This document shows positions 1-64,000 of a DNA stretch of 64,000 nt, in pieces. The first letter of the stretch is position 1. Each line of letters begins with the position of its first letter. The DNA lies in assembly GCA_032718475.1 (NCBI GenBank), contig JAUCBJ010002942.1, positions 22,802 to 86,801 of the forward strand. The letters are read 5' to 3'. The notes beneath the pieces are model-generated. The model saw only the letters and a list, made by a program, of their open reading frames with translations. It was not told where the DNA came from and did not search any database. The position numbers were made by a program, and so were the translations under genes. This DNA is from Nemertoderma westbladi (taxonomy: Eukaryota; Animalia; Xenacoelomorpha).

Positions 1-632
1 GGTAAAGCACTCTGTAAAGCATCTGTATGGTAAAGCACTCTGTAAAGCATCTGTATGGTAAAGCACTCTGTAAAGCATCTGTATGGTAAAGCACTCTGTA
101 AAGCATCTGTATGTAAAGCACTCTGTAAAGCATCTGTATGGTAAAGCACTCTGTAAAGCATCTGTATGTAAAGCACTCTGTAAAGCATCTGTATGGTAAA
201 GCACTCTGTAAAGCATCTGTATGGTAAAGCACTCTGTAAAGCATCTGTATGGTAAAGCACTCTGTAAAGCATCTGTATGGTAAAGCATTCTGTAAAGCAT
301 CTGTATGTAAAGCACTCTGTAAAGCATCTGTATGGTAAAGCACTCTGTAAAGCATCTGTATGGTAAAGCACTCTGTAAAGCATCTGTATGGTAAAGCACT
401 CTGTAAAGCATCTGTATGGTAAAGCACTCTGTAAAGCACTCTGTAAAGCACTCTGTAAAGCACTCTGTAAAGCACTCTGTAAAGCACTCTGTAAAGCACT
501 CTGTAAAGCATCTGTATGGTAAAGCACTCTGTAAAGCATCTGTATGGTAAAGCACTCTGTAAAGCATCTGTATGGTAAAGCACTCTGTAAAGCATCTGTA
601 TGGTAAAGCACTCTGTAAAGCATCTGTATGGT
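1..632. repeat. Minisatellite, 28-bp unit (ggtaaagcactctgtaaagcatctgtat) built from ~13-bp subunits; truncated by window start
   Basis: Direct tandem copies; a run of the 13-bp subunit gtaaagcactct at ~420-510. Confidence 0.97.
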
Positions 633-921
633 TCTCGGAATCAGTTTAAATTAATATACGAAGATAATGATAATAATAGAATCCTAAATAGACCATTAAA
701 TTTATACGGCAAATAATTCATCAAATTCCAACCAAATTGTTCGCCATCGTCCCTGTCTTGTCTATGTATCACCCCATCCGAACACGTCCAGTAGACTCAT
801 CTGCGGCTCGGCCAAATCCGCAGCACCGCCCTCTGGCAGAGCAGCCGGAGCAACAACTCCAAATTCTTCAACTTCATGTATTGGAAGCACTGCCCACTCA
901 GCTCACGGCTTCCCGATCAAC

Positions 922-1096
922 TGTTAGAATTAGAACTCATTTTAAACATTAAACTTATTGCTGTATTTTAATAACTAAACTTTACTGCTATCAGCACGTG
1001 CGCAATGCAATACATATTCACCAGTCACCAACCTAACTAACTCACAACAATACAGTAGGCACAAACTAACACAAGCATAATACTGCAGTACTCACA
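922..1096 (-). repeat. 3' LTR of Copia element
   Basis: 175 bp, identical to 5591-5765, TG..CA ends. Confidence 0.96.
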
Positions 1097-1176
1097 ATCT
1101 CCCCTCATTTTTTTAAATTAAAGTTTGTTGTAATAATTGTTGCATAAAATCATAGTTTGTATAAAATCAGTTATTG

Positions 1177-1887
1177 TTACATATAGTTTTCTTTGATCTC
1201 GAACTTCTTTCTCACATCCTTCTTTGTTAAACAATCAGCCAATTGGTTAGTTCCTGCAACCAATTTAAATGACACGCGACCAAGTTCGAATAGTTCTCTT
1301 AGTATTCCCATTTCGATCATTAAACGCTTATCACAGAGTACATTAGTGGTTTGAATTGCGGTATGTAATGATTTGTTGTCGGTGTAACAAATTATCGGTA
1401 TAGAAACATCAATAATGTTTTCAATAATTTTCGATAAGAAAATTGCCTCCTCAACACCGTCTACACATGCCAAGGTTTCTGCAGCTAATGTAGATTTAAC
1501 AACCCGTCGAACTTTAGCAGATTTCCATGTCAATAAACCATTCAACTGAACCTCTCCAAATGGATATGATGATTGGGTGGAACAGTTGCTTGTTTCTTGA
1601 CCATTGTTTACTGTAGCTAAAAATATCATATATCCACCTTGAGAAGAGAAACCAACTGCATTACCAAGTGAAGCATCTGTAAATACTGCTAATGCTGCAC
1701 TTGAAGGTTTAAAGTAGGTAGTATCAAATTGCAGACCAGCAGCTAATGATTGTTTGGCTTTACGAATTACCTTATTGAGGTACTTAGCATCACCAACTAT
1801 AGGATGCTTTGCCTGTGAACTTAGATAAGAAGCATCAAAACTTAAATCAGGGCGACTTTGATTGGCAAGCCATGATATAGCTCCTAC
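1177..1887 (-). pseudogene. Copia RT C-terminus/RNase H segment downstream of the premature stop
   Basis: FTDASL, WKSAKVRRVVKSTLAAETL, YTDNKSL, QLADCLTK motifs (ORF 1177-1629 plus in-frame upstream sequence). Confidence 0.88.
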
Positions 1888-3843
1888 TCATGTTCGATAA
1901 TCAGAGATTTCATTTGATGTTAATGGTCTATCAACTTCAGCATATTGCGAGATTGGAAGTTCTGTTAGAAGCTGAGCGTATCGAAATTGACTAATTTCAA
2001 TTTCATGATCGGTTTGTTTTACATCAATACCAAGATATTTAAAAGCCAGTGCTGCTGTTGAACGAATTTCAAATATACTACATATTTTCGCAACAATATT
2101 GTTCTTGAAGTATGAGTTACCTCCCCACAGGATATCATCAACATGAATGCATAACAACCCCTGAATTTCTCCATCTTTCTTATAATAAAACAAAGCTGGA
2201 TCCTCGGGACAAGCAGTCAATCCTAAATTCGTTAAGGTCCCCCGAAGTTTCATATACCATGCTCGTGGGGCATCATTTAGACCATACACAGTTTTCATTA
2301 ACTGCCAAACTCCATCTACCATAGCCTCTGGTGGTGGCTTCACGAATATTTCACGATCGATGGTGAAACCCTGTAAGAAAGCACACTTAATGTCGAGACT
2401 ATTTATTGTCCAACCGTATGATGAAATCAGAAACAACACGAGACGAATATTATCTTTATTACATGTAGGCGAATCTGTTCGACCACCAAACTGTTCTTCA
2501 AATCCCCGAACCACAAGGCGGGCTTTGACAACATCATTGCCATTAACAACTTTCTCTGTAATGACCCAGCGTGTAGACACAAGAGACTGACCAGAATATG
2601 GAACAACTTTCACAACACCTTGTTCCTTCCATGTACTTAACTCCTTTTCTTTAGCATCTTTCAATCCTGAAGTTACCGTAATCATTACCTCTTCATCATC
2701 AGGAACAATTTCATAATCCGAAACTTCATCTAGATTCACCCAAGATTTACCACTAGGCAATTCAATATTCCAACAGTTCCTATATTTACCACTTGCCTTA
2801 CCAGCTCGACTTAATATTCTTCCACAAATAACATTATCAGAATCGGTGTATTTAATACGTTGCCCAGCTTTAACATTACTATTTGCAACAATAGACACCC
2901 ATGGTTGTTTTCCACTTTCGGTTTCATTTGAACTATTATTAGTAGGCAACGTCATGTCATTATGATCATTGGCATTGCCGATATCATTGTCATCATCATC
3001 ACTATCATCAACAGATCTTCGCACAACATCACCATTATTAGAGTTTCGGACAATGCTTCCATCGCCATTATTTTTAACAACACTGTCATGTACATCATTT
3101 GTCAATCGTTCATTTGAATTATTGACTAAGCAAATTCGAGTTTTATGTACTCGAACTATAAACCCACCATGTCTCACATAAACACTTTGACCCTCAGAAC
3201 CTATCACAACTCCAGGTCCCTTCCATTCTTTGTGACCTTCTCGCTTGTAAAATACACGATCCCCATTTTCACACTGAAACTCAACCGCTCTAACATTATG
3301 CTTAAGTGCACGGCGCAATCTACTACTAGACTCATTTGCAATAAATTGTCTACGGGCCACATGCATCGCATTTAGGTTGTCTGCCACTACCTCACTCGTT
3401 GTCTTACCCTCCAAAGCAGCTATAGAACTATTCTCTAAAATTGGAATTTTTGGATTGAGTCCAATAGCAACCTGGCTCGGTGAGAAACCATGCACATTAG
3501 TCAAACTGTTTCGTGCAGCAACAGCCCAAGCAACAGCAATATTGAGATTTACATGACAATCTTGCATTATTTTAAGTACATCATCACCCAATACTGCATT
3601 CTGACGTTCACAGACTCCATTACTGAAAGGGGATTCTGCCGCAGTTGGTAATATCTCAATATTACAGTTATCAGCCATACTAACAAATTCGTCATTATAA
3701 AATTCTCCACCGTTGTCAGCCAAGACTTTATTTGGAACACCAAAATTTGAAATCCATCCAGTAAACATCCCTTGAATAACAGATTCAGGCTTTTTATTTG
3801 ATAAAACCGCAGCTGCACGGTAACGTGTTGCTAAATCCACCAT
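1888..3843 (-). CDS. Copia integrase core + reverse transcriptase (second segment)
   Basis: VDLATRY..ADNGGEF..SPFSNGVCER (DDE core); KARLVVRGFEE, LDIKCAFLQG, VYGLNDAPRAW, HVDD; premature TGA at 1888-1890 with the frame continuing (VGAISWLANQSRPDL). Confidence 0.92.
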   Translation of the reverse strand: MVDLATRYRAAAVLSNKKPESVIQGMFTGWISNFGVPNKVLADNGGEFYNDEFVSMADNCNIEILPTAAESPFSNGVCERQNAVLGDDVLKIMQDCHVNLNIAVAWAVAARNSLTNVHGFSPSQVAIGLNPKIPILENSSIAALEGKTTSEVVADNLNAMHVARRQFIANESSSRLRRALKHNVRAVEFQCENGDRVFYKREGHKEWKGPGVVIGSEGQSVYVRHGGFIVRVHKTRICLVNNSNERLTNDVHDSVVKNNGDGSIVRNSNNGDVVRRSVDDSDDDDNDIGNANDHNDMTLPTNNSSNETESGKQPWVSIVANSNVKAGQRIKYTDSDNVICGRILSRAGKASGKYRNCWNIELPSGKSWVNLDEVSDYEIVPDDEEVMITVTSGLKDAKEKELSTWKEQGVVKVVPYSGQSLVSTRWVITEKVVNGNDVVKARLVVRGFEEQFGGRTDSPTCNKDNIRLVLFLISSYGWTINSLDIKCAFLQGFTIDREIFVKPPPEAMVDGVWQLMKTVYGLNDAPRAWYMKLRGTLTNLGLTACPEDPALFYYKKDGEIQGLLCIHVDDILWGGNSYFKNNIVAKICSIFEIRSTAALAFKYLGIDVKQTDHEIEISQFRYAQLLTELPISQYAEVDRPLTSNEISDYRT

Positions 3844-5618
3844 ATGTAAAATAGGATGACCTGACCAGTTATAAATTTTAGATCAATAGCTAATCCTTCA
3901 TTGAATGTTGTTGCTAATGGTTGACAAACAACTGGACGAGGTGGTGCTCTACGGATTCGCTTACAAACTTCGCAATTATCTCTCACACAATGTAAGGCTT
4001 GTTCTAATTCCGAGCTCCAACACTCAGCACGCTTGAGTAAAGTGATAATACGTTTTGTGTCTGCATGTGCAAACTGTCTATGCAGCTTCAATGCAATATG
4101 TTTAACATCAGAATTCACATTTGATATTTGTTCGAGAAAATATGCCACATTTGAAGAACAATTAGGTGCAATATGTATACAAATATGCCCTGCTCTATTC
4201 CGAACTGGAGTGATTTCTTTACCCAACATGGTGATTGTTCCCTTTTCAAAATTCATATGTGTGCGAGCCTTTTGCATTGACTGTTTGCTTAATAACAAAG
4301 GAATATCACAATTCACGACTTCTGTAGAAATGAATATATTTTCATTTGCAATACATGCTGGAATTTTTACATTTTTTATCGAAGCTACTGATTCTCCAGA
4401 ACCAAATCGAAATTGTACTGAAGAATCCTTTTCAACAATGCGTTCTCTCTGCTCAGATGTTAGACTATCCAAGTAGCAGCTGTACCAAGTTGTACCACAC
4501 ACAGTACGACTGCAACCAGAATCCAATATCGCAAATCCCAATTCCTCAGCTACAAAATCTTCTTTATCCTCCCCAGTAAACAAAGTAATGTGAACCTCCT
4601 CGTGCTCGTACTCACCATCATCTACCTCTGTATTATAAACCCGTGTAACTTCTGGACAATCTCTCCTTAAATGAAACCTTGAACCGCACACAAAACAACC
4701 AGGATCAAAGTTTCCATTCCCTGAAAGACGATTTGTTGACGAAGTTGTGTTATTACTACCACCAAACTGCCGTCCAGGAACATTCCACTGCCGAAATGAA
4801 CCAGCTACTCCCCCACCACGCATCTGACTGTTGGTATTAAACTGACCAGTTGGACGGCCAAATCTATTACGTGGAATTCCCCCAAGTGCTCCGCGAAAAT
4901 ATCCGGACCCACCACCACCGTACTGCTGGCTAAATCCTCCTCGACGATATCCCGATTGCCCATAAAAAACTTCCGACATATCCGAGTGTTCATCGCCACC
5001 AACCGCTTCATTAACTTCTTCGAGTTTAATAATAGAGTCACCAACTTCCACCGGCGTTTTTGTTCGTTGATTCGCCAAACGCTTTAAAGTTTCACGCATC
5101 GCATCGTAGGTGAACCTATTTACCGTAGCCCTCACGAGTTGTTCCATTGGTTTCTCGAGATTACAACCCTTCAAAAGGCGATACGCCAGAACACCCTGTG
5201 GTAAGTGCATGTTATGTCCTCGAACTTTCGCATACAGATTGTCAAACTGAATCAAATAGTCATCCAGTTTATCATTCGGTTTACGCAAATAGCTCTCAAA
5301 ATTCTCGTAGGCTTCGAACGCCCTTTCATCCTCACTTTTTAAATACAACTTGTCCAACAGTTCGAGAACTTCTTGAAAACCAGTAACTGATGTTAATATA
5401 TCTTGCTCGATCTCCATTGCTGCAACTTTCGCTTTTCCCGTAAGCGATAAAACTAGTGCTGAACCCAATTGATTCTGTTTCAATGACGTTACAGTCTTCC
5501 ACAAAGCAACCTCTTTCTTCCATGTGCTATAATTTGCTGTATCTAATACCGGTGGAACTTTCAAAGAATCAGCCGACGCTCTGCTACCAATGTTAGAATT
5601 AGAACTCATTTTAAACAT
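3831..5618 (-). CDS. Copia gag-protease-integrase N-terminus (first segment of a disrupted polyprotein)
   Basis: CX2CX4HX4C knuckle (CFVCGSRFHLRRDC), protease ILDSGCS, integrase HHCC (LHRQFAH..CEVC); ends at a frameshift caused by the 5-bp duplication at 3857-3866. Confidence 0.9.
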   Translation of the reverse strand: MFKMSSNSNIGSRASADSLKVPPVLDTANYSTWKKEVALWKTVTSLKQNQLGSALVLSLTGKAKVAAMEIEQDILTSVTGFQEVLELLDKLYLKSEDERAFEAYENFESYLRKPNDKLDDYLIQFDNLYAKVRGHNMHLPQGVLAYRLLKGCNLEKPMEQLVRATVNRFTYDAMRETLKRLANQRTKTPVEVGDSIIKLEEVNEAVGGDEHSDMSEVFYGQSGYRRGGFSQQYGGGGSGYFRGALGGIPRNRFGRPTGQFNTNSQMRGGGVAGSFRQWNVPGRQFGGSNNTTSSTNRLSGNGNFDPGCFVCGSRFHLRRDCPEVTRVYNTEVDDGEYEHEEVHITLFTGEDKEDFVAEELGFAILDSGCSRTVCGTTWYSCYLDSLTSEQRERIVEKDSSVQFRFGSGESVASIKNVKIPACIANENIFISTEVVNCDIPLLLSKQSMQKARTHMNFEKGTITMLGKEITPVRNRAGHICIHIAPNCSSNVAYFLEQISNVNSDVKHIALKLHRQFAHADTKRIITLLKRAECWSSELEQALHCVRDNCEVCKRIRRAPPRPVVCQPLATTFNEGLAIDLKFITGQVILFYIWWI

Positions 5619-5765
5619 TAAACTTATTGCTGTATTTTAATAACTAAACTTTACTGCTATCAGCACGTGCGCAATGCAATACATATTCACCAGTCACCAA
5701 CCTAACTAACTCACAACAATACAGTAGGCACAAACTAACACAAGCATAATACTGCAGTACTCACA
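5591..5765 (-). repeat. 5' LTR of Copia element
   Basis: Identical to 922-1096; followed on minus strand by tRNA-Met-type PBS at ~5578-5589. Confidence 0.96.
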
Positions 5766-6145
5766 TCAACTACCGACTAAGCCAGTTAGTCAGACGAAAC
5801 CAATAGATTCATTCAATCGACCTTCTTTCAAACCAATAGAATCAACTCATGTTCACTTCACTTATGTTTCTCCTTGTTTCTGCCACAAACGCTGCATGTA
5901 CAATATTTGTATTTTAATATAAAAATATTGGAAAAAGTATAACAACCCCAGGTTCTCTGGAACTCTTAAGGTTTTCCTGAAAATGTAGGGTCTTCCAGTG
6001 AATTTGAAAAGTTTCCATTATTTTTCGGGCCAATGGAAAACATTTTGCATGCGGAAATTAAAAAAAAATACCCGTGCTTCTAGCAAAAAATGTAATTGGA
6101 ATTGTTTTTGGAATTGGAGTTGTTTTGTTATGTAATTCTTCGTTG

Positions 6146-7033
6146 TGTACACACCATTTCATGGTGTGTTGTGTGTGTACACACCATTTCATGGTGTGTT
6201 GTGTGTGTACACACCATTTCATGGTGTGTTGTGTGTGTATACACGATTTCATGGACGTTGTGTACACTAGTACACCATTTCATGGTGTGCTGTGTGTGTA
6301 CACACCATTTCATGGTGTGTTGTGTGTGTATACACGATTTCATGGACGTTGTGTACACTAGTACACCATTTCATGGTGTGTTGTGTGTGTACACACCATT
6401 TCATGGTGTGTTGTGTGTGTACACACCATTTCACGTAGTGTTGTGTGTGTATACACGATTTCATGGACGTTGTGTACACTAGTACACCATTTCATGGTGT
6501 GTTGTGTGTGTACACACCATTTCATGGTGTGTTGTGTGTGTATACACCATTTCATGGTGTGTTGTTTGTGTGCACACCATTTCATGGACGTTGTGTACAC
6601 TAGTACAAGATTTCATGGTGTGTTGTGTGTGTACACACCATTTCATGGTGTGTTGTGTGTGTGTATACACCATTTCATGGTGTGTTGTGTGTGTGCACAC
6701 CATTTCATGGACGTTGTGTACACTAGTACACGATTTCATGGTGTGTTGTGTGTGTACACACCATTTCATGGTGTGTTGTGTGTGTATACACCATTTCATG
6801 GTGTGTTGTGTGTGTGCACACCATTTCATGGACGTTGTGTACACTAGTACACGATTTCATGGTGTGTTGTGTGTGTACACACCATTTCATGGTGTGTTGT
6901 GTGTGTATACACCATTTCATGGTGTGTTGTGTGTGTGCACACCATTTCATGGACGTTGTGTACACTAGTACACGATTTCATGGTGTGTTGTGTGTGTACA
7001 CACCATTTCATGGTGTGTTGTGTGTGTACACAC
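6146..7033. repeat. Hairpin-containing satellite, 30-bp unit with ~121-bp higher-order repeat
   Basis: Unit cacaccat-ttc-atggtgtg-ttgtgtgtgta; every 3-4 units a variant ggacgttgtgtacactagta; array resumes at 9217 after an insertion. Confidence 0.95.
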
Positions 7034-9216
7034 TGTTACGGTATATGGCGCTGTACCTACATTATGTAATATATTAGTCCGTTATACTGTACATATATTA
7101 GTCCATCATACAGTATAATATGTTAGTCCATTATATAGTATCATATATTAGTCCGTGATGCAGTATAATTATTTAGATAAGACATAACGCGCAATGATAT
7201 TTAGATAAGGAAAATAAAACGCCCATATATTTTGAACTCATCCATTTTATAGTATGTAGCCCTACCTATGTAATTTTGTAATAGGATATAAGTAGATAGT
7301 TCCAGGGTAGCAAGTTCTTGTTGGACCCTGGATATGGGCTTGCTGTTATTAGCCTTGATGGGGCTAGCTACTGGTTTTAATTTTCTCTATAATTGCGCTA
7401 AATTAACCTTTGTGCATGATATTATTAGTACCGCCAAATTAAGCATCGGGAAAATTACCTTATATGGTAACGATCCGGCTCTCTCTTCACAATCCGGCTC
7501 TCTTATTGGCCTAACTGCTTCCAGGTTGGTCTAATGATAGCTCGGATTGGGGAGCCAATGAGAGATCGATTGCATCACCCTTCTCAAATCACCTATAAAT
7601 TGGCGTTTTGCCGGTGTGTCTGTATGCCATATACCCTGCCATACTCCACACCACACCCTACCTTACTCCTCACTTCAGTTACCCTTAGTGTTCAACTATT
7701 ATTTGATGCTTAGTTTTTTGTGTAAATTACTGTCCTTTTGATTTTCTTGCAATGATTCGCTAATTTGCAATTTCTGTTGATTCTTGTTTGTGTTTCTCAA
7801 TCAATCCCAACGATTACTGTTAATTACAAATTGGAACTATGATTTCTACCCTTTAGTAAATGGTTCAATGTGATTCTTTTCGACACAATAATCCTACGGG
7901 ATTTCTTAGACTGTCAGACTGAGATTTGCATGTGCCGCTACGGTAGCTATTCATTCTGATGGAGGGCTAGGTTACCGGTAAGCGCGGCGGGCGCATTGGG
8001 GGGTTAGCGACGAAGGGGGCGCGGAGGATTCAAAGGCGAGCAACATTGGTGGGAGTACTATTGCGGGTGCAAGTTTGCGGCGTAGAGCGGGTCAGGTGCG
8101 CCGGTACAGTAATTAGGGGCTGATGATCCAGATTTTGTCTCTATTTTGTAGTATTAGGGGGACAGGAATTGGGTTAGTTAGGAAGCCTAGACGTAGCCGG
8201 GAGAGATCTGCGTGCTTTACGTTGCGAATTGCGAGCTAAACTGTAGACTATGTCGCAAGCTACGTGCGAACTGTAGGTTGCGAATTGCTATCTGACTGTT
8301 GATTGCGAATTGTGCGTTAAGAACTAAAATTGGTAAGTATAAACTATAGATTGTTACTCTGATTGGTGTGTTACTAAAGTGTGCCTAATAAATCACGAAT
8401 GCTTGGATAGGCGCTCTTTTCCCTTTGATTGATTTCTATTTCTTAGTTTACTGTAATAATACGGTAATTTAGGCTGTTGCTAGTGTGACCCGTTGCGTAA
8501 TAATTTAGAATTGCGCATTCTGGAATACTTAGTAATTAGTGCGCTGTTACATATTTGTGACTGTAATTATTTAGTAAAATTAAGAATTTGTACGCAGCAT
8601 AGCGGAGGGTAGTTAAGGTATTAATTTAGAGTACCGTACACTATTCACGCTGGGCGGTTATTTGAATTACTGTAGCGGACATAATTCACATCGTAGTATA
8701 CAGTATATAGCGCGCATCAGTAAATTGCTGGTCTAAAGCCAGCCGCAGGTAAGTTTGAGTCCCGAAATAAACACTGTACCGATTTTGATTATTTAAATAT
8801 TCTCACATTCACACATTCCGTTAGGGAACCCCAGTTTTGCGATTGGACGCGATTAACGCGTTTTACAGTAAGATTAGGCTAAGAATATACTCTGAGTGTA
8901 AAGTCTCTCACACTCGTTTTAAGTCAGCTTAGGGAGCCGATTCGGGTTTATTGTTTTTGTTATTCCCGCTTGGCTCATATATTCGAACAGTTAGCTTTCT
9001 ATCGAGCGATCGGTAGAGAAAGGAACAAGCGATTAGCAGGAGCCGTAGAAAATTAGGAAATATATTAGCGGACGGCAGGTTAGCGCCATCCAACGGTAAG
9101 TAGCGGTTTTGTATTTAGCAGCCCTACATTAGCAATAATACGCTCCTGATTGCCCTGCCTGATAAATAGAGCAGTTTTGTGTCTTTATTGGTTAGGCCGG
9201 GGTAGTTTGTTTAACA
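7034..9216. mobile_element. Probable solo LTR (2183 bp) inserted into the satellite
   Basis: TGTTA...TAACA termini; 5-bp TSD CACAC (7029-7033, 9217-9221); removal restores the satellite unit; no long ORF; CCAAT and TATAAA motifs at ~7555-7600. Confidence 0.8.
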
Positions 9217-9930
9217 CACACCATTTCATGGACGTTGTGTACACTAGTACACGTTCGTGGGGACTTCGCGCAGCACGTAGTCGCCAAGCCTTGGCATACG
9301 GTTCATATAGAGCAAATGGGGCATGTCTAGTTTGGACCCAATATCCCATGCTATAAATGTATTCATTCGATATACAATCATATGTTAATCCGCTAGGTGG
9401 TGTCAAATTGTTATTCTGCAATTTCGTACTTACCAGTGCAGCACTGTACAGCAGTACCGTACCGGTAGGCCTATGTCATTACTTCTGAGTCTCTAGCGGA
9501 TCCCCAATTAAATGTCTTAACTTTTCAATTTAGTAAAAGATAGACTTCATGATTCTCTACAGGCCACCAAAATTTCAGCTCAGGAAAATGAGGCCTTCCC
9601 GAGAAATTTAACATTTTCTAAAAACTACATAATCTGTCGTAGCTGACGTCAGACTGCATGATTTTTCACCAAACTTTACAAACTTTCTAAACTTTCTCTC
9701 TACTACTTACCTACTAAGTTTGGTTCAATTCCGAACCAGCGATGCAGAGAAATTCGCGTTCAAACATTTCCCAGACAGACGGACGGACGGACAGACAGAC
9801 AGACGGACATGCCCCATTTGCCCTATATGAACCGTATGCCAAGGCTCGCCGACTACGTGTCTCGCCCCACACGATTTCATGGTGTGTTGTGTGTGTGTTT
9901 ACACACCATTTCATGGTGTGTATTATTTTT
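9217..9930. mobile_element. Helentron/DINE-1-like non-autonomous element (HINE-like)
   Basis: ~65-bp inverted repeats (9257-9327 vs 9805-9870), (GACA/GACG)n microsatellite adjacent to the IR, terminal hairpin cacaccatttcatggtgtg followed by a T-run. Confidence 0.6.
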
Positions 9931-10026
9931 GGCATATTGTCAAAAGTACTTTAAACGGATTTATTAAACGGATTTATTAACAAAGGTAATTTTGAAAATG
10001 CAAAATATATTAAATTAATATTTCAG

Positions 10027-10133
10027 AGCAAAATGAGATGATTCAATCCCTGGAAGGAAAAATTCGAAATAAGGAGAATGAAATACGGAGAATTCGCGAC
10101 GATGAAGATAATAGACTGAAAATATTGCAGCAG
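10027..10133 (+). CDS. Internal exon of an unidentified coiled-coil protein gene
   Basis: tttcag acceptor, CAG|gttaag donor; QNEMIQSLEGKIRNKENEIRRIRDDEDNRLKILQQ (heptad-like); splices in frame to 13569. Confidence 0.75.
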
Positions 10134-13100
10134 GTTAAGTTGCAGATGTTGTGTTGTAAAGTTACATATATTGTGTTGTAAGGTTACAGAGATTGTGTTG
10201 TAAGGTTACAGAGATTGTGTTGTAAGGTTACAGAGATTGTGTTGTAAGGTTACAGATATTGTGTTGTAAGGTTACAGATATTGTGTTGTAAGGTTACATA
10301 GATTGTGTTGTAAAGTTACATATATTGTGTTGTAAGGTTACAGAGATTGTGTTGTAAGGTTACAGAGATTGTGTTGTAAGGTTACAGATATTGTGTTGTA
10401 AGGTTACATAGATTGTGTTGTAAAGTTACATATATTGTGTTGTAAGGTTACAGAGATTGTGTTGTAAGGTTACAGAGATTGTGTTGTAAAGTTACAGAGA
10501 TTGTGTTGTAAGGTTACAGATATTGTGTTGTAAGGTTACAGATATTGTGTTGTAAGGTTACATAGATTGTGTTGTAAAGTTACATATATTGTGTTGTAAG
10601 GTTACAGAGATTGTGTTGTAAGGTTACAGAGATTGTTTTGTAAGGTTACAGAGATTGTGTTGTAAGGTTACAGAGATTGTGTTGTAAGGTTACAGAGATT
10701 GTGTTGTAAGGTTACAGAGATTGTTTGTAAGGTTACAGATATTGTGTTGTAAGGTTACATAGATTGTGTTGTAAGGTTACAGATATTGTGTTGTAAGGTT
10801 ACATAGATTGTGTTGTAAGGTTACATAGATTGTGTTGTAAGGTTACAGAGATTGTGTTGTAAGGTTACAGAGATTGTTTGTAAGGTTACAAATATTGTGT
10901 TGTAAGGTTACAGATATTGTGTTGTAAGGTTACAGATATTGTGTTGTAAGGTTACAGAGATTGTTTTGTAAGGTTACAGAGATTGTGTTGTAAGGTTACA
11001 TAGATTGTGTTGTAAGGTTACATAGATTGTGTTGTAAGGTTACAGATATTGTGTTGTAAGGTTACAGATATTGTGTTGTAAGGTTACATAGATTGTGTTG
11101 TAAGGTTACAGATATTGTGTTGTAAGGTTACAGAGATTGTGTTGTAAGGTTACATAGATTGTGTTGTAAGGTTACAGATATTGTGTTGTAAGGTTACAGA
11201 TATTGTGTTGTAAGGTTACATAGATTGTGTTGTAAGGTTACAGATATTGTGTTGTAAGGTTACATAGATTGTGTTGTAAGGTTACATAGATTGTGTTGTA
11301 AGGTTACAGATATTGTGTTGTAAGGTTACAGAGATTGTGTTGTAAGGTTACATAGATTGTGTTGTAAGGTTACAGATATTGTGTTGTAAGGTTACATAGA
11401 TTGTATTGTAAGGTTACAGATATTGTGTTGTAAGGTTACAGAGATTGTGTTGTAAGGTTACATAGATTGTGTTGTAAGGTTACAGATATTGTGTTGTAAG
11501 GTTACAGAGATTGTGTTGTAAAGTCACAGATATTGTGTTGTAAAGTTACAGATATTGTGTTGTAAAGTTACAGATATTGTGTTGTAAAGTTACAGAGATT
11601 GTGTTGTAAAGTTACAGAGATTGTGTTGTAAGGTTACAGATATTGTGTTGTAAAGTTACAGATATTGTGTTGTAAGGTTACAGAGATTGTGTTGTAAGGT
11701 TACAGATATTGTGTTGTAAGGTTACATAGATTGTGTTGTAAGGTTACAGATATTGTGTTGTAAGGTTACAGAGATTGTGTTGTAAGGTTACATAGATTGT
11801 GTTGTAAGGTTACAGATATTGTGTTGTAAGGTTACAGAGATTGTGTTGTAAGGTTACATAGATTGTGTTGTAAGGTTACAGAGATTGTGTTGTAAGGTTA
11901 CAGATATTGTGTTGTAAGGTTACAGAGATTGTGTTGTAAGGTTACAGATATTGTGTTGTAAGGTTACATAGATTGTGTTGTAAGGTTACATAGATTGTGT
12001 TGTAAGGTTACAGATATTGTGTTGTAAGGTTACAGAGATTGTGTTGTAAGGTTACAGAGATTGTGTTGTAAGGTTACAGATATTGTGTTGTAAGGTTACA
12101 GAGATTGTGTTGTAAGGTTACAGAGATTGTGTTGTAAGGTTACAGATATTGTGTTGTAAGGTTACATAGATTGTGTTGTAAGGTTACAGAGATTGTGTTG
12201 TAAGGTTACAGATATTGTGTTGTAAGGTTACATAGATTGTGTTGTAAGGTTACAGATATTGTGTTGTAAGGTTACAGAGATTGTGTTGTAAGGTTACATA
12301 GATTGTGTTGTAAGGTTACAGATATTGTGTTGTAAGGTTACAGAGATTGTGTTGTAAGGTTACAGATATTGTGTTGTAAAGTTACAGAGATTGTGTTGTA
12401 AAGTTACAGAGATTGTGTTGTAAGGTTACAGATATTGTGTTGTAAGGTTACAGATATTGTGTTGTAAGGTTACAGATATTGTGTTGTAAAGTTACATAGA
12501 TTGTGTTGTAAGGTTACAGATATTGTGTTGTAAGGTTACAGAGATTGTGTTGTAAGGTTACATAGATTGTGTTGTAAGGTTACAGATATTGTGTTGTAAG
12601 GTTACAGATATTGTGTTGTAAGGTTACAGATATTGTGTTGTAAAGTTACAGATATTGTGTTGTAAGGTTACAGAGATTGTGTTGTAAGGTTACAGATATT
12701 GTGTTGTAAGGTTACAGATATTGTGTTGTAAAGTTACAGATATTGTGTTGTAAGGTTACAGATATTGTGTTGTAAAGTCACAGATATTGTGTTGTCAAGT
12801 TACAGATATTGTGTTGTAAAGTTACAGATATTGTGTTGTAAGGTTACAGAGATTGTGTTGTAAAGTTACAGATATTGTGTTGTAAGGTTACAGAGATTGT
12901 GTTGTAAGGTTACAGATATTGTGTTGTAAGGTTACATATATTGTGTTGTAAGGTTACAGAGATTGTGTTGTAAGGTTACAGATATTGTGTTGTAAGGTTA
13001 CATATATTGTGTTGTAAGGTTACAGAGATTGTGTTGTAAGGTTACAGAGATTGTGTTGTAAGGTTACAGAGATTGTGTTGTAAGGTTACAGATATTGTGT

Positions 13101-13456
13101 TGTAAGGTTACAGATATTGTGTCGTAAGGTTACAGATATTGTGTTGTAAAGTTACAGAGATTGTGTTGTAAGGTTACAGATATTGTGTTGTAAGGTTACA
13201 GATATTGTGTTGTAAAGTTACAGATATTGTGTTGTAAGGTTACAGATATTGTGTTGTAAGGTTACAGATATTGTGTTGTAAGGTTACAGAGATTGTGTTG
13301 TAAGGTTACAGATATTGTGTTGTAAAGTTACAGATATTGTGTTGTAAGGTTACAGATATTGTGTTGTAAGGTTACAGATATTGTGTTGTAAGGTTACAGA
13401 GATTGTGTTGTAAGGTTACAGAGATTGTGTTGTAAGGTTACAGATATTGTGTTGTA
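10134..13456. repeat. Intronic minisatellite, 22-bp unit gtaaggttacaga(g/t)attgtgtt, ~150 copies
   Basis: Continuous tandem array filling nearly the whole intron; first unit starts exactly at the donor GT. Confidence 0.98.
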
Positions 13457-13568
13457 ATCTTACCAAGTCGTAATGTTGTCTGTAACGTTTCTGTTGTCAT
13501 TATTATTGAGGAAAAATACTTTAATTGATTTTAATACTTTGCTGTAACGATGTTTTAATGTTGTTTAG

Positions 13569-13694
13569 GCCATATCGCAGTTTGCTATATCAGGTAGTCG
13601 GCAGACCTATGTTACTAGGCAACCTGAATCTCCACATCAACGGAGTCCTTCTAGAGGTGACCACAGCGATGTATTCAATGATTCCATTAACTGA
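13569..13694 (+). CDS. Terminal coding exon of the same coiled-coil gene
   Basis: tgtttag acceptor; AISQFAISGSRQTYVTRQPESPHQRSPSRGDHSDVFNDSIN* in frame with the previous exon; AATAAA at ~13847. Confidence 0.65.
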   Translation, partial: AISQFAISGSRQTYVTRQPESPHQRSPSRGDHSDVFNDSIN

Positions 13695-14001
13695 ACTAAA
13701 TGATGATAATGGTCGTAATATTCGTTAACATGTTAACATTCAAAGAAATTTATTCAACAAACTGTGTCCCTGAATTCATAGAGCGCATAGTTCTGTTGTA
13801 ACACAATAGTGTAACGCCGATAGGTTTATAATAACGTTGTTGAATTAATAAACCTTGCGAGTTAATTTTATTCGTACTTTTGTAAATATTGTAAATATGT
13901 ATATTTGTTTGTATAGGTGCTTCGAATTTAATATGTGCGATATTTAGATAAAATAATTATAATGTTAATAATATCGAATTTTTAAGGCAATAATCATGCA
14001 A

Positions 14002-14341
14002 CTACTAATAGGATCGGCATGCTGCATTGCAGCTGCATTTTCAAGAATGCTGTGCCGGCTTATCGACAAAATTGCACCGCCACAACTCCCTATCACCCAT
14101 GACATTTACTAGATCATCTGCATCTTCAAGGCCAGTGCATGCTTATTCACTCCATGAGGCTGCCAAAGTACAAGATTATGCACTGGCTGGTCCTCATGGC
14201 GAAAGCAATGTCCTGCAAAGCGGAGGCGAATTTGTTCTATTGTCAAGCTTGGGGGAACCAATGAGACACCTCCAATGTTATATAGTGTCTGGTTGGAAAT
14301 GTGTGCATTGTACTCCCATAGAGGAGTACTGGAACTACTGC
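14002..14341 (-). mobile_element. 3' fragment of RTE-like LINE family A, internally deleted
   Basis: Matches the 3' end of 56726-58232, including (TAG)n tail and ggatcggcatgctgcattgcagctgc. Confidence 0.85.
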
Positions 14342-15404
14342 CATGATATGTAATAGATATGATATATGCTTTTATTGATCCATATGCACTTCTCCAGTCT
14401 GCCGCTAGTGGGCGAAACGTTTGAGTTAGACAAAAACTATGTAATGGAAAATCTGCTCCATTATATTGTGTTGTTGTTTATTTCTTTCGAGTACATTCTT
14501 AACATGAACTTATCTCATTTGATACGCGAAGGTGCCACTTATGCAATGCGTCACATATTGTTTGAGTTAGGTTAGTTAGGGTTAGTAAGTTATAAATAAC
14601 TAACAAGATTCTACCTTTTTCGGTTGTTTTTTACACTTCCGATTCCAAGTTCACTTGCTGTAGCTCACGTTGTATTGCACGTATAATGTATGAATGAATT
14701 AGAGTCAAGTAGCTTTCAGACTAACCTGTGGTCGACGAGGAACCCGCAAGCGTTTCAAAATATCACGAAAAATTACTATTTTTGCTTCATCCTAATCCCT
14801 GTAATTAAAATAATTAATAAAAATTGATTAACGCCAACTCAATTTGACGGCTTTTGTTAGAAACATTGACAAGTGGATTCTTGTGTTTTATGAAACTCGA
14901 ATCGCCTTGGAGCATACATGATCGGCCAGCTCTATGGTGTAATGATGACGACACCGTATCATTCGTTCAGCTATCCTCCCAGCAATAGCTGTGTCTGGAA
15001 ATACTTTTAACCGGTTGGATTGCAGGGTGGAGATGGGTTCCACTATCATTGATTATGGTTGTGTTGGTTGTTTATTGTTTGTTTATTGTTTTGTTTATAT
15101 CGGTAAGTAAACCCGCCACCAAGCACAGGATTTTATATTTTAACACGAACGTGTTAGTATGATTGGATTGATGGAGGTGAGTTGGAAAGATGCAGGAGAC
15201 CAGTTGGACAGCCGAAGCTTGATAGGTACTGGTCTTCTGAGAAATAGTTTGAATTGTATTATGCGATGCAGAAAAGAGAAAGAAAATATGAAAATGACCT
15301 GAGTATAGAATTAGGAGTACTTGTTAATGAAGGTTAACAGATGTTAGAGAGAGTGATTAAATAATCCAAAAAAAACGACGATAATTATATTGTAATATTA
15401 AACT

Positions 15405-17150
15405 TATTCAGCAGTAGGTGTTTTTGAAATGCTTTGACGAAAAGGTGCTTTTTATTTAACAGTTTGATTACATTTGGTATCTCGTTCCAGATTAGAGGAA
15501 CATTATACCATATTGAGAATTAACCTTTAACTGTATTGAAACGTGGAACAAAAAAAACGATTATTTGTGTTTTGGAGATTATAGCGGATATTTGACTTTC
15601 TAAATATATTGGCGAACCCTACTGGTAAATTATCATTAATAACATCGAACATTAATTTGCCTACATTTAGTTTAAACAATGATTGTAGCGGAAGTATTTC
15701 GAACTGTTTATATATAGGTATGGAGTGTGCGTCCCTGTCACTAAAAGTTATAGCTCTAACTATTTTATTGACTTGGACCCTAATACGCTTAATATAAGTC
15801 TCAAAAGTAGAACCCCATAATTCCAGTCCATACAGTAGTTTAGTATGTACCAGTGAGAGACAGGGGGGGGGGGGGGGGGGGGGGGAACTGGACGCAAAAC
15901 CCGCCTTGGCGAATTAATATCCCGCCTCAATAAGTTTCAATTTAGGGAAAGGAGCAGGTTACAGTGGAACGTTATTTTAGCCAAAACAATAAACTAAACA
16001 CCATAGAACAGGTTACAGTTTTATTTTTGAGAGAAATCAGCTGTTATTTGCGTCGAATTTCCCCTGGAGAGGGATGCATTTTTATTGCGTCCAGTTTCCC
16101 CCCTATCTGACCAGTGAATATTATATCGACTTTAAAATATTGAGTGGCAACTTGTAACGTAGTTTATAAAATAATTACGCTTAAGTAACTGGTGATTCTT
16201 AATTTTAACTTTTGGAGCTGAATCCGTTCGTTGTCTTATTTGTAAATAAACAATAAATGGGTTTAGACATATTTAGTGATAGCTTATTTTTTTTTATTTA
16301 ATAATGTCTACAAGATTATGGCTACGTAATAAACAGGTATCATCCGCGTAGAGTACACTAAGTTACTGTGGGTAGATCATTTATATAAATTAAAAAAAGT
16401 AATGGTCCAAGTATTAAACCCTGGAGGACACCAGTCGTTATTGGTCGACAATTGGATGACGATAATTGCGCAGCAACAATTACCTCGAGGACTTTCCCGA
16501 AAACAGGAAGTAGCGAAATTGTTCGGTAGTTGGATGGATCAAAAGGGGAGGCATCTTTATGTATGGGAACCACGGCCGCCTTCTTAAGACAATACGGAAA
16601 GATGCCCCTTCGTTTACACAGATTAAATAAGGAACATAGATGTCCGACGAAGAATGGTGCAGCAATTTTTAACAGTTTAACTGGCAATGGGTCATTGGTT
16701 GATTTGAATATCGTGAATTATTAACATTAACTCAGCTTCTGACGTCTCAGTAAGTATGAATAAACGCATATTCGATTTTTTTATGTACGATATGGGGTCA
16801 GATTTATATCCAGGGGTTCCAATTGTTGACGCCAATTTAGTCCCTATTGATAAAAAAAAAAAATGATTAAATACACTGGCTATATCACCTTTACCGGTAA
16901 CTATTTCTTTTGTAGAGGGGTCAATGACCTTCGTCGGGCATTGTCTCTTGCCTTTATTGGATAAGATGTTATTAATTACCTTCCAAACTTTCCGGGATTG
17001 TCCTATATGTATGATGGTTCAGCATAGCCAATAGTAGCAGTCAATGTATTTCTAGAACATTTAAAATTATTCCAGGCACCAGTAGTAGGTTGCTGAAGGT
17101 ACATCTTATATAGCTTATTTTTTTTATTGATTGACCTTAAAAGCGCTGGT
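15405..17150 (-). mobile_element. Decayed CR1/L2-clade LINE (RT fragments)
   Basis: ORF 16358-16687: KAAVVPIHK..SNYRTISLLPVFGKVLE, GVLQGLILGPLLFLIYINDLP; boundaries approximate. Confidence 0.8.
15857..16109. mobile_element. MITE with G-tract TIRs and 8-bp TSD, inserted in the CR1/L2 LINE
   Basis: TIR gagacagggg..aactggacgcaa / ttgcgtccagtttccccc..tctg; TSD ACCAGTGA (15849-15856, 16110-16117). Confidence 0.85.
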
Positions 17151-17917
17151 GGTGTGATCTATGGCCTCATGCTAACATGTGTACTAAGAAAAACCTAAAC
17201 TACCCATATGCTCTTTCATTGTAATGCATCCATTGGTTATTATTTAAAATCCTTATTATTATGCACTGGTATGGTAGACAATTATTATTAAACATTTACC
17301 GTTTCAGCATAACGAGCTCTCATTGCAATGTTAGCATTTGACTGGTAGTTGACATATGGGATGGCTTCATTCAATAGTAATGAGTTTTATTTATTTATAA
17401 AGGCGTAACTTTATTGTATAATCGGTGCCGATTTGAATAAACCCATTCGGCCCTAAATATTTATTAATTGAAGTGCCATGACATTTAAGACGATGTGGTA
17501 AATAAGGTCATGTGATGCAATGGACTGATAGCTAACTAATACTATTGATTTGGCTTTGAAACTGATGACATTTAAAGCAATGCCAAATTCTCACAAAACA
17601 ATTTCTAATTCCTTCATTGTTGGCTAACCGGAACTGTTAGTTACTTATTTGTTTCCTGCATACACCATGTCCTGGAATATAGTGTAGTAAGGCCGCGTTC
17701 ACACTACCGAATCAAAGTCAAAGTCAAAAGAAAATAAATATAGCTAGCTAGCAATAATAAATAATAATACATTATATAGGCCTAATATAAAAACCTGAAT
17801 ACCTGAATAACAACGACACTATACTGTATTCAAGGACATGGTGTAGTAAAGTGGCACTTATTAGTACAGTTTGGGTTGTATGTCAATGAACCTCAATTTG
17901 TATCAATATATATATAA

Positions 17918-18190
17918 TATATGGAATGGGGGTGGGGGGGGGGGGGGGGGGGGGGGGGCTTGACGCTAATTCCATCTCTGCGAATTAATATCTCGTCCCA
18001 ATTAACATTAAATTATCAATTAATTAAGGGAAAGGAGCAGGTTACAGTGGCATGTTATTCTAATCAAAACAATTAACTAAAGTCAATACCACGTTACAGT
18101 TTTAATTTTGTGATTAATCAGCTGTTATTTGGGTTGATTTTCTCCTAGAGAGGGATACATTTTGAATGCGTCGAATTTTTTCCTATATGT
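17918..18190. mobile_element. Diverged relative of the G-tract MITE
   Basis: Shares G-tract, gggaaaggagcaggttacagtgg, aatcagctgttattt, gagagggat. Confidence 0.7.
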
Positions 18191-18511
18191 CCCATCAACA
18201 TTATTCATAAGTTGACTCGCAGAGGATTGTTACTGTACTACCGTAGATCACCATGAAGTCAATGTCTCCCAATGTATGAAGGAATAAACCAAGCATACGC
18301 TGTCAAGAATATTTAAATAGAATTTATACCTGTTTACTGTAATTACATGTGGAAATCGTCGTATCCTGCCAAAAGCAAACAATTGAGTTAGTGACGTGAG
18401 CCATGAGCGATACCGTATGGTGAAGAATGGATTGCCACGTGCGTCATCATTACGCATTCTCTACAATAGTGAAATGGTAACGTTATGTACAGTAATGTCA
18501 GTTAGGGGGAC

Positions 18512-18950
18512 TTTTTTTCAGAGGTTCTCCGTGACGTCATAATTTATGGCAGCGACCAAAAATTAATTTATGGCGTCGACCAAAATTAATTTATGGTCGA
18601 CCAAAAATTAATTTATGGTCGACCAAAAATTAATTTATGGTCGACCAAAAATTAATTAATTGTCGACCAAACATTATTAATTTATGGACGACCATAAATT
18701 AATTCCTATGGTAGTTTGAATTTCCCGGTAACTTGTAGGTCGAGATTTTGATTGGCCATTCATTGGTTAGGGTAGTGGGAAACCATCCAATTGCACGTTT
18801 ATCTAATATCTGAATGTAATTAATCTGTCCAAATCTCGCCGTACACGGTACCGGGAAATTCAAACTTCCCGAAATTAATTTTTGGTCGACCATAAATTAA
18901 TTTTTGGTCGACCATAAATTATGACTTCATGGAGAACTTCTGAAAAAAAA
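18512..18950. mobile_element. Foldback-type element with internal 23-bp tandem units in inverted orientation
   Basis: ttttttcagaggttctccgtgacgtcataatttatgg vs ccataaattatgacttcatggagaacttctgaaaaaa; units tggtcgaccaaaaattaattta; no clear TSD. Confidence 0.65.
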
Positions 18951-19499
18951 ATCAATTAATTGGCAAAGATCAGCCACCGTAGAATATCAACTATATATTT
19001 GATTTAAAAAAAAGTAGGAATGTATTTCATGCCGGGTCGAATGGGAAGATTTCCACGAACGAGGGTAAACGAAGTGAGTTAAATATGAAACGAGAGCTTG
19101 AAAGTGATATACAGGTAATTTATTTAATTTATTTTTAGTTAAATCGATTAAGATTAAAGTAAATATTATACCGGTACCATCGTACCGGTAACAACCATGT
19201 AGCTTTGTGCTGTCTGAAGCATACAGAGGTAATAAATAGGCATAAATGTACTACAGTATGTGTAGGCAGCGACGCGACAGAATGAGTGACACCGGTCTTG
19301 TCCTGGTACGTTACCGGTAAGGACCAAAATATCATTTGCCATCTGTGATGAATGACTTACTGTTAGGCCTACCTCAGCGTGAGCGTAAAATACGGTACAA
19401 TCATACTGAAAGAATACTGTTACTTTTATAGACTAGAAAATAAAATAATATATTTGGATAGGATAGCAATTCACTCATACATTATTTCTATTATGTAAT

Positions 19500-22400
19500 C
19501 TCCAGGAATCACACCCCTGAAGAATGTAGTATTATTGTCAAACGATACAAGATACAATGCTATATTATAAACCTACATTGGAACTACAGATGACTCATCT
19601 AAAAATATACTATTAAAATCTTGGGGCGGTTCGGATCTCGTCGAGTTTATGAAGACTGATGCCAAGGTCCTGCAACAGGCATAATGGTGGCTCAACGAGC
19701 AGATACCTACAAACAGATCATAGACAAAACCAAAGCTGAAATGACGAGAATGGTGAATAGAACCGTGGCTATGTACAATCTCTTAACCACAAAACAGGGT
19801 AGTCATGATGGATGGAATTCATAAAACAGTTGGAAAAAAGGCATGCATTCTAAATTTTGATACTCAACCATACAGACACAAAGATGCTGTTAAAGATGCA
19901 ACAATATACGGCATGATGGATTCCAGACTGAAAGAAAAATCTCCGACTGAGGATCCTGACTTGGAAACACTTGTCAGTTGGGGTCAAGCACGAGAAACAG
20001 GAAGAGATGGAGCTTATAACCTAGGAGATACAACATAATCCTTAATAAAGCACATCAGCAACAATGAGTCCTTCCAGGATGATGTCGAAAATGAACTAGT
20101 CAATATAATTGATACACTGACAATTATGAAATTGAAACGCCAGGGCAAATACAACATTCGAAACCAAAGAATGGATCTTCCCCAAACAAGAGAGGGAAAA
20201 TATAATAGACAACCAGGAAAATGTAAGGCATGTGCATTGTGTATCAGACCATCCTGCAGGTTGATGTCCCGTACATGGCAAACAGTGCTACTCTTGCAGT
20301 GGCAGGAATCACTTCAGTAGAACACCAGCATGCCCAAACAAAATAAGGAGAATTAACACCCAGTATGTTGAACCTGATTAGGATATGGCCAAAAGGGAAG
20401 ATGAAACCTATTTTGAGACCATTAACAGACCAACCATACAATCGAATAGAGCAACGAATAGAGCAATTTTGTTGGCCTGGTGTTGATAGTGAGGCAATGC
20501 CACTGATGATGATGAGCTTCACAATAAAAATGACAACTCAAAATGGGTTAACATATATATAGGAGGAAAAGACATGAGTTTATACACAGACACAGGCAGC
20601 CCATTCACCATTATTCCCCCACAACTATGTTCCACTAAAATTGGTAAAATACAATCAGCAGACACTCACTTCAGGGCATGGGGACTACTACTAGGTCGAG
20701 CGAACTCGGACAGTAGAAATGAGATCCTTCCAGGCTTCCTGATTCTCCATAGTTGTCGCAATTTCGTTTCTCTCAAGTTCAGTATCCCTTTCAAGTTGAT
20801 CTATATATGTTATGGCTGGTCGTCTACGACTACGCTTTCCATGGGTTGGTTGCCAGAAAAGTAGATCTGGTATGACCTCGCCTCGTGGTTGATACAGGTG
20901 GTATTGTACTATAAAGCTCGGCGTTTGTCATGTGTTGTCTCCAGCTGATGTTTAGGGCTGCCCTTAGTAGTCTTGTGTAGCAACCATCAATTCGTTGTTC
21001 AAGTAATTTAGTCAGTGTCCAGGTCTCACCCCCGTATAAAAATACACTTTCCACTGTGGCTCGAAAGAACTTAGTCTTCAGGTGCCTGGAGAGATCTCAT
21101 TTCCAGATGGTATCCATTTTTGATAGAGCTACCCAAGCCTTTGCTTTCCTAACTTTTATGTCCTTTTTGCTACTCTCTATCCATGATCCAAGGTACTGGA
21201 AGTCGTCGACCTTCCTTAGTTGATTATTATCAATGGTTGTCAAGTTTCCATCAACATTAAAGGTCATGAATTCGGTCTTGATAGCATTTATATGCACTCA
21301 AACCTTCTTAGCAGCCCTCTCCACTTTATTTAGTAGAAGCTGTACATCTACTAGCATATTAGAGAGCAGGGCGATGTCATCCGCAAAGTAGGTGTCTGTG
21401 ACTTGTAGAGGGCAGGGGGACACTCTACAAATTTAAATGTCAAAGGCATGATACAAACAAAACTTACAACTCAAAAAGGGGCATCCGTTCATACAAAGAT
21501 ATATGTAGTAGATGGATATCAACCAGAACCACTGTTGGGTGATGGTGATGCACAGCAACTGGGATTCATCACTTTTAATAAGGAAGGAAGGGAACCATAC
21601 CCTTCAGAGAAATCACTCACATCAGCCCAAAATGCGATGATATAGGCTTCATGAGGTTCTTAATATTACAGTTAAAACAGAGAGACAACCAGAACAACCA
21701 ATCCAAACAACCATCAACCAAATCCCATCAACAAAGAAAAACAGAAGGTAATGGCATTGGTGAAGGAATACGAAGGCCTGGTCTTTAATTAAAATAGAGT
21801 TGGAAAAATTGATGCTGACCCAGTGTGTCTAAACTACAAGAACAATTTTACACCTGTGCAACCAAGATTTCACAACATTCCCATACATTACCAAGAACAA
21901 GTAAGTGAGCTCCTAGGATTTCTCAGGCAATAAGGCGTTATAACAGATGTCGACCCGCGAAAGTAGTATCCCATTATAATGAATGCAGTAATCACAGACA
22001 ATAAAATGTCCAAATCAGAATGAATATTGATAACACTCCATGTAATAAAGGAATGCAAAGGACAAAATTCCATGTGCAGACCCCACAAGAAATCCGACAT
22101 GATCTCAAGGAAGCCAAGATCTTTACAGAAATGGATATGGGTTGGGGCTTCCTCCAACTCAGTCTTGAAACATCAAAGGAGAAAGCAATCTTTCAAAATC
22201 ATGAAGGAATTTACTGCATGGAAAGATTATACTTTGGCCCAACATCCTCTTCTGGAATATTCCATAGTGAAGTAAGAAAGGCACTCAGTGGCTTGAAAGG
22301 CGTCACAAATCTACATGAGAACATCCTAGTATAGTACAGAACCTAGAAGAACACTACGAAAATCTGAAAGCATGCCTAAAGAGGTTTGCAGAAAAGGGCA

Positions 22401-24703
22401 TTGAACTAAAAAAAAAAAGCAAGTCAACATATTGCATGATGGAAATTCAGTGGTTTGGAAGAACTTTCACATCATCCGGTGTGGCAGCGGACAGAAACAA
22501 AATCGATTTAATTATTGAAAGGTGCCAACCAGCAACCATAGAAGACATAAGGTCATTCTTAATGGCATGCCAATATAATGCTAAGTTTACGTTTGATCAT
22601 CCTGCAATCCCCGAATCATATGCAGAGCTAACAAAACCATTAAGGGATCTTCTAAAAAAAGATTCCCACTTTAATTGGAAGGAAGAAAAAGAACGAGCAT
22701 ATGCAAAGTTGACAACGATAATGAACACGTTGACCACTCTGTGACCTTACGACCCGCTCAAAAAGTCACACTATTTAGCAGATGCATCAGAAGAGGAAAT
22801 GCAAGCACGATAATGAACACGTTGACCACTCTGTGACCTTACGACCCGCTCAAAAAGTCACACTATTTAGCAGATGCATCAGAAGAGGAAATACAAGCGA
22901 GTCTCTATCAGGAAGAAAGTACAGGAAACTGGATACCAGTTGACCATACAAGTCGAGCACTCACCCCAACTGAGCACAACTACAGTCCCATAGAAAGGGA
23001 AAGTTTAGCACAGACCTGGGGCATGGAACAGTTCAGATGCTACCTCGTTGGCGCAACTTGCACAGCCTGGACCGATCACCAACCTATAGTTCAGATATAT
23101 AACAATACCAATAAGCCAACCGTGAAACGTATATCTCGTCTAAGAGACCGCATACAGGATCTCAAGTTCACAATGAAATACCTGCCAGGAAAGCAGATGC
23201 CTTGTGATCATGGCAGCAGACACCCCAATCCAATAAACCACTTAGTCATTGAAACTCAAGAGAAACTCGGATTTGATATTGGAACAGAAATATCTGTACG
23301 CAAACTTGCTTTCAGCAATTAACCAGATGAAATAACTCAGGCACAACTAGAATCAGCTGCAAAACAAGATAAAGTCTATTCAAAAGCAATACACGCAGTT
23401 AAAAGGGGAAAAGAGAATGAAGTCCATAGCGCCTTCAAACAAATATGGTATGAACTCAGCATAATTGAAGGAATATTACACCGAGGAAATAAACTCATCA
23501 TTCCAGATGCGGAATCCTTCCCAGGTTCAGGAAATCTGCAGAAGACAATAATAGACGTAGCTCATGAGGGACACCCATGCATAAATACAATGAAAAGACA
23601 CTTGCTTGAGAAGGTTTGGTTTCCTAACATGGACTCAATGGTGGAAGACAGGGTAGAAAAATGTCTCGGATGTCAGGCCACAACACCCTCCAAACAAAGA
23701 GACCCCCTCATACCAACCAAACCACCTCACTCTCCCTGGGAGAAATTATCTGCTGATCACTGGGGCCCCACTCCAGATTGGAAATACATTCTCATGGTGA
23801 TCGATGAACTGTCAAAGTATCCCGAGGTAGTTATAGTAAAGGGAACAAGTGCAAATGATAATATAGCTGCTTTTGATAGCATATTCTCTAGACATGGTTT
23901 CTGCAAATCTTTAAAGACAGAAAATGGACCTCCTTTTAATGGAGGCGACTCACACCCGCTCCAGCAATACTTCAAGTGAGCAGGAATCAGCCACCATCCA
24001 ACACAGCCCAGATGACCCAGAAGCAAATGGGTTAGCAGAAGCCTTCATGAAGCACTGCACCAAAATTTGGCACTCATCCATCATAGAACACCGTGAACCA
24101 CAGGCTGAATTAAACAAACATCTCAGAATGTTTCGATCTACACCGCATCCAACAACCGGTCTCTTACCAGCAGAGGTGCTATTCGGTTGGAAAATGAGAA
24201 ATCGACTACCGCAGCTAATGAGGAACGAAAGTAGACAGGACAACGAAGTTGAGAAAGCCAAAGAGAAGTCGGAAACTGAAAAGACCAAACAGAAGGCACA
24301 TAAGGATAACAAACCATATGTCCGTGGTCACAGAATAGAGGTCGGAGACGAAATACTTTTCCAACAGAGGAAAACGAAAACTGATCCACCATATGATCCC
24401 AATTCCTACATAGCCACAGCTGTAATGGGGCATCAAATAAAAGGTAGACGGTATTCGAGAGAAATAACTAGGGATGCCCAGCGTTGGAAGAAAGTCAAAG
24501 TTGAACCTACCATCGATTACGATCAAATACGTATCAACGAGTTGCATCAACATCTCAATCAATATGGAAGTGACGATGAGATTGATCAGTCGAAGCACTT
24601 CTGTGCGACCAATCAAAACTCAGTGGTACCTGATGATCCCTCAAATCCAGAACCCAGGCGCTCTAATCGAGAACGGAGACAGCCAGACTGGTACAGGCCT
24701 TGA
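19500..24703 (+). mobile_element. Decayed Ty3/Gypsy retrotransposon internal region (gag-PR-RT-RH-IN)
   Basis: YTDTGS protease, RT (DMGWGFLQL, RLYFGPTSSSGIF), RH (TDHQP), IN (WFPNMD..CLGCQ, ADHWGP, ENGPPF, PEANGLAE); many stops and frameshifts; no LTR pair recognised. Confidence 0.9.
20685..21408 (-). mobile_element. 5'-truncated RTE-like LINE family B inserted into Gypsy protease
   Basis: (TAG)n tail; YFADD, FQYLGSWI, VFLYGGETWTLT; 12-bp TSD agggca(t/g)gggga at 20673-20684 and 21409-21420. Confidence 0.9.
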
Positions 24704-24879
24704 GAGGACTCTATGGACTCGAGCACCAAGACTCTATACATAGAAACCGTTTACTTGTGTCAGAGGTATCACTATTGTGTTTTTTACATTTGGTTGAGGG
24801 TAAATTTCATGCAAGTGTAACATGGTCCCTTTTTAGTGATTAAGATACAGTCTTTCGTAAGTCTGATACTGACAGAAAC

Positions 24880-24992
24880 CTATTTGTATTTGATACTTGA
24901 TACGGGTACTACATCGTATCTACATGATTCATTACAGATGGGTATAGCTGGTATAGCTTGAATTTCTTCTTTCTTTGGAAGTTCAAGTTGTT
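24880..24992 (-). CDS. Possible exon of an unidentified minus-strand gene
   Basis: Branch-point-like ctgac + pyrimidine tract + AG at 24993-25010; frame QLELPKKEEIQAIPAIPICNESCRYDVVPVSSIKYK*; no homology recognised. Confidence 0.3.
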
Positions 24993-25169
24993 CTAAGGGA
25001 AGCGTCAGTAGTTCTAAAGATAAACGTCAGTAATTCTAAAGAGAAGCTTTTGTAGTTCTAAATAAATAAATTGGAGTTGAGCTGTTAATGCAACTGTAAT
25101 TAAAGATGTAATATTATGGTTTTGTTCAGAAATGGAAAAATGAGAAAGCGCGTCACCGGGGGTTGAACC

Positions 25170-25215
25170 AGCGCTATACGTACGTTTCAGCCTATCAGGC
25201 CTCATCAGTAGCGCT
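25170..25215 (-). ncRNA. Type I hammerhead ribozyme (perfect helix I)
   Basis: AGCGCUA-CUGAUGA-G GCCU GAU AGGC U-GAAA-C GUAC GUA^UAGCGCU: complete catalytic core, 7-bp helix I, helix II, short helix III with palindromic GUAC loop, GUA cleavage triplet. Confidence 0.88.
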
Positions 25216-25648
25216 AACCAGTTCAGCCACTTGTCCCTGACATTCACATCCCACCTAATCAACTTCTATTGAACAGGCAGTCTTAAGTTGCATATCCTAT
25301 CTCGAACACCGGACCTACCGGCCTCAAGTATGTTAGAGTGAAACAGGAGGAAAGTACAAATAAATAAATATTCAGCTCGAGTCAGCTCGACAAAACCATA
25401 ATATTACATCTTGAATTACAGTTGCATTAACAGCTCAACTCCATTTTATTTATTTAATATCACCTGGCAGCAATACTCGAGCTGAATATTTATTTATTTG
25501 TACTTTCCTTTCCTCCTGTTTCACTCTCTAACATACTTGAGGCCGGTAGGTCCGGTGTTCGAGATAGGATATGCAACTTAAGACTGCCTGTTCAATAGAA
25601 GTTGATTAGGTGGGATGTGAATGTCAGGGACAAATGGCTGAACTGGTT

Positions 25649-25694
25649 AGCGGTACTGATGAGGCCTGATAGGCTGAAACGTACGTATAGCGCT
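25649..25694 (+). ncRNA. Type I hammerhead ribozyme (one helix I mismatch)
   Basis: AGCGGUA-CUGAUGA-GGCCUGAUAGGCU-GAAACGUACGUA^UAGCGCU; predicted cleavage after 25687. Confidence 0.82.
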
Positions 25695-26944
25695 GTTTCA
25701 TCCCCCGGTGACGCGCTTTCTCATTTTTTCCATTTCTCAACAAAACCATAATATTACATCTTGAATTACAGTTGCATTAAAAGCTCAACTCCAATTTATT
25801 TATTTAATATCACCTGGCAGCAATACTCGAGCTGAATATTTATTTATTTGTATTTTCCTCCTGTTTCACTCTAACATACTTGAGGCCGGTAGGTCCGCTG
25901 TTAGAGATAGGATATACAACTTAAGACTGCCTGTTCAATAGAAGTGGATTAGGTGGGATAGTGAATGTCAGGGACAAGTGGCTAAACTGGTTAGCGTTCT
26001 AAAGATAAACCTCAGTCGTTCTAAAGAGAAATGTCAGTAGTTCTAAAGAGAAACCTTATTAGTTCTAAAGAGGAACCTCAGTCGTTCTAAAGAGAAATGT
26101 CAGTAGTTCTAAAGAGAAACCTCATTAGTTCTAAAGAGGAACCTCATTCGTTCTAAAGAGAAATGTCAGTAGTTCTAAAGAGAAACCTCATTAGTTCGAA
26201 AGAGGAACCTCAGTCGTTCTAAAGAGAAATGTCATTAGTTCTAAAGAGAAATGTCATTAGTTCTAAAGAGGAACCTCATTCGTTCTAAAGAGAAATGTCA
26301 GTAGTTCTAAAGAGAAACCTCATTAGTTCTAAAGAGGAACCTCAGTCGTTCTAAAGAGAAATCTCATTAGTTCTAAAGAGAAATGTCATTAGTTCTAAAG
26401 AGAGACGTCAGTAGATCTAATGAGAAACGTCAGTAGATCTAATGAGAAACGTCAGTAGATCTAAAGAGCTTGGATAGATAAGATGAATAGGTAGTCTACT
26501 TTTATTATGTAACGTACTACAATCTCCAGTTGTGTGCAATGGTATATATACTATTACATATTAAGAGGTACCTTTGTTTTTTTATTTATCACTGTAGATA
26601 GATTCCACTGCTGCGTAATCAAAATGTACAGTAAAATATACAATTTTATAGTTAGTAATTGTGCAAAATAGTTTTTAGAACATCATTTTATATTTATACA
26701 ACCACTTATTGAAAAACAAACGTTTTTGATGTACCACATTATATTATTATAATGAATAACAATTTATATTTTCATGTCATTTTATAAAATTAATAGTATA
26801 TCAGTCATCAGTAATTTGAATATAAATTTATTATTTGGTATCATAGCAGTCGATTCTAGATTTTGTTTAAGAGGGGTCGTCATTTCCCATATAATTGTTT
26901 TTTGTTTAAGAGGGGTCGTCATTTCCCATATAATTGTTTTTAGT

Positions 26945-29500
26945 TTAAGAGGGGTCATCATATCCCACAGAATCTTTTTTCATCTTCCTATAATGTTTTG
27001 ATGTTATGATGAGAAACACCATGGCAACAATGGTTGAAACAGCGATCCACCCAGTAGCGAACCACATCCCGTTGATTGTTGTCAGTGTTCCAGAACATAT
27101 GGATCCAGCCACACCCCGGTAAACATTCCATATTGGCAAACATTTGGCAAACTCTGTTTTTATCACCGAATCCTTGTCAGCCAGCACATGGTTCATGAAG
27201 GCACCGAGGTAGCCTTGGAAATCAGTTAGGATTGTATCAAAAACTGGGCAATTATTTGTAGCTGGACATTTGGCTATTAAACCAGCTTTCTCGCCATCTA
27301 GATTCGCCTTGAACGTTGTTGTTTGTGTCTTGAATATGCCTGATGCTGTAGTATAAGCGTCATACGCGGTCTTTGCTGCATCTTTCTTACTTTTCGCTGT
27401 TGCCCCTTCAATAGTTGCGATACTCAACAGACTGGCATATATCGGATCAACTTCTACATTTTTCTCCCCATGAGCTCCACCAGGACTGATAGTGAAATCC
27501 ATCACTTTTCCGACAATAGTTGCAGCGGGGGCGGCGCCATCAGCAAATTCAATTCCATCGCCCAGTGCATTACAATCAGTAACTGGTGTATGGTGAGTAG
27601 CTAAGTCAACACATTCCCCATAATTAAAGATGCCTTTAATTGCAAATTGATTGAAAATAGAAATGAAAAGGGGAGGGGTACCCGTTTCAATTGTATTTAA
27701 ATTATCAAACACAGGGTCCCCAGCTGAGCCATATATATTTGGTGAACCTGCTAAAAAAGTAACCAGTGACGATTTGGCTGCATCAAAGCCACTCGAGGCC
27801 TGGCCCATTATCGCCGCAGGGTCTATGGTTGATTCAATAGATTTCATTGCATCCATGTTTCCTAACGACAGCGCTTCATAAATACCTTTGTTTTCTTTGC
27901 ATCCGTTAATCGTGTTTAAAATTCCGCCACCAGGGACAATACCAGCCAGCGGGTCAGGAAAGGCTGGGGGATTTCCACTAAAAATGTCTTCAATAATTTT
28001 TCCTGATTCTAGATCCGAGCAAATCGCAGAGAATGGAACTAATATGGTAAATGGCATGACTGTGAGGAACATGAGTAGCCAAACAATGAATACTCCAAAT
28101 ATTATGGCAATTGGCATCATCAAACATCCACCACAGTCGCTCAACATGTTACGTTTGGTGGGTTTAACTTTTCGGTAGCCAATAAGGCCTAGCAGAAATC
28201 CAACCAATGATAACACTGGTATAAGAGCACCAAGGGCGAATAGGCCCAGTCCTATATAAGTCCGATATGGATCTATGGCACCTATGCTGTCACCTATTGA
28301 TGATACCTGTTGGAACATATCAAACATGGAATTCATGCTATCTATTGATGATGTCACAGATGTTAACATGCTGCTGATGTCTACATTGTCAATGGCGGTT
28401 TTGGCAGTCGCAATTCCAGCGGTAACTTGTGTATGTATATCTCCACCATATGTATCTGCAATCGATTTAAACGTTGGAGCAGGTGGTGTAGTAATCGAAT
28501 TCACAGTCGGAATACTTAATGGCATTATTGAAGTCATTGAAGTTAAACTCTTCAGAGGTTCTATAACGGGATTTTTTAGAGTGGCACAACATGCCAATCC
28601 TGTTATTTTGTCCGTTTCGGTTTTAATCTTCATCAGGGCATCATTGTACGCCGTCATGTAATCAGTGTATTTTGTCATAAAATCATCGAAACTAGCTTGA
28701 AACGTTTTGGCTTCTGCCGTGTAGGTATTCACATGGGTATCTATCGCAGAAACAGATACAAGTAGCGGGTTAGCTAAAACAACGCCAGTTTCATCTAATT
28801 TGATTTTAAACCAATTTTTGAAGTCGCTGAACTGAGTGCCAAGAAGCCACTCGAGTTGACTTACAGTGTTGGTTACGAAACTCATCATGTCAGAAGGAAC
28901 ATCTGTTCCTAGGACTTGCAGCAGGTTTGATGGAACTTGAGCTGTCATCACCTCATTGTTCTTGTAAGCGAGAGCAGCTCCTGTCAACGCGATAACAAGA
29001 ACACCGATTGTTATCAATGTCAACACCAAGCAGATGAGAAAATTTGAATCGCTTTGCTTCATATTACCACCACACTTTCCGCAACATCTACAACAACAAA
29101 ATGCCGAGCAAATTGGACACCAGAAAGTGATTACCAGAATTCCTAAAGCAACTCCTATAAGGTATCCAAGGAATGATACCACTTGTTTCTGTAGCAGTGG
29201 CATGATTTTGCTTGAATCAATTCCACCACCATTCATCATCGGACCCACAAGATCAGTCATGATGTCTTTTGTGGGAAGCTCTTTAATTGACATGGAAACC
29301 ATTAGGTTTACCATATCGTAGTACGGTGCCATGGAGCCAAAATCGTTCGTTAATGTCTCGTCTGTGAGCTTGTAGGCTTTCTCTGGAGATGGAAGCGGGG
29401 CGAAGACAGGATTACCAGCTGCATCACTGGTTACTGTCGTGGATGAAACGGTTGCAGCCATTGTGGCAACTAAACATATTGAAAACCACTGAGTCCCCAT
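26945..29500 (-). CDS. Prominin-family pentaspan membrane glycoprotein, intronless, copy 1 (851 aa from MGTQWF)
   Basis: Signal peptide, five hydrophobic segments, CCCRCCGKCGG after TM1, two large extracellular loops, KCLPIWNVY..IC..INGMWF before TM5; start inferred from copy 2. Confidence 0.88.
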   Translation of the reverse strand: MGTQWFSICLVATMAATVSSTTVTSDAAGNPVFAPLPSPEKAYKLTDETLTNDFGSMAPYYDMVNLMVSMSIKELPTKDIMTDLVGPMMNGGGIDSSKIMPLLQKQVVSFLGYLIGVALGILVITFWCPICSAFCCCRCCGKCGGNMKQSDSNFLICLVLTLITIGVLVIALTGAALAYKNNEVMTAQVPSNLLQVLGTDVPSDMMSFVTNTVSQLEWLLGTQFSDFKNWFKIKLDETGVVLANPLLVSVSAIDTHVNTYTAEAKTFQASFDDFMTKYTDYMTAYNDALMKIKTETDKITGLACCATLKNPVIEPLKSLTSMTSIMPLSIPTVNSITTPPAPTFKSIADTYGGDIHTQVTAGIATAKTAIDNVDISSMLTSVTSSIDSMNSMFDMFQQVSSIGDSIGAIDPYRTYIGLGLFALGALIPVLSLVGFLLGLIGYRKVKPTKRNMLSDCGGCLMMPIAIIFGVFIVWLLMFLTVMPFTILVPFSAICSDLESGKIIEDIFSGNPPAFPDPLAGIVPGGGILNTINGCKENKGIYEALSLGNMDAMKSIESTIDPAAIMGQASSGFDAAKSSLVTFLAGSPNIYGSAGDPVFDNLNTIETGTPPLFISIFNQFAIKGIFNYGECVDLATHHTPVTDCNALGDGIEFADGAAPAATIVGKVMDFTISPGGAHGEKNVEVDPIYASLLSIATIEGATAKSKKDAAKTAYDAYTTASGIFKTQTTTFKANLDGEKAGLIAKCPATNNCPVFDTILTDFQGYLGAFMNHVLADKDSVIKTEFAKCLPIWNVYRGVAGSICSGTLTTINGMWFATGWIAVSTIVAMVFLIITSKHYRKMKKDSVGYDDPS

Positions 29501-30136
29501 ATTTTTTTGCACAAAAAATAAATTATATTGTGTGCTGATTGTTAACATTTATCATATCTGACAAAAAATTAATAAAGTTGTGAGCTGATTAAACTCGAGA
29601 ACTGACATTTATATGACTTAATTAATGGGAGTATTTATCAGGTATATAACAATCTCCTGATGGTTGAATGTGAACTTAGGTTAATCCAAGCCTAAATAAT
29701 TACTACTATTACTATATACCGGTTAATTGAAAAATTAACCAGAAATGCCAACGATAGCCGAGTTTAGCTAATTAGAAAATTAATTTATTGTACTGAATTA
29801 ATTAGTGAGCCTATGGCTAAGTAACAAATAATTTCAATTCACTCCCATAGATTAAACAAAGAGTCTGTGATATAAGTTTATTAATCCACATCACGATGTG
29901 TAGATTTTTACAGCACAATACGACTATTGTTCAACCTTCTTTTGTTATTCAAGATATTAGGTTCACTCCAATGTACGATAAAGATCCATACATAGAACAC
30001 ATTAGTTATAGGATTACTAATATTACCAAAGATGTATAGATAAATACAATTGGAGCGACACAGATTACAAGAAAAAAATACAAAGGGGTTCTGGCGTCAT
30101 TTTCTCAAACTTAACCATACGGTGTTATAGTAAACA

Positions 30137-30396
30137 GAGACAGGGGGGGAAACTGGACGCGAAAACCCGCCTTGGCTAATTAATATCCCGCCTCAATGTT
30201 AAATTCTCAATTTAGGGAAAGGAGCAGGTTACAGTGGTACTATAATTTAACCCAAACAATAAACTAAACACAATATAACAGGTTACAGTTTTAGTTTTGA
30301 GAGTAATCAGCTGTTATTTGTGTCGAATTACCCCTGGAGAGGGATGTATTTTTATTGCGTCCAGTTTACCCCCCCCCCCCCCCCCCCCCCCATCTC
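30137..30396. mobile_element. Second copy of G-tract MITE
   Basis: Same TIRs and interior as 15857-16109; 8-bp TSD AGTAAACA (30129-30136, 30397-30404). Confidence 0.87.
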
Positions 30397-30784
30397 AGTA
30401 AACAATAATATGATAGCGACGGTTGCATAGTAATGCAATTCAAATGTAAAGAATTTGTGAATATGTAAAGAAAGATCTGTGTGCTATGCATATCAACAAT
30501 AATGACGGAGTTTAGGACAAAGTAAGATTCATCACATTATAGTCGAGTAAGGTTCACACTTTATGGATAGTATAATTGTCAGCTCTCTCATGAACGAACA
30601 TAGTACATATAACGCCAAGATCACCATTTGTACGAAATATCAAAGGAGTGAAGTTCCCATGATGTACCCCTAATACTCGCTCCAATTATTGTTAATTTTC
30701 TACTGGCATTTAGACACCTTGTTCCTTTCTTATTAAATGAGTACTTTTAAAGACAATATATATATAAGATATATACAATATATA

Positions 30785-31795
30785 AGACCAACCAACAGTG
30801 GGCAGTGACATACCATCCACTGACAATACCCACCACCAATCGCATTTTGGGGGTGTTCTCCGTTCTATAATGACAACACACATATAATATGTTTTTAGAC
30901 CAACCAACAGTGGGCAGTGACATACCATCCACTGACAATACCCACCACCAATCGCATTTTGGGGGTGTTCTCCGTTCTATAATGACAACACACATATAAT
31001 ATGTTTTTAGACCAACCAACAGTGGGCAGTGACATACCATCCACTGACAATACCCACCACCAATCGCATTTTGGGGGTGTTCTCCGTTCTATAATGACAA
31101 CACACATATAATATGTTTTTAGACCAACCAACAGTGGGCAGTGACATACCATCCACTGACAATACCCACCACCAATCGCATTTTGGGGGTGTTCTCCGTT
31201 CTATAATGACAGCACACATATAATATGTTTTTAGACCAACCAACAGTGGGCAGTGACAAACCACCCACTTACAATACCCACCACCAATCGCATTTTGGGG
31301 GTGTTCTCTGTTCTATAATGACAACACACATATAATATGTTTTTAGACCAACCAACAGTGGGCAGTGACATACCATCCACTGACAATACCCACCACCAAT
31401 CGCATTTTGGGGGTGTTCTCTGTTCTATAATGACAACACACATATAATATGTTTTTAGACCAACCAACAGTGGGCAGTGACATACCATCCACTGACAATA
31501 CCCACCACCAATCGCATTTTGGGGTGTTCTCTGTTCTATAATGACAACACACATATAATATGTTTTTAGACCAACCAACAGTGGGCAGTGACATACCATC
31601 CACTGACAATACCCACCACCAATCGCATTTTGGGGGTGTTCTCTGTTCTATAATGACAACACACATATAATATGTTTTTAGACCAACCAACAGTGGGCAG
31701 TGACATACCATCCACTGACAATACCCACCACCAATCGCATTTTGGGGGTGTTCTCTGTTCTATAATGACAACACACATATTTCATATATTTAGAC
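30785..31795. repeat. 112-bp tandem repeat x9, each unit containing an AG-51nt-GTATGT exon-like cassette on the minus strand
   Basis: Near-identical units at 112-bp spacing. Confidence 0.95.
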
Positions 31796-31950
31796 CACAT
31801 CACATATTATTGCGCCTGTAGAACCCATCAAACCAGATGCCCCAAAATGGTCAATTAGATAAAACTGGAGAAATTGCAGAAAACTATGACTTAATTTAGC
31901 CCGGGAAGCAAATTTAAAATTAATACCAATGTTTATTTTCGTCTGATTCT

Positions 31951-32018
31951 ACTACTACTACTAGGTCGAGCGAACTCGGACAGTGGAAATTAGACCCTCC
32001 CAGGCTTTCGGATTCTTT
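31951..32018 (-). mobile_element. Tiny 3' end of RTE-like LINE family B
   Basis: (cta)n + ggtcgagcgaactcggacagt matches 20685-20750. Confidence 0.8.
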
Positions 32019-32899
32019 TAGTCTGATATACGATAATAAAACGGTCTGCATCTGCAAAGGTAACAAAAAGTCTTAACCCATTAAGTCCTAAGGTCTACAT
32101 TTGTAGACCCATGCAATATGGTGCTCTCAATTAAAAGCTGTACCAATTTATTTAGTATTTTCACTATAAATCAGACTTAGAGGCATGGGAGTACTATTTA
32201 AAGTAAATTTTAGCCCTCATGTTCGCAATACTAACATCTGACAAAAGCTCAATTTTAGTGAATTTATGCAAAAAGAGTACGAGTCAATTCAAATCTAATT
32301 TTAGGACGAAAGTTGCCTCATGTGACTTGGAGATGCAAATATTATCATCCCTGATAATTTCTGAACATATAAATGAATTATGAAGCTCCCAACAACATGT
32401 AATTAGAATTTGTGATGTCCTGAATGAGCAAGTCTACAAATGTAGACCTTAGGACTTATGGGGTACAAATATCACTGAAATTACTGTAGTACAGTATATA
32501 CTGTAATTTCAGAAGACATTTCATACAGGAATATGGATACAGGATACAGGGGCTCATAATTTCACCTGACATAGAGTAGGTACTGTACAGTCGGGCACTT
32601 TGTCAATATTGACATGTTGTCAATATTGACATGTTCCATGTCAAAATTGACATGATGTCAATATTGACATGTTTTGATCATAAATTTTTTAAATATTGTG
32701 ATTTGAAAAGTAGAAAATGTTTTTTTGTAAAGAGAATATCTATTTTAATTAACATATTGTTGAATCCAACCAATGTATATTGTTGTTTGTAATAATTTTA
32801 ATGATATGTTTTATTGCATGTCAATATTGACATCTAATGTCAATATTGACATGAACGCTGGGTTCTTATGTTCATTTCAACCCCACCAAATCTATTTAG

Positions 32900-33720
32900 A
32901 GGCCTTCAAGCAGTCAAGTAGCATCACAAATACTGAAACGAGCTGTCAAAACGCTTTAGTTAGAGACATTCTTGCTGCATTTTAAATACTGAAAAGAGCT
33001 TTTGAAACTATTCAGGCCTTCGCGCAGCATGTTAAATACTAGAAAAGAGCCACTAAAACTGTTCAGAGTCCTTTGTGCAGCATGATAAATGCTGAAAAGT
33101 GCTGTTGAAATTGTTCAGAGGGTATCATGTATCATGAGAAAAACTGAAAAGAACTGATAAAACTGCCCAGGGGCCTTCGCACAGTTTGAAAAATACATAA
33201 AAGATCTCTCAAAGCTGCTCAGAGACCTTTGTGCAGCATGATAAACGCTGAAAAAAGATTTTGAAATGAAACTATTCAGAGCTTTGTGCAGCATGATAAA
33301 TGCTGAAAAGAGCTGTTGAAACTGTTCAGAGGTCTTCGAGCAGCTTGAGAAAGACTGAAAATAAGTTTTGAAACTTTCAGGCCTTCGCACAGAAGGTGAA
33401 ATACTGAAAAGAGTTGATAAAACTGTTCACAGAGTTCTTCATGCAGCATGATAAACGCTGAAAATAAACAGTTGAAATTGTTCAGATGGCTTTGTGCAAC
33501 ATGAGAAAAGCTGAAAATTGCTGTTGAAAGTTATAAAACTGTTCAAAGTCCTTCATGCAGCATAAATGCTAAAAAATTACATTTGAAGTTGTTCAGAGGG
33601 CTTTGTGCAATATGAGAATGCTGAAAATAGCTGTTGAAACTGTTCAGATGCCTTCGTGCAGCATGATAAATGCTGAAAAGGGCTGTTGAAACTGCTAAAT
33701 GGCCTTCATGCAGCATGATG
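32900..33720. repeat. Degenerate ~56-bp tandem repeat
   Basis: Recurring gcagcatgataaatgctgaaaagagctgttgaaactgttcaga. Confidence 0.8.
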
Positions 33721-33722
33721 CA

Positions 33723-34324
33723 TGTGTCTGCACCACTGTCTGCACCAGTGTCTGCACCACTGTCTGCACCACTGTCTGCACCAGTGTCTGCACCACTGTC
33801 TGCACCAGGTGTCTGCACCACTGTCTGCACCAGTGTCCGCACCACTGTCTGCACCAGTGTCTCCACCACTGTCTGCACCACTGTCTGCACCACTGTCTGC
33901 ACCAATGTCTGCACCCGTGTCTGCACCACTGTCTGCACGAGTGTCTGCACCAGGTGTCTGCATCACTGTCTGCATCACTGTCTGCATCACTGTCTGCACC
34001 ACTGTCTGCACCAGGTGTCTGCACCACTGTCTGCACCACTTTCTGCACCAGTGTCCGCACCACTGTCTGCACCAGTGTCTGCACCACTGTCTGCACAGTG
34101 TCTGCACCAGTGTCTGCACCAGTGTCTGCACCACTGTCTGCACCAAAGTCTGCACCAGTGTCTGCACCACTGTCTGCACCAGGTGTCTGCACCATTGTCT
34201 GCACCAGTGTCTGCACCAGTGTCTTCACCACTGTCTGCACCAGTGTCTGCACCACTGTCTGCACCAGTGTCTGCACCACTGTCTGCACCACTGTCTGCAC
34301 CACTGTCCGCACCACTGTCTGCAC
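33723..34324. repeat. 12-bp minisatellite tgtctgcacca(c/g)
   Basis: ~50 tandem copies; accounts for the overlapping low-complexity ORFs. Confidence 0.96.
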
Positions 34325-34892
34325 ATATTTTTGCACAAAATAAGTGTATTTTTGTACCCTTGAAGTCCTAACGTCTACATTTGTAGACCCTATGTAAAAT
34401 CTATCTTCCCATATATGTACGTTAACCAAAGTTTGGAATTTTCTTAATAGGTCCACTTTATGCTCACAATAAAAATTTCAAGAAATTTCATTGAAGCATT
34501 CATGGTCCGGGACTTGCTGGGTTAAACCGCGGAGCGGAGAGAAAAAATATCCACTGTGCAGATCAGCTCAAGAGCGGCTGGAAAATCAGATGGTTGAAAT
34601 TGGACAGCCCCTAATATATATAAATATGTCAATTTTTATGCAATCTAACATGATAAATTAGGCCATAATCGAATTAATATCAGAAATAATTAATATTAAA
34701 CACAAATACAATTATTTTAATACAAATATTGATAATAATTACGAATTTTAGGACTGAAATATATACCATAAAATTACTCGAAATTAATTACAATATGAAT
34801 ATTACATATAACACAGACTGAAATTATCTCATCAGTATTATTGTTACAAAAGTTTATCGAAAAACTGGCAATCCATTTTAGTATTACATAGT

Positions 34893-37448
34893 TTAAGAGG
34901 GGTCGTCATATCCCACAGAATCTTTTTTCATCTTCCTATAATGTTTTGATGTTATGATGAGAAACACCATGGCAACAATGGTTGAAACAGCAATCCACCC
35001 AGTAGCGAACCACATCCCGTTGATTGTTGTCAGTGTTCCAGAACATATGGATCCAGCCACACCCCGGTAAACATTCCATATTGGCAAACATTTGGCAAAC
35101 TCTGTTTTTATCACCGAATCCTTGTCAGCCAGCACATGGTTCATGAAGGCACCGAGGTAGCCTTGGAAATCAGTTAGGATTTTATCAAAAACTGGGCAAT
35201 TATTTGTAGTTAGACATTTGGCTATTAAAGCAGCTTTCTCGCCATCTAGATTCGCCTTGAACGTTGTTGTTTGTGTCTTGAATGTGCCTGATGCTGTAGT
35301 GTAAGCGTCATACGCGGTCTTTGCTGCATCTTTCTTACTTTTCGCTGTTGCCCCTTCAATAGTTGCGATACTCAACAGACTGGCATATATCGGATCAACT
35401 TCTACATTTTTCTCCCCATGAGCTCCACCAGGACTGATAGTGAAATCCATCACTTTTCCGACAATAGTTGCAGCGGGGGCGGCGCCATCAGCAAATTCAA
35501 TTCCATCGCCCAGTGCATTACAATCAGTAACTGGTGTATGGTGAGTAGCTAAGTCAACACATTCGCCGTAGTTTAACGTTGAAGTAATTAATGTTTGAGC
35601 TGCAGCATCAATGAAAAGGGGAGGGGTACCCGTTTCAATTGTATTTAAATTATCAAAAACAGGGTCCCCAGCTGAGCCATATAGATTTGGTGAACCTGCT
35701 AAAAAAGTAACCAGTGACGATTTGGCTGCATCAAAGCCACTCGAGGCCTGGCCCATTATCGTCGCAGGGTCTATGGTTGATTCAATAGATTTCATTGCGT
35801 CCATGTTTCCTAACGACAGCGCTTCATAAATACCTTTGTTTTCTTTGCATCCGTTAATCGTGTTTAAAATTCCGCCACCAGGGACAATACCAGCCAGCGG
35901 GTCAGGAAAGGCTGGGGGATTTCCACTAAAAATGTCTTCAATAATTTTTCCTGATTCTAGATCCGAGCAAATCGCAGAGAATGGAACTAATATGGTAAAT
36001 GGCATGACTGTGAGGAACATGAGTAGCCAAACAATGAATACTCCAAATATTATGGCAATTGGCATCATCAAACATCCACCACAGTCGCTCAACATGTTAC
36101 GTTTGGTGGGTTTAACTTTTCGGTAGCCAATAAGGCCTAGCAGAAATCCAACCAATGATAACACTGGTATAAGAGCACCAAGGGCGAATAGGCCCAGTCC
36201 TATATAAGTCCGATATGGATCTATGGCACCTATGCTGTCTCCTATTGATGATACCTGTTGGAACATATCAAACATGGAATTCATGCTATCTATTGATGAT
36301 GTCACAGATGTTAACATGCTGCTGATGTCTACATTGTCAATGGCGGTTTTGGCAGTCGCAATTCCAGCGTTAACTTGTGTATGTATATCTCCACCATATG
36401 TATCTGCAATCGATTTAAACGTTGGAGCAGGTGGTGTAGTTATTGAAGATACAGAAGTAATGGGAATCGGGCTCACTGCAGTCATAGAAGTTAAACTTTT
36501 CAGAGGTTCTATAGCGGAATTTTTTAGAGTGGCACAACATGCCAATCCTACTATATTGTCCGTTTCGGTTTTAATCTTCGCCAGGGCGTCATTGTACGCC
36601 GTCATGTAATCAGTGTATTTTGTCACAAAATCGTCGAAACTAGCTTGAAACGTTTTGGCTTCTGCCGTGTAGGTATTCACATGGGTATCTATCGCAGAAA
36701 CAGATACAAGTAGCGGGTTAGCTAAAACAACGCCAGTTTCATCTAATTTGATTTTGAACCAATTTTTGAAGTCGCTGAACTGAGTGCCAAGAAGCCACTC
36801 GAGTTGACTTACGGTGTTGGTGACGAAACTCATCATGTCGGAAGGAACATCTGTTCCTAGGACTTGCAGCAGGTTTGATGGAACTTGAGCTGTCATCACC
36901 TCATTGTTCTTGTAAGCGAGAGCAGCTCCTGTCAACGCGATAACAAGAACACCGATTGTTATCAATGTCAACACCAAGCAGATGAGAAAATTTGAATCGC
37001 TTTGCTTCATATTACCACCACACTTTCCGCAACATCTACAACAACAAAATGCCGAGCAAATTGGACACCAGAAAGTGATTACCAGAATTCCTAAAGCAAC
37101 TCCTATAAGGTATCCAAGGAATGATACCACTTGCTTCTGTAGCAGTGGCATGATTTTGCTTGAATCAATTCCACCACCATTCATCATCGGACCCACAAGA
37201 TCAGTCATGATGTCTTTTGTGGGAAGCTCCTTAATTGACATGGAAACCATAAGGTTTACCATATCGTAGTACGGTGCCATGGAGCCAAAATCGTTCGTTA
37301 ATGTCTCGTCTGTGAGCTTGTAGGCTTTCTCTGGAGATGGGAGCGGGGCGAAGACAGGATTACCAGCTGCATCACTGGTCACAGTCGTGGATGAAACGGT
37401 TGCAGCCATTGTGGCCACTAAACATATCGAAAACCAGCGAGTTCCCAT
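34893..37448 (-). CDS. Prominin-family pentaspan membrane glycoprotein, intronless, copy 2 (851 aa)
   Basis: Same architecture as copy 1; ~33 amino-acid differences by manual comparison. Confidence 0.88.
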   Translation of the reverse strand: MGTRWFSICLVATMAATVSSTTVTSDAAGNPVFAPLPSPEKAYKLTDETLTNDFGSMAPYYDMVNLMVSMSIKELPTKDIMTDLVGPMMNGGGIDSSKIMPLLQKQVVSFLGYLIGVALGILVITFWCPICSAFCCCRCCGKCGGNMKQSDSNFLICLVLTLITIGVLVIALTGAALAYKNNEVMTAQVPSNLLQVLGTDVPSDMMSFVTNTVSQLEWLLGTQFSDFKNWFKIKLDETGVVLANPLLVSVSAIDTHVNTYTAEAKTFQASFDDFVTKYTDYMTAYNDALAKIKTETDNIVGLACCATLKNSAIEPLKSLTSMTAVSPIPITSVSSITTPPAPTFKSIADTYGGDIHTQVNAGIATAKTAIDNVDISSMLTSVTSSIDSMNSMFDMFQQVSSIGDSIGAIDPYRTYIGLGLFALGALIPVLSLVGFLLGLIGYRKVKPTKRNMLSDCGGCLMMPIAIIFGVFIVWLLMFLTVMPFTILVPFSAICSDLESGKIIEDIFSGNPPAFPDPLAGIVPGGGILNTINGCKENKGIYEALSLGNMDAMKSIESTIDPATIMGQASSGFDAAKSSLVTFLAGSPNLYGSAGDPVFDNLNTIETGTPPLFIDAAAQTLITSTLNYGECVDLATHHTPVTDCNALGDGIEFADGAAPAATIVGKVMDFTISPGGAHGEKNVEVDPIYASLLSIATIEGATAKSKKDAAKTAYDAYTTASGTFKTQTTTFKANLDGEKAALIAKCLTTNNCPVFDKILTDFQGYLGAFMNHVLADKDSVIKTEFAKCLPIWNVYRGVAGSICSGTLTTINGMWFATGWIAVSTIVAMVFLIITSKHYRKMKKDSVGYDDPS

Positions 37449-38361
37449 ATTTTTTGACAGAAAGTTCGATAAATTATGTCGCCTGATTTATCAATATACT
37501 ATGGTTCAACTTTAACTATTCAAAGTTTAAAGAAAATCCAGTAGGATGGATAACTATAAGTAAGCGCTGGTTTATTGGGGGTAATTATAGAAATATGTAG
37601 CCAAGTTTAATTCAACCATGTTATAGTCGAAGTTGACGGCTTATTGGAATTAGGGGTTATTGGAATTATGAACTATGCATAGAATTCCGTCCTATCATGC
37701 CAAAAGTTTCACAAGTGCTTTTTGATGACGTATGCATATTGGTTGACACATGTGTGCTACCTACATGGTCATAATTGTTCAAACTTGATCGCCCCGGGAC
37801 ATGAAAGCCATGATGGTGACTGATTGGTGACTAACTGCAATGCAATAGACATAACTAATCGCGATCTTGTTTTTGATACAGTATGTTGTCATCTATTTAT
37901 AAAATAATATACTTTATTCCACAATATTTATTAGTATTAATAGCGAGGTGTTTATTTAGCATATTAACACAATAGACTACAATAAAGCAAAACACAATAA
38001 TTATATAATATATTCAATGGTTAGGTAGACTTTACTGGTAGAAGAGATAGCTCCTTTATGACTATTGTACCACCTGTTTTCCTTTTACCTATTCCTAACA
38101 GAGAGGATTCATTGATCCACATCACTCGTATTCAATATATTTTGTTGTTTTTGTTATTTTTACAGAGAGAAATAAAGGAAACAAAATTGAAAGGGGCTAG
38201 GGTTGAACACAAATCAATGTTCCCGGCGGGAGTGGGGAATCATTAAGGGGACATGGTACCCTGCAAATTTTCACAAAAAACTTTTTTTATCAAAAAATGT
38301 TTTTTATTGAATCAAGGTCAAAAATTTTCGTAGATTACACAAATTGAAACCTTGAAGTCAT

Positions 38362-40200
<1,839 letters not shown>

Positions 40201-42328
40201 TCCAAATTTTGGCACATTTGAAAAATTGTAAACAGAAAAATTTGGCGGGAAGGTTTGAAATCTTTGAATGGCTTTTTCTCTAAAAGTTATTTTTCGTGTT
40301 TTTTTTTACACAAACGTAAATTTTTCTCAGGAACTACCAGATGAAATTTTATGAAATTTTCAATGCTTCTCAGCATCAATGATATCTACCCGTGGAACCT
40401 CTAACATTTCAGATTTTTTTGTCAGCTTCATGTTTTTTTTTATGATTTATGTCATTTTTTTTTAAAAATACCAGTAATTTTCAAAAAATTGTCTTATTTT
40501 TGACGGAAATTAATTTTTTCCGAATTTTTTGAGGTTCCACACTTGTCCGGATAGGTGGTCTATCCGAGTTCCGAGTATCAGAGTTCCAAATTTCATAACA
40601 TTTCATTGAGCAGTTCATTAGGAACCGAAGGTTACTTTCTGTAAGAATTTGATGTAATAATAGTAATAGTAATAGTAATAATAGTAATATTTTGAAGCGA
40701 AATAACATAAAAGCGGCTCTAACGATTTCGTTAAAATTTTGCATGACGCATTTTTTTGATGATCACTATCGATTCCAGCTGGTCCCATGTCTGTCCATAG
40801 AATGTTGGTTCGAAAAATAGACATAAACGAAAAAACGCCATAGGCGCAATGATAAAACACCAGCTGGAGCACATGAAAAATGTATAGAGAGGGCCTAGTG
40901 ATTCTATTCAATAGAGAAGGGGCCAACTAACAAGGATGTACTTTCTGTGCCAAGTTTTTATTTAATTAATCACTCTTTCAACCCAGACTATAAGCAAACA
41001 TTAACTTGGTTAGTTTGTAATCTATTATCCCATCAGCTGAATAACTCTCCCCAGTGCTTTCTATGGGAATATCTACAAGGTGACTGACTCACTGCGTGCG
41101 CTATGTTAGGTGGTGGGTTAGTGGAATGAATTTTAGTTACACACATAGGATGCTTCTGATGAGTGTTGGTTACTAATGGTACTATACTCAGCTAATAATA
41201 ATAATTGATGTATTTAAAAATCCGAGAGGGAGGGAGTTAATGACTTGCTTGGCAAACATTAATTATATTAATCTGTCAAACCAGAGGGAATACAGAGTGA
41301 AATCTACCTGTCTCTGTATAACATTTTACCCAGCTGATAGCTCCTTTAATCCAACACAAACTGTTGCCCTGGATTCAATGAATGCGAATGTCTATTACAG
41401 TAGGTTCCTAGGAAAAGCTGGCCATCTGAATGACTTTTTAGTTATAGAGTGTACACGAGTGAGGCCTTCGTGCAGCAGAAGCTGCAGCGGCAACCCATCT
41501 CAGCTAATAAATATAATTATACTATGGCTCGTTATATATTCTGATATTGGCTTCCGACACACACACTGAAACCTACACCTAAGTTCACTGTTGACTCGCA
41601 GTTCTAACTCGCCATATATGTACTGTTAACTGTAGGGTACTATTAATAAACTATACTAATAGTGGCAATGTTAAATTAAAATTAGAGTTTGGAGGTTTAA
41701 TTATGTTTTTGCAATATTAATACTATGAGTGGTGTTTTGTATCAGATATAATTTTGATGTAGACAGGAGATGGTGTCCTAACTGCTTTAATAATTATTAG
41801 GAACAGATTATGAGAATATTAGAATTGTTTGCTAACTAACTTTGTTCACTACCTTGGTGCAATTTTTTATTCTAAATGCTGAACATGTGCAACTTACAAT
41901 ATTAGTATAGGTAGTGCTGGCTGATACTGGGTGCTCATATTTGCAACCATTTGTAACAAATTGTAACCAGGGAAATCAATTCGTGACAAGGTGCTCATAT
42001 TTTTAACCAAACACATTGATTCGTAATGCGGAAATACAGATTTGTAACCAGGTATTCAAATTCGTAATTGGAAATCCAAATTTGTAACCAGGCGCTCAGA
42101 TTCGAAACTGGTTTAGAGTTGATATCCTGAAAAAAAAAGTTTGCAAAAAAGTTTGAAAAAAAATATTAGTTTCGGTTTGGTTTAACTTCGGTTCCTTCAC
42201 GGCGTCTTGACGCCGTCTTTAATTCAAAAAGTGTACCTTTGTTTGACTTACGTTTGTTAAGGAAATGGGCAGGGTACCATGTCCCCTTAACCTTATAATT
42301 TTTTTTGTAATTCGTCTGTATCTTTGAG

Positions 42329-42765
42329 TCAATCTTTGTCATCCATGTAAATATCCCGTTTGATGTTGTCGATAACCGCTTTAAAGAACGCGTCTCTATT
42401 ATCGTCGGCAGTGGTACGCACTACCGAACAAGCGTTCGAGGGGCTAGATATGATCCCGAAAGCCTGGATGGTCATCCAGTTCTCCACCGGTTCTCGGTTG
42501 AGGTTTCCTTCAGGCCACCACAAAAATCGTAGGCCATCTCGATCCCTAGGTAAGCTTTAACCTGTAGAAACATGCCTTCAATGTCGGAGGCGAAGGCGAT
42601 AGAATATTGCCGGAGTCGTAATAATATTCCCAATAAAGATTGGAGTAAGTTGGGTCCCGGCAACAGTTCCGAGTTTAGGGATTGTCCCATATAAAGGGCG
42701 GAGCCGTCGAACACTACCCAGACTTCGTTTGGTTTACCGGGCTTAGGAACGTAATGATGGGTCAA
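42329..42765 (-). mobile_element. BEL/Pao reverse transcriptase fragment
   Basis: KPGK..VVFDGSA..SLNSELLPGPNL..DIEGMFLQV..FLWW..FG..SSP..YMDD across a frameshift. Confidence 0.85.
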
Positions 42766-43809
42766 GTAATATGTTCTTTCCGTTACTCAATTTTTATGCA
42801 TGTTTTTATCCTTTTTCAAAATTCGATTTGGTTACGTATGGAAAATTCCTTAATTTGGACATTACTAGCTCAAACAGATGTTCCCCGACTTAAATCAAAC
42901 AAAGTTTGTGCTAGGACCAAGGTGGCTAGGACATACATGGAAGTGTCGGCTTTCCACAAAGTGAAACATTTGATTATATGCCTAGACATTCTCGTTTACT
43001 TGAGCTTAGAATGCAAAGTAACGTATGGAACGCAGAAAAAAGGGCTAAATTTGCAAAGTTACAGACATTCAAATTCTTAGTTTGATATATGTAGGTTTTT
43101 CTTTCTATTATCACATAGCCATATATTCGAGGATCTCTGGCAAACATAAACCAATATTATATGATGAACCTTTCAAAAAATATACACATTGCAGTGACTG
43201 AAGTCGTTGGTAACGCATGGACAGTAAAGTATGGACAAAAGGACGCCTTTTATATTTTGAGTTATACTGTAAAATTAAGGTATTGGAGCCATTTTGCAAG
43301 CAAGCCGAGACACATAGTCACGCTATGATATTATTAAATGCTGCCAGTTATTAATTACACCTTAATCAATCACTCTGGCTCATGTCTTTTACAGGTATTT
43401 TGGGAAGCAGTAAATAAATTAAAAAAAGTTACTTCAAATTAAATGTTGATACTTTTTCGTCGCTATACCGTCTTTGTAGTGTACACTGTACGTGTACAGT
43501 GTGCATTGTTTTGAACGTGGTTAATGGAGGTAATTACATGAAATTGGTCAAGCAACGTATGTAATTGTTATAAACTAGGTAATTTAGTGACATAATATTA
43601 TTTTGAAATCAAATTATTATTATTCTGATTGTAGGTCGGGCTAAAATTAATTAGCACCAATAAGGAAATAATTAATAGCACAAATGATTGGCAATATAAT
43701 AATTAGTTCAACTAGGCTGACCTACTGTGTGTAGGCCTGCCTTCTTTTTTTTATTATAAAAACTATGTTTATTTGAACACGATGATCAAATTTTGGCCAA
43801 AAATTAAGT

Positions 43810-44240
43810 ACAATTTGTGCGCGTTCTAGTGAGCCGTCCGTCGTCGTTGGCGTTGGAAATGTTTGAACGCTAATAAGTCGGTCAATCATGGATGAAATGG
43901 AACCAAACTTGGTACACATGTAGTCTTTCAAACGTTTAGAAATTCTCCACAAAGACAGATTTCTTTAGTTCATATGTCTGCCGCTAGGGGGCGAATTGAC
44001 AGAAACGCAGAATTAGCTGTACTTATAGAACGAACTAACCATCAGATTCATCTGAAATTTGGTAGCAGTAACCTACGAGCATTGCTTAATTATAAATTCT
44101 AAACAGTACAGACTTCTACATTTCCTCTGTCTGCCGTTAGGGGGCGAATTGACAGAAACATAAAAGTAGCTGTAAGAGAACCAATCAGATTCATCTGAAA
44201 GTTGGAGTAGTGACCTACAATCATTGCTTAAATAGAACTG
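43810..44240. mobile_element. DINE/HINE-like dispersed repeat with ~150-bp internal duplication
   Basis: ccgtccgtcgtcg head; duplicated tgtctgccg(c/t)tagggggcgaattgacagaaac..aatcagattcatctgaaa. Confidence 0.45.
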
Positions 44241-44639
44241 GTAGAGACAAGCTTACTGTGAGCTATTGTAGGTACATATAGTAGTTGATTATGCCTTGTG
44301 ACCTGTAGATGGTGCTAGGATATTATTTTCATTCAGTCATGCTGTAGTACTGTACACTGCGGCCTATGTAAAGCCATGGCCCTACTGTAGTTGGTGTACC
44401 GGTACCACCCTGGCAGTCACATCAGAGGCTGATTATATATGTTATATATGCATGATACATGGCACATTAATGCATCCTACGCGGTTCCCTGAACCCCTCC
44501 TCCTCCCCCCGCACTAGTAAATAGGGATTGAATCACACCGGATCCTCACTGGTGCCCCACGGCCTTTACTGGTGGGCTAATAAGGTTTTTTCCTCTCCCG
44601 ATGCCACGCAAGAAACCGCAGCCAGACCGCATCAACTCC

Positions 44640-46130
44640 GAAATGGACAAGGCTCAAGACAACGGCCTCACAGAGGAGGCCGCAGACCCACCATTCAACC
44701 TTGACTCCTCGCGTGCATCCTGCTAGCCCAATCTGAGGCTGCGGACCACCGCGCAGCTGAGTCCAAGGCGCGAATTCTCCGCTTCCTCCAGAAGGCGCTG
44801 GGCAATGCCGCTATACAGCCAGCCAATGCCGCGCCCCAGGCAACCAACCCACCAAACACCCGTCGCTTAATAAACACCTCGTTGATGGACAAAGTGGACT
44901 GCGAGATGTCATATGCCACCTTACAATGGTGGCGCAGCGTCTAGCAGGTGAATTGCCAACGCCAACAGTTCAACACCTACCCCCAACAGAGTCATGTCTA
45001 CTTTCTCCTCTTCATACCGCGTCGAGCTGGAAGAGCTGGCCAATGATATGCAGCTCTGCAAGTACTGCCACAACTACAAGCTCGCGATGGGGTCCAGGCT
45101 GACCATGGTAAGGTACGCGCAATCACCTTGTTCCCGCACCCTGCGAATATCACTGACCTTCGCAGCTTTGTGGGGTTGGTGGAGCAACTTGCTTCCTTCT
45201 CTCACGGGATATTGAGCACTATGGCGCCCCTCCTCAGTCCCGGGAACCAGTTCCTGTGGAACAATTACCACGAGCAGGAGTTCAAAGACACAAAGACTTG
45301 ACTCGTGACGACACCCATTCTGGCACCGTACGACCCCGCACTATCTAGGCACGGTACTGGAGATTGACGCCTTGTGACTACACGGCCTTGAATACATGCT
45401 GCTCCAGTGCCATGACTCTGACTGGTGACTCATCGAGTGCGGATCTCGGTTCGTCACTGACACTGAATCCCAGTATGGGATGGTGGAGCTAGAGCTGCTT
45501 GCGCTCATCTGGGCTGTGGAGAAATGCCGACTGTATCTGTTGGACCTCGACAACTTTACCGTGGTAAGCGACTACCAACCCCTTGTTACCATAGTGGATG
45601 AATATACATGAGATGCGACGGACAATACGCGACTCCAACGACTCAAAACCTGCTTGGCACCGTACATGCTCTCCATGACGTAGTGCAAGGGCAAGAAACC
45701 GTATCGCCTAAACCCTACCAGACACCCTATCCCATTCCCCCATCGATGACCCCACACCCACCGACAACATGGACAATGGCGAGATGGCTGTCTATGTCCG
45801 GGCCATAACCGAGTCTGTCACTCGCAACCCTCAATGATGCCATCCCCAGCCCTCCACTGGCCCCCTCCTCGTCCAGTTGTCCCGCATGGCACGCGATGAT
45901 GACGACTACTGCACTTTATGATCCACAGTCGAGTCCAGGTTCCCCAATGCCACCACACATGGCCTTGACAAGACCAGGGGGGGACGTCTCTTCCACACCC
46001 TCCTTGAAGGCCTCCTCGAACTTCGAAACTCACCAAAGGAGCACGGACTATCCCCCACTGATATCTTGTTCAGACAGGGTTCCTGGACACCACTCTGCCT
46101 TCATGCAAACCCACCAGGAAGCACAGACAG
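44640..46130 (+). mobile_element. Decayed GC-rich Gypsy fragment (RT connection/RNase H)
   Basis: Translation through stops: TTPILAPYDP, LIECGSRFVTDTESQYGMVELELLALIWAVEKCRLYL, VSDYQPLV, RLQRLK. Confidence 0.8.
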
Positions 46131-48312
46131 CCTGTAAAAGCTTTTGCGGACATAACAAGTCATTTTTATGCAATGCGCTGAATACTCTAAAAAGGCCTAA
46201 AATTGTTCAACTATGCGTCGGTCAGAAATTAGAACCAAGATGACGAAATCTGTCAGCTGATTCTTTGTGTACATGGAGGTTTCTTTGTTTGGGCCTATTC
46301 AGCCAATCAGAGCAATCTCCCAGTTATACCAATAGAGACCTACCTGTGGAAATCGGCCCATGCGCAGTTATAGTTTTTCTGAGAATCCAATTCCTTTCTG
46401 GATTCAGTACTAAGTACAGACGTTTCAGACTTTGGCCCAAGAACATCTGATGGCTGGAGTTATAAGAACGTATATCAGTATATCTATTCACTTAATATAC
46501 GACCCTGTTTTATGTTGCATACGAACATCACATCATAACACATACTGACTCTGTTCACCGCACTGTTTTAATGCTGTTTTATATTGTTGTTAATTGCTGT
46601 TTATATTAATGGATGTTATATTTGTAGAGTACCGATAAAATCGTTAACCCCTCAACTTTCTTAATTACTGAGGTAAGCAGAAACCGGTAGCAACTGCGAC
46701 TCAAATTATAGTGGTTTTTGTGTGGATTAAATGTTATTTCATAATCCCTACGTGTGTCAGTTGCAATCCTCCTTATATATGATAAAAATCAGTGACGGTC
46801 GGCAAATTAGTGTGAATTAGTGTGAAGTAGTGTGAAGGTTAATAAAGCATCTCCTAAAGAATGCGCTATTTACGAGATTCCGTAGCCATCTAGTTGTGAT
46901 TAGTGTAAGTCATAACTCTGTTTTTATACTTAAAGCGCCACGTCCTAAAGGAACTGTTAATATTTCCCCGAAAGTAAATATAGTTGTCGGAGATTAATAG
47001 TAGCGATCAATCGAATAATACAAAGTAGCCTACACCGCAATAACTTCCTCTGGAACCCGAATCCAGTCTCCCACATAGTGGGTCATACGCCACGCACAGA
47101 CTGGCTTCGGCGGATGTAAATTCAGTACACCAGGTAATTTAATTGGTAAGGGCAAAAGTCGATTTATAAGTAAAGGCACATTTAACTTGGCAGGTTAACT
47201 GCTAAAAGGTCTAAAAGCGCGAACACAGCCCTCGACCTCGCGACACCCACCATTGTGGTAAGCCACAAACAGACCTAAAACTGCGGAGCCTGGAAGCTCC
47301 CTGCCCTCGCAGACGGCGATTCTGTCCGAATCCAGCACCTCCATCCTGACACTGGGACTGGACCGGCATCATCACTGAAACCCGGCCCCTCCATAAATAC
47401 ATCGTCCGATTGCCATCCGGATGTTCCCTGCCGGAAAAGTCGCCACCTGTTGTGGGACACTGCACTGTTGGTATAATGCCATAATACTTTCCTACTTTGG
47501 ACTTTTTCAAAATGAGATACAAGGACTACTACTGTTAATACTTTTTTCAATGTTTCTTGTAATTCTTGAAATTCTGTGCAATTTCTAATACAACTGCTCA
47601 GTAGAAACGAATTATCAGCTTAAATAAACAATCACTGATGGTTTCCCACACTTTAATCTATTATCTACAACATTCTATGATAAAAAATGCAATAATTAAC
47701 AATATATATTTCAATGCTTAGGGTGACCAATTTTGAAACAGGCTCACCTGTACTTTTTCGTTCTGGGTCACCAGAATGGCACCAAAATTGAGTGTGCATT
47801 ACCAGATACACATTTATAAGAAGTTTCATCGTAATCAGCGACCTTGAAAACCGGTATACTGTAACCTTCAGAAATATCAAACCAAACACAAAATTGTTTA
47901 GTTCGACATTGATTTATTTGCGCAATAATTTTTATTGTCCGTTTAAATCCTTTTTTTGTCCTTTTTTTTTATTTTTTATGTTCTCCAAAAGTCTAATGTT
48001 AGGTTCCATGCTACCGGTTTCTCTACTGCTGTTCTCTCAGGCTATCAGTACCGGTATTAGTATATATAGCACTATTTTGCTGTATTGTATGTACAGATGT
48101 AGGTATAAAGCAGGTATTTCTGTATTTTAGTACCGGCACCGGTACTGCTATAGGCCTACTGTGTAGCCTACCATTTAAATACGGTAATGGTAGGCCTACC
48201 GGTTGTGCTAATAAATTTGAAATAATTGATAGGCCAAACTGGATTGCAGGATTGTGGAAAATGTGGATATACCTTTCACATAATTTAGGCCTATTACTGT
48301 ATTAGTTTTATC

Positions 48313-48952
48313 GTCTCTGTAACCTGCCTGCTCCTTTCCCTCAATTAGTTAAATGATCGTTTATTGTTTTGGTTAGAAAATCCCGCCTCTGTAACCTGCC
48401 CCTTTCCCTCAATTAGTTAAATGATCGGTTATTGTTTTGGTTAGAAAATCCCGCCTCTGTAAACTGCTCCTTTCCCTGAATTGGTAAAGTGAACGTTTAT
48501 TGTTTTGGTTAGAAAGGCCCGCCTCTGTAACCTGCCCCTTTCCCTCAATTAGTTAAATGATCGTTTATTGTTTTGGTTAGAAAATCCCGCCTCTGTAACC
48601 TGCTCCTTTCCCTCAATTAGTTAAGTGATCGTTTATTGTTTTTGTTAGAAAATTCCGCCTCTGTAACCTGTCCCTTTCCCTCAATTAGTTAAATGATCGT
48701 TTATTGTTTTGGTTAGAAAATCCCGCCTCTGTAACCTGCTCCTTTCCTTCAATAAGTTAAGTGATCGTTTATTGTTTTGGTTAGAAAATCCCGCCTCTGT
48801 AACCTACTCCTTTCCCTCAATTAGTTAAGTGATCGTTTATTGTTTTGGTTAGAAAATCCCGTCTCTGTAACCTGCTCCTTTCCCTGATTTGGTAAAGTGA
48901 CTGTTTATTGTTTTGGTGAGAAAACTCGGCCTTAACCTGCTCCTTTCCATCA
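48313..48952. repeat. ~68-bp tandem repeat (~9 copies) related to the G-tract MITE interior
   Basis: Unit ctctgtaacctgctcctttccctcaattag..tttattgttttggttagaaaatcccgc; reverse complement shares agggaaaggagcaggttacag and ccaaaacaataaac with the MITE. Confidence 0.9.
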
Positions 48953-49395
48953 ATTGGAAATTGTTTTTGGCTATAAAATGAGTGTTTTGCAACGTCATGT
49001 GGTAATCGGTTATCGACAACAACCACAAACTATTAAATATAGAGTCTTTTTACCACAGGCGCATATGGAAATCTATCTCATAGTCTATAAATCATGGAAT
49101 CATGGAATGTTTTGGCACAGGCATAGTGAAATCAACTGTCTGACAGTCCAGAAATCAGCAATCTGACAGTTTGAAGAAATACATACATAAAAAGTCATTA
49201 AAAGGACAATAAAAGTCATTAAAAGGACAACAAAAGTCATTATGCATAATTCGTAAAAAAAAATGACAAAAAAAGTCAAATAAAAGGACATAAAAAATCA
49301 CTGCCATTTATTTGTATGTATTTTTCATTCTGGGAACCAAAATAGCACCAAAAATGATGGTTGCATTCGCAGAAAATATTTTTAACAAGTTTTAT

Positions 49396-50582
49396 CAAGG
49401 ACTTCTAGAATATAGTATATATTCATCATCATTCATCCATATATCCATATATTCATTCATCATCATATATCATGTATCATTGGTTGGAGAATATACCAAA
49501 TAGAATAGAGAAAGTAATGCCACATATTGGAGTGTGTGCGCGACATTGGCCAGAAAACGCTGAGATGATCAAGATGAAAAGGTATGAACGACCACTGGAG
49601 GCTCCATCAGTTTTCGGAACTGATATAAACAACAGACAAACTTCATCAACATCAAGAGAAGTTAATAAGCGTCGAGTAACCAAAATCAACAGGGAGATGA
49701 ACTAGCGGAATTCATTCAGTTAGATAAAATATCACCTGATCTCATGAGTTTGACAAAAGATCTGTCAGAAAGAGCACTTGTTAATAAACTCGGTTTAACG
49801 ATTGTGCCACATACATGTAGTGTCTCCACTCCATCATAAAGTTGGAATTTGGTCTGTTGGATAGTCCGAAGATTGTATATTCAATCGGCATTGATGACTG
49901 GTTCCATGTCACCTCACCTGTTGTAACACTAGATGTAACATTTGGCGGAGTACTCAGTCGATGGTCACAGCTGGAAGAAATTATCATTAGGTGTGAAAAC
50001 TACTCATCTACCAATGATATAGAGGATGTGGTCAGTGGGGTTTGTAGGAAATTGAATGAGAAAGGGAAATAAAAGGAAGAAAATCGAAGGGAAGGAGAAT
50101 AGAATCTTCAATTTCCAGTAAACAATAATAAGTCTAACAAGTCTAACTGTACTCTGGGATAAACGTATAAAAACTGCCTCTGTGCAGCTGTACAGATTAT
50201 ACATATTTCGAAATGTTGTGGCTCGTATATTTTATTAGGAGTTCGGTTTCAGTGGTAGATACAGTCAGTTATTTCACACAACTTATTTCAAAGGTTATTT
50301 CGAATATCTTTCAACAGTTAGTTATTTTGAACTAATAAATTATCGCTAGCAAATTGTCGTAAAATATTTACATTAAGTACATTAGTACATTAGGTTGTTA
50401 GCAATACAAATTAAAAACATTAAAAACGTTCGCATTAAAAACAATGAAAGGAAATTTAGAAGTTTACTTCTGTAAATTAAAATAATTAGGCCTACACTGA
50501 ATAGAAAAACCGGCCTCTAATAAAATTAACACTGTATGCGAGCATCGCGTCCTGAATATATGCTATGTTCTAGAAGTCCTTG
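49396..50582 (+). mobile_element. P-element-like deletion derivative with THAP remnant
   Basis: ~30-bp TIR CAAGGACTTCTAGAA.ATAG.ATATATTCA; 7-bp TSD GTTTTAT; IGVCARHWP..RPLEAPSVF resembles the THAP C-terminal half. Confidence 0.8.
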
Positions 50583-50984
50583 GTTTTATCGTGATCAGCG
50601 ACCTTGAAAACCCTTATACCATCAGAATTTTAATATTTGAACCAAGATCTAAAAAAAAATATAAAATGACCCCCCCCCCCCCCCCCCCCCCCCCCCTGGG
50701 CCAATTAAAGTTACAAAATAGCCCGGGCCATTGTATTATGATCTTTTAATCAAGAATATAGCCAACGGGGCGTAAGCCGGGAATGAATGAATAAATGGAG
50801 CAATTGTCACGTTGTTGGAGGGGGTGGGGGTGGGGCACATTGCACACATGGACAACCGTGCGGGCCATCACCAAATTGGTGCATTAACTATTAGTAAGTA
50901 CTCCTTTCCTGGATATGAATATATATAATAATATATGATATATATGGAATGGAAATAAATGGTTTGGTTCCACAAGCAGTACCT

Positions 50985-51062
50985 CATCTAGGTCCCTAGT
51001 GGTTAAAAATCCGTTGACTTAAAGGCACTCCAGAAATCAAGGGTTCGAGCCCCACAAGGAGT
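50985..51062 (+). pseudogene. tRNA-derived remnant (SINE head or tRNA pseudogene)
   Basis: tagtggttaa D-loop-like motif, gacttaa loop, B box ggttcgagccc; no clean acceptor stem. Confidence 0.35.
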
Positions 51063-51588
51063 ATGATAAAATATAGGAAATTGTAGAGAATCATCTTCAC
51101 CCACTTAATGTACATTACCTAGTCATATACAATATAACACAATATTGCATTTATACGTTTATTTATTTGTGTGGAATTAATTTCCCACTATGAAATCGCC
51201 AGGGCGACATATTTTCTAACTCTATATCGCAGTGCGACGACATTATTTCTCAGTATGTCCCTACGCCATACATTTTACTATGTATTTCCAGTATGTCACC
51301 GTATCATTATTAGGTTGTTCTAGAAAGTTTAAGTGCATAACTACAACTGATTCCCCACAAATGAATAAAATTAGATTCTCCATTGATCATAATTAGCACA
51401 TTAAAGCTTTTACGGCCCTCGTTCTAATATTCACTCGTATATATCACTCGTGCCGTAACGCTATAATGTGCTATTTTATGAACAATGACGTATATAGTTA
51501 TTATATATACAGATATATGTTTTAATAACCACATAACCGAGACAACCTGATGCTAATTATTATTCTAAGATACTGTAGTAACTATCGC

Positions 51589-52320
51589 TCAGATTTTAAA
51601 TGGCGGAAGACCCCACAGCTCCGGTACGAATTCATCCAGAGACTGTAGAATCTGTGCGGCCATTCCCCGACACACATCGGCACCCGTCCGGCTGTCCGGA
51701 ACCCAAACGCACGGCATTCCGGCCGCTCGGGCCGCTAGGACACCGTTAGGAGCGTCCTCGAATACCAACACGGAGCTGGGATCAACCGGGGGACGAGCGA
51801 AGCGAGCCGACGCAACGAGAAAGCAATCCGGAGCGGGTTTACCTGCGACGACTTCCGGGTCGCTTCCACTGTAAACCATATGCGAGAACATTGAGAAGAG
51901 ATTGGAGTGGCGGGATGACTTAAGGAGATAAAGTTCCTTAGAGGAACCGGTAGCCATTGCAATGGGAATACCGTGTTCGTACAGATGACTGACCAATCGC
52001 AATGCTCCCGGCAGGACGTCGCAATGCGGAAAAAGAAGATCTAACTTTTGTTTTTTGATGGCGGCGAATTGTTCAACCGGGACAGGGATATTCAACTGTT
52101 CCATTATTATTTGGTTGGCCTCGCTAGCTTTGCGGCCCATACAACGTTGTTTGAGGTCCCATGTATAGGACTCCGGCGGAACTCCACACTCACCTATTGC
52201 TGCCGCAATGCCCTCACTATAAAGGCGTTCCGTATCTAATAGCAACCCATCCATATCGAATATAACATGGGTAATGTTACCAAGGGAACGTTCACTACCA
52301 CCCATATTGGATGTTGCCAT
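51589..52320 (-). CDS. PUDP: Pseudouridine-5'-phosphatase (HDHD1/GS1-like HAD hydrolase), intronless CDS
   Basis: HAD motif I FDMDGLLLDTE, ATGS, GKPAPDCFL, FEDAPNGV, family-typical C-terminus FVPELWGLPPF; 243 aa intact. Confidence 0.9.
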   Translation of the reverse strand: MATSNMGGSERSLGNITHVIFDMDGLLLDTERLYSEGIAAAIGECGVPPESYTWDLKQRCMGRKASEANQIIMEQLNIPVPVEQFAAIKKQKLDLLFPHCDVLPGALRLVSHLYEHGIPIAMATGSSKELYLLKSSRHSNLFSMFSHMVYSGSDPEVVAGKPAPDCFLVASARFARPPVDPSSVLVFEDAPNGVLAARAAGMPCVWVPDSRTGADVCRGMAAQILQSLDEFVPELWGLPPFKI

Positions 52321-54632
52321 GGTGAATTGTTAGTAAAACGTGAGATTTAGTCATATACTTCTGTAACAACCGGTTCCGAATTACACAGTACAGATATGTG
52401 TTCTACAGTAGTACAGATACTGTAGGGGGGTAGATCTTCTTTTTCCGGCGTCTCTTTAGACTCAAAACCTCTGACAGGTGTGTGGGTGTATATAACTGAT
52501 AACAACTTATAACATGTTACTAACGTAGGTGGTTGTGTCTGTGTGTAACCAATAATGGTGGGGGGTTGTACAGAAACGCTCAAATCTTCACTTTCACTGC
52601 AGTAACGTTTTAGGTTATTGCAGTTAGGGATTAGGTTACTGCATTAAAGTTTTATGTAACTGCAGTAATGATTTATATTACTGCTTTCTGCTTTACAGAA
52701 CTGTAGCTAGTATTATTAATTATTTACAGTTGTAGCTCTGTTTCAAGAATTAAAAAGGAGCAGTTTACAGTGGCGGAAATTTCTAACAAAAAAAAGCAAT
52801 ACTATAACCCAAGTACACTGGTAACAGATTTACAGACCTTGTTACGTACACAAGTTGTCTCTATGCCTTTTTCTTATTTTTTAGCGCATATTTATTTTTA
52901 TTTCTTTCTAGGTACTACTGTATGTAATTCGTTTATTGTTTTGGTTAGTTTCAGCCCTTCTGTGGCCTGAGTTTCTATGTTTCTCATGGGAGTAAACTAC
53001 AAAGTGAAATATAGCAGACGAGGCGAGACATCTGTTATACCGGTAGGCTACTGTACTTCACAAGGGCCGCTAATTCGAAAAGTGTGATTTAATTTTTTAT
53101 TCTTTATTACGTTTTATATAATAATAGTCAGGTCGATTTAGGAGCAATTTTAGGTGTACCCGGAAAAAAATGTTACCAAGCCAAATTTGGTATAATTAGA
53201 AGCGCAAATTTATGCTCTTTAAGAATATCGAAAGTCCTCCGCAGCATACCTTGGGCAACATTTTTTATAGCCATTTTCTTGAACCCTATCCATAAGTAAA
53301 ATCAATTCAAATTTACTTGATCTTCACTTGGAATATTTCATCGTTGCTAAGAGACAATGGAATATTTCATATTCGTATCTGTTAATTACATACATAATTG
53401 TATACATAATATAGACTGAAATTTACCGGTGTTAGCTAGTAGTTTACCCCACTCACGCCTGGTTGCTGGCGTTATATTGGTTCCAAGGAAAGCAAAGCTT
53501 GAATTTGACCTATTATTTTTATTATTACGCTCTCCAAACTTAGTAATGAGTTAGATCTGGGGTCTAGTTTTGCATGGCTGACTCATCAACTGAACATACT
53601 GTAAGGGACATGCCTATCAAAAGACTCGACTGGCTTGTATGCACACTAGTTAGATGTGTTTAATTATTCTGAAAATATAATGGGGTATGGTAAATTCCAT
53701 ATAGACATCATCTCAACATTTCACAATAAAAAATTTCGTTCTTTATTCGTCACTTTCGGGCACCGGTAGGACACTTAGCTATTATGGTAGCTAGCTAATT
53801 TTTCAAAAAATTCAATATTAATTTTTTTAAATGCAAATATTTCATGATTAAATTATTCCTCGACATCGATGCAACATTAAATAATCAAAATATTATATTC
53901 TGGAACACTGTTGTGGTAGCTAGTAAAGATTTGTCAAAACCTAATAGGCAATTATTTTAGTAAGTTTAAATTTTAATAAGTTAGTACCGGTAGTAAGTAA
54001 GTTTTGTAAGTTTTCTAATGCAAATTTTATACTTGGAAATACATTATAAATTGATTCTATCATGTTTTCTTTCTGTTTTAGAAAATGTTCTACAAATTAA
54101 GTAGATATGTTTTTTTTATGGTAGCTAGTATTTTTTTACTAGCTAGTATTTATTGAAATTATAAAAAAATGTCAAAAAATTGATATTTCAGGTTTAAACT
54201 ACAACAGGATAACCAAATGTTTACAGTTTCTATACATTTTTTTTAATTACAAAAAATACTAGCTAGTAAAAAATAACACTACAGTAGCTACCATAAAAAA
54301 CATATCTACGAATTTTATAGACCATTCAACAAAACCAAAAAACCGTTAAAAAACACTATTAAAGGAATGGTGAAAAAATGGCAGGGGGTGTCGACAGGAC
54401 AAAGTATGGACCCTTTTTGCTTTACTAGTGCCCATGGATCTCTTTTTGAGGAACATTCTCACATGAATTAACTACATAAAATCTGTAGTGATGAAATATG
54501 AAATCTTGGATACAGTCCGCACCAATGTCAAAAATGAATAATAAAAATGATTTATAATTTGAAATCTAATGGTCCATGAATGTATATTTTTCTTTTGATA
54601 TACCAGTACAGTAGCAATATTTTATATTACAA

Positions 54633-54893
54633 ATGAACATGGAAGAAGTAAGTAAGAAAGCAAAATTTAATGGAAATAATATGTGTGTTATTTGTGGCAC
54701 ACAATTCCAGTCTGTAGCTGATCAAGTAACTGTTACTCGTGGACTGCCTAATCTCATAACTTATAGTGAGCTGCATGGTATAGAGGATCTTCACAGACAT
54801 CTTGTTCAACAGTCTAGTACTGTACTGTACCTCCTGGCGTCGTTCTTGTTCACAAAGAATGCCGTCGCCAATTTGTTGATTCAAAACGTTTAA
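54633..54893 (+). pseudogene. Possible DNA transposase N-terminal remnant (Academ-like)
   Basis: CVIC..VTVTRGLPNL..DL, then after a frameshift VLVHKECRRQF; family assignment from memory of the motif only. Confidence 0.35.
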
Positions 54894-54925
54894 ATAAAGA
54901 AACATCGATTGTAATACAACTGAAG

Positions 54926-54958
54926 CATGGCGTTCTATTATTAGTATAGAACGCCATG
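54926..54958. mobile_element. 33-bp P-element-type excision footprint / minimal MITE
   Basis: CATGGCGTTCTAT..ATAGAACGCCATG (13-bp perfect IR) flanked by (a/t)ACTGAAG 8-bp duplication. Confidence 0.7.
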
Positions 54959-56044
54959 TACTGAAGTCTGTACATAAAAGAAAGTTACTGTTCTGTTCAG
55001 TCAGGACACTGCCATGAGATTGAACCTAATTTTTGATCACTTGTTTCCATATCTACAGTATCATTGCAAGTAATTATAAAGCAATAGGAGTAGCTTGTGA
55101 TTTTTAAGGAAGAATTTAATTTCTATTTTCTCTAAATTGATTCAAGGGTACGATTTAAATATAACAAAGATTTTTCAAAAATATGGTTTAGAAGAAATAA
55201 CAATTCTTACTAGCTATTTTTAATCAGTTTTTGACATACAGTATATTAATCTTATAGAACATATCCCGCGGCAAAAAATGTATTTATTTTTTATGGTAGG
55301 TACCGGTAGTATTTTTGGTTTAGCTATTGCTTTAAAAAAATTTACTAACTATTTCTATGATAAATTTTTGACATTAATGTTCTAGAATATATCCCACATC
55401 AAAAAATATAATGTTTTTCTATTGTACAGTAGCTAGTATTTTAAATATATATTACGGTTCATCGTAATATAGTGTCATTTTCTGATGACACGGACATCCC
55501 ACCCCCCCCCCCCCCCCCCCCCCCCGATTTTTCTACAAATTTTTATCATATTGCTTGAAATTTGAAACACAACTAGTCCCACTCACCGTCGTTGACCCCA
55601 TGAAGCCGGAATTTTCGATTTCGCCTTTAATTTTTTTTAAAAAGCGTTTTAAAAAAGTCCCTTTTGCAAATCGCCTTCCGTATCGTGGCCAATCTTCGCA
55701 TTAGTTATAATTTTTTCATATCATTAGAAAGCTTACGTTGCAAGGATTCCAAATATGTAACAATACCTGAATTTCGTTGAGAAACAGCTGAGATATAGGC
55801 GTTCAAAGATTGCAAGAATTATCATTCGCTAGATGTCATTAATTCTATTTAATAAATACACAATGTTCTGGAACATTTTGTTTAAGTATGAATAGCTACG
55901 CAATAGAGATATTGGATAGGAATACCGATGTTGCCCACCAACTCATAAAATAAATAACACGTTCTAGAATTCTGTGTATTTATTAAATAGAATAAACGGC
56001 CTGCAGCGAACGATAATTATTGCAATCTTTGAACGCCTATATAT

Positions 56045-56413
56045 AGGCCCGTTTCCGCGCAGCATTTTTTTGAGCTTTTTTAAGCTTTTTTTAGTTAAAA
56101 CAATTTCTAGAAATTAAGTGCTTCAAGATGAATCTGAGAATATTCGAATGCTAAAATCTAAAATATAGAATAAAGCTCCAAAAAAAGCTTGAAAAAAAAG
56201 GTCAAAAAAAGCTAGAAAAAAAGCTGGGCGAATATCATAATTATCTAATTCTAGAACATTCTTATTACATCTTAATTTTAACTGAACGTTAGAAAAGACA
56301 TACCAAGCTTGAAAAAAAGCTTGAAAAAAAGCTCAAAAAAAAGCTAGAAAAAAACAGCTCAAAAAAAAAAGCTCAGAACACCTCACATAAAAAAGCAGCG
56401 CAGAAACGGGCCT
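56045..56413. mobile_element. Harbinger/Tourist-like MITE nested in the foldback element
   Basis: TIR aggcccgtttc(c/t)gcgc(a/t)gc; 3-bp TAT flanks. Confidence 0.6.
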
Positions 56414-56725
56414 TATATATCAGCTGTTTCTCAACGAAATTCAGATATTGTTACATATTTCGAATCCTTGCAAGGCAAGATTTTTAAAGATATGAAAAAA
56501 TTACGACTAATGTAAAGAATGGCAATGATACAGAGGGTGGGATTTCGCAAAAGACACTTTTTTAAAACGCTTATTAAAAAAATTTAAAGGCGAAATAGAA
56601 AATTCAGGTTTCATGGGGTCAACGACGGTGAGTGGAACTAGAGGTGTTTCAAATTTCAAACAATATGATAAAGATTTGTAGATAAATCTGGGGGGGGGGG
56701 GGGGTCCGTGTCATCAGAAAATGAC

Positions 56726-58232
56726 TACTACTACTAGGATCGGCATGCTGCATTGCAGCTGCATTTTTAAGAATGCGGTGCCGGCTTGTCAACAAAATTG
56801 CACCGCCACAACTCCCTATCACCCATGACATTTGCTAGATCATCCGCATCTTCAAGGCCAGTGTCCTTTAAGATGCGTCTCAAGAAAGTCATGGGCTGTC
56901 CACCATGCTTATTCACTCCATGAGGCTGCCAAAGTACAAGATTATGCACTGGCTGGTCCTCACAGCGAAAGCAATGTCCTGCAAAGCGGAGGCGATTTTG
57001 TTCTAGTTGGGGGAACCAATGAGACACCTCCAATGTTATATAGTGTCTGATTGGAGATGTGTGCATTGTACTTGACACAATTAACCCGGCGTAGCATTCT
57101 TGTGAATGTGCCATCCAGAGATTTGGTGTCCTCAGCAGTTAGAGTCCAGCATGGACTCCCGTAGAGGAGTACTGGAACTACTGCTGCTCTAAATAATCGG
57201 ACCTTAAGTTTCCGATTAATTCTCGGTGACTTCCAAATCCTGGAAAGCCTATTCAAGGCTGCCCATGCCTTTCCCTTACGCATTCGAAGGTCCTCACCTG
57301 ACTTCCGGATCCATGATCCCAGGTAACAGAAGTCGTCCACATGCTCAAGCATACCATCCTTTGAGCTTATGCTCATCCGATCGGAGACTTGCTGAGGACT
57401 TTCAAAGTTAACTGTCAAAATTTTGGTCTTTCTGGAGTTAATAAAAAGACCAACACTAGAAGCAGCATGTTCTAATGAGCTGAGGAGCCGTTGGGCTCTC
57501 TCTAATGTTTCTGAGAGTACTCCTAAGTCATCAGCAAAGTCTAGATCAGTTTGGTACTTGGCAGGATTTCCTCGACTTCTGGAGCCAGTAGGTGGAGTTA
57601 TCATCACCCCATCATCATTATGATGATCTAAGGACATGCGTAGAACATAGTCAACCACAATAATGAACAAGAATGGTGCAAGTGTGTCTCCTTGGAGGAC
57701 GCCCCATAACACTTCAAATGGTTCTGTGTCACCGTCAACAGTAGACACAAATGTTGTCGAACCATCGTATACTGATCTGATTGCTGCAATAATTTCATCA
57801 GGAATCCCATATAATGAAAGTATGCTGAACATACGTGAGCGAGAGACTGAATCAAAGGCCTTGAAGAAGTCAACAAAGATAACAGCCAGATGCCTGTCTT
57901 TCTTTTTTGATAATTCTTCAATTATCCTTCTAAGTGCCAAAATGGGCTCCATGGTCCCACGACCTTTACGGAACCCATTTTGATTTCCACGGAGCAGTCT
58001 CTCAATGGGATCCCTGATGCGATTTAATAGAATCCTATTGTATAGCTTTGTAGCAATCGAGATGAATGAGATTCCCCGAAAAGAACCATAGAGTGTTAGG
58101 TTGTCCTTCTGGGAACTGGCACCAACTTATTTGTTTTCATTTCTTGTGGGACTCTTGTTGTTCGGTACATGTCTACTATGATGGGATAGATGAGCTTTAA
58201 ACACTCAGGTATTTTAAAGACCTCAGGGGGAA
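56726..58232 (-). mobile_element. 5'-truncated RTE-like LINE family A with RT domain
   Basis: ORF 56960-57952: FVDFFKAFDSV, QGDTLAPFLF, LDFADD, FCYLGSWI; (TAG)n tail; 11-bp TSD CAGAAAATGAC (56715-56725, 58233-58243). Confidence 0.93.
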
Positions 58233-59016
58233 CAGAAAATGACACTCCTGTATATTACGGGACATGGTGTATAATAGTATAAATAAAAATTGAAAATTTT
58301 AATATGACATTTTCTGTATATTTTCTGATGTTCTAGAACAAATATATTTTGTTCTAGAACATTTTTAGAAAAAATCTGGATTCTATTTAAAACGCATGGA
58401 ATCGTTTTAAAACGTGTAAAACTTTAAATATTTAATTTAATAAAAAGAAATTCAAAATTTGTTTCCTAACTTTTTTTTATTGACTTAAACACGTTTTGGA
58501 ACGACTCCATGCGTTTTAAATAGAATCCAGATTTTCTCTAAAAAATGGTCTAGAACAAAAAATATTTGTTCTAGAACATAATTCTCTTAAAAACTGAATA
58601 GCTAACATGTTCTGGAACAATAAATGAAGCAAAAAAGCAAAAGATGAGTCCAGAAAATGTTATATTAAAATTTTCAATGTTTTTTATACATACAGTACCA
58701 TATCAATGCCTTTTTAATCTAGCTGGTGTTTAAAAAATTTACTAGCTATATTTAACCCTTTGCTGCTCGAATTATTTTTACCGGTTTAAAATTTTTTTTA
58801 GGTTAGATAAACTGAAAACAGTCTAAAAGAACACATTAATGCCAAAAAATTTTTTTTTTTAATATTTGAATATTTTTAATGAATGTTGTTCAGGAACAAC
58901 AATGAGCATTAATGGTAGCAATAATAATTGGTAAAATAGTATCAGATTCATCTTCCCCACTATCATTACTATCTGTTATGACAATTGAATACACCTTCTC
59001 TTTGTTCTGGTACCGA

Positions 59017-59788
59017 ACTACTACTCCTAGGATCGGCATGCTGCATTGGAGCTGCATTTTTAAGAATGCTGTGCCGGCTTGTCAACAAAATTGCACCGCC
59101 ACAACTCCCTATAACCCATGACATTTGCTAGATCATCCGCATCTTCAAAGCCAGTGTCCTTCAAGATGCGTCTCAAGAAAGTCATGGGCTGTCCACCATG
59201 CTTATTCACTCAATGAGGCCTTCAAAACACAACATTATGCACTGGCTGGTCATCACGGCGAAAGCAACGTCCTGCAAAGCGGAGGCGGCTTTGTTCTAGT
59301 GTCAAGCTTGGGGGAACTAATGAGTGGCACCTCCAATGTTTTATAGTGTCTGGTTGGAGATGTGTGCATTGTACTTGACACAGTGAACTACTACTACTAC
59401 GATCGGCATGCTGCATTGCAGCTGCATTATATATGTATTACATATATATTAAGAATGCTGTGCCGGCTTGTCGATGAAATTGCGCCGCAACAACACTCTA
59501 TCACCCTTGACATTTGCTAGATCATCTGCATCTTCAAGGCCAGTATCCTTTAGGATGCGTTTCAAGAAAGTCATGGGCTGTCCACCATGCTTATTCGCCA
59601 AAGCACAAGGTTATGCACTGGCTGGTCATTACGGCGAAAGCAATGTCCTGCAAAGCGGAGGCGGTTCCGTTCAAGTGTCAAGCTAGTGGAGATTAATGGA
59701 ACACCTCCAATGCTCATAGAGTTTGGTTGGAGATGTGTTCATTGTACTTGACAGAGTGAACTCTGCGCAGCATTCTTGTGAAAGTGCC
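59017..59788 (-). mobile_element. Two head-to-tail 3' fragments of RTE-like LINE family A
   Basis: Each has its own (cta)n tail (59017, 59388) and matches 56726-57110. Confidence 0.88.
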
Positions 59789-60227
59789 TGTGAAAGTGTG
59801 AAATAAAAACGAATAACAGTGTCATTATAGCTTTCTTATATGGGCAATGTTGTTGTGGGACAACAATCTTTAAAACACTACTCACTTGGTTAAAATCTAT
59901 TAACAATCTATTGGAGCATTCGAAAATCATCTTAGACATGTTTTCCTATCTACTCAATTTTTTTGGAACGGAAAAATTAAAGGGAATTGTCTTTTTTAAC
60001 AACATGAATGCACATGTTTTTTCAATTACAGCTTATTGAAGCATAGGCTCACAATATGTAAACCAATGTTCAAATTTCCCTCTGGAAAGCAAAGGAAACG
60101 GGATCATAAGGTACAATAAACATGTTGACAACACCATATCAACCAATCAGATTTCACATATTACCATTCTGAGATTAGGAGAGCCAATAATAGGAATGTT
60201 GTTCAGGAACAACACTGAGCAGCAAAG

Positions 60228-60765
60228 GGAGGACTACGGAATTAGTGGGGAGGAGTACGGAACTAGTGGGGAGGAATACGGAACTAGTGGGTATGAGTAC
60301 GGAACTAGTGTGAAGGAGTACGGAACTAGTGGGGAGGAATACGGAACTAGTGGGGATGAGTACGGAACTAGTGTGAAGGAGTACGGAACTAGTGGGGAGG
60401 AATACGGAACTAGTGGGGAGGAGTACGGAACTAGTGGGGAGGAATACGGAACTAGTGGGGAGGAGTACGGAACTAGTGTGAAGGAGTACGGAACTAGTGG
60501 GGAGGAATACGGAACTAGTGGGGATGAGTACGGAACTAGTGTGAAGGAGTACGGAACTAGTGGGGAGGAATACGGAACTAGTGGGGAGGAGTACGGAACT
60601 AGTGGGGAGGAATACGGAACTAGTGGGGAGGAGTACGGAACTAGTGGGGAGGAATACGGAACTAGTGGGGAGGAGTACGGAACTAGTGGGGAGGAGTACG
60701 GAACTAGTGGGGAGGAGTACGAACGAGTGGGGAGGAGTACGGAATGTGGGGAAGAGTGCGGAACT
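60228..60765. repeat. 21-bp minisatellite ggaggagtacggaactagtgg
   Basis: ~25 copies with recurring variants (gat/gtgaag). Confidence 0.95.
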
Positions 60766-62077
60766 CTAAGGACTTCAGAGGCTGCAAATATTTATTATCT
60801 ACAATAATAATTATAGTGAGTAATCTTGTATGGCGTCTCTTTAGGGTCAATATTCAGTGTTTTAATATTTTTTATTCAGTATAAATTTACATTCAGTAAT
60901 AATTAATATCTTTCAGTCGTTCTACAATATCTTTTAGTAATTAATAAATTATCGTTCAGTAATACTGAATTATCTTTCAGTATTTACTGAATTATCTTTC
61001 AGTATTTACTGAATTATCTTTCAGTATTTACTGAATTATCTTTTCAGTATTTACTGAATTATCTTTCAGTAATACTTAATTATCTTTCAGTAACGTATTT
61101 ATCTTTCAGTGATTATCTTTCAGTAATACTTAATTATCTTTCAGTAACGTATTTATCTTTCAGTGATTATCTTTCAGTATTTGCAATAGCATATCAGTAT
61201 AAAATCACTCGTTATAATAAATTCCGTATAAATTCCTTTATCTCTCTATTGAATTCAATAGGCCAATCACAAAAAAGGCATATTCTAGAATATATAATGT
61301 TAATTTACGAAAACTGTCGACGGTGCAGTATGGCCTATGCAGTATGAAGTTACACTAGGCTACACAGTTTGTTGTTAGTTATGTATTAGCGTGATATATT
61401 TAATTAAGTGTAAGAAACTGAGGAAGAATAAACTGCAATGCCGCGTTTTTGTGGAGCATGTGGTTCAGCAAATTAACTGAATTTCTGTACTAGTTGCGGT
61501 CGTTCTCTTTTAGTGGATGATACTCCCACCATTCACAATCGCAATCTAAACGAGAATACAAATCCATCGACCTCGCCACCACCTATGCCAAATGCGTTTA
61601 CAGTAGATTCGGTAAGGGAAGCTGTCCGAGCGGAATTGTCGACTAGTTTCTCCCCTTATAGAATTCAAGTTCCGGCAAATTCGCCTACAATGTTTAACGC
61701 TGCTGCGAATTCGGTACCTCGCTCCGGCACAGCGGGCGGTTCTAGACGGAGAGTTACTAGCCGGGTTCCGTTGGGAGGCCGTCGACAAGGTCGTCCTTCT
61801 ACAGAACCGTTAAGTATAACACGTGACCTGCGTATTCTTCGAGCCGCTTCATCTGAACTTGAAACCGATTCTAGAATTCTCTACCTGGAAGTTCGCCCTT
61901 CTAACCTTTGAAGTGAATGACTCTAAAGAAGTAATAAGACAAAAAATTTCCAAAATTCTAGAACAGGCGGAGGCTCCAAAGTTCTCGGAAAATGACTTCA
62001 ATTTCGTTAAGGTAGTTAGCTGAATAGTTATAGTTTTGCCCTTTGGGAAGGTTGATTTTAAAATTTCACCAGTAAAC

Positions 62078-62842
62078 TACGGAAGCCCATAACGGCCATG
62101 TCGCGCGCAAACTTCCATGTCAAGCGCGCAAACTTTATGCCATTTCCGTGTAGAAACATTTGCGCGCGCGACATGGAAGTTTGCGCGCGCGACATGGAAG
62201 TTTGCGCGCGCGACATGGAAGTTTGCGCGCGCGACATGGAAGTTTGCGCGCGCGACATGGAAGTTTGCGCGCGCGACATGGAAGTTTGCGCGCGCGACAT
62301 GGAAGTTTGCGCGCGCGCATGGAAGTTTGCGCGCGCGACATGGAAGTTTGCGCGCGCGACATGGAAGTTTGCGCGCGCGACATGGAAGTTTGCGCGCGCG
62401 ACATGGAAGTTTGCGCGCTCGACATGGAAGTTTGCGCGCGAGACATGGAAGTTTGCGCGCGCGACATGGGGAAGCCCATAATAAAAACATATTTCAATGA
62501 TGGACTTTCTCACAAGGAGATTGCAGCCATACTAGAAACACGACATAATATGCAAATTTCCCGCCCAGACAAAATTCGAAAAGGAAATGATACGAAGTTT
62601 GCGCGCGACATGGCCGCTATGGGCTTCCCCATGTCGCGCGCGCAAACTTCCATGTCGCGCGCGCAAACTTCCATGTCGCGCGCGCAAACTTCCATGTCGC
62701 GCGCGCAAACTTCCACAGTTCCATGTCGCGCGCGCAAACTTCCACATGTCGCGCGCGCAAATGTTTCTACACGGAAATGGCATAAAGTTTGCGCGCTTGA
62801 CATGGAAGTTTGCGCGCGACATGGCCGTTATGGGCTTCCGTA
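62078..62842 (+). mobile_element. Second IS3EU-like element nested inside the first
   Basis: TACGG..CCGTA termini; 6-bp TSD GTAAAC; 21-bp CpG-rich subterminal repeats; central IIKTYFNDGLSHKEIAAILETRHNMQIS resembles the Clr5-like HTH of IS3EU transposases. Confidence 0.85.
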
Positions 62843-63078
62843 GTAAACCCATCACCAGTACAGGAACTTTCAAACACTAATAACAAACACTAACTTTCAC
62901 ACTGTCAAACGCTAATACATAACTAACATATATATATATATATATAATTCTTTAATAAAAAGCATATTTTTGCATGCTGAAATGGATGCACAAACTAATA
63001 AAATAGACATACAGTAAAATATCGATATGCATCGAAAACTAAAATAATTAATGATATGTGTATCGCTTCAAATTTGGT

Positions 63079-63290
63079 TCATATAGAGTATTTAACCAGA
63101 GCTTTAAGAGTTACAGGTGATCTAATATACATAAAATCGTCAAGTTGCGCAACACCATAGGCGGACATTGTAGCTCTTAACAAAGTCGATTGATCTAGTC
63201 TAAGAACACAATCTAGTAGAAAATGCGATTCGGATTCAGGCTCACCACATAAACAGGCACAATCATCAATGTCACCATATCTGCTTCTAA
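63079..63290 (-). pseudogene. Non-LTR retrotransposon C-terminal zinc-knuckle fragment inside the outer IS3EU-like element
   Basis: CLCGEPESESHFLLDC motif typical of LINE ORF2 C-termini. Confidence 0.55.
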
Positions 63291-64000
63291 CTAACAACTA
63301 ACAACAAACTGTGTAGCCTAGTGTAACTTCATACTGCATAGGCCATACTGCACCGTCGACAGTTTTCGTAAATTAACATTATATATTCTAGAATATGCCT
63401 TTTTTGTGATTGGCCTATTGAATTCAATAGAGAGATAAAGGAATTTATACGGAATTTATTATAACGATTGATTTTATACTGATATGCTATTGCAAATACT
63501 GAAAGATAATCACTGAAAGATAAATACGTTACTGAAAGATAATTAAGTATTACTGAAAGATAATCACTGAAAGATAAATACGTTACTGAAAGATAATTAA
63601 GTATTACTGAAAGATAATTCAGTAAATACTGAAAGATAATTCAGTAAATACTGAAAGATAATTCAGTAAATACTGAAAGATAATTCAGTAAATACTGAAA
63701 GATAATTCAGTAAATACTGAAAGATAATTCAGTAAATACTGAAAGATAATTCAGTAAATACTGAAAGATAATTCAGTAAAATACTGAAAGATAATTCAGT
63801 ATTACTGAACGATAATTTATTAATTACTAAAAGATATTGTAGAACACTGAAAGATATTAATTATTACTGAATGTAAATTTATACTGAATAAAAAATATTA
63901 AAACACTGAATATTGACCCTAAAGAGACGCCATAATCTTGTTGAATATCAATAGATCAAATTACACAAAATCGAAGAAATGACAAATTACTGTATTACAA

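What the first reader, a model, noticed from the sequence alone, without database searches (positions are those of the whole stretch)
25147..25730. Hammerhead ribozyme placed between Pol III A- and B-box-like motifs in a 350-bp repeat
Seen: each unit reads gggacaag-TGGCTGAACTGG(A-box-like)-tt-[AGCGCTA CTGATGA GGCCTGATAGGCT GAAA CGTACGTA TAGCGCT]-GGTTCAACCC(B-box-like)-ccggtgacgcgc..TTTTT. The complete hammerhead core sits where a tRNA anticodon/variable arm would be. The box sequences can also pair with each other (UGAACU/GGUUCA), extending helix I and leaving a GGUU bulge 7 bp from the core. Established: tandem ~170-400-bp type I hammerhead repeats (non-LTR retrozymes, Schistosoma Sm-alpha, newt satellite 2) yield self-cleaved monomers and, for retrozymes, circRNAs. 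Inference: a self-promoting, self-cleaving tRNA/ribozyme chimera in which the promoter and helix I are the same nucleotides; I do not recognise this arrangement from described elements.
Basis: partly seen in the sequence, partly recalled or inferred. Interest (0 to 1): 0.85.

Follow-up and report, generated by a model that had tools for sequence, protein, structure and literature searches.

The report
Hammerhead retrozyme built inside a tRNA
An abundant 350-base non-coding repeat of an animal carries a complete hammerhead (self-cutting RNA) motif in the middle of what is likely a former asparagine tRNA gene, so that the tRNA's promoter boxes flank the motif and are predicted to form part of it, which would give this kind of jumping RNA a promoter of its own and may record a ribozyme arising out of a tRNA.

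Summary
At 25241-25136 (minus strand) a complete type I hammerhead lies between exact A- and B-box matches and is followed by T5. The plus copy has a broken B box and a helix I mismatch; a third copy stops before the core. The arms are head-to-head in a 938-bp insert inside a 22-bp minisatellite. Public contigs show a many-copy family whose common variants spare the catalytic core and the B box. New here: the region aligns to eukaryote-type tRNA-Asn(GUU) (58 of 74 positions; 1 of 5000 box-fixed shuffles score as high). Helix I uses the tRNA's D-arm strand, and helix II plus the core GAAA map onto the anticodon arm (moderate support). Best reading: a non-LTR retrozyme with an internal, tRNA-Asn-derived Pol III promoter that is split by self-cleavage and rejoined only in circles or multimers, likely mobilised by a Penelope-like element. 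Against: T5/T6 right after the B box should stop Pol III, and cleavage, transcription and circles are untested. The scan noted this layout twice before in this genome; Sm-alpha has promoter then hammerhead, not nested. New variant of a known kind.

The parts
25059..25996 (.). whole insertion (938 bp): inverted arm, 3-nt linker, direct arm
25059..25382 (-). inverted arm, 0.93 of a unit, the intact copy; ends in a (TTTA)n tract with 4-nt overlap to the left flank
25386..25996 (+). direct arm, about 1.75 units at 350-bp period; full but damaged copy, then a copy cut off inside helix I
25151..25241 (-). tRNA-Asn(GUU)-derived region (tRNA positions 1-73) with two insertions that complete the hammerhead
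25218..25229 (-). A box (tRNA T8-G19); positions 12-17 predicted to pair with the B-box strand
   Evidence: common variant at 25222 keeps a purine
25209..25216 (-). helix I 5' strand, palindromic TAGCGCTA; its first six bases equal the tRNA-Asn D-arm 3' side
25202..25208 (-). hammerhead core CUGAUGA (C3-A9)
   Evidence: only position 7 varies above 1% in the two deep runs
25185..25201 (-). helix II, loop II and core GAAA; aligns to tRNA-Asn positions 30-44 (anticodon arm)
25178..25185 (-). helix III, 2 bp plus tetraloop, perfect 8-nt palindrome (dimer duplex -9.8 kcal/mol)
25176..25177 (-). predicted cleavage site after GUA (3' of 25177)
   Evidence: predicted, not tested
25170..25176 (-). helix I 3' strand, a direct repeat of the palindromic 5' strand
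25160..25169 (-). B box (tRNA G52-C61)
   Evidence: no variant at 1% or more in runs X1 and X3, one at 1% in X4
25136..25140 (-). T5 run (T6 in about a quarter to a third of read depth), terminator-like, 10 nt after tRNA position 73
25635..25729 (+). second A box / hammerhead / B box / T6, damaged at 25653 (helix I), 25696 and 25701 (B box); predicted cut 3' of 25687
25979..25996 (+). third A box and start of helix I, truncated
25055..25062 (+). left copy of candidate 8-bp target duplication GTTCTAAA (also the minisatellite's own octamer)
25996..26003 (+). right copy of candidate 8-bp target duplication
24986..26468 (+). 22-bp minisatellite array (24986-25062 and 25996-26468) interrupted by the insertion

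Best explanation
This is one head-to-head insertion of a many-copy, non-coding 350-bp repeat of an animal whose complete type I hammerhead motif sits inside a sequence likely derived from a tRNA-Asn(GUU) gene; the retained A and B boxes likely recruit RNA polymerase III, the RNA is predicted to cut itself after GUA, and multi-unit or circular RNA is likely copied back into DNA by a Penelope-like element. Steps. (1) Shown: motif, boxes, family abundance, tRNA-Asn similarity. (2) Inferred: TFIIIC binds the boxes and Pol III starts near 25241; most transcripts would end at the T5/T6 run as a ~105-nt RNA cut into ~65 + ~41 nt, and a read-through fraction (or host Pol II read-through) would reach the next unit's hammerhead and release ~345-nt monomers. 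(3) Follows from the layout: the cut falls between the boxes, so a linear monomer carries B at its 5' end and A at its 3' end; only a circle or an uncut multimer presents A before B, so only such templates give promoter-bearing new copies. (4) Inferred: target-primed reverse transcription from both DNA strands, one primer pairing with the RNA's (UUUA)n tract, gave the inverted and direct arms. Odds by step: retrozyme-type element 0.85; tRNA-Asn ancestry of the flanks 0.85; boxes used by Pol III in active copies 0.6; Pol III itself makes the unit-length RNA 0.35; Penelope-like helper 0.65; helix II descends from the anticodon arm 0.45.
For: Hammerhead: all core bases, 7-bp helix I, 4-5-bp helix II, palindromic helix III, the architecture given for canonical metazoan type I motifs in PMC4209133. 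Family: 2069, 3170, 1806 and 147 contig records laid in 4 of 4 runs, at most 3 samples; joints from 25382 to 25059 with the missing 18-22 nt show head-to-tail copies elsewhere. The 6 sites at 1% or more in run X1 over about 25158-25204 are the 11.1 base (60%, restoring G10.1-C11.1), loop II, two loop III bases, core position 7 and 25158; none is a catalytic base or in the B box. Boxes: only pair in the window, 0 of 20000 flank shuffles, 24 of 400000 with a forced 6-bp extension; 0 of 50 natural phage type I-like hammerheads have both boxes. tRNA-Asn: an element-derived pattern hit tRNA-Asn(GTT) in 17 of 17 viral loci; flank score 56 for the best Asn gene against mean 32.5, sd 5.0, max 44.5 for 30 other host-like tRNAs; 58 of 74 identities, 1 of 5000 box-fixed shuffles as high. 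A-box 12-17 pairs 6 of 6 with the B strand against 4 of 6 in 4 of 4 Asn genes; the changes are at free A-box positions and none on the B strand. Insertion: inverted truncated copy next to a partial tandem is the typical Penelope-like layout (PMC8557442); retrozymes are proposed to be non-autonomous PLE derivatives (bioRxiv 10.64898/2026.07.22.740005); both arms span the cut site, so the template was not a cut linear monomer.
Against: A T5/T6 run sits 10 nt after the tRNA end and is kept in the family; four or more T is the standard Pol III stop in human (PMC3141230 abstract, which reports read-through mainly at degenerate signals). The 3' flank alone separates Asn narrowly (26.5 against 25 for Pro and Cys). 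The window copy's core, locally aligned, does not single out Asn (67 of 139 other tRNAs score as high) and its GAU loop fits bacterial-type Ile as well; the GUU loop is about 50% of depth in X1 and X3 but 7% in X4, so it may be derived. A-box conservation is only partly tested: one search hid 73 rows and one search did not reach the A box. The helix I extension is only 0.26-0.35 probable and the MFE fold is not the hammerhead. A deep subfamily in X4 has a 4-nt insertion between helix I and the core. The arms are a mosaic (minus vs first plus copy 1 substitution, vs last copy 6), which a single monomer circle would not give. One unit folded as a circle is no more stable than shuffles (z -0.1). 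The target duplication cannot be told from the minisatellite's own repeat.
Confidence: 0.58

Rival explanations
1. Ordinary promoter-less retrozyme with a tRNA fossil: the tRNA-Asn piece was captured once and is now kept only as RNA structure (helix I and its extension); transcription is host read-through.
For: T5/T6 would stop Pol III before the rest of the unit; A-box 12-17 and the B strand pair 6 of 6, which alone could conserve them; PMC7761336 states that retrozymes seem to lack promoters; a young family is conserved nearly everywhere.
Against: Changes that made the pairing fell on free A-box positions and none on the B strand; unpaired T8-C11 still fit the consensus; the common A15G variant keeps the purine; a diverged X4 subfamily changes several trailer bases but none in the B box.
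Confidence: 0.25
2. Self-cleaving SINE-like unit: Pol III makes only the ~105-nt tRNA-like RNA ending at T5/T6, which cuts itself; it has no role in making circles, and the repeat spreads from read-through transcripts or as DNA satellite.
For: The layout A box, B box, 10-nt trailer, T5 is that of a tRNA gene; no support for avoidance of T4 in the rest of the unit once the TTTA tracts are left out (621 of 3000 shuffles, 29 of 155 real stretches lack T4).
Against: Both arms carry the whole unit and cross the cut site; head-to-tail copies exist; related retrozymes give unit-length circles (PMC7229834).
Confidence: 0.12
3. Chance resemblance: an ordinary hammerhead repeat whose flanks happen to match degenerate box consensus strings.
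For: The motif was noticed after the fact in a very large scan; ARAGORN at default and Rfam RF00005 see no tRNA; the consensus strings are short.
Against: 0 of 20000 and 24 of 400000 in shuffles; isotype-level match beyond the boxes, 1 of 5000; 0 of 50 natural hammerheads.
Confidence: 0.05

Closest known systems
Metazoan non-LTR retrozymes (Cervera and de la Pena 2020, PMC7229834; review PMC7761336; Li, Clavereau and Pollet bioRxiv 10.64898/2026.07.22.740005)
   Same: Canonical type I hammerhead with weak palindromic helix III in a non-coding, AT-rich 150-450-bp repeat, many copies, head-to-tail arrays, Penelope-like insertion structure.
   Different: Described as apparently lacking promoters (PMC7761336); the 2026 preprint has no occurrence of 'promoter' or 'tRNA'. 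Here the hammerhead lies inside a tRNA-Asn-derived A/B-box pair.
Sm-alpha / Sj-alpha SINE-like hammerhead repeats of Schistosoma (Ferbeyre 1998 and Laha 2000, not read; seen through passages of PMC6765202 and PMC2770079)
   Same: tRNA-related Pol III promoter plus type I hammerhead in one short repeat; multimers needed because cleavage separates promoter from body.
   Different: There the promoter is followed by the hammerhead (PMC6765202, Fig. 6G legend) and the head is scored as tRNA-Gln-TTG (PMC2770079). Here the hammerhead replaces the middle of the tRNA, cuts between the boxes and shares bases with tRNA-Asn.
Pseudo-LTRs of Penelope-like elements (PMC4209133, PMC8557442, PMC11167929)
   Same: Type I hammerhead in a repeat that forms partial tandems with an inverted truncated copy; AT-rich or satellite targets.
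   Different: No RT/GIY-YIG frame next to it in the window; full helix III rather than the minimal motif; promoter described for Penelope is not tRNA-type.
Helenus TRIMs with tRNA-derived LTR promoter (Kojima 2024, PMC10886601)
   Same: Non-autonomous retroelement carrying a tRNA-derived putative Pol III promoter inside its repeat.
   Different: LTR elements with PBS and PPT and 4-5-bp duplications; no ribozyme.

Membership tests
Metazoan non-LTR retrozyme | canonical type I hammerhead | tested here: met
   architecture as in PMC4209133. Rfam score below gathering.
Metazoan non-LTR retrozyme | non-coding repeat of 150-450 bp, many copies, tandem, GC under 50% | tested here: met
   350-bp period; head-to-tail joints and thousands of contig records; no frame of 150 aa over it; GC 0.41 for 24001-26000
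Metazoan non-LTR retrozyme | no LTR, PBS or PPT | tested here: inconclusive
   no LTR-type layout in the insertion; PBS and PPT were not searched
Metazoan non-LTR retrozyme | target duplication longer than 4 bp when present | tested here: inconclusive
   8-bp candidate is also the minisatellite's own octamer; empty site not seen
Metazoan non-LTR retrozyme | self-cleavage and unit-length linear and circular RNA | not testable with these tools
   needs transcripts; see Tried and rejected
Sm-alpha-type SINE with hammerhead | whole tRNA-derived promoter upstream of the hammerhead | tested here: not met
   hammerhead lies between A and B
Sm-alpha-type SINE with hammerhead | transcribed by Pol III | not testable with these tools
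   sequence fit only
Functional tRNA gene | cloverleaf accepted by tRNA finders | tested here: not met
   ARAGORN 0 at default, 95% and 90% thresholds, a call only at 80%; no RF00005 match at E 10
tRNA-Asn(GUU)-derived sequence | best match among isotypes beyond the universal box bases | tested here: met
   reference genes are from other eukaryotes and giant viruses, not from this organism, and cover 21 other isoacceptor labels
Penelope-like element pseudo-LTR | adjoins an RT plus GIY-YIG frame | tested here: not met
   no such frame beside the insertion in this window; no genome held to look elsewhere
Penelope-like element pseudo-LTR | partial tandem with inverted truncated copy at the 5' end | tested here: met
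   description in PMC8557442

The most novel reading that the evidence does not exclude
A hammerhead ribozyme arose in place out of a tRNA-Asn gene: the D-arm strand became helix I by duplication of a palindrome, the last two anticodon-stem pairs and the anticodon loop became helix II, the tRNA's own G41-A44 became the catalytic GAAA, and free A-box positions were tuned to pair with the B box, leaving a working Pol III promoter that the ribozyme cuts in two and that only circularisation or multimers restore. It would be a natural, traceable independent birth of a hammerhead and a self-promoting animal retrozyme.
Probability: 0.35. Interest if true: 0.88.

Novelty: new variant of a known kind. 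Interest (0 to 1): 0.66.

Why it matters
Two open questions become testable on a 100-nt construct. First, how animal retrozymes reach high expression without a known promoter: here B-box mutations can be made that keep or break the RNA helix separately. Second, whether hammerheads arise repeatedly from cellular RNAs: the ancestor proposed here is a named, conserved tRNA, so intermediates can be sought among subfamilies and sister species. The split promoter also gives a simple reason why circular or multimeric templates would be favoured.

Tried and rejected
No whole genome is held, so no genome-wide copy alignment or covariation count. Sequencing runs: no RNA holder listed; this says nothing about expression. 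Relatives outside this organism: 8 viral and 12 metagenome loci for hammerhead-then-B-box patterns and 22 viral loci for a D-arm-then-core pattern were read and none showed the nested layout; blastn against phages (3 records) and plasmids (8 records) gave only short chance matches. These collections hold little animal DNA. Avoidance of T4 in the rest of the unit looked significant (23 of 3000 shuffles) but vanished without the TTTA tracts (621 of 3000; 29 of 155 real stretches): dropped. tRNA-Thr(AGT) and Ile(TAT), recalled as rivals to Asn, scored 35 and 27 against 56; in that call one Asn gene (L107) scored last because the script misplaced its T arm. Rfam miRNA-precursor matches only reflect the inverted arms. 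A single monomer circle as sole template is disfavoured by the mosaic arms. Taxon: exact protein look-ups failed; an atlas search only placed a window protein among eukaryote pseudouridine-5'-phosphatases. Literature: ten searches listed no paper describing a hammerhead between A and B boxes or derived from tRNA-Asn; Ferbeyre 1998 is not held; the supplement of PMC7229834 could not be read and that of the 2026 preprint is closed, and both hold retrozyme sequences that may include this layout; six motif searches in the 11 readable supplements of PMC3088659 found nothing, but alignments there may be pictures.

Full report
1. What is in the sequence. The window is repeat-rich eukaryotic DNA; no genome is held. 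A 938-bp insertion, 25059-25996, interrupts a 22-bp minisatellite (24986-25062 and 25996-26468). It has an inverted arm (25382 to 25059, minus) and a direct arm (25386-25996) of about 1.75 units at a 350-bp period. The plus copy has a helix I mismatch (25653) and two B-box changes (25696, 25701); the third copy stops inside helix I. The 28-base core occurs twice, against 0 in 100 shuffles.

2. The hammerhead. The minus copy has every conserved core base, a 7-bp helix I (pair probabilities 0.63-0.95), helix II (0.80-0.98), and a 2-bp helix III whose 8 bases are a perfect palindrome able to pair between two units (-9.8 kcal/mol); the predicted cut is 3' of 25177. This is the canonical metazoan type I form of PMC4209133 (section 4 and passages read); palindromic helix III in repeat hammerheads is also in a supplement legend of PMC3088659 (passages). 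The minimum-energy fold is not the hammerhead, and Rfam gives only sub-threshold Hammerhead_3 matches, so activity is predicted, not shown.

3. The family. Eight runs were listed, four holding the unit, all of one coded organism. In 4 of 4 runs laid (at most 3 samples), 2069, 3170, 1806 and 147 contig records match; joints from 25382 back to 25059 carrying the missing 18-22 nt show head-to-tail copies elsewhere. Depth is no copy number, but this many distinct records means a large family. Over about 25158-25204, where the table is complete, run X1 has six sites at 1% or more: 25189 (60%, restoring the canonical G10.1-C11.1 pair), 25195 (50%, loop II), 25181 and 25183 (loop III), 25204 (core position 7, the free one) and 25158. 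X3 shows the same count by kind. No catalytic base and no B-box base reaches 1% in these two runs; X4 shows 21 sites, mostly near 1-10%, one at 1% in the B box. In the A box one search shows one common variant (25222, 25-51% in X1-X3), which keeps the purine at position 15 and a G-U pair; 73 rows were hidden and one search did not reach the A box, so A-box conservation is only partly tested.

4. Are the boxes chance? With recalled consensus strings (TRGYnnAnnnG, GWTCRAnnC) the window has 102 A and 12 B matches and one pair at 40-75 nt: this one, 61 nt apart. Shuffles: 33 of 20000 units hold a pair anywhere, 0 of 20000 around a fixed hammerhead, 24 of 400000 when a 6-bp extension is forced. Of 125 viral loci, 50 held type I-like hammerheads; 1 had an A box upstream, 0 a B box downstream.

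5. Which tRNA. An A-box-side pattern hit tRNA genes in 22 of 26 viral loci, of several isotypes. ARAGORN at an 80% threshold read loop II as an anticodon loop, and the common loop variant spells the Asn anticodon; I recalled that eukaryote tRNA-Asn resembles the element and tested it. A pattern made from the element's letters hit tRNA-Asn(GTT) in 17 of 17 viral loci, mostly giant-virus bins, and the same gene in 13 of 31 loci of prokaryote assemblies, the other 18 being non-tRNA. The human Asn-GTT primers in PMC8220392 (one passage) match that gene, which supports calling it eukaryote-type. That pattern selects for similarity, so the tests that count are the rankings. Among 157 scored tRNAs the six best flank scores are eukaryote-type Asn, and the 3' flank, which was not in the pattern, ranks them first too. 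Against 30 other host-like tRNAs of 21 isoacceptor labels (small contigs fetched; that they are eukaryote contamination is my inference) Asn scores 56, 53, 50, 47, 39 against mean 32.5, sd 5.0, max 44.5; on the 3' flank alone the margin is small, 26.5 against 25. The unchanged window copy matches the best Asn gene at 58 of 74 positions; 1 of 5000 shuffles with box bases fixed scores as high. The alignment puts tRNA position 1 at 25241 and 73 at 25151, then a 10-nt trailer and T5, like a tRNA gene.

6. How the ribozyme maps on the tRNA. The outer five bases of helix I's 5' strand are tRNA positions 21-25; the strand is a palindrome and the 3' strand is a direct repeat of it, so a short duplication is enough to make the helix (inference). 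Helix II and the core GAAA align to positions 30-44. CGAAA at 40-44 occurs in 17 of 158 tRNAs, all eukaryote-type Asn: the isotype chosen by the flanks is the one that already carries half of the hammerhead core in the right place. For helix II plus GAAA against Asn 30-44, 9 of 44 natural hammerheads score as high as the window copy, 1 of 44 when the majority 11.1 base is allowed and 0 of 44 when the loop variant is allowed too; simulated helices give 0.04-0.06 and 0.003-0.006. Against: the unanchored core test does not favour Asn (67 of 139 as high), GAU fits bacterial-type Ile as well (2-3 of 140), and GUU is rare in X4 (7%) and seen in fewer contigs (44 against 100 in X1), so it may be derived. 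I put descent of helix II from the anticodon arm at about 0.45; the alternative is a foreign hammerhead that replaced the arm. Lastly, A-box positions 12-17 pair 4 of 6 with the B strand in 4 of 4 Asn genes and 6 of 6 in the element; the changes are at positions 12, 13 and 16 or 17, all free in the consensus, and none is on the B strand. That fits double duty as promoter and helix, on small numbers; the extension is only 0.26-0.35 probable in the ensemble.

7. Mechanism. Inferred: Pol III starts near 25241. The cut lies between the boxes, so a released monomer begins with the B box and ends with the A box; only a circle or uncut multimer restores the order, which would favour multi-unit insertions such as this one. 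The main difficulty is T5/T6 at 25140-25136: four or more T is the usual Pol III stop, though read-through occurs at human tRNA genes (PMC3141230, abstract only). Most transcripts would then be about 105 nt, and unit-length RNA needs read-through or another polymerase. Apparent T4 avoidance in the rest of the unit did not survive controls. Insertion: the left end overlaps the flank by TAAA in the (TTTA)n tract, the right by one base, with an 8-bp candidate duplication that is also the satellite's octamer. An inverted truncated copy beside a partial tandem is the typical Penelope-like structure (PMC8557442, passages); Penelope protein nicks and extends both strands at AT-rich DNA, starting inside the RNA at a site not homologous to the target (PMC11167929, passages), so the microhomology here is not required by that model. 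Both arms cross the cut site, so the template was circular or uncut. The arms are a mosaic: minus and first plus copy differ by 1 substitution and share three letters rare in the family, the last copy differs by 6. A heterogeneous multimer, template switching or later conversion fits better than one monomer circle. An earlier scan note (e1-10596620) reports another hammerhead family of this genome joined to a LINE tail, so a LINE helper is not excluded; I did not test it.

8. Comparison. It works like a metazoan non-LTR retrozyme (PMC7229834, abstract, passages and parts 2 and 4 of 6 read; supplement unreadable) and meets the sequence features I could test; RNA features are untested. A 2020 review says such elements seem to have no promoter (PMC7761336, passages); the 2026 preprint linking them to Penelope-like elements does not mention promoters or tRNA (abstract, discussion, word search). 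Promoter plus hammerhead is known in Schistosoma Sm-alpha, as promoter followed by ribozyme with a tRNA-Gln-like head (PMC6765202 and PMC2770079, passages; primary papers not read). It fails membership there on order. Also seen: PMC10886601, PMC5680766 and PMC6309819 (passages; nothing on this layout). Ten searches listed no paper on a hammerhead nested between the boxes or derived from tRNA-Asn; the library lacks most subscription papers and Repbase-type entries. The scan noted the nested layout twice in this genome (e1-10653974, three units in 1028 letters, probably this family; e1-10614364, a 369-nt unit); these are unchecked notes, not independent support, and their visible text does not name a tRNA isotype.

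9. Verdict. Real feature, one intact copy here, part of an abundant family. New variant of a known kind. Interest 0.66: the class is known and a Pol III link has a precedent, but the nested, shared-nucleotide design and the mapping to tRNA-Asn are unusual and cheap to test. Most novel reading not excluded: birth of a hammerhead from tRNA-Asn with a working split promoter, probability 0.35, interest 0.88.

Noticed in passing
window 26945-29548 and 34893-37487 (-): Two near-identical intronless frames of about 850 aa, a tandem duplicate; they look like prominin-type membrane proteins (label recalled from the translation, not from a family search).
   Followed up: no
window 22837-24703 (+): Broken LTR-retrotransposon pol (RNase H and integrase-like frames, Gypsy-like by recall) ending about 350 bp left of the insertion; no link to the hammerhead repeat seen.
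   Followed up: no
window 1177-5636 (-): Copia-like gag-pol in three long frames (label recalled).
   Followed up: no
window 51589-52329 (-): Intronless frame most like eukaryote pseudouridine-5'-phosphatase.
   Followed up: partly
window 25373-25390: The junction of the two arms repeats an 8-nt word (CAGCTCGA), as from a template switch on microhomology.
   Followed up: partly
window 25059-25063: Many contigs end their match in the (TTTA)n tract with unrelated flanks (loose-end agreement about 0.4), suggesting a preferred priming point on the RNA.
   Followed up: no
window 25108-25233, run X4 record 30: A deep diverged subfamily with a 4-nt insertion between helix I and the core and a changed first helix I base pair region, B box unchanged.
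   Followed up: partly
window 60892-63856: Long inverted arms of 22-bp repeats (60892-61179 and 63497-63856) around 21-bp arrays; possibly a foldback or MITE-like element.
   Followed up: no
L376-L381, L387, L394: Small contigs inside bacterial genome assemblies carry clusters of eukaryote-type tRNA genes, likely host contamination.
   Followed up: partly
L245-L369: 50 type I-like hammerheads in 125 viral loci, many just upstream of what look like start codons.
   Followed up: no
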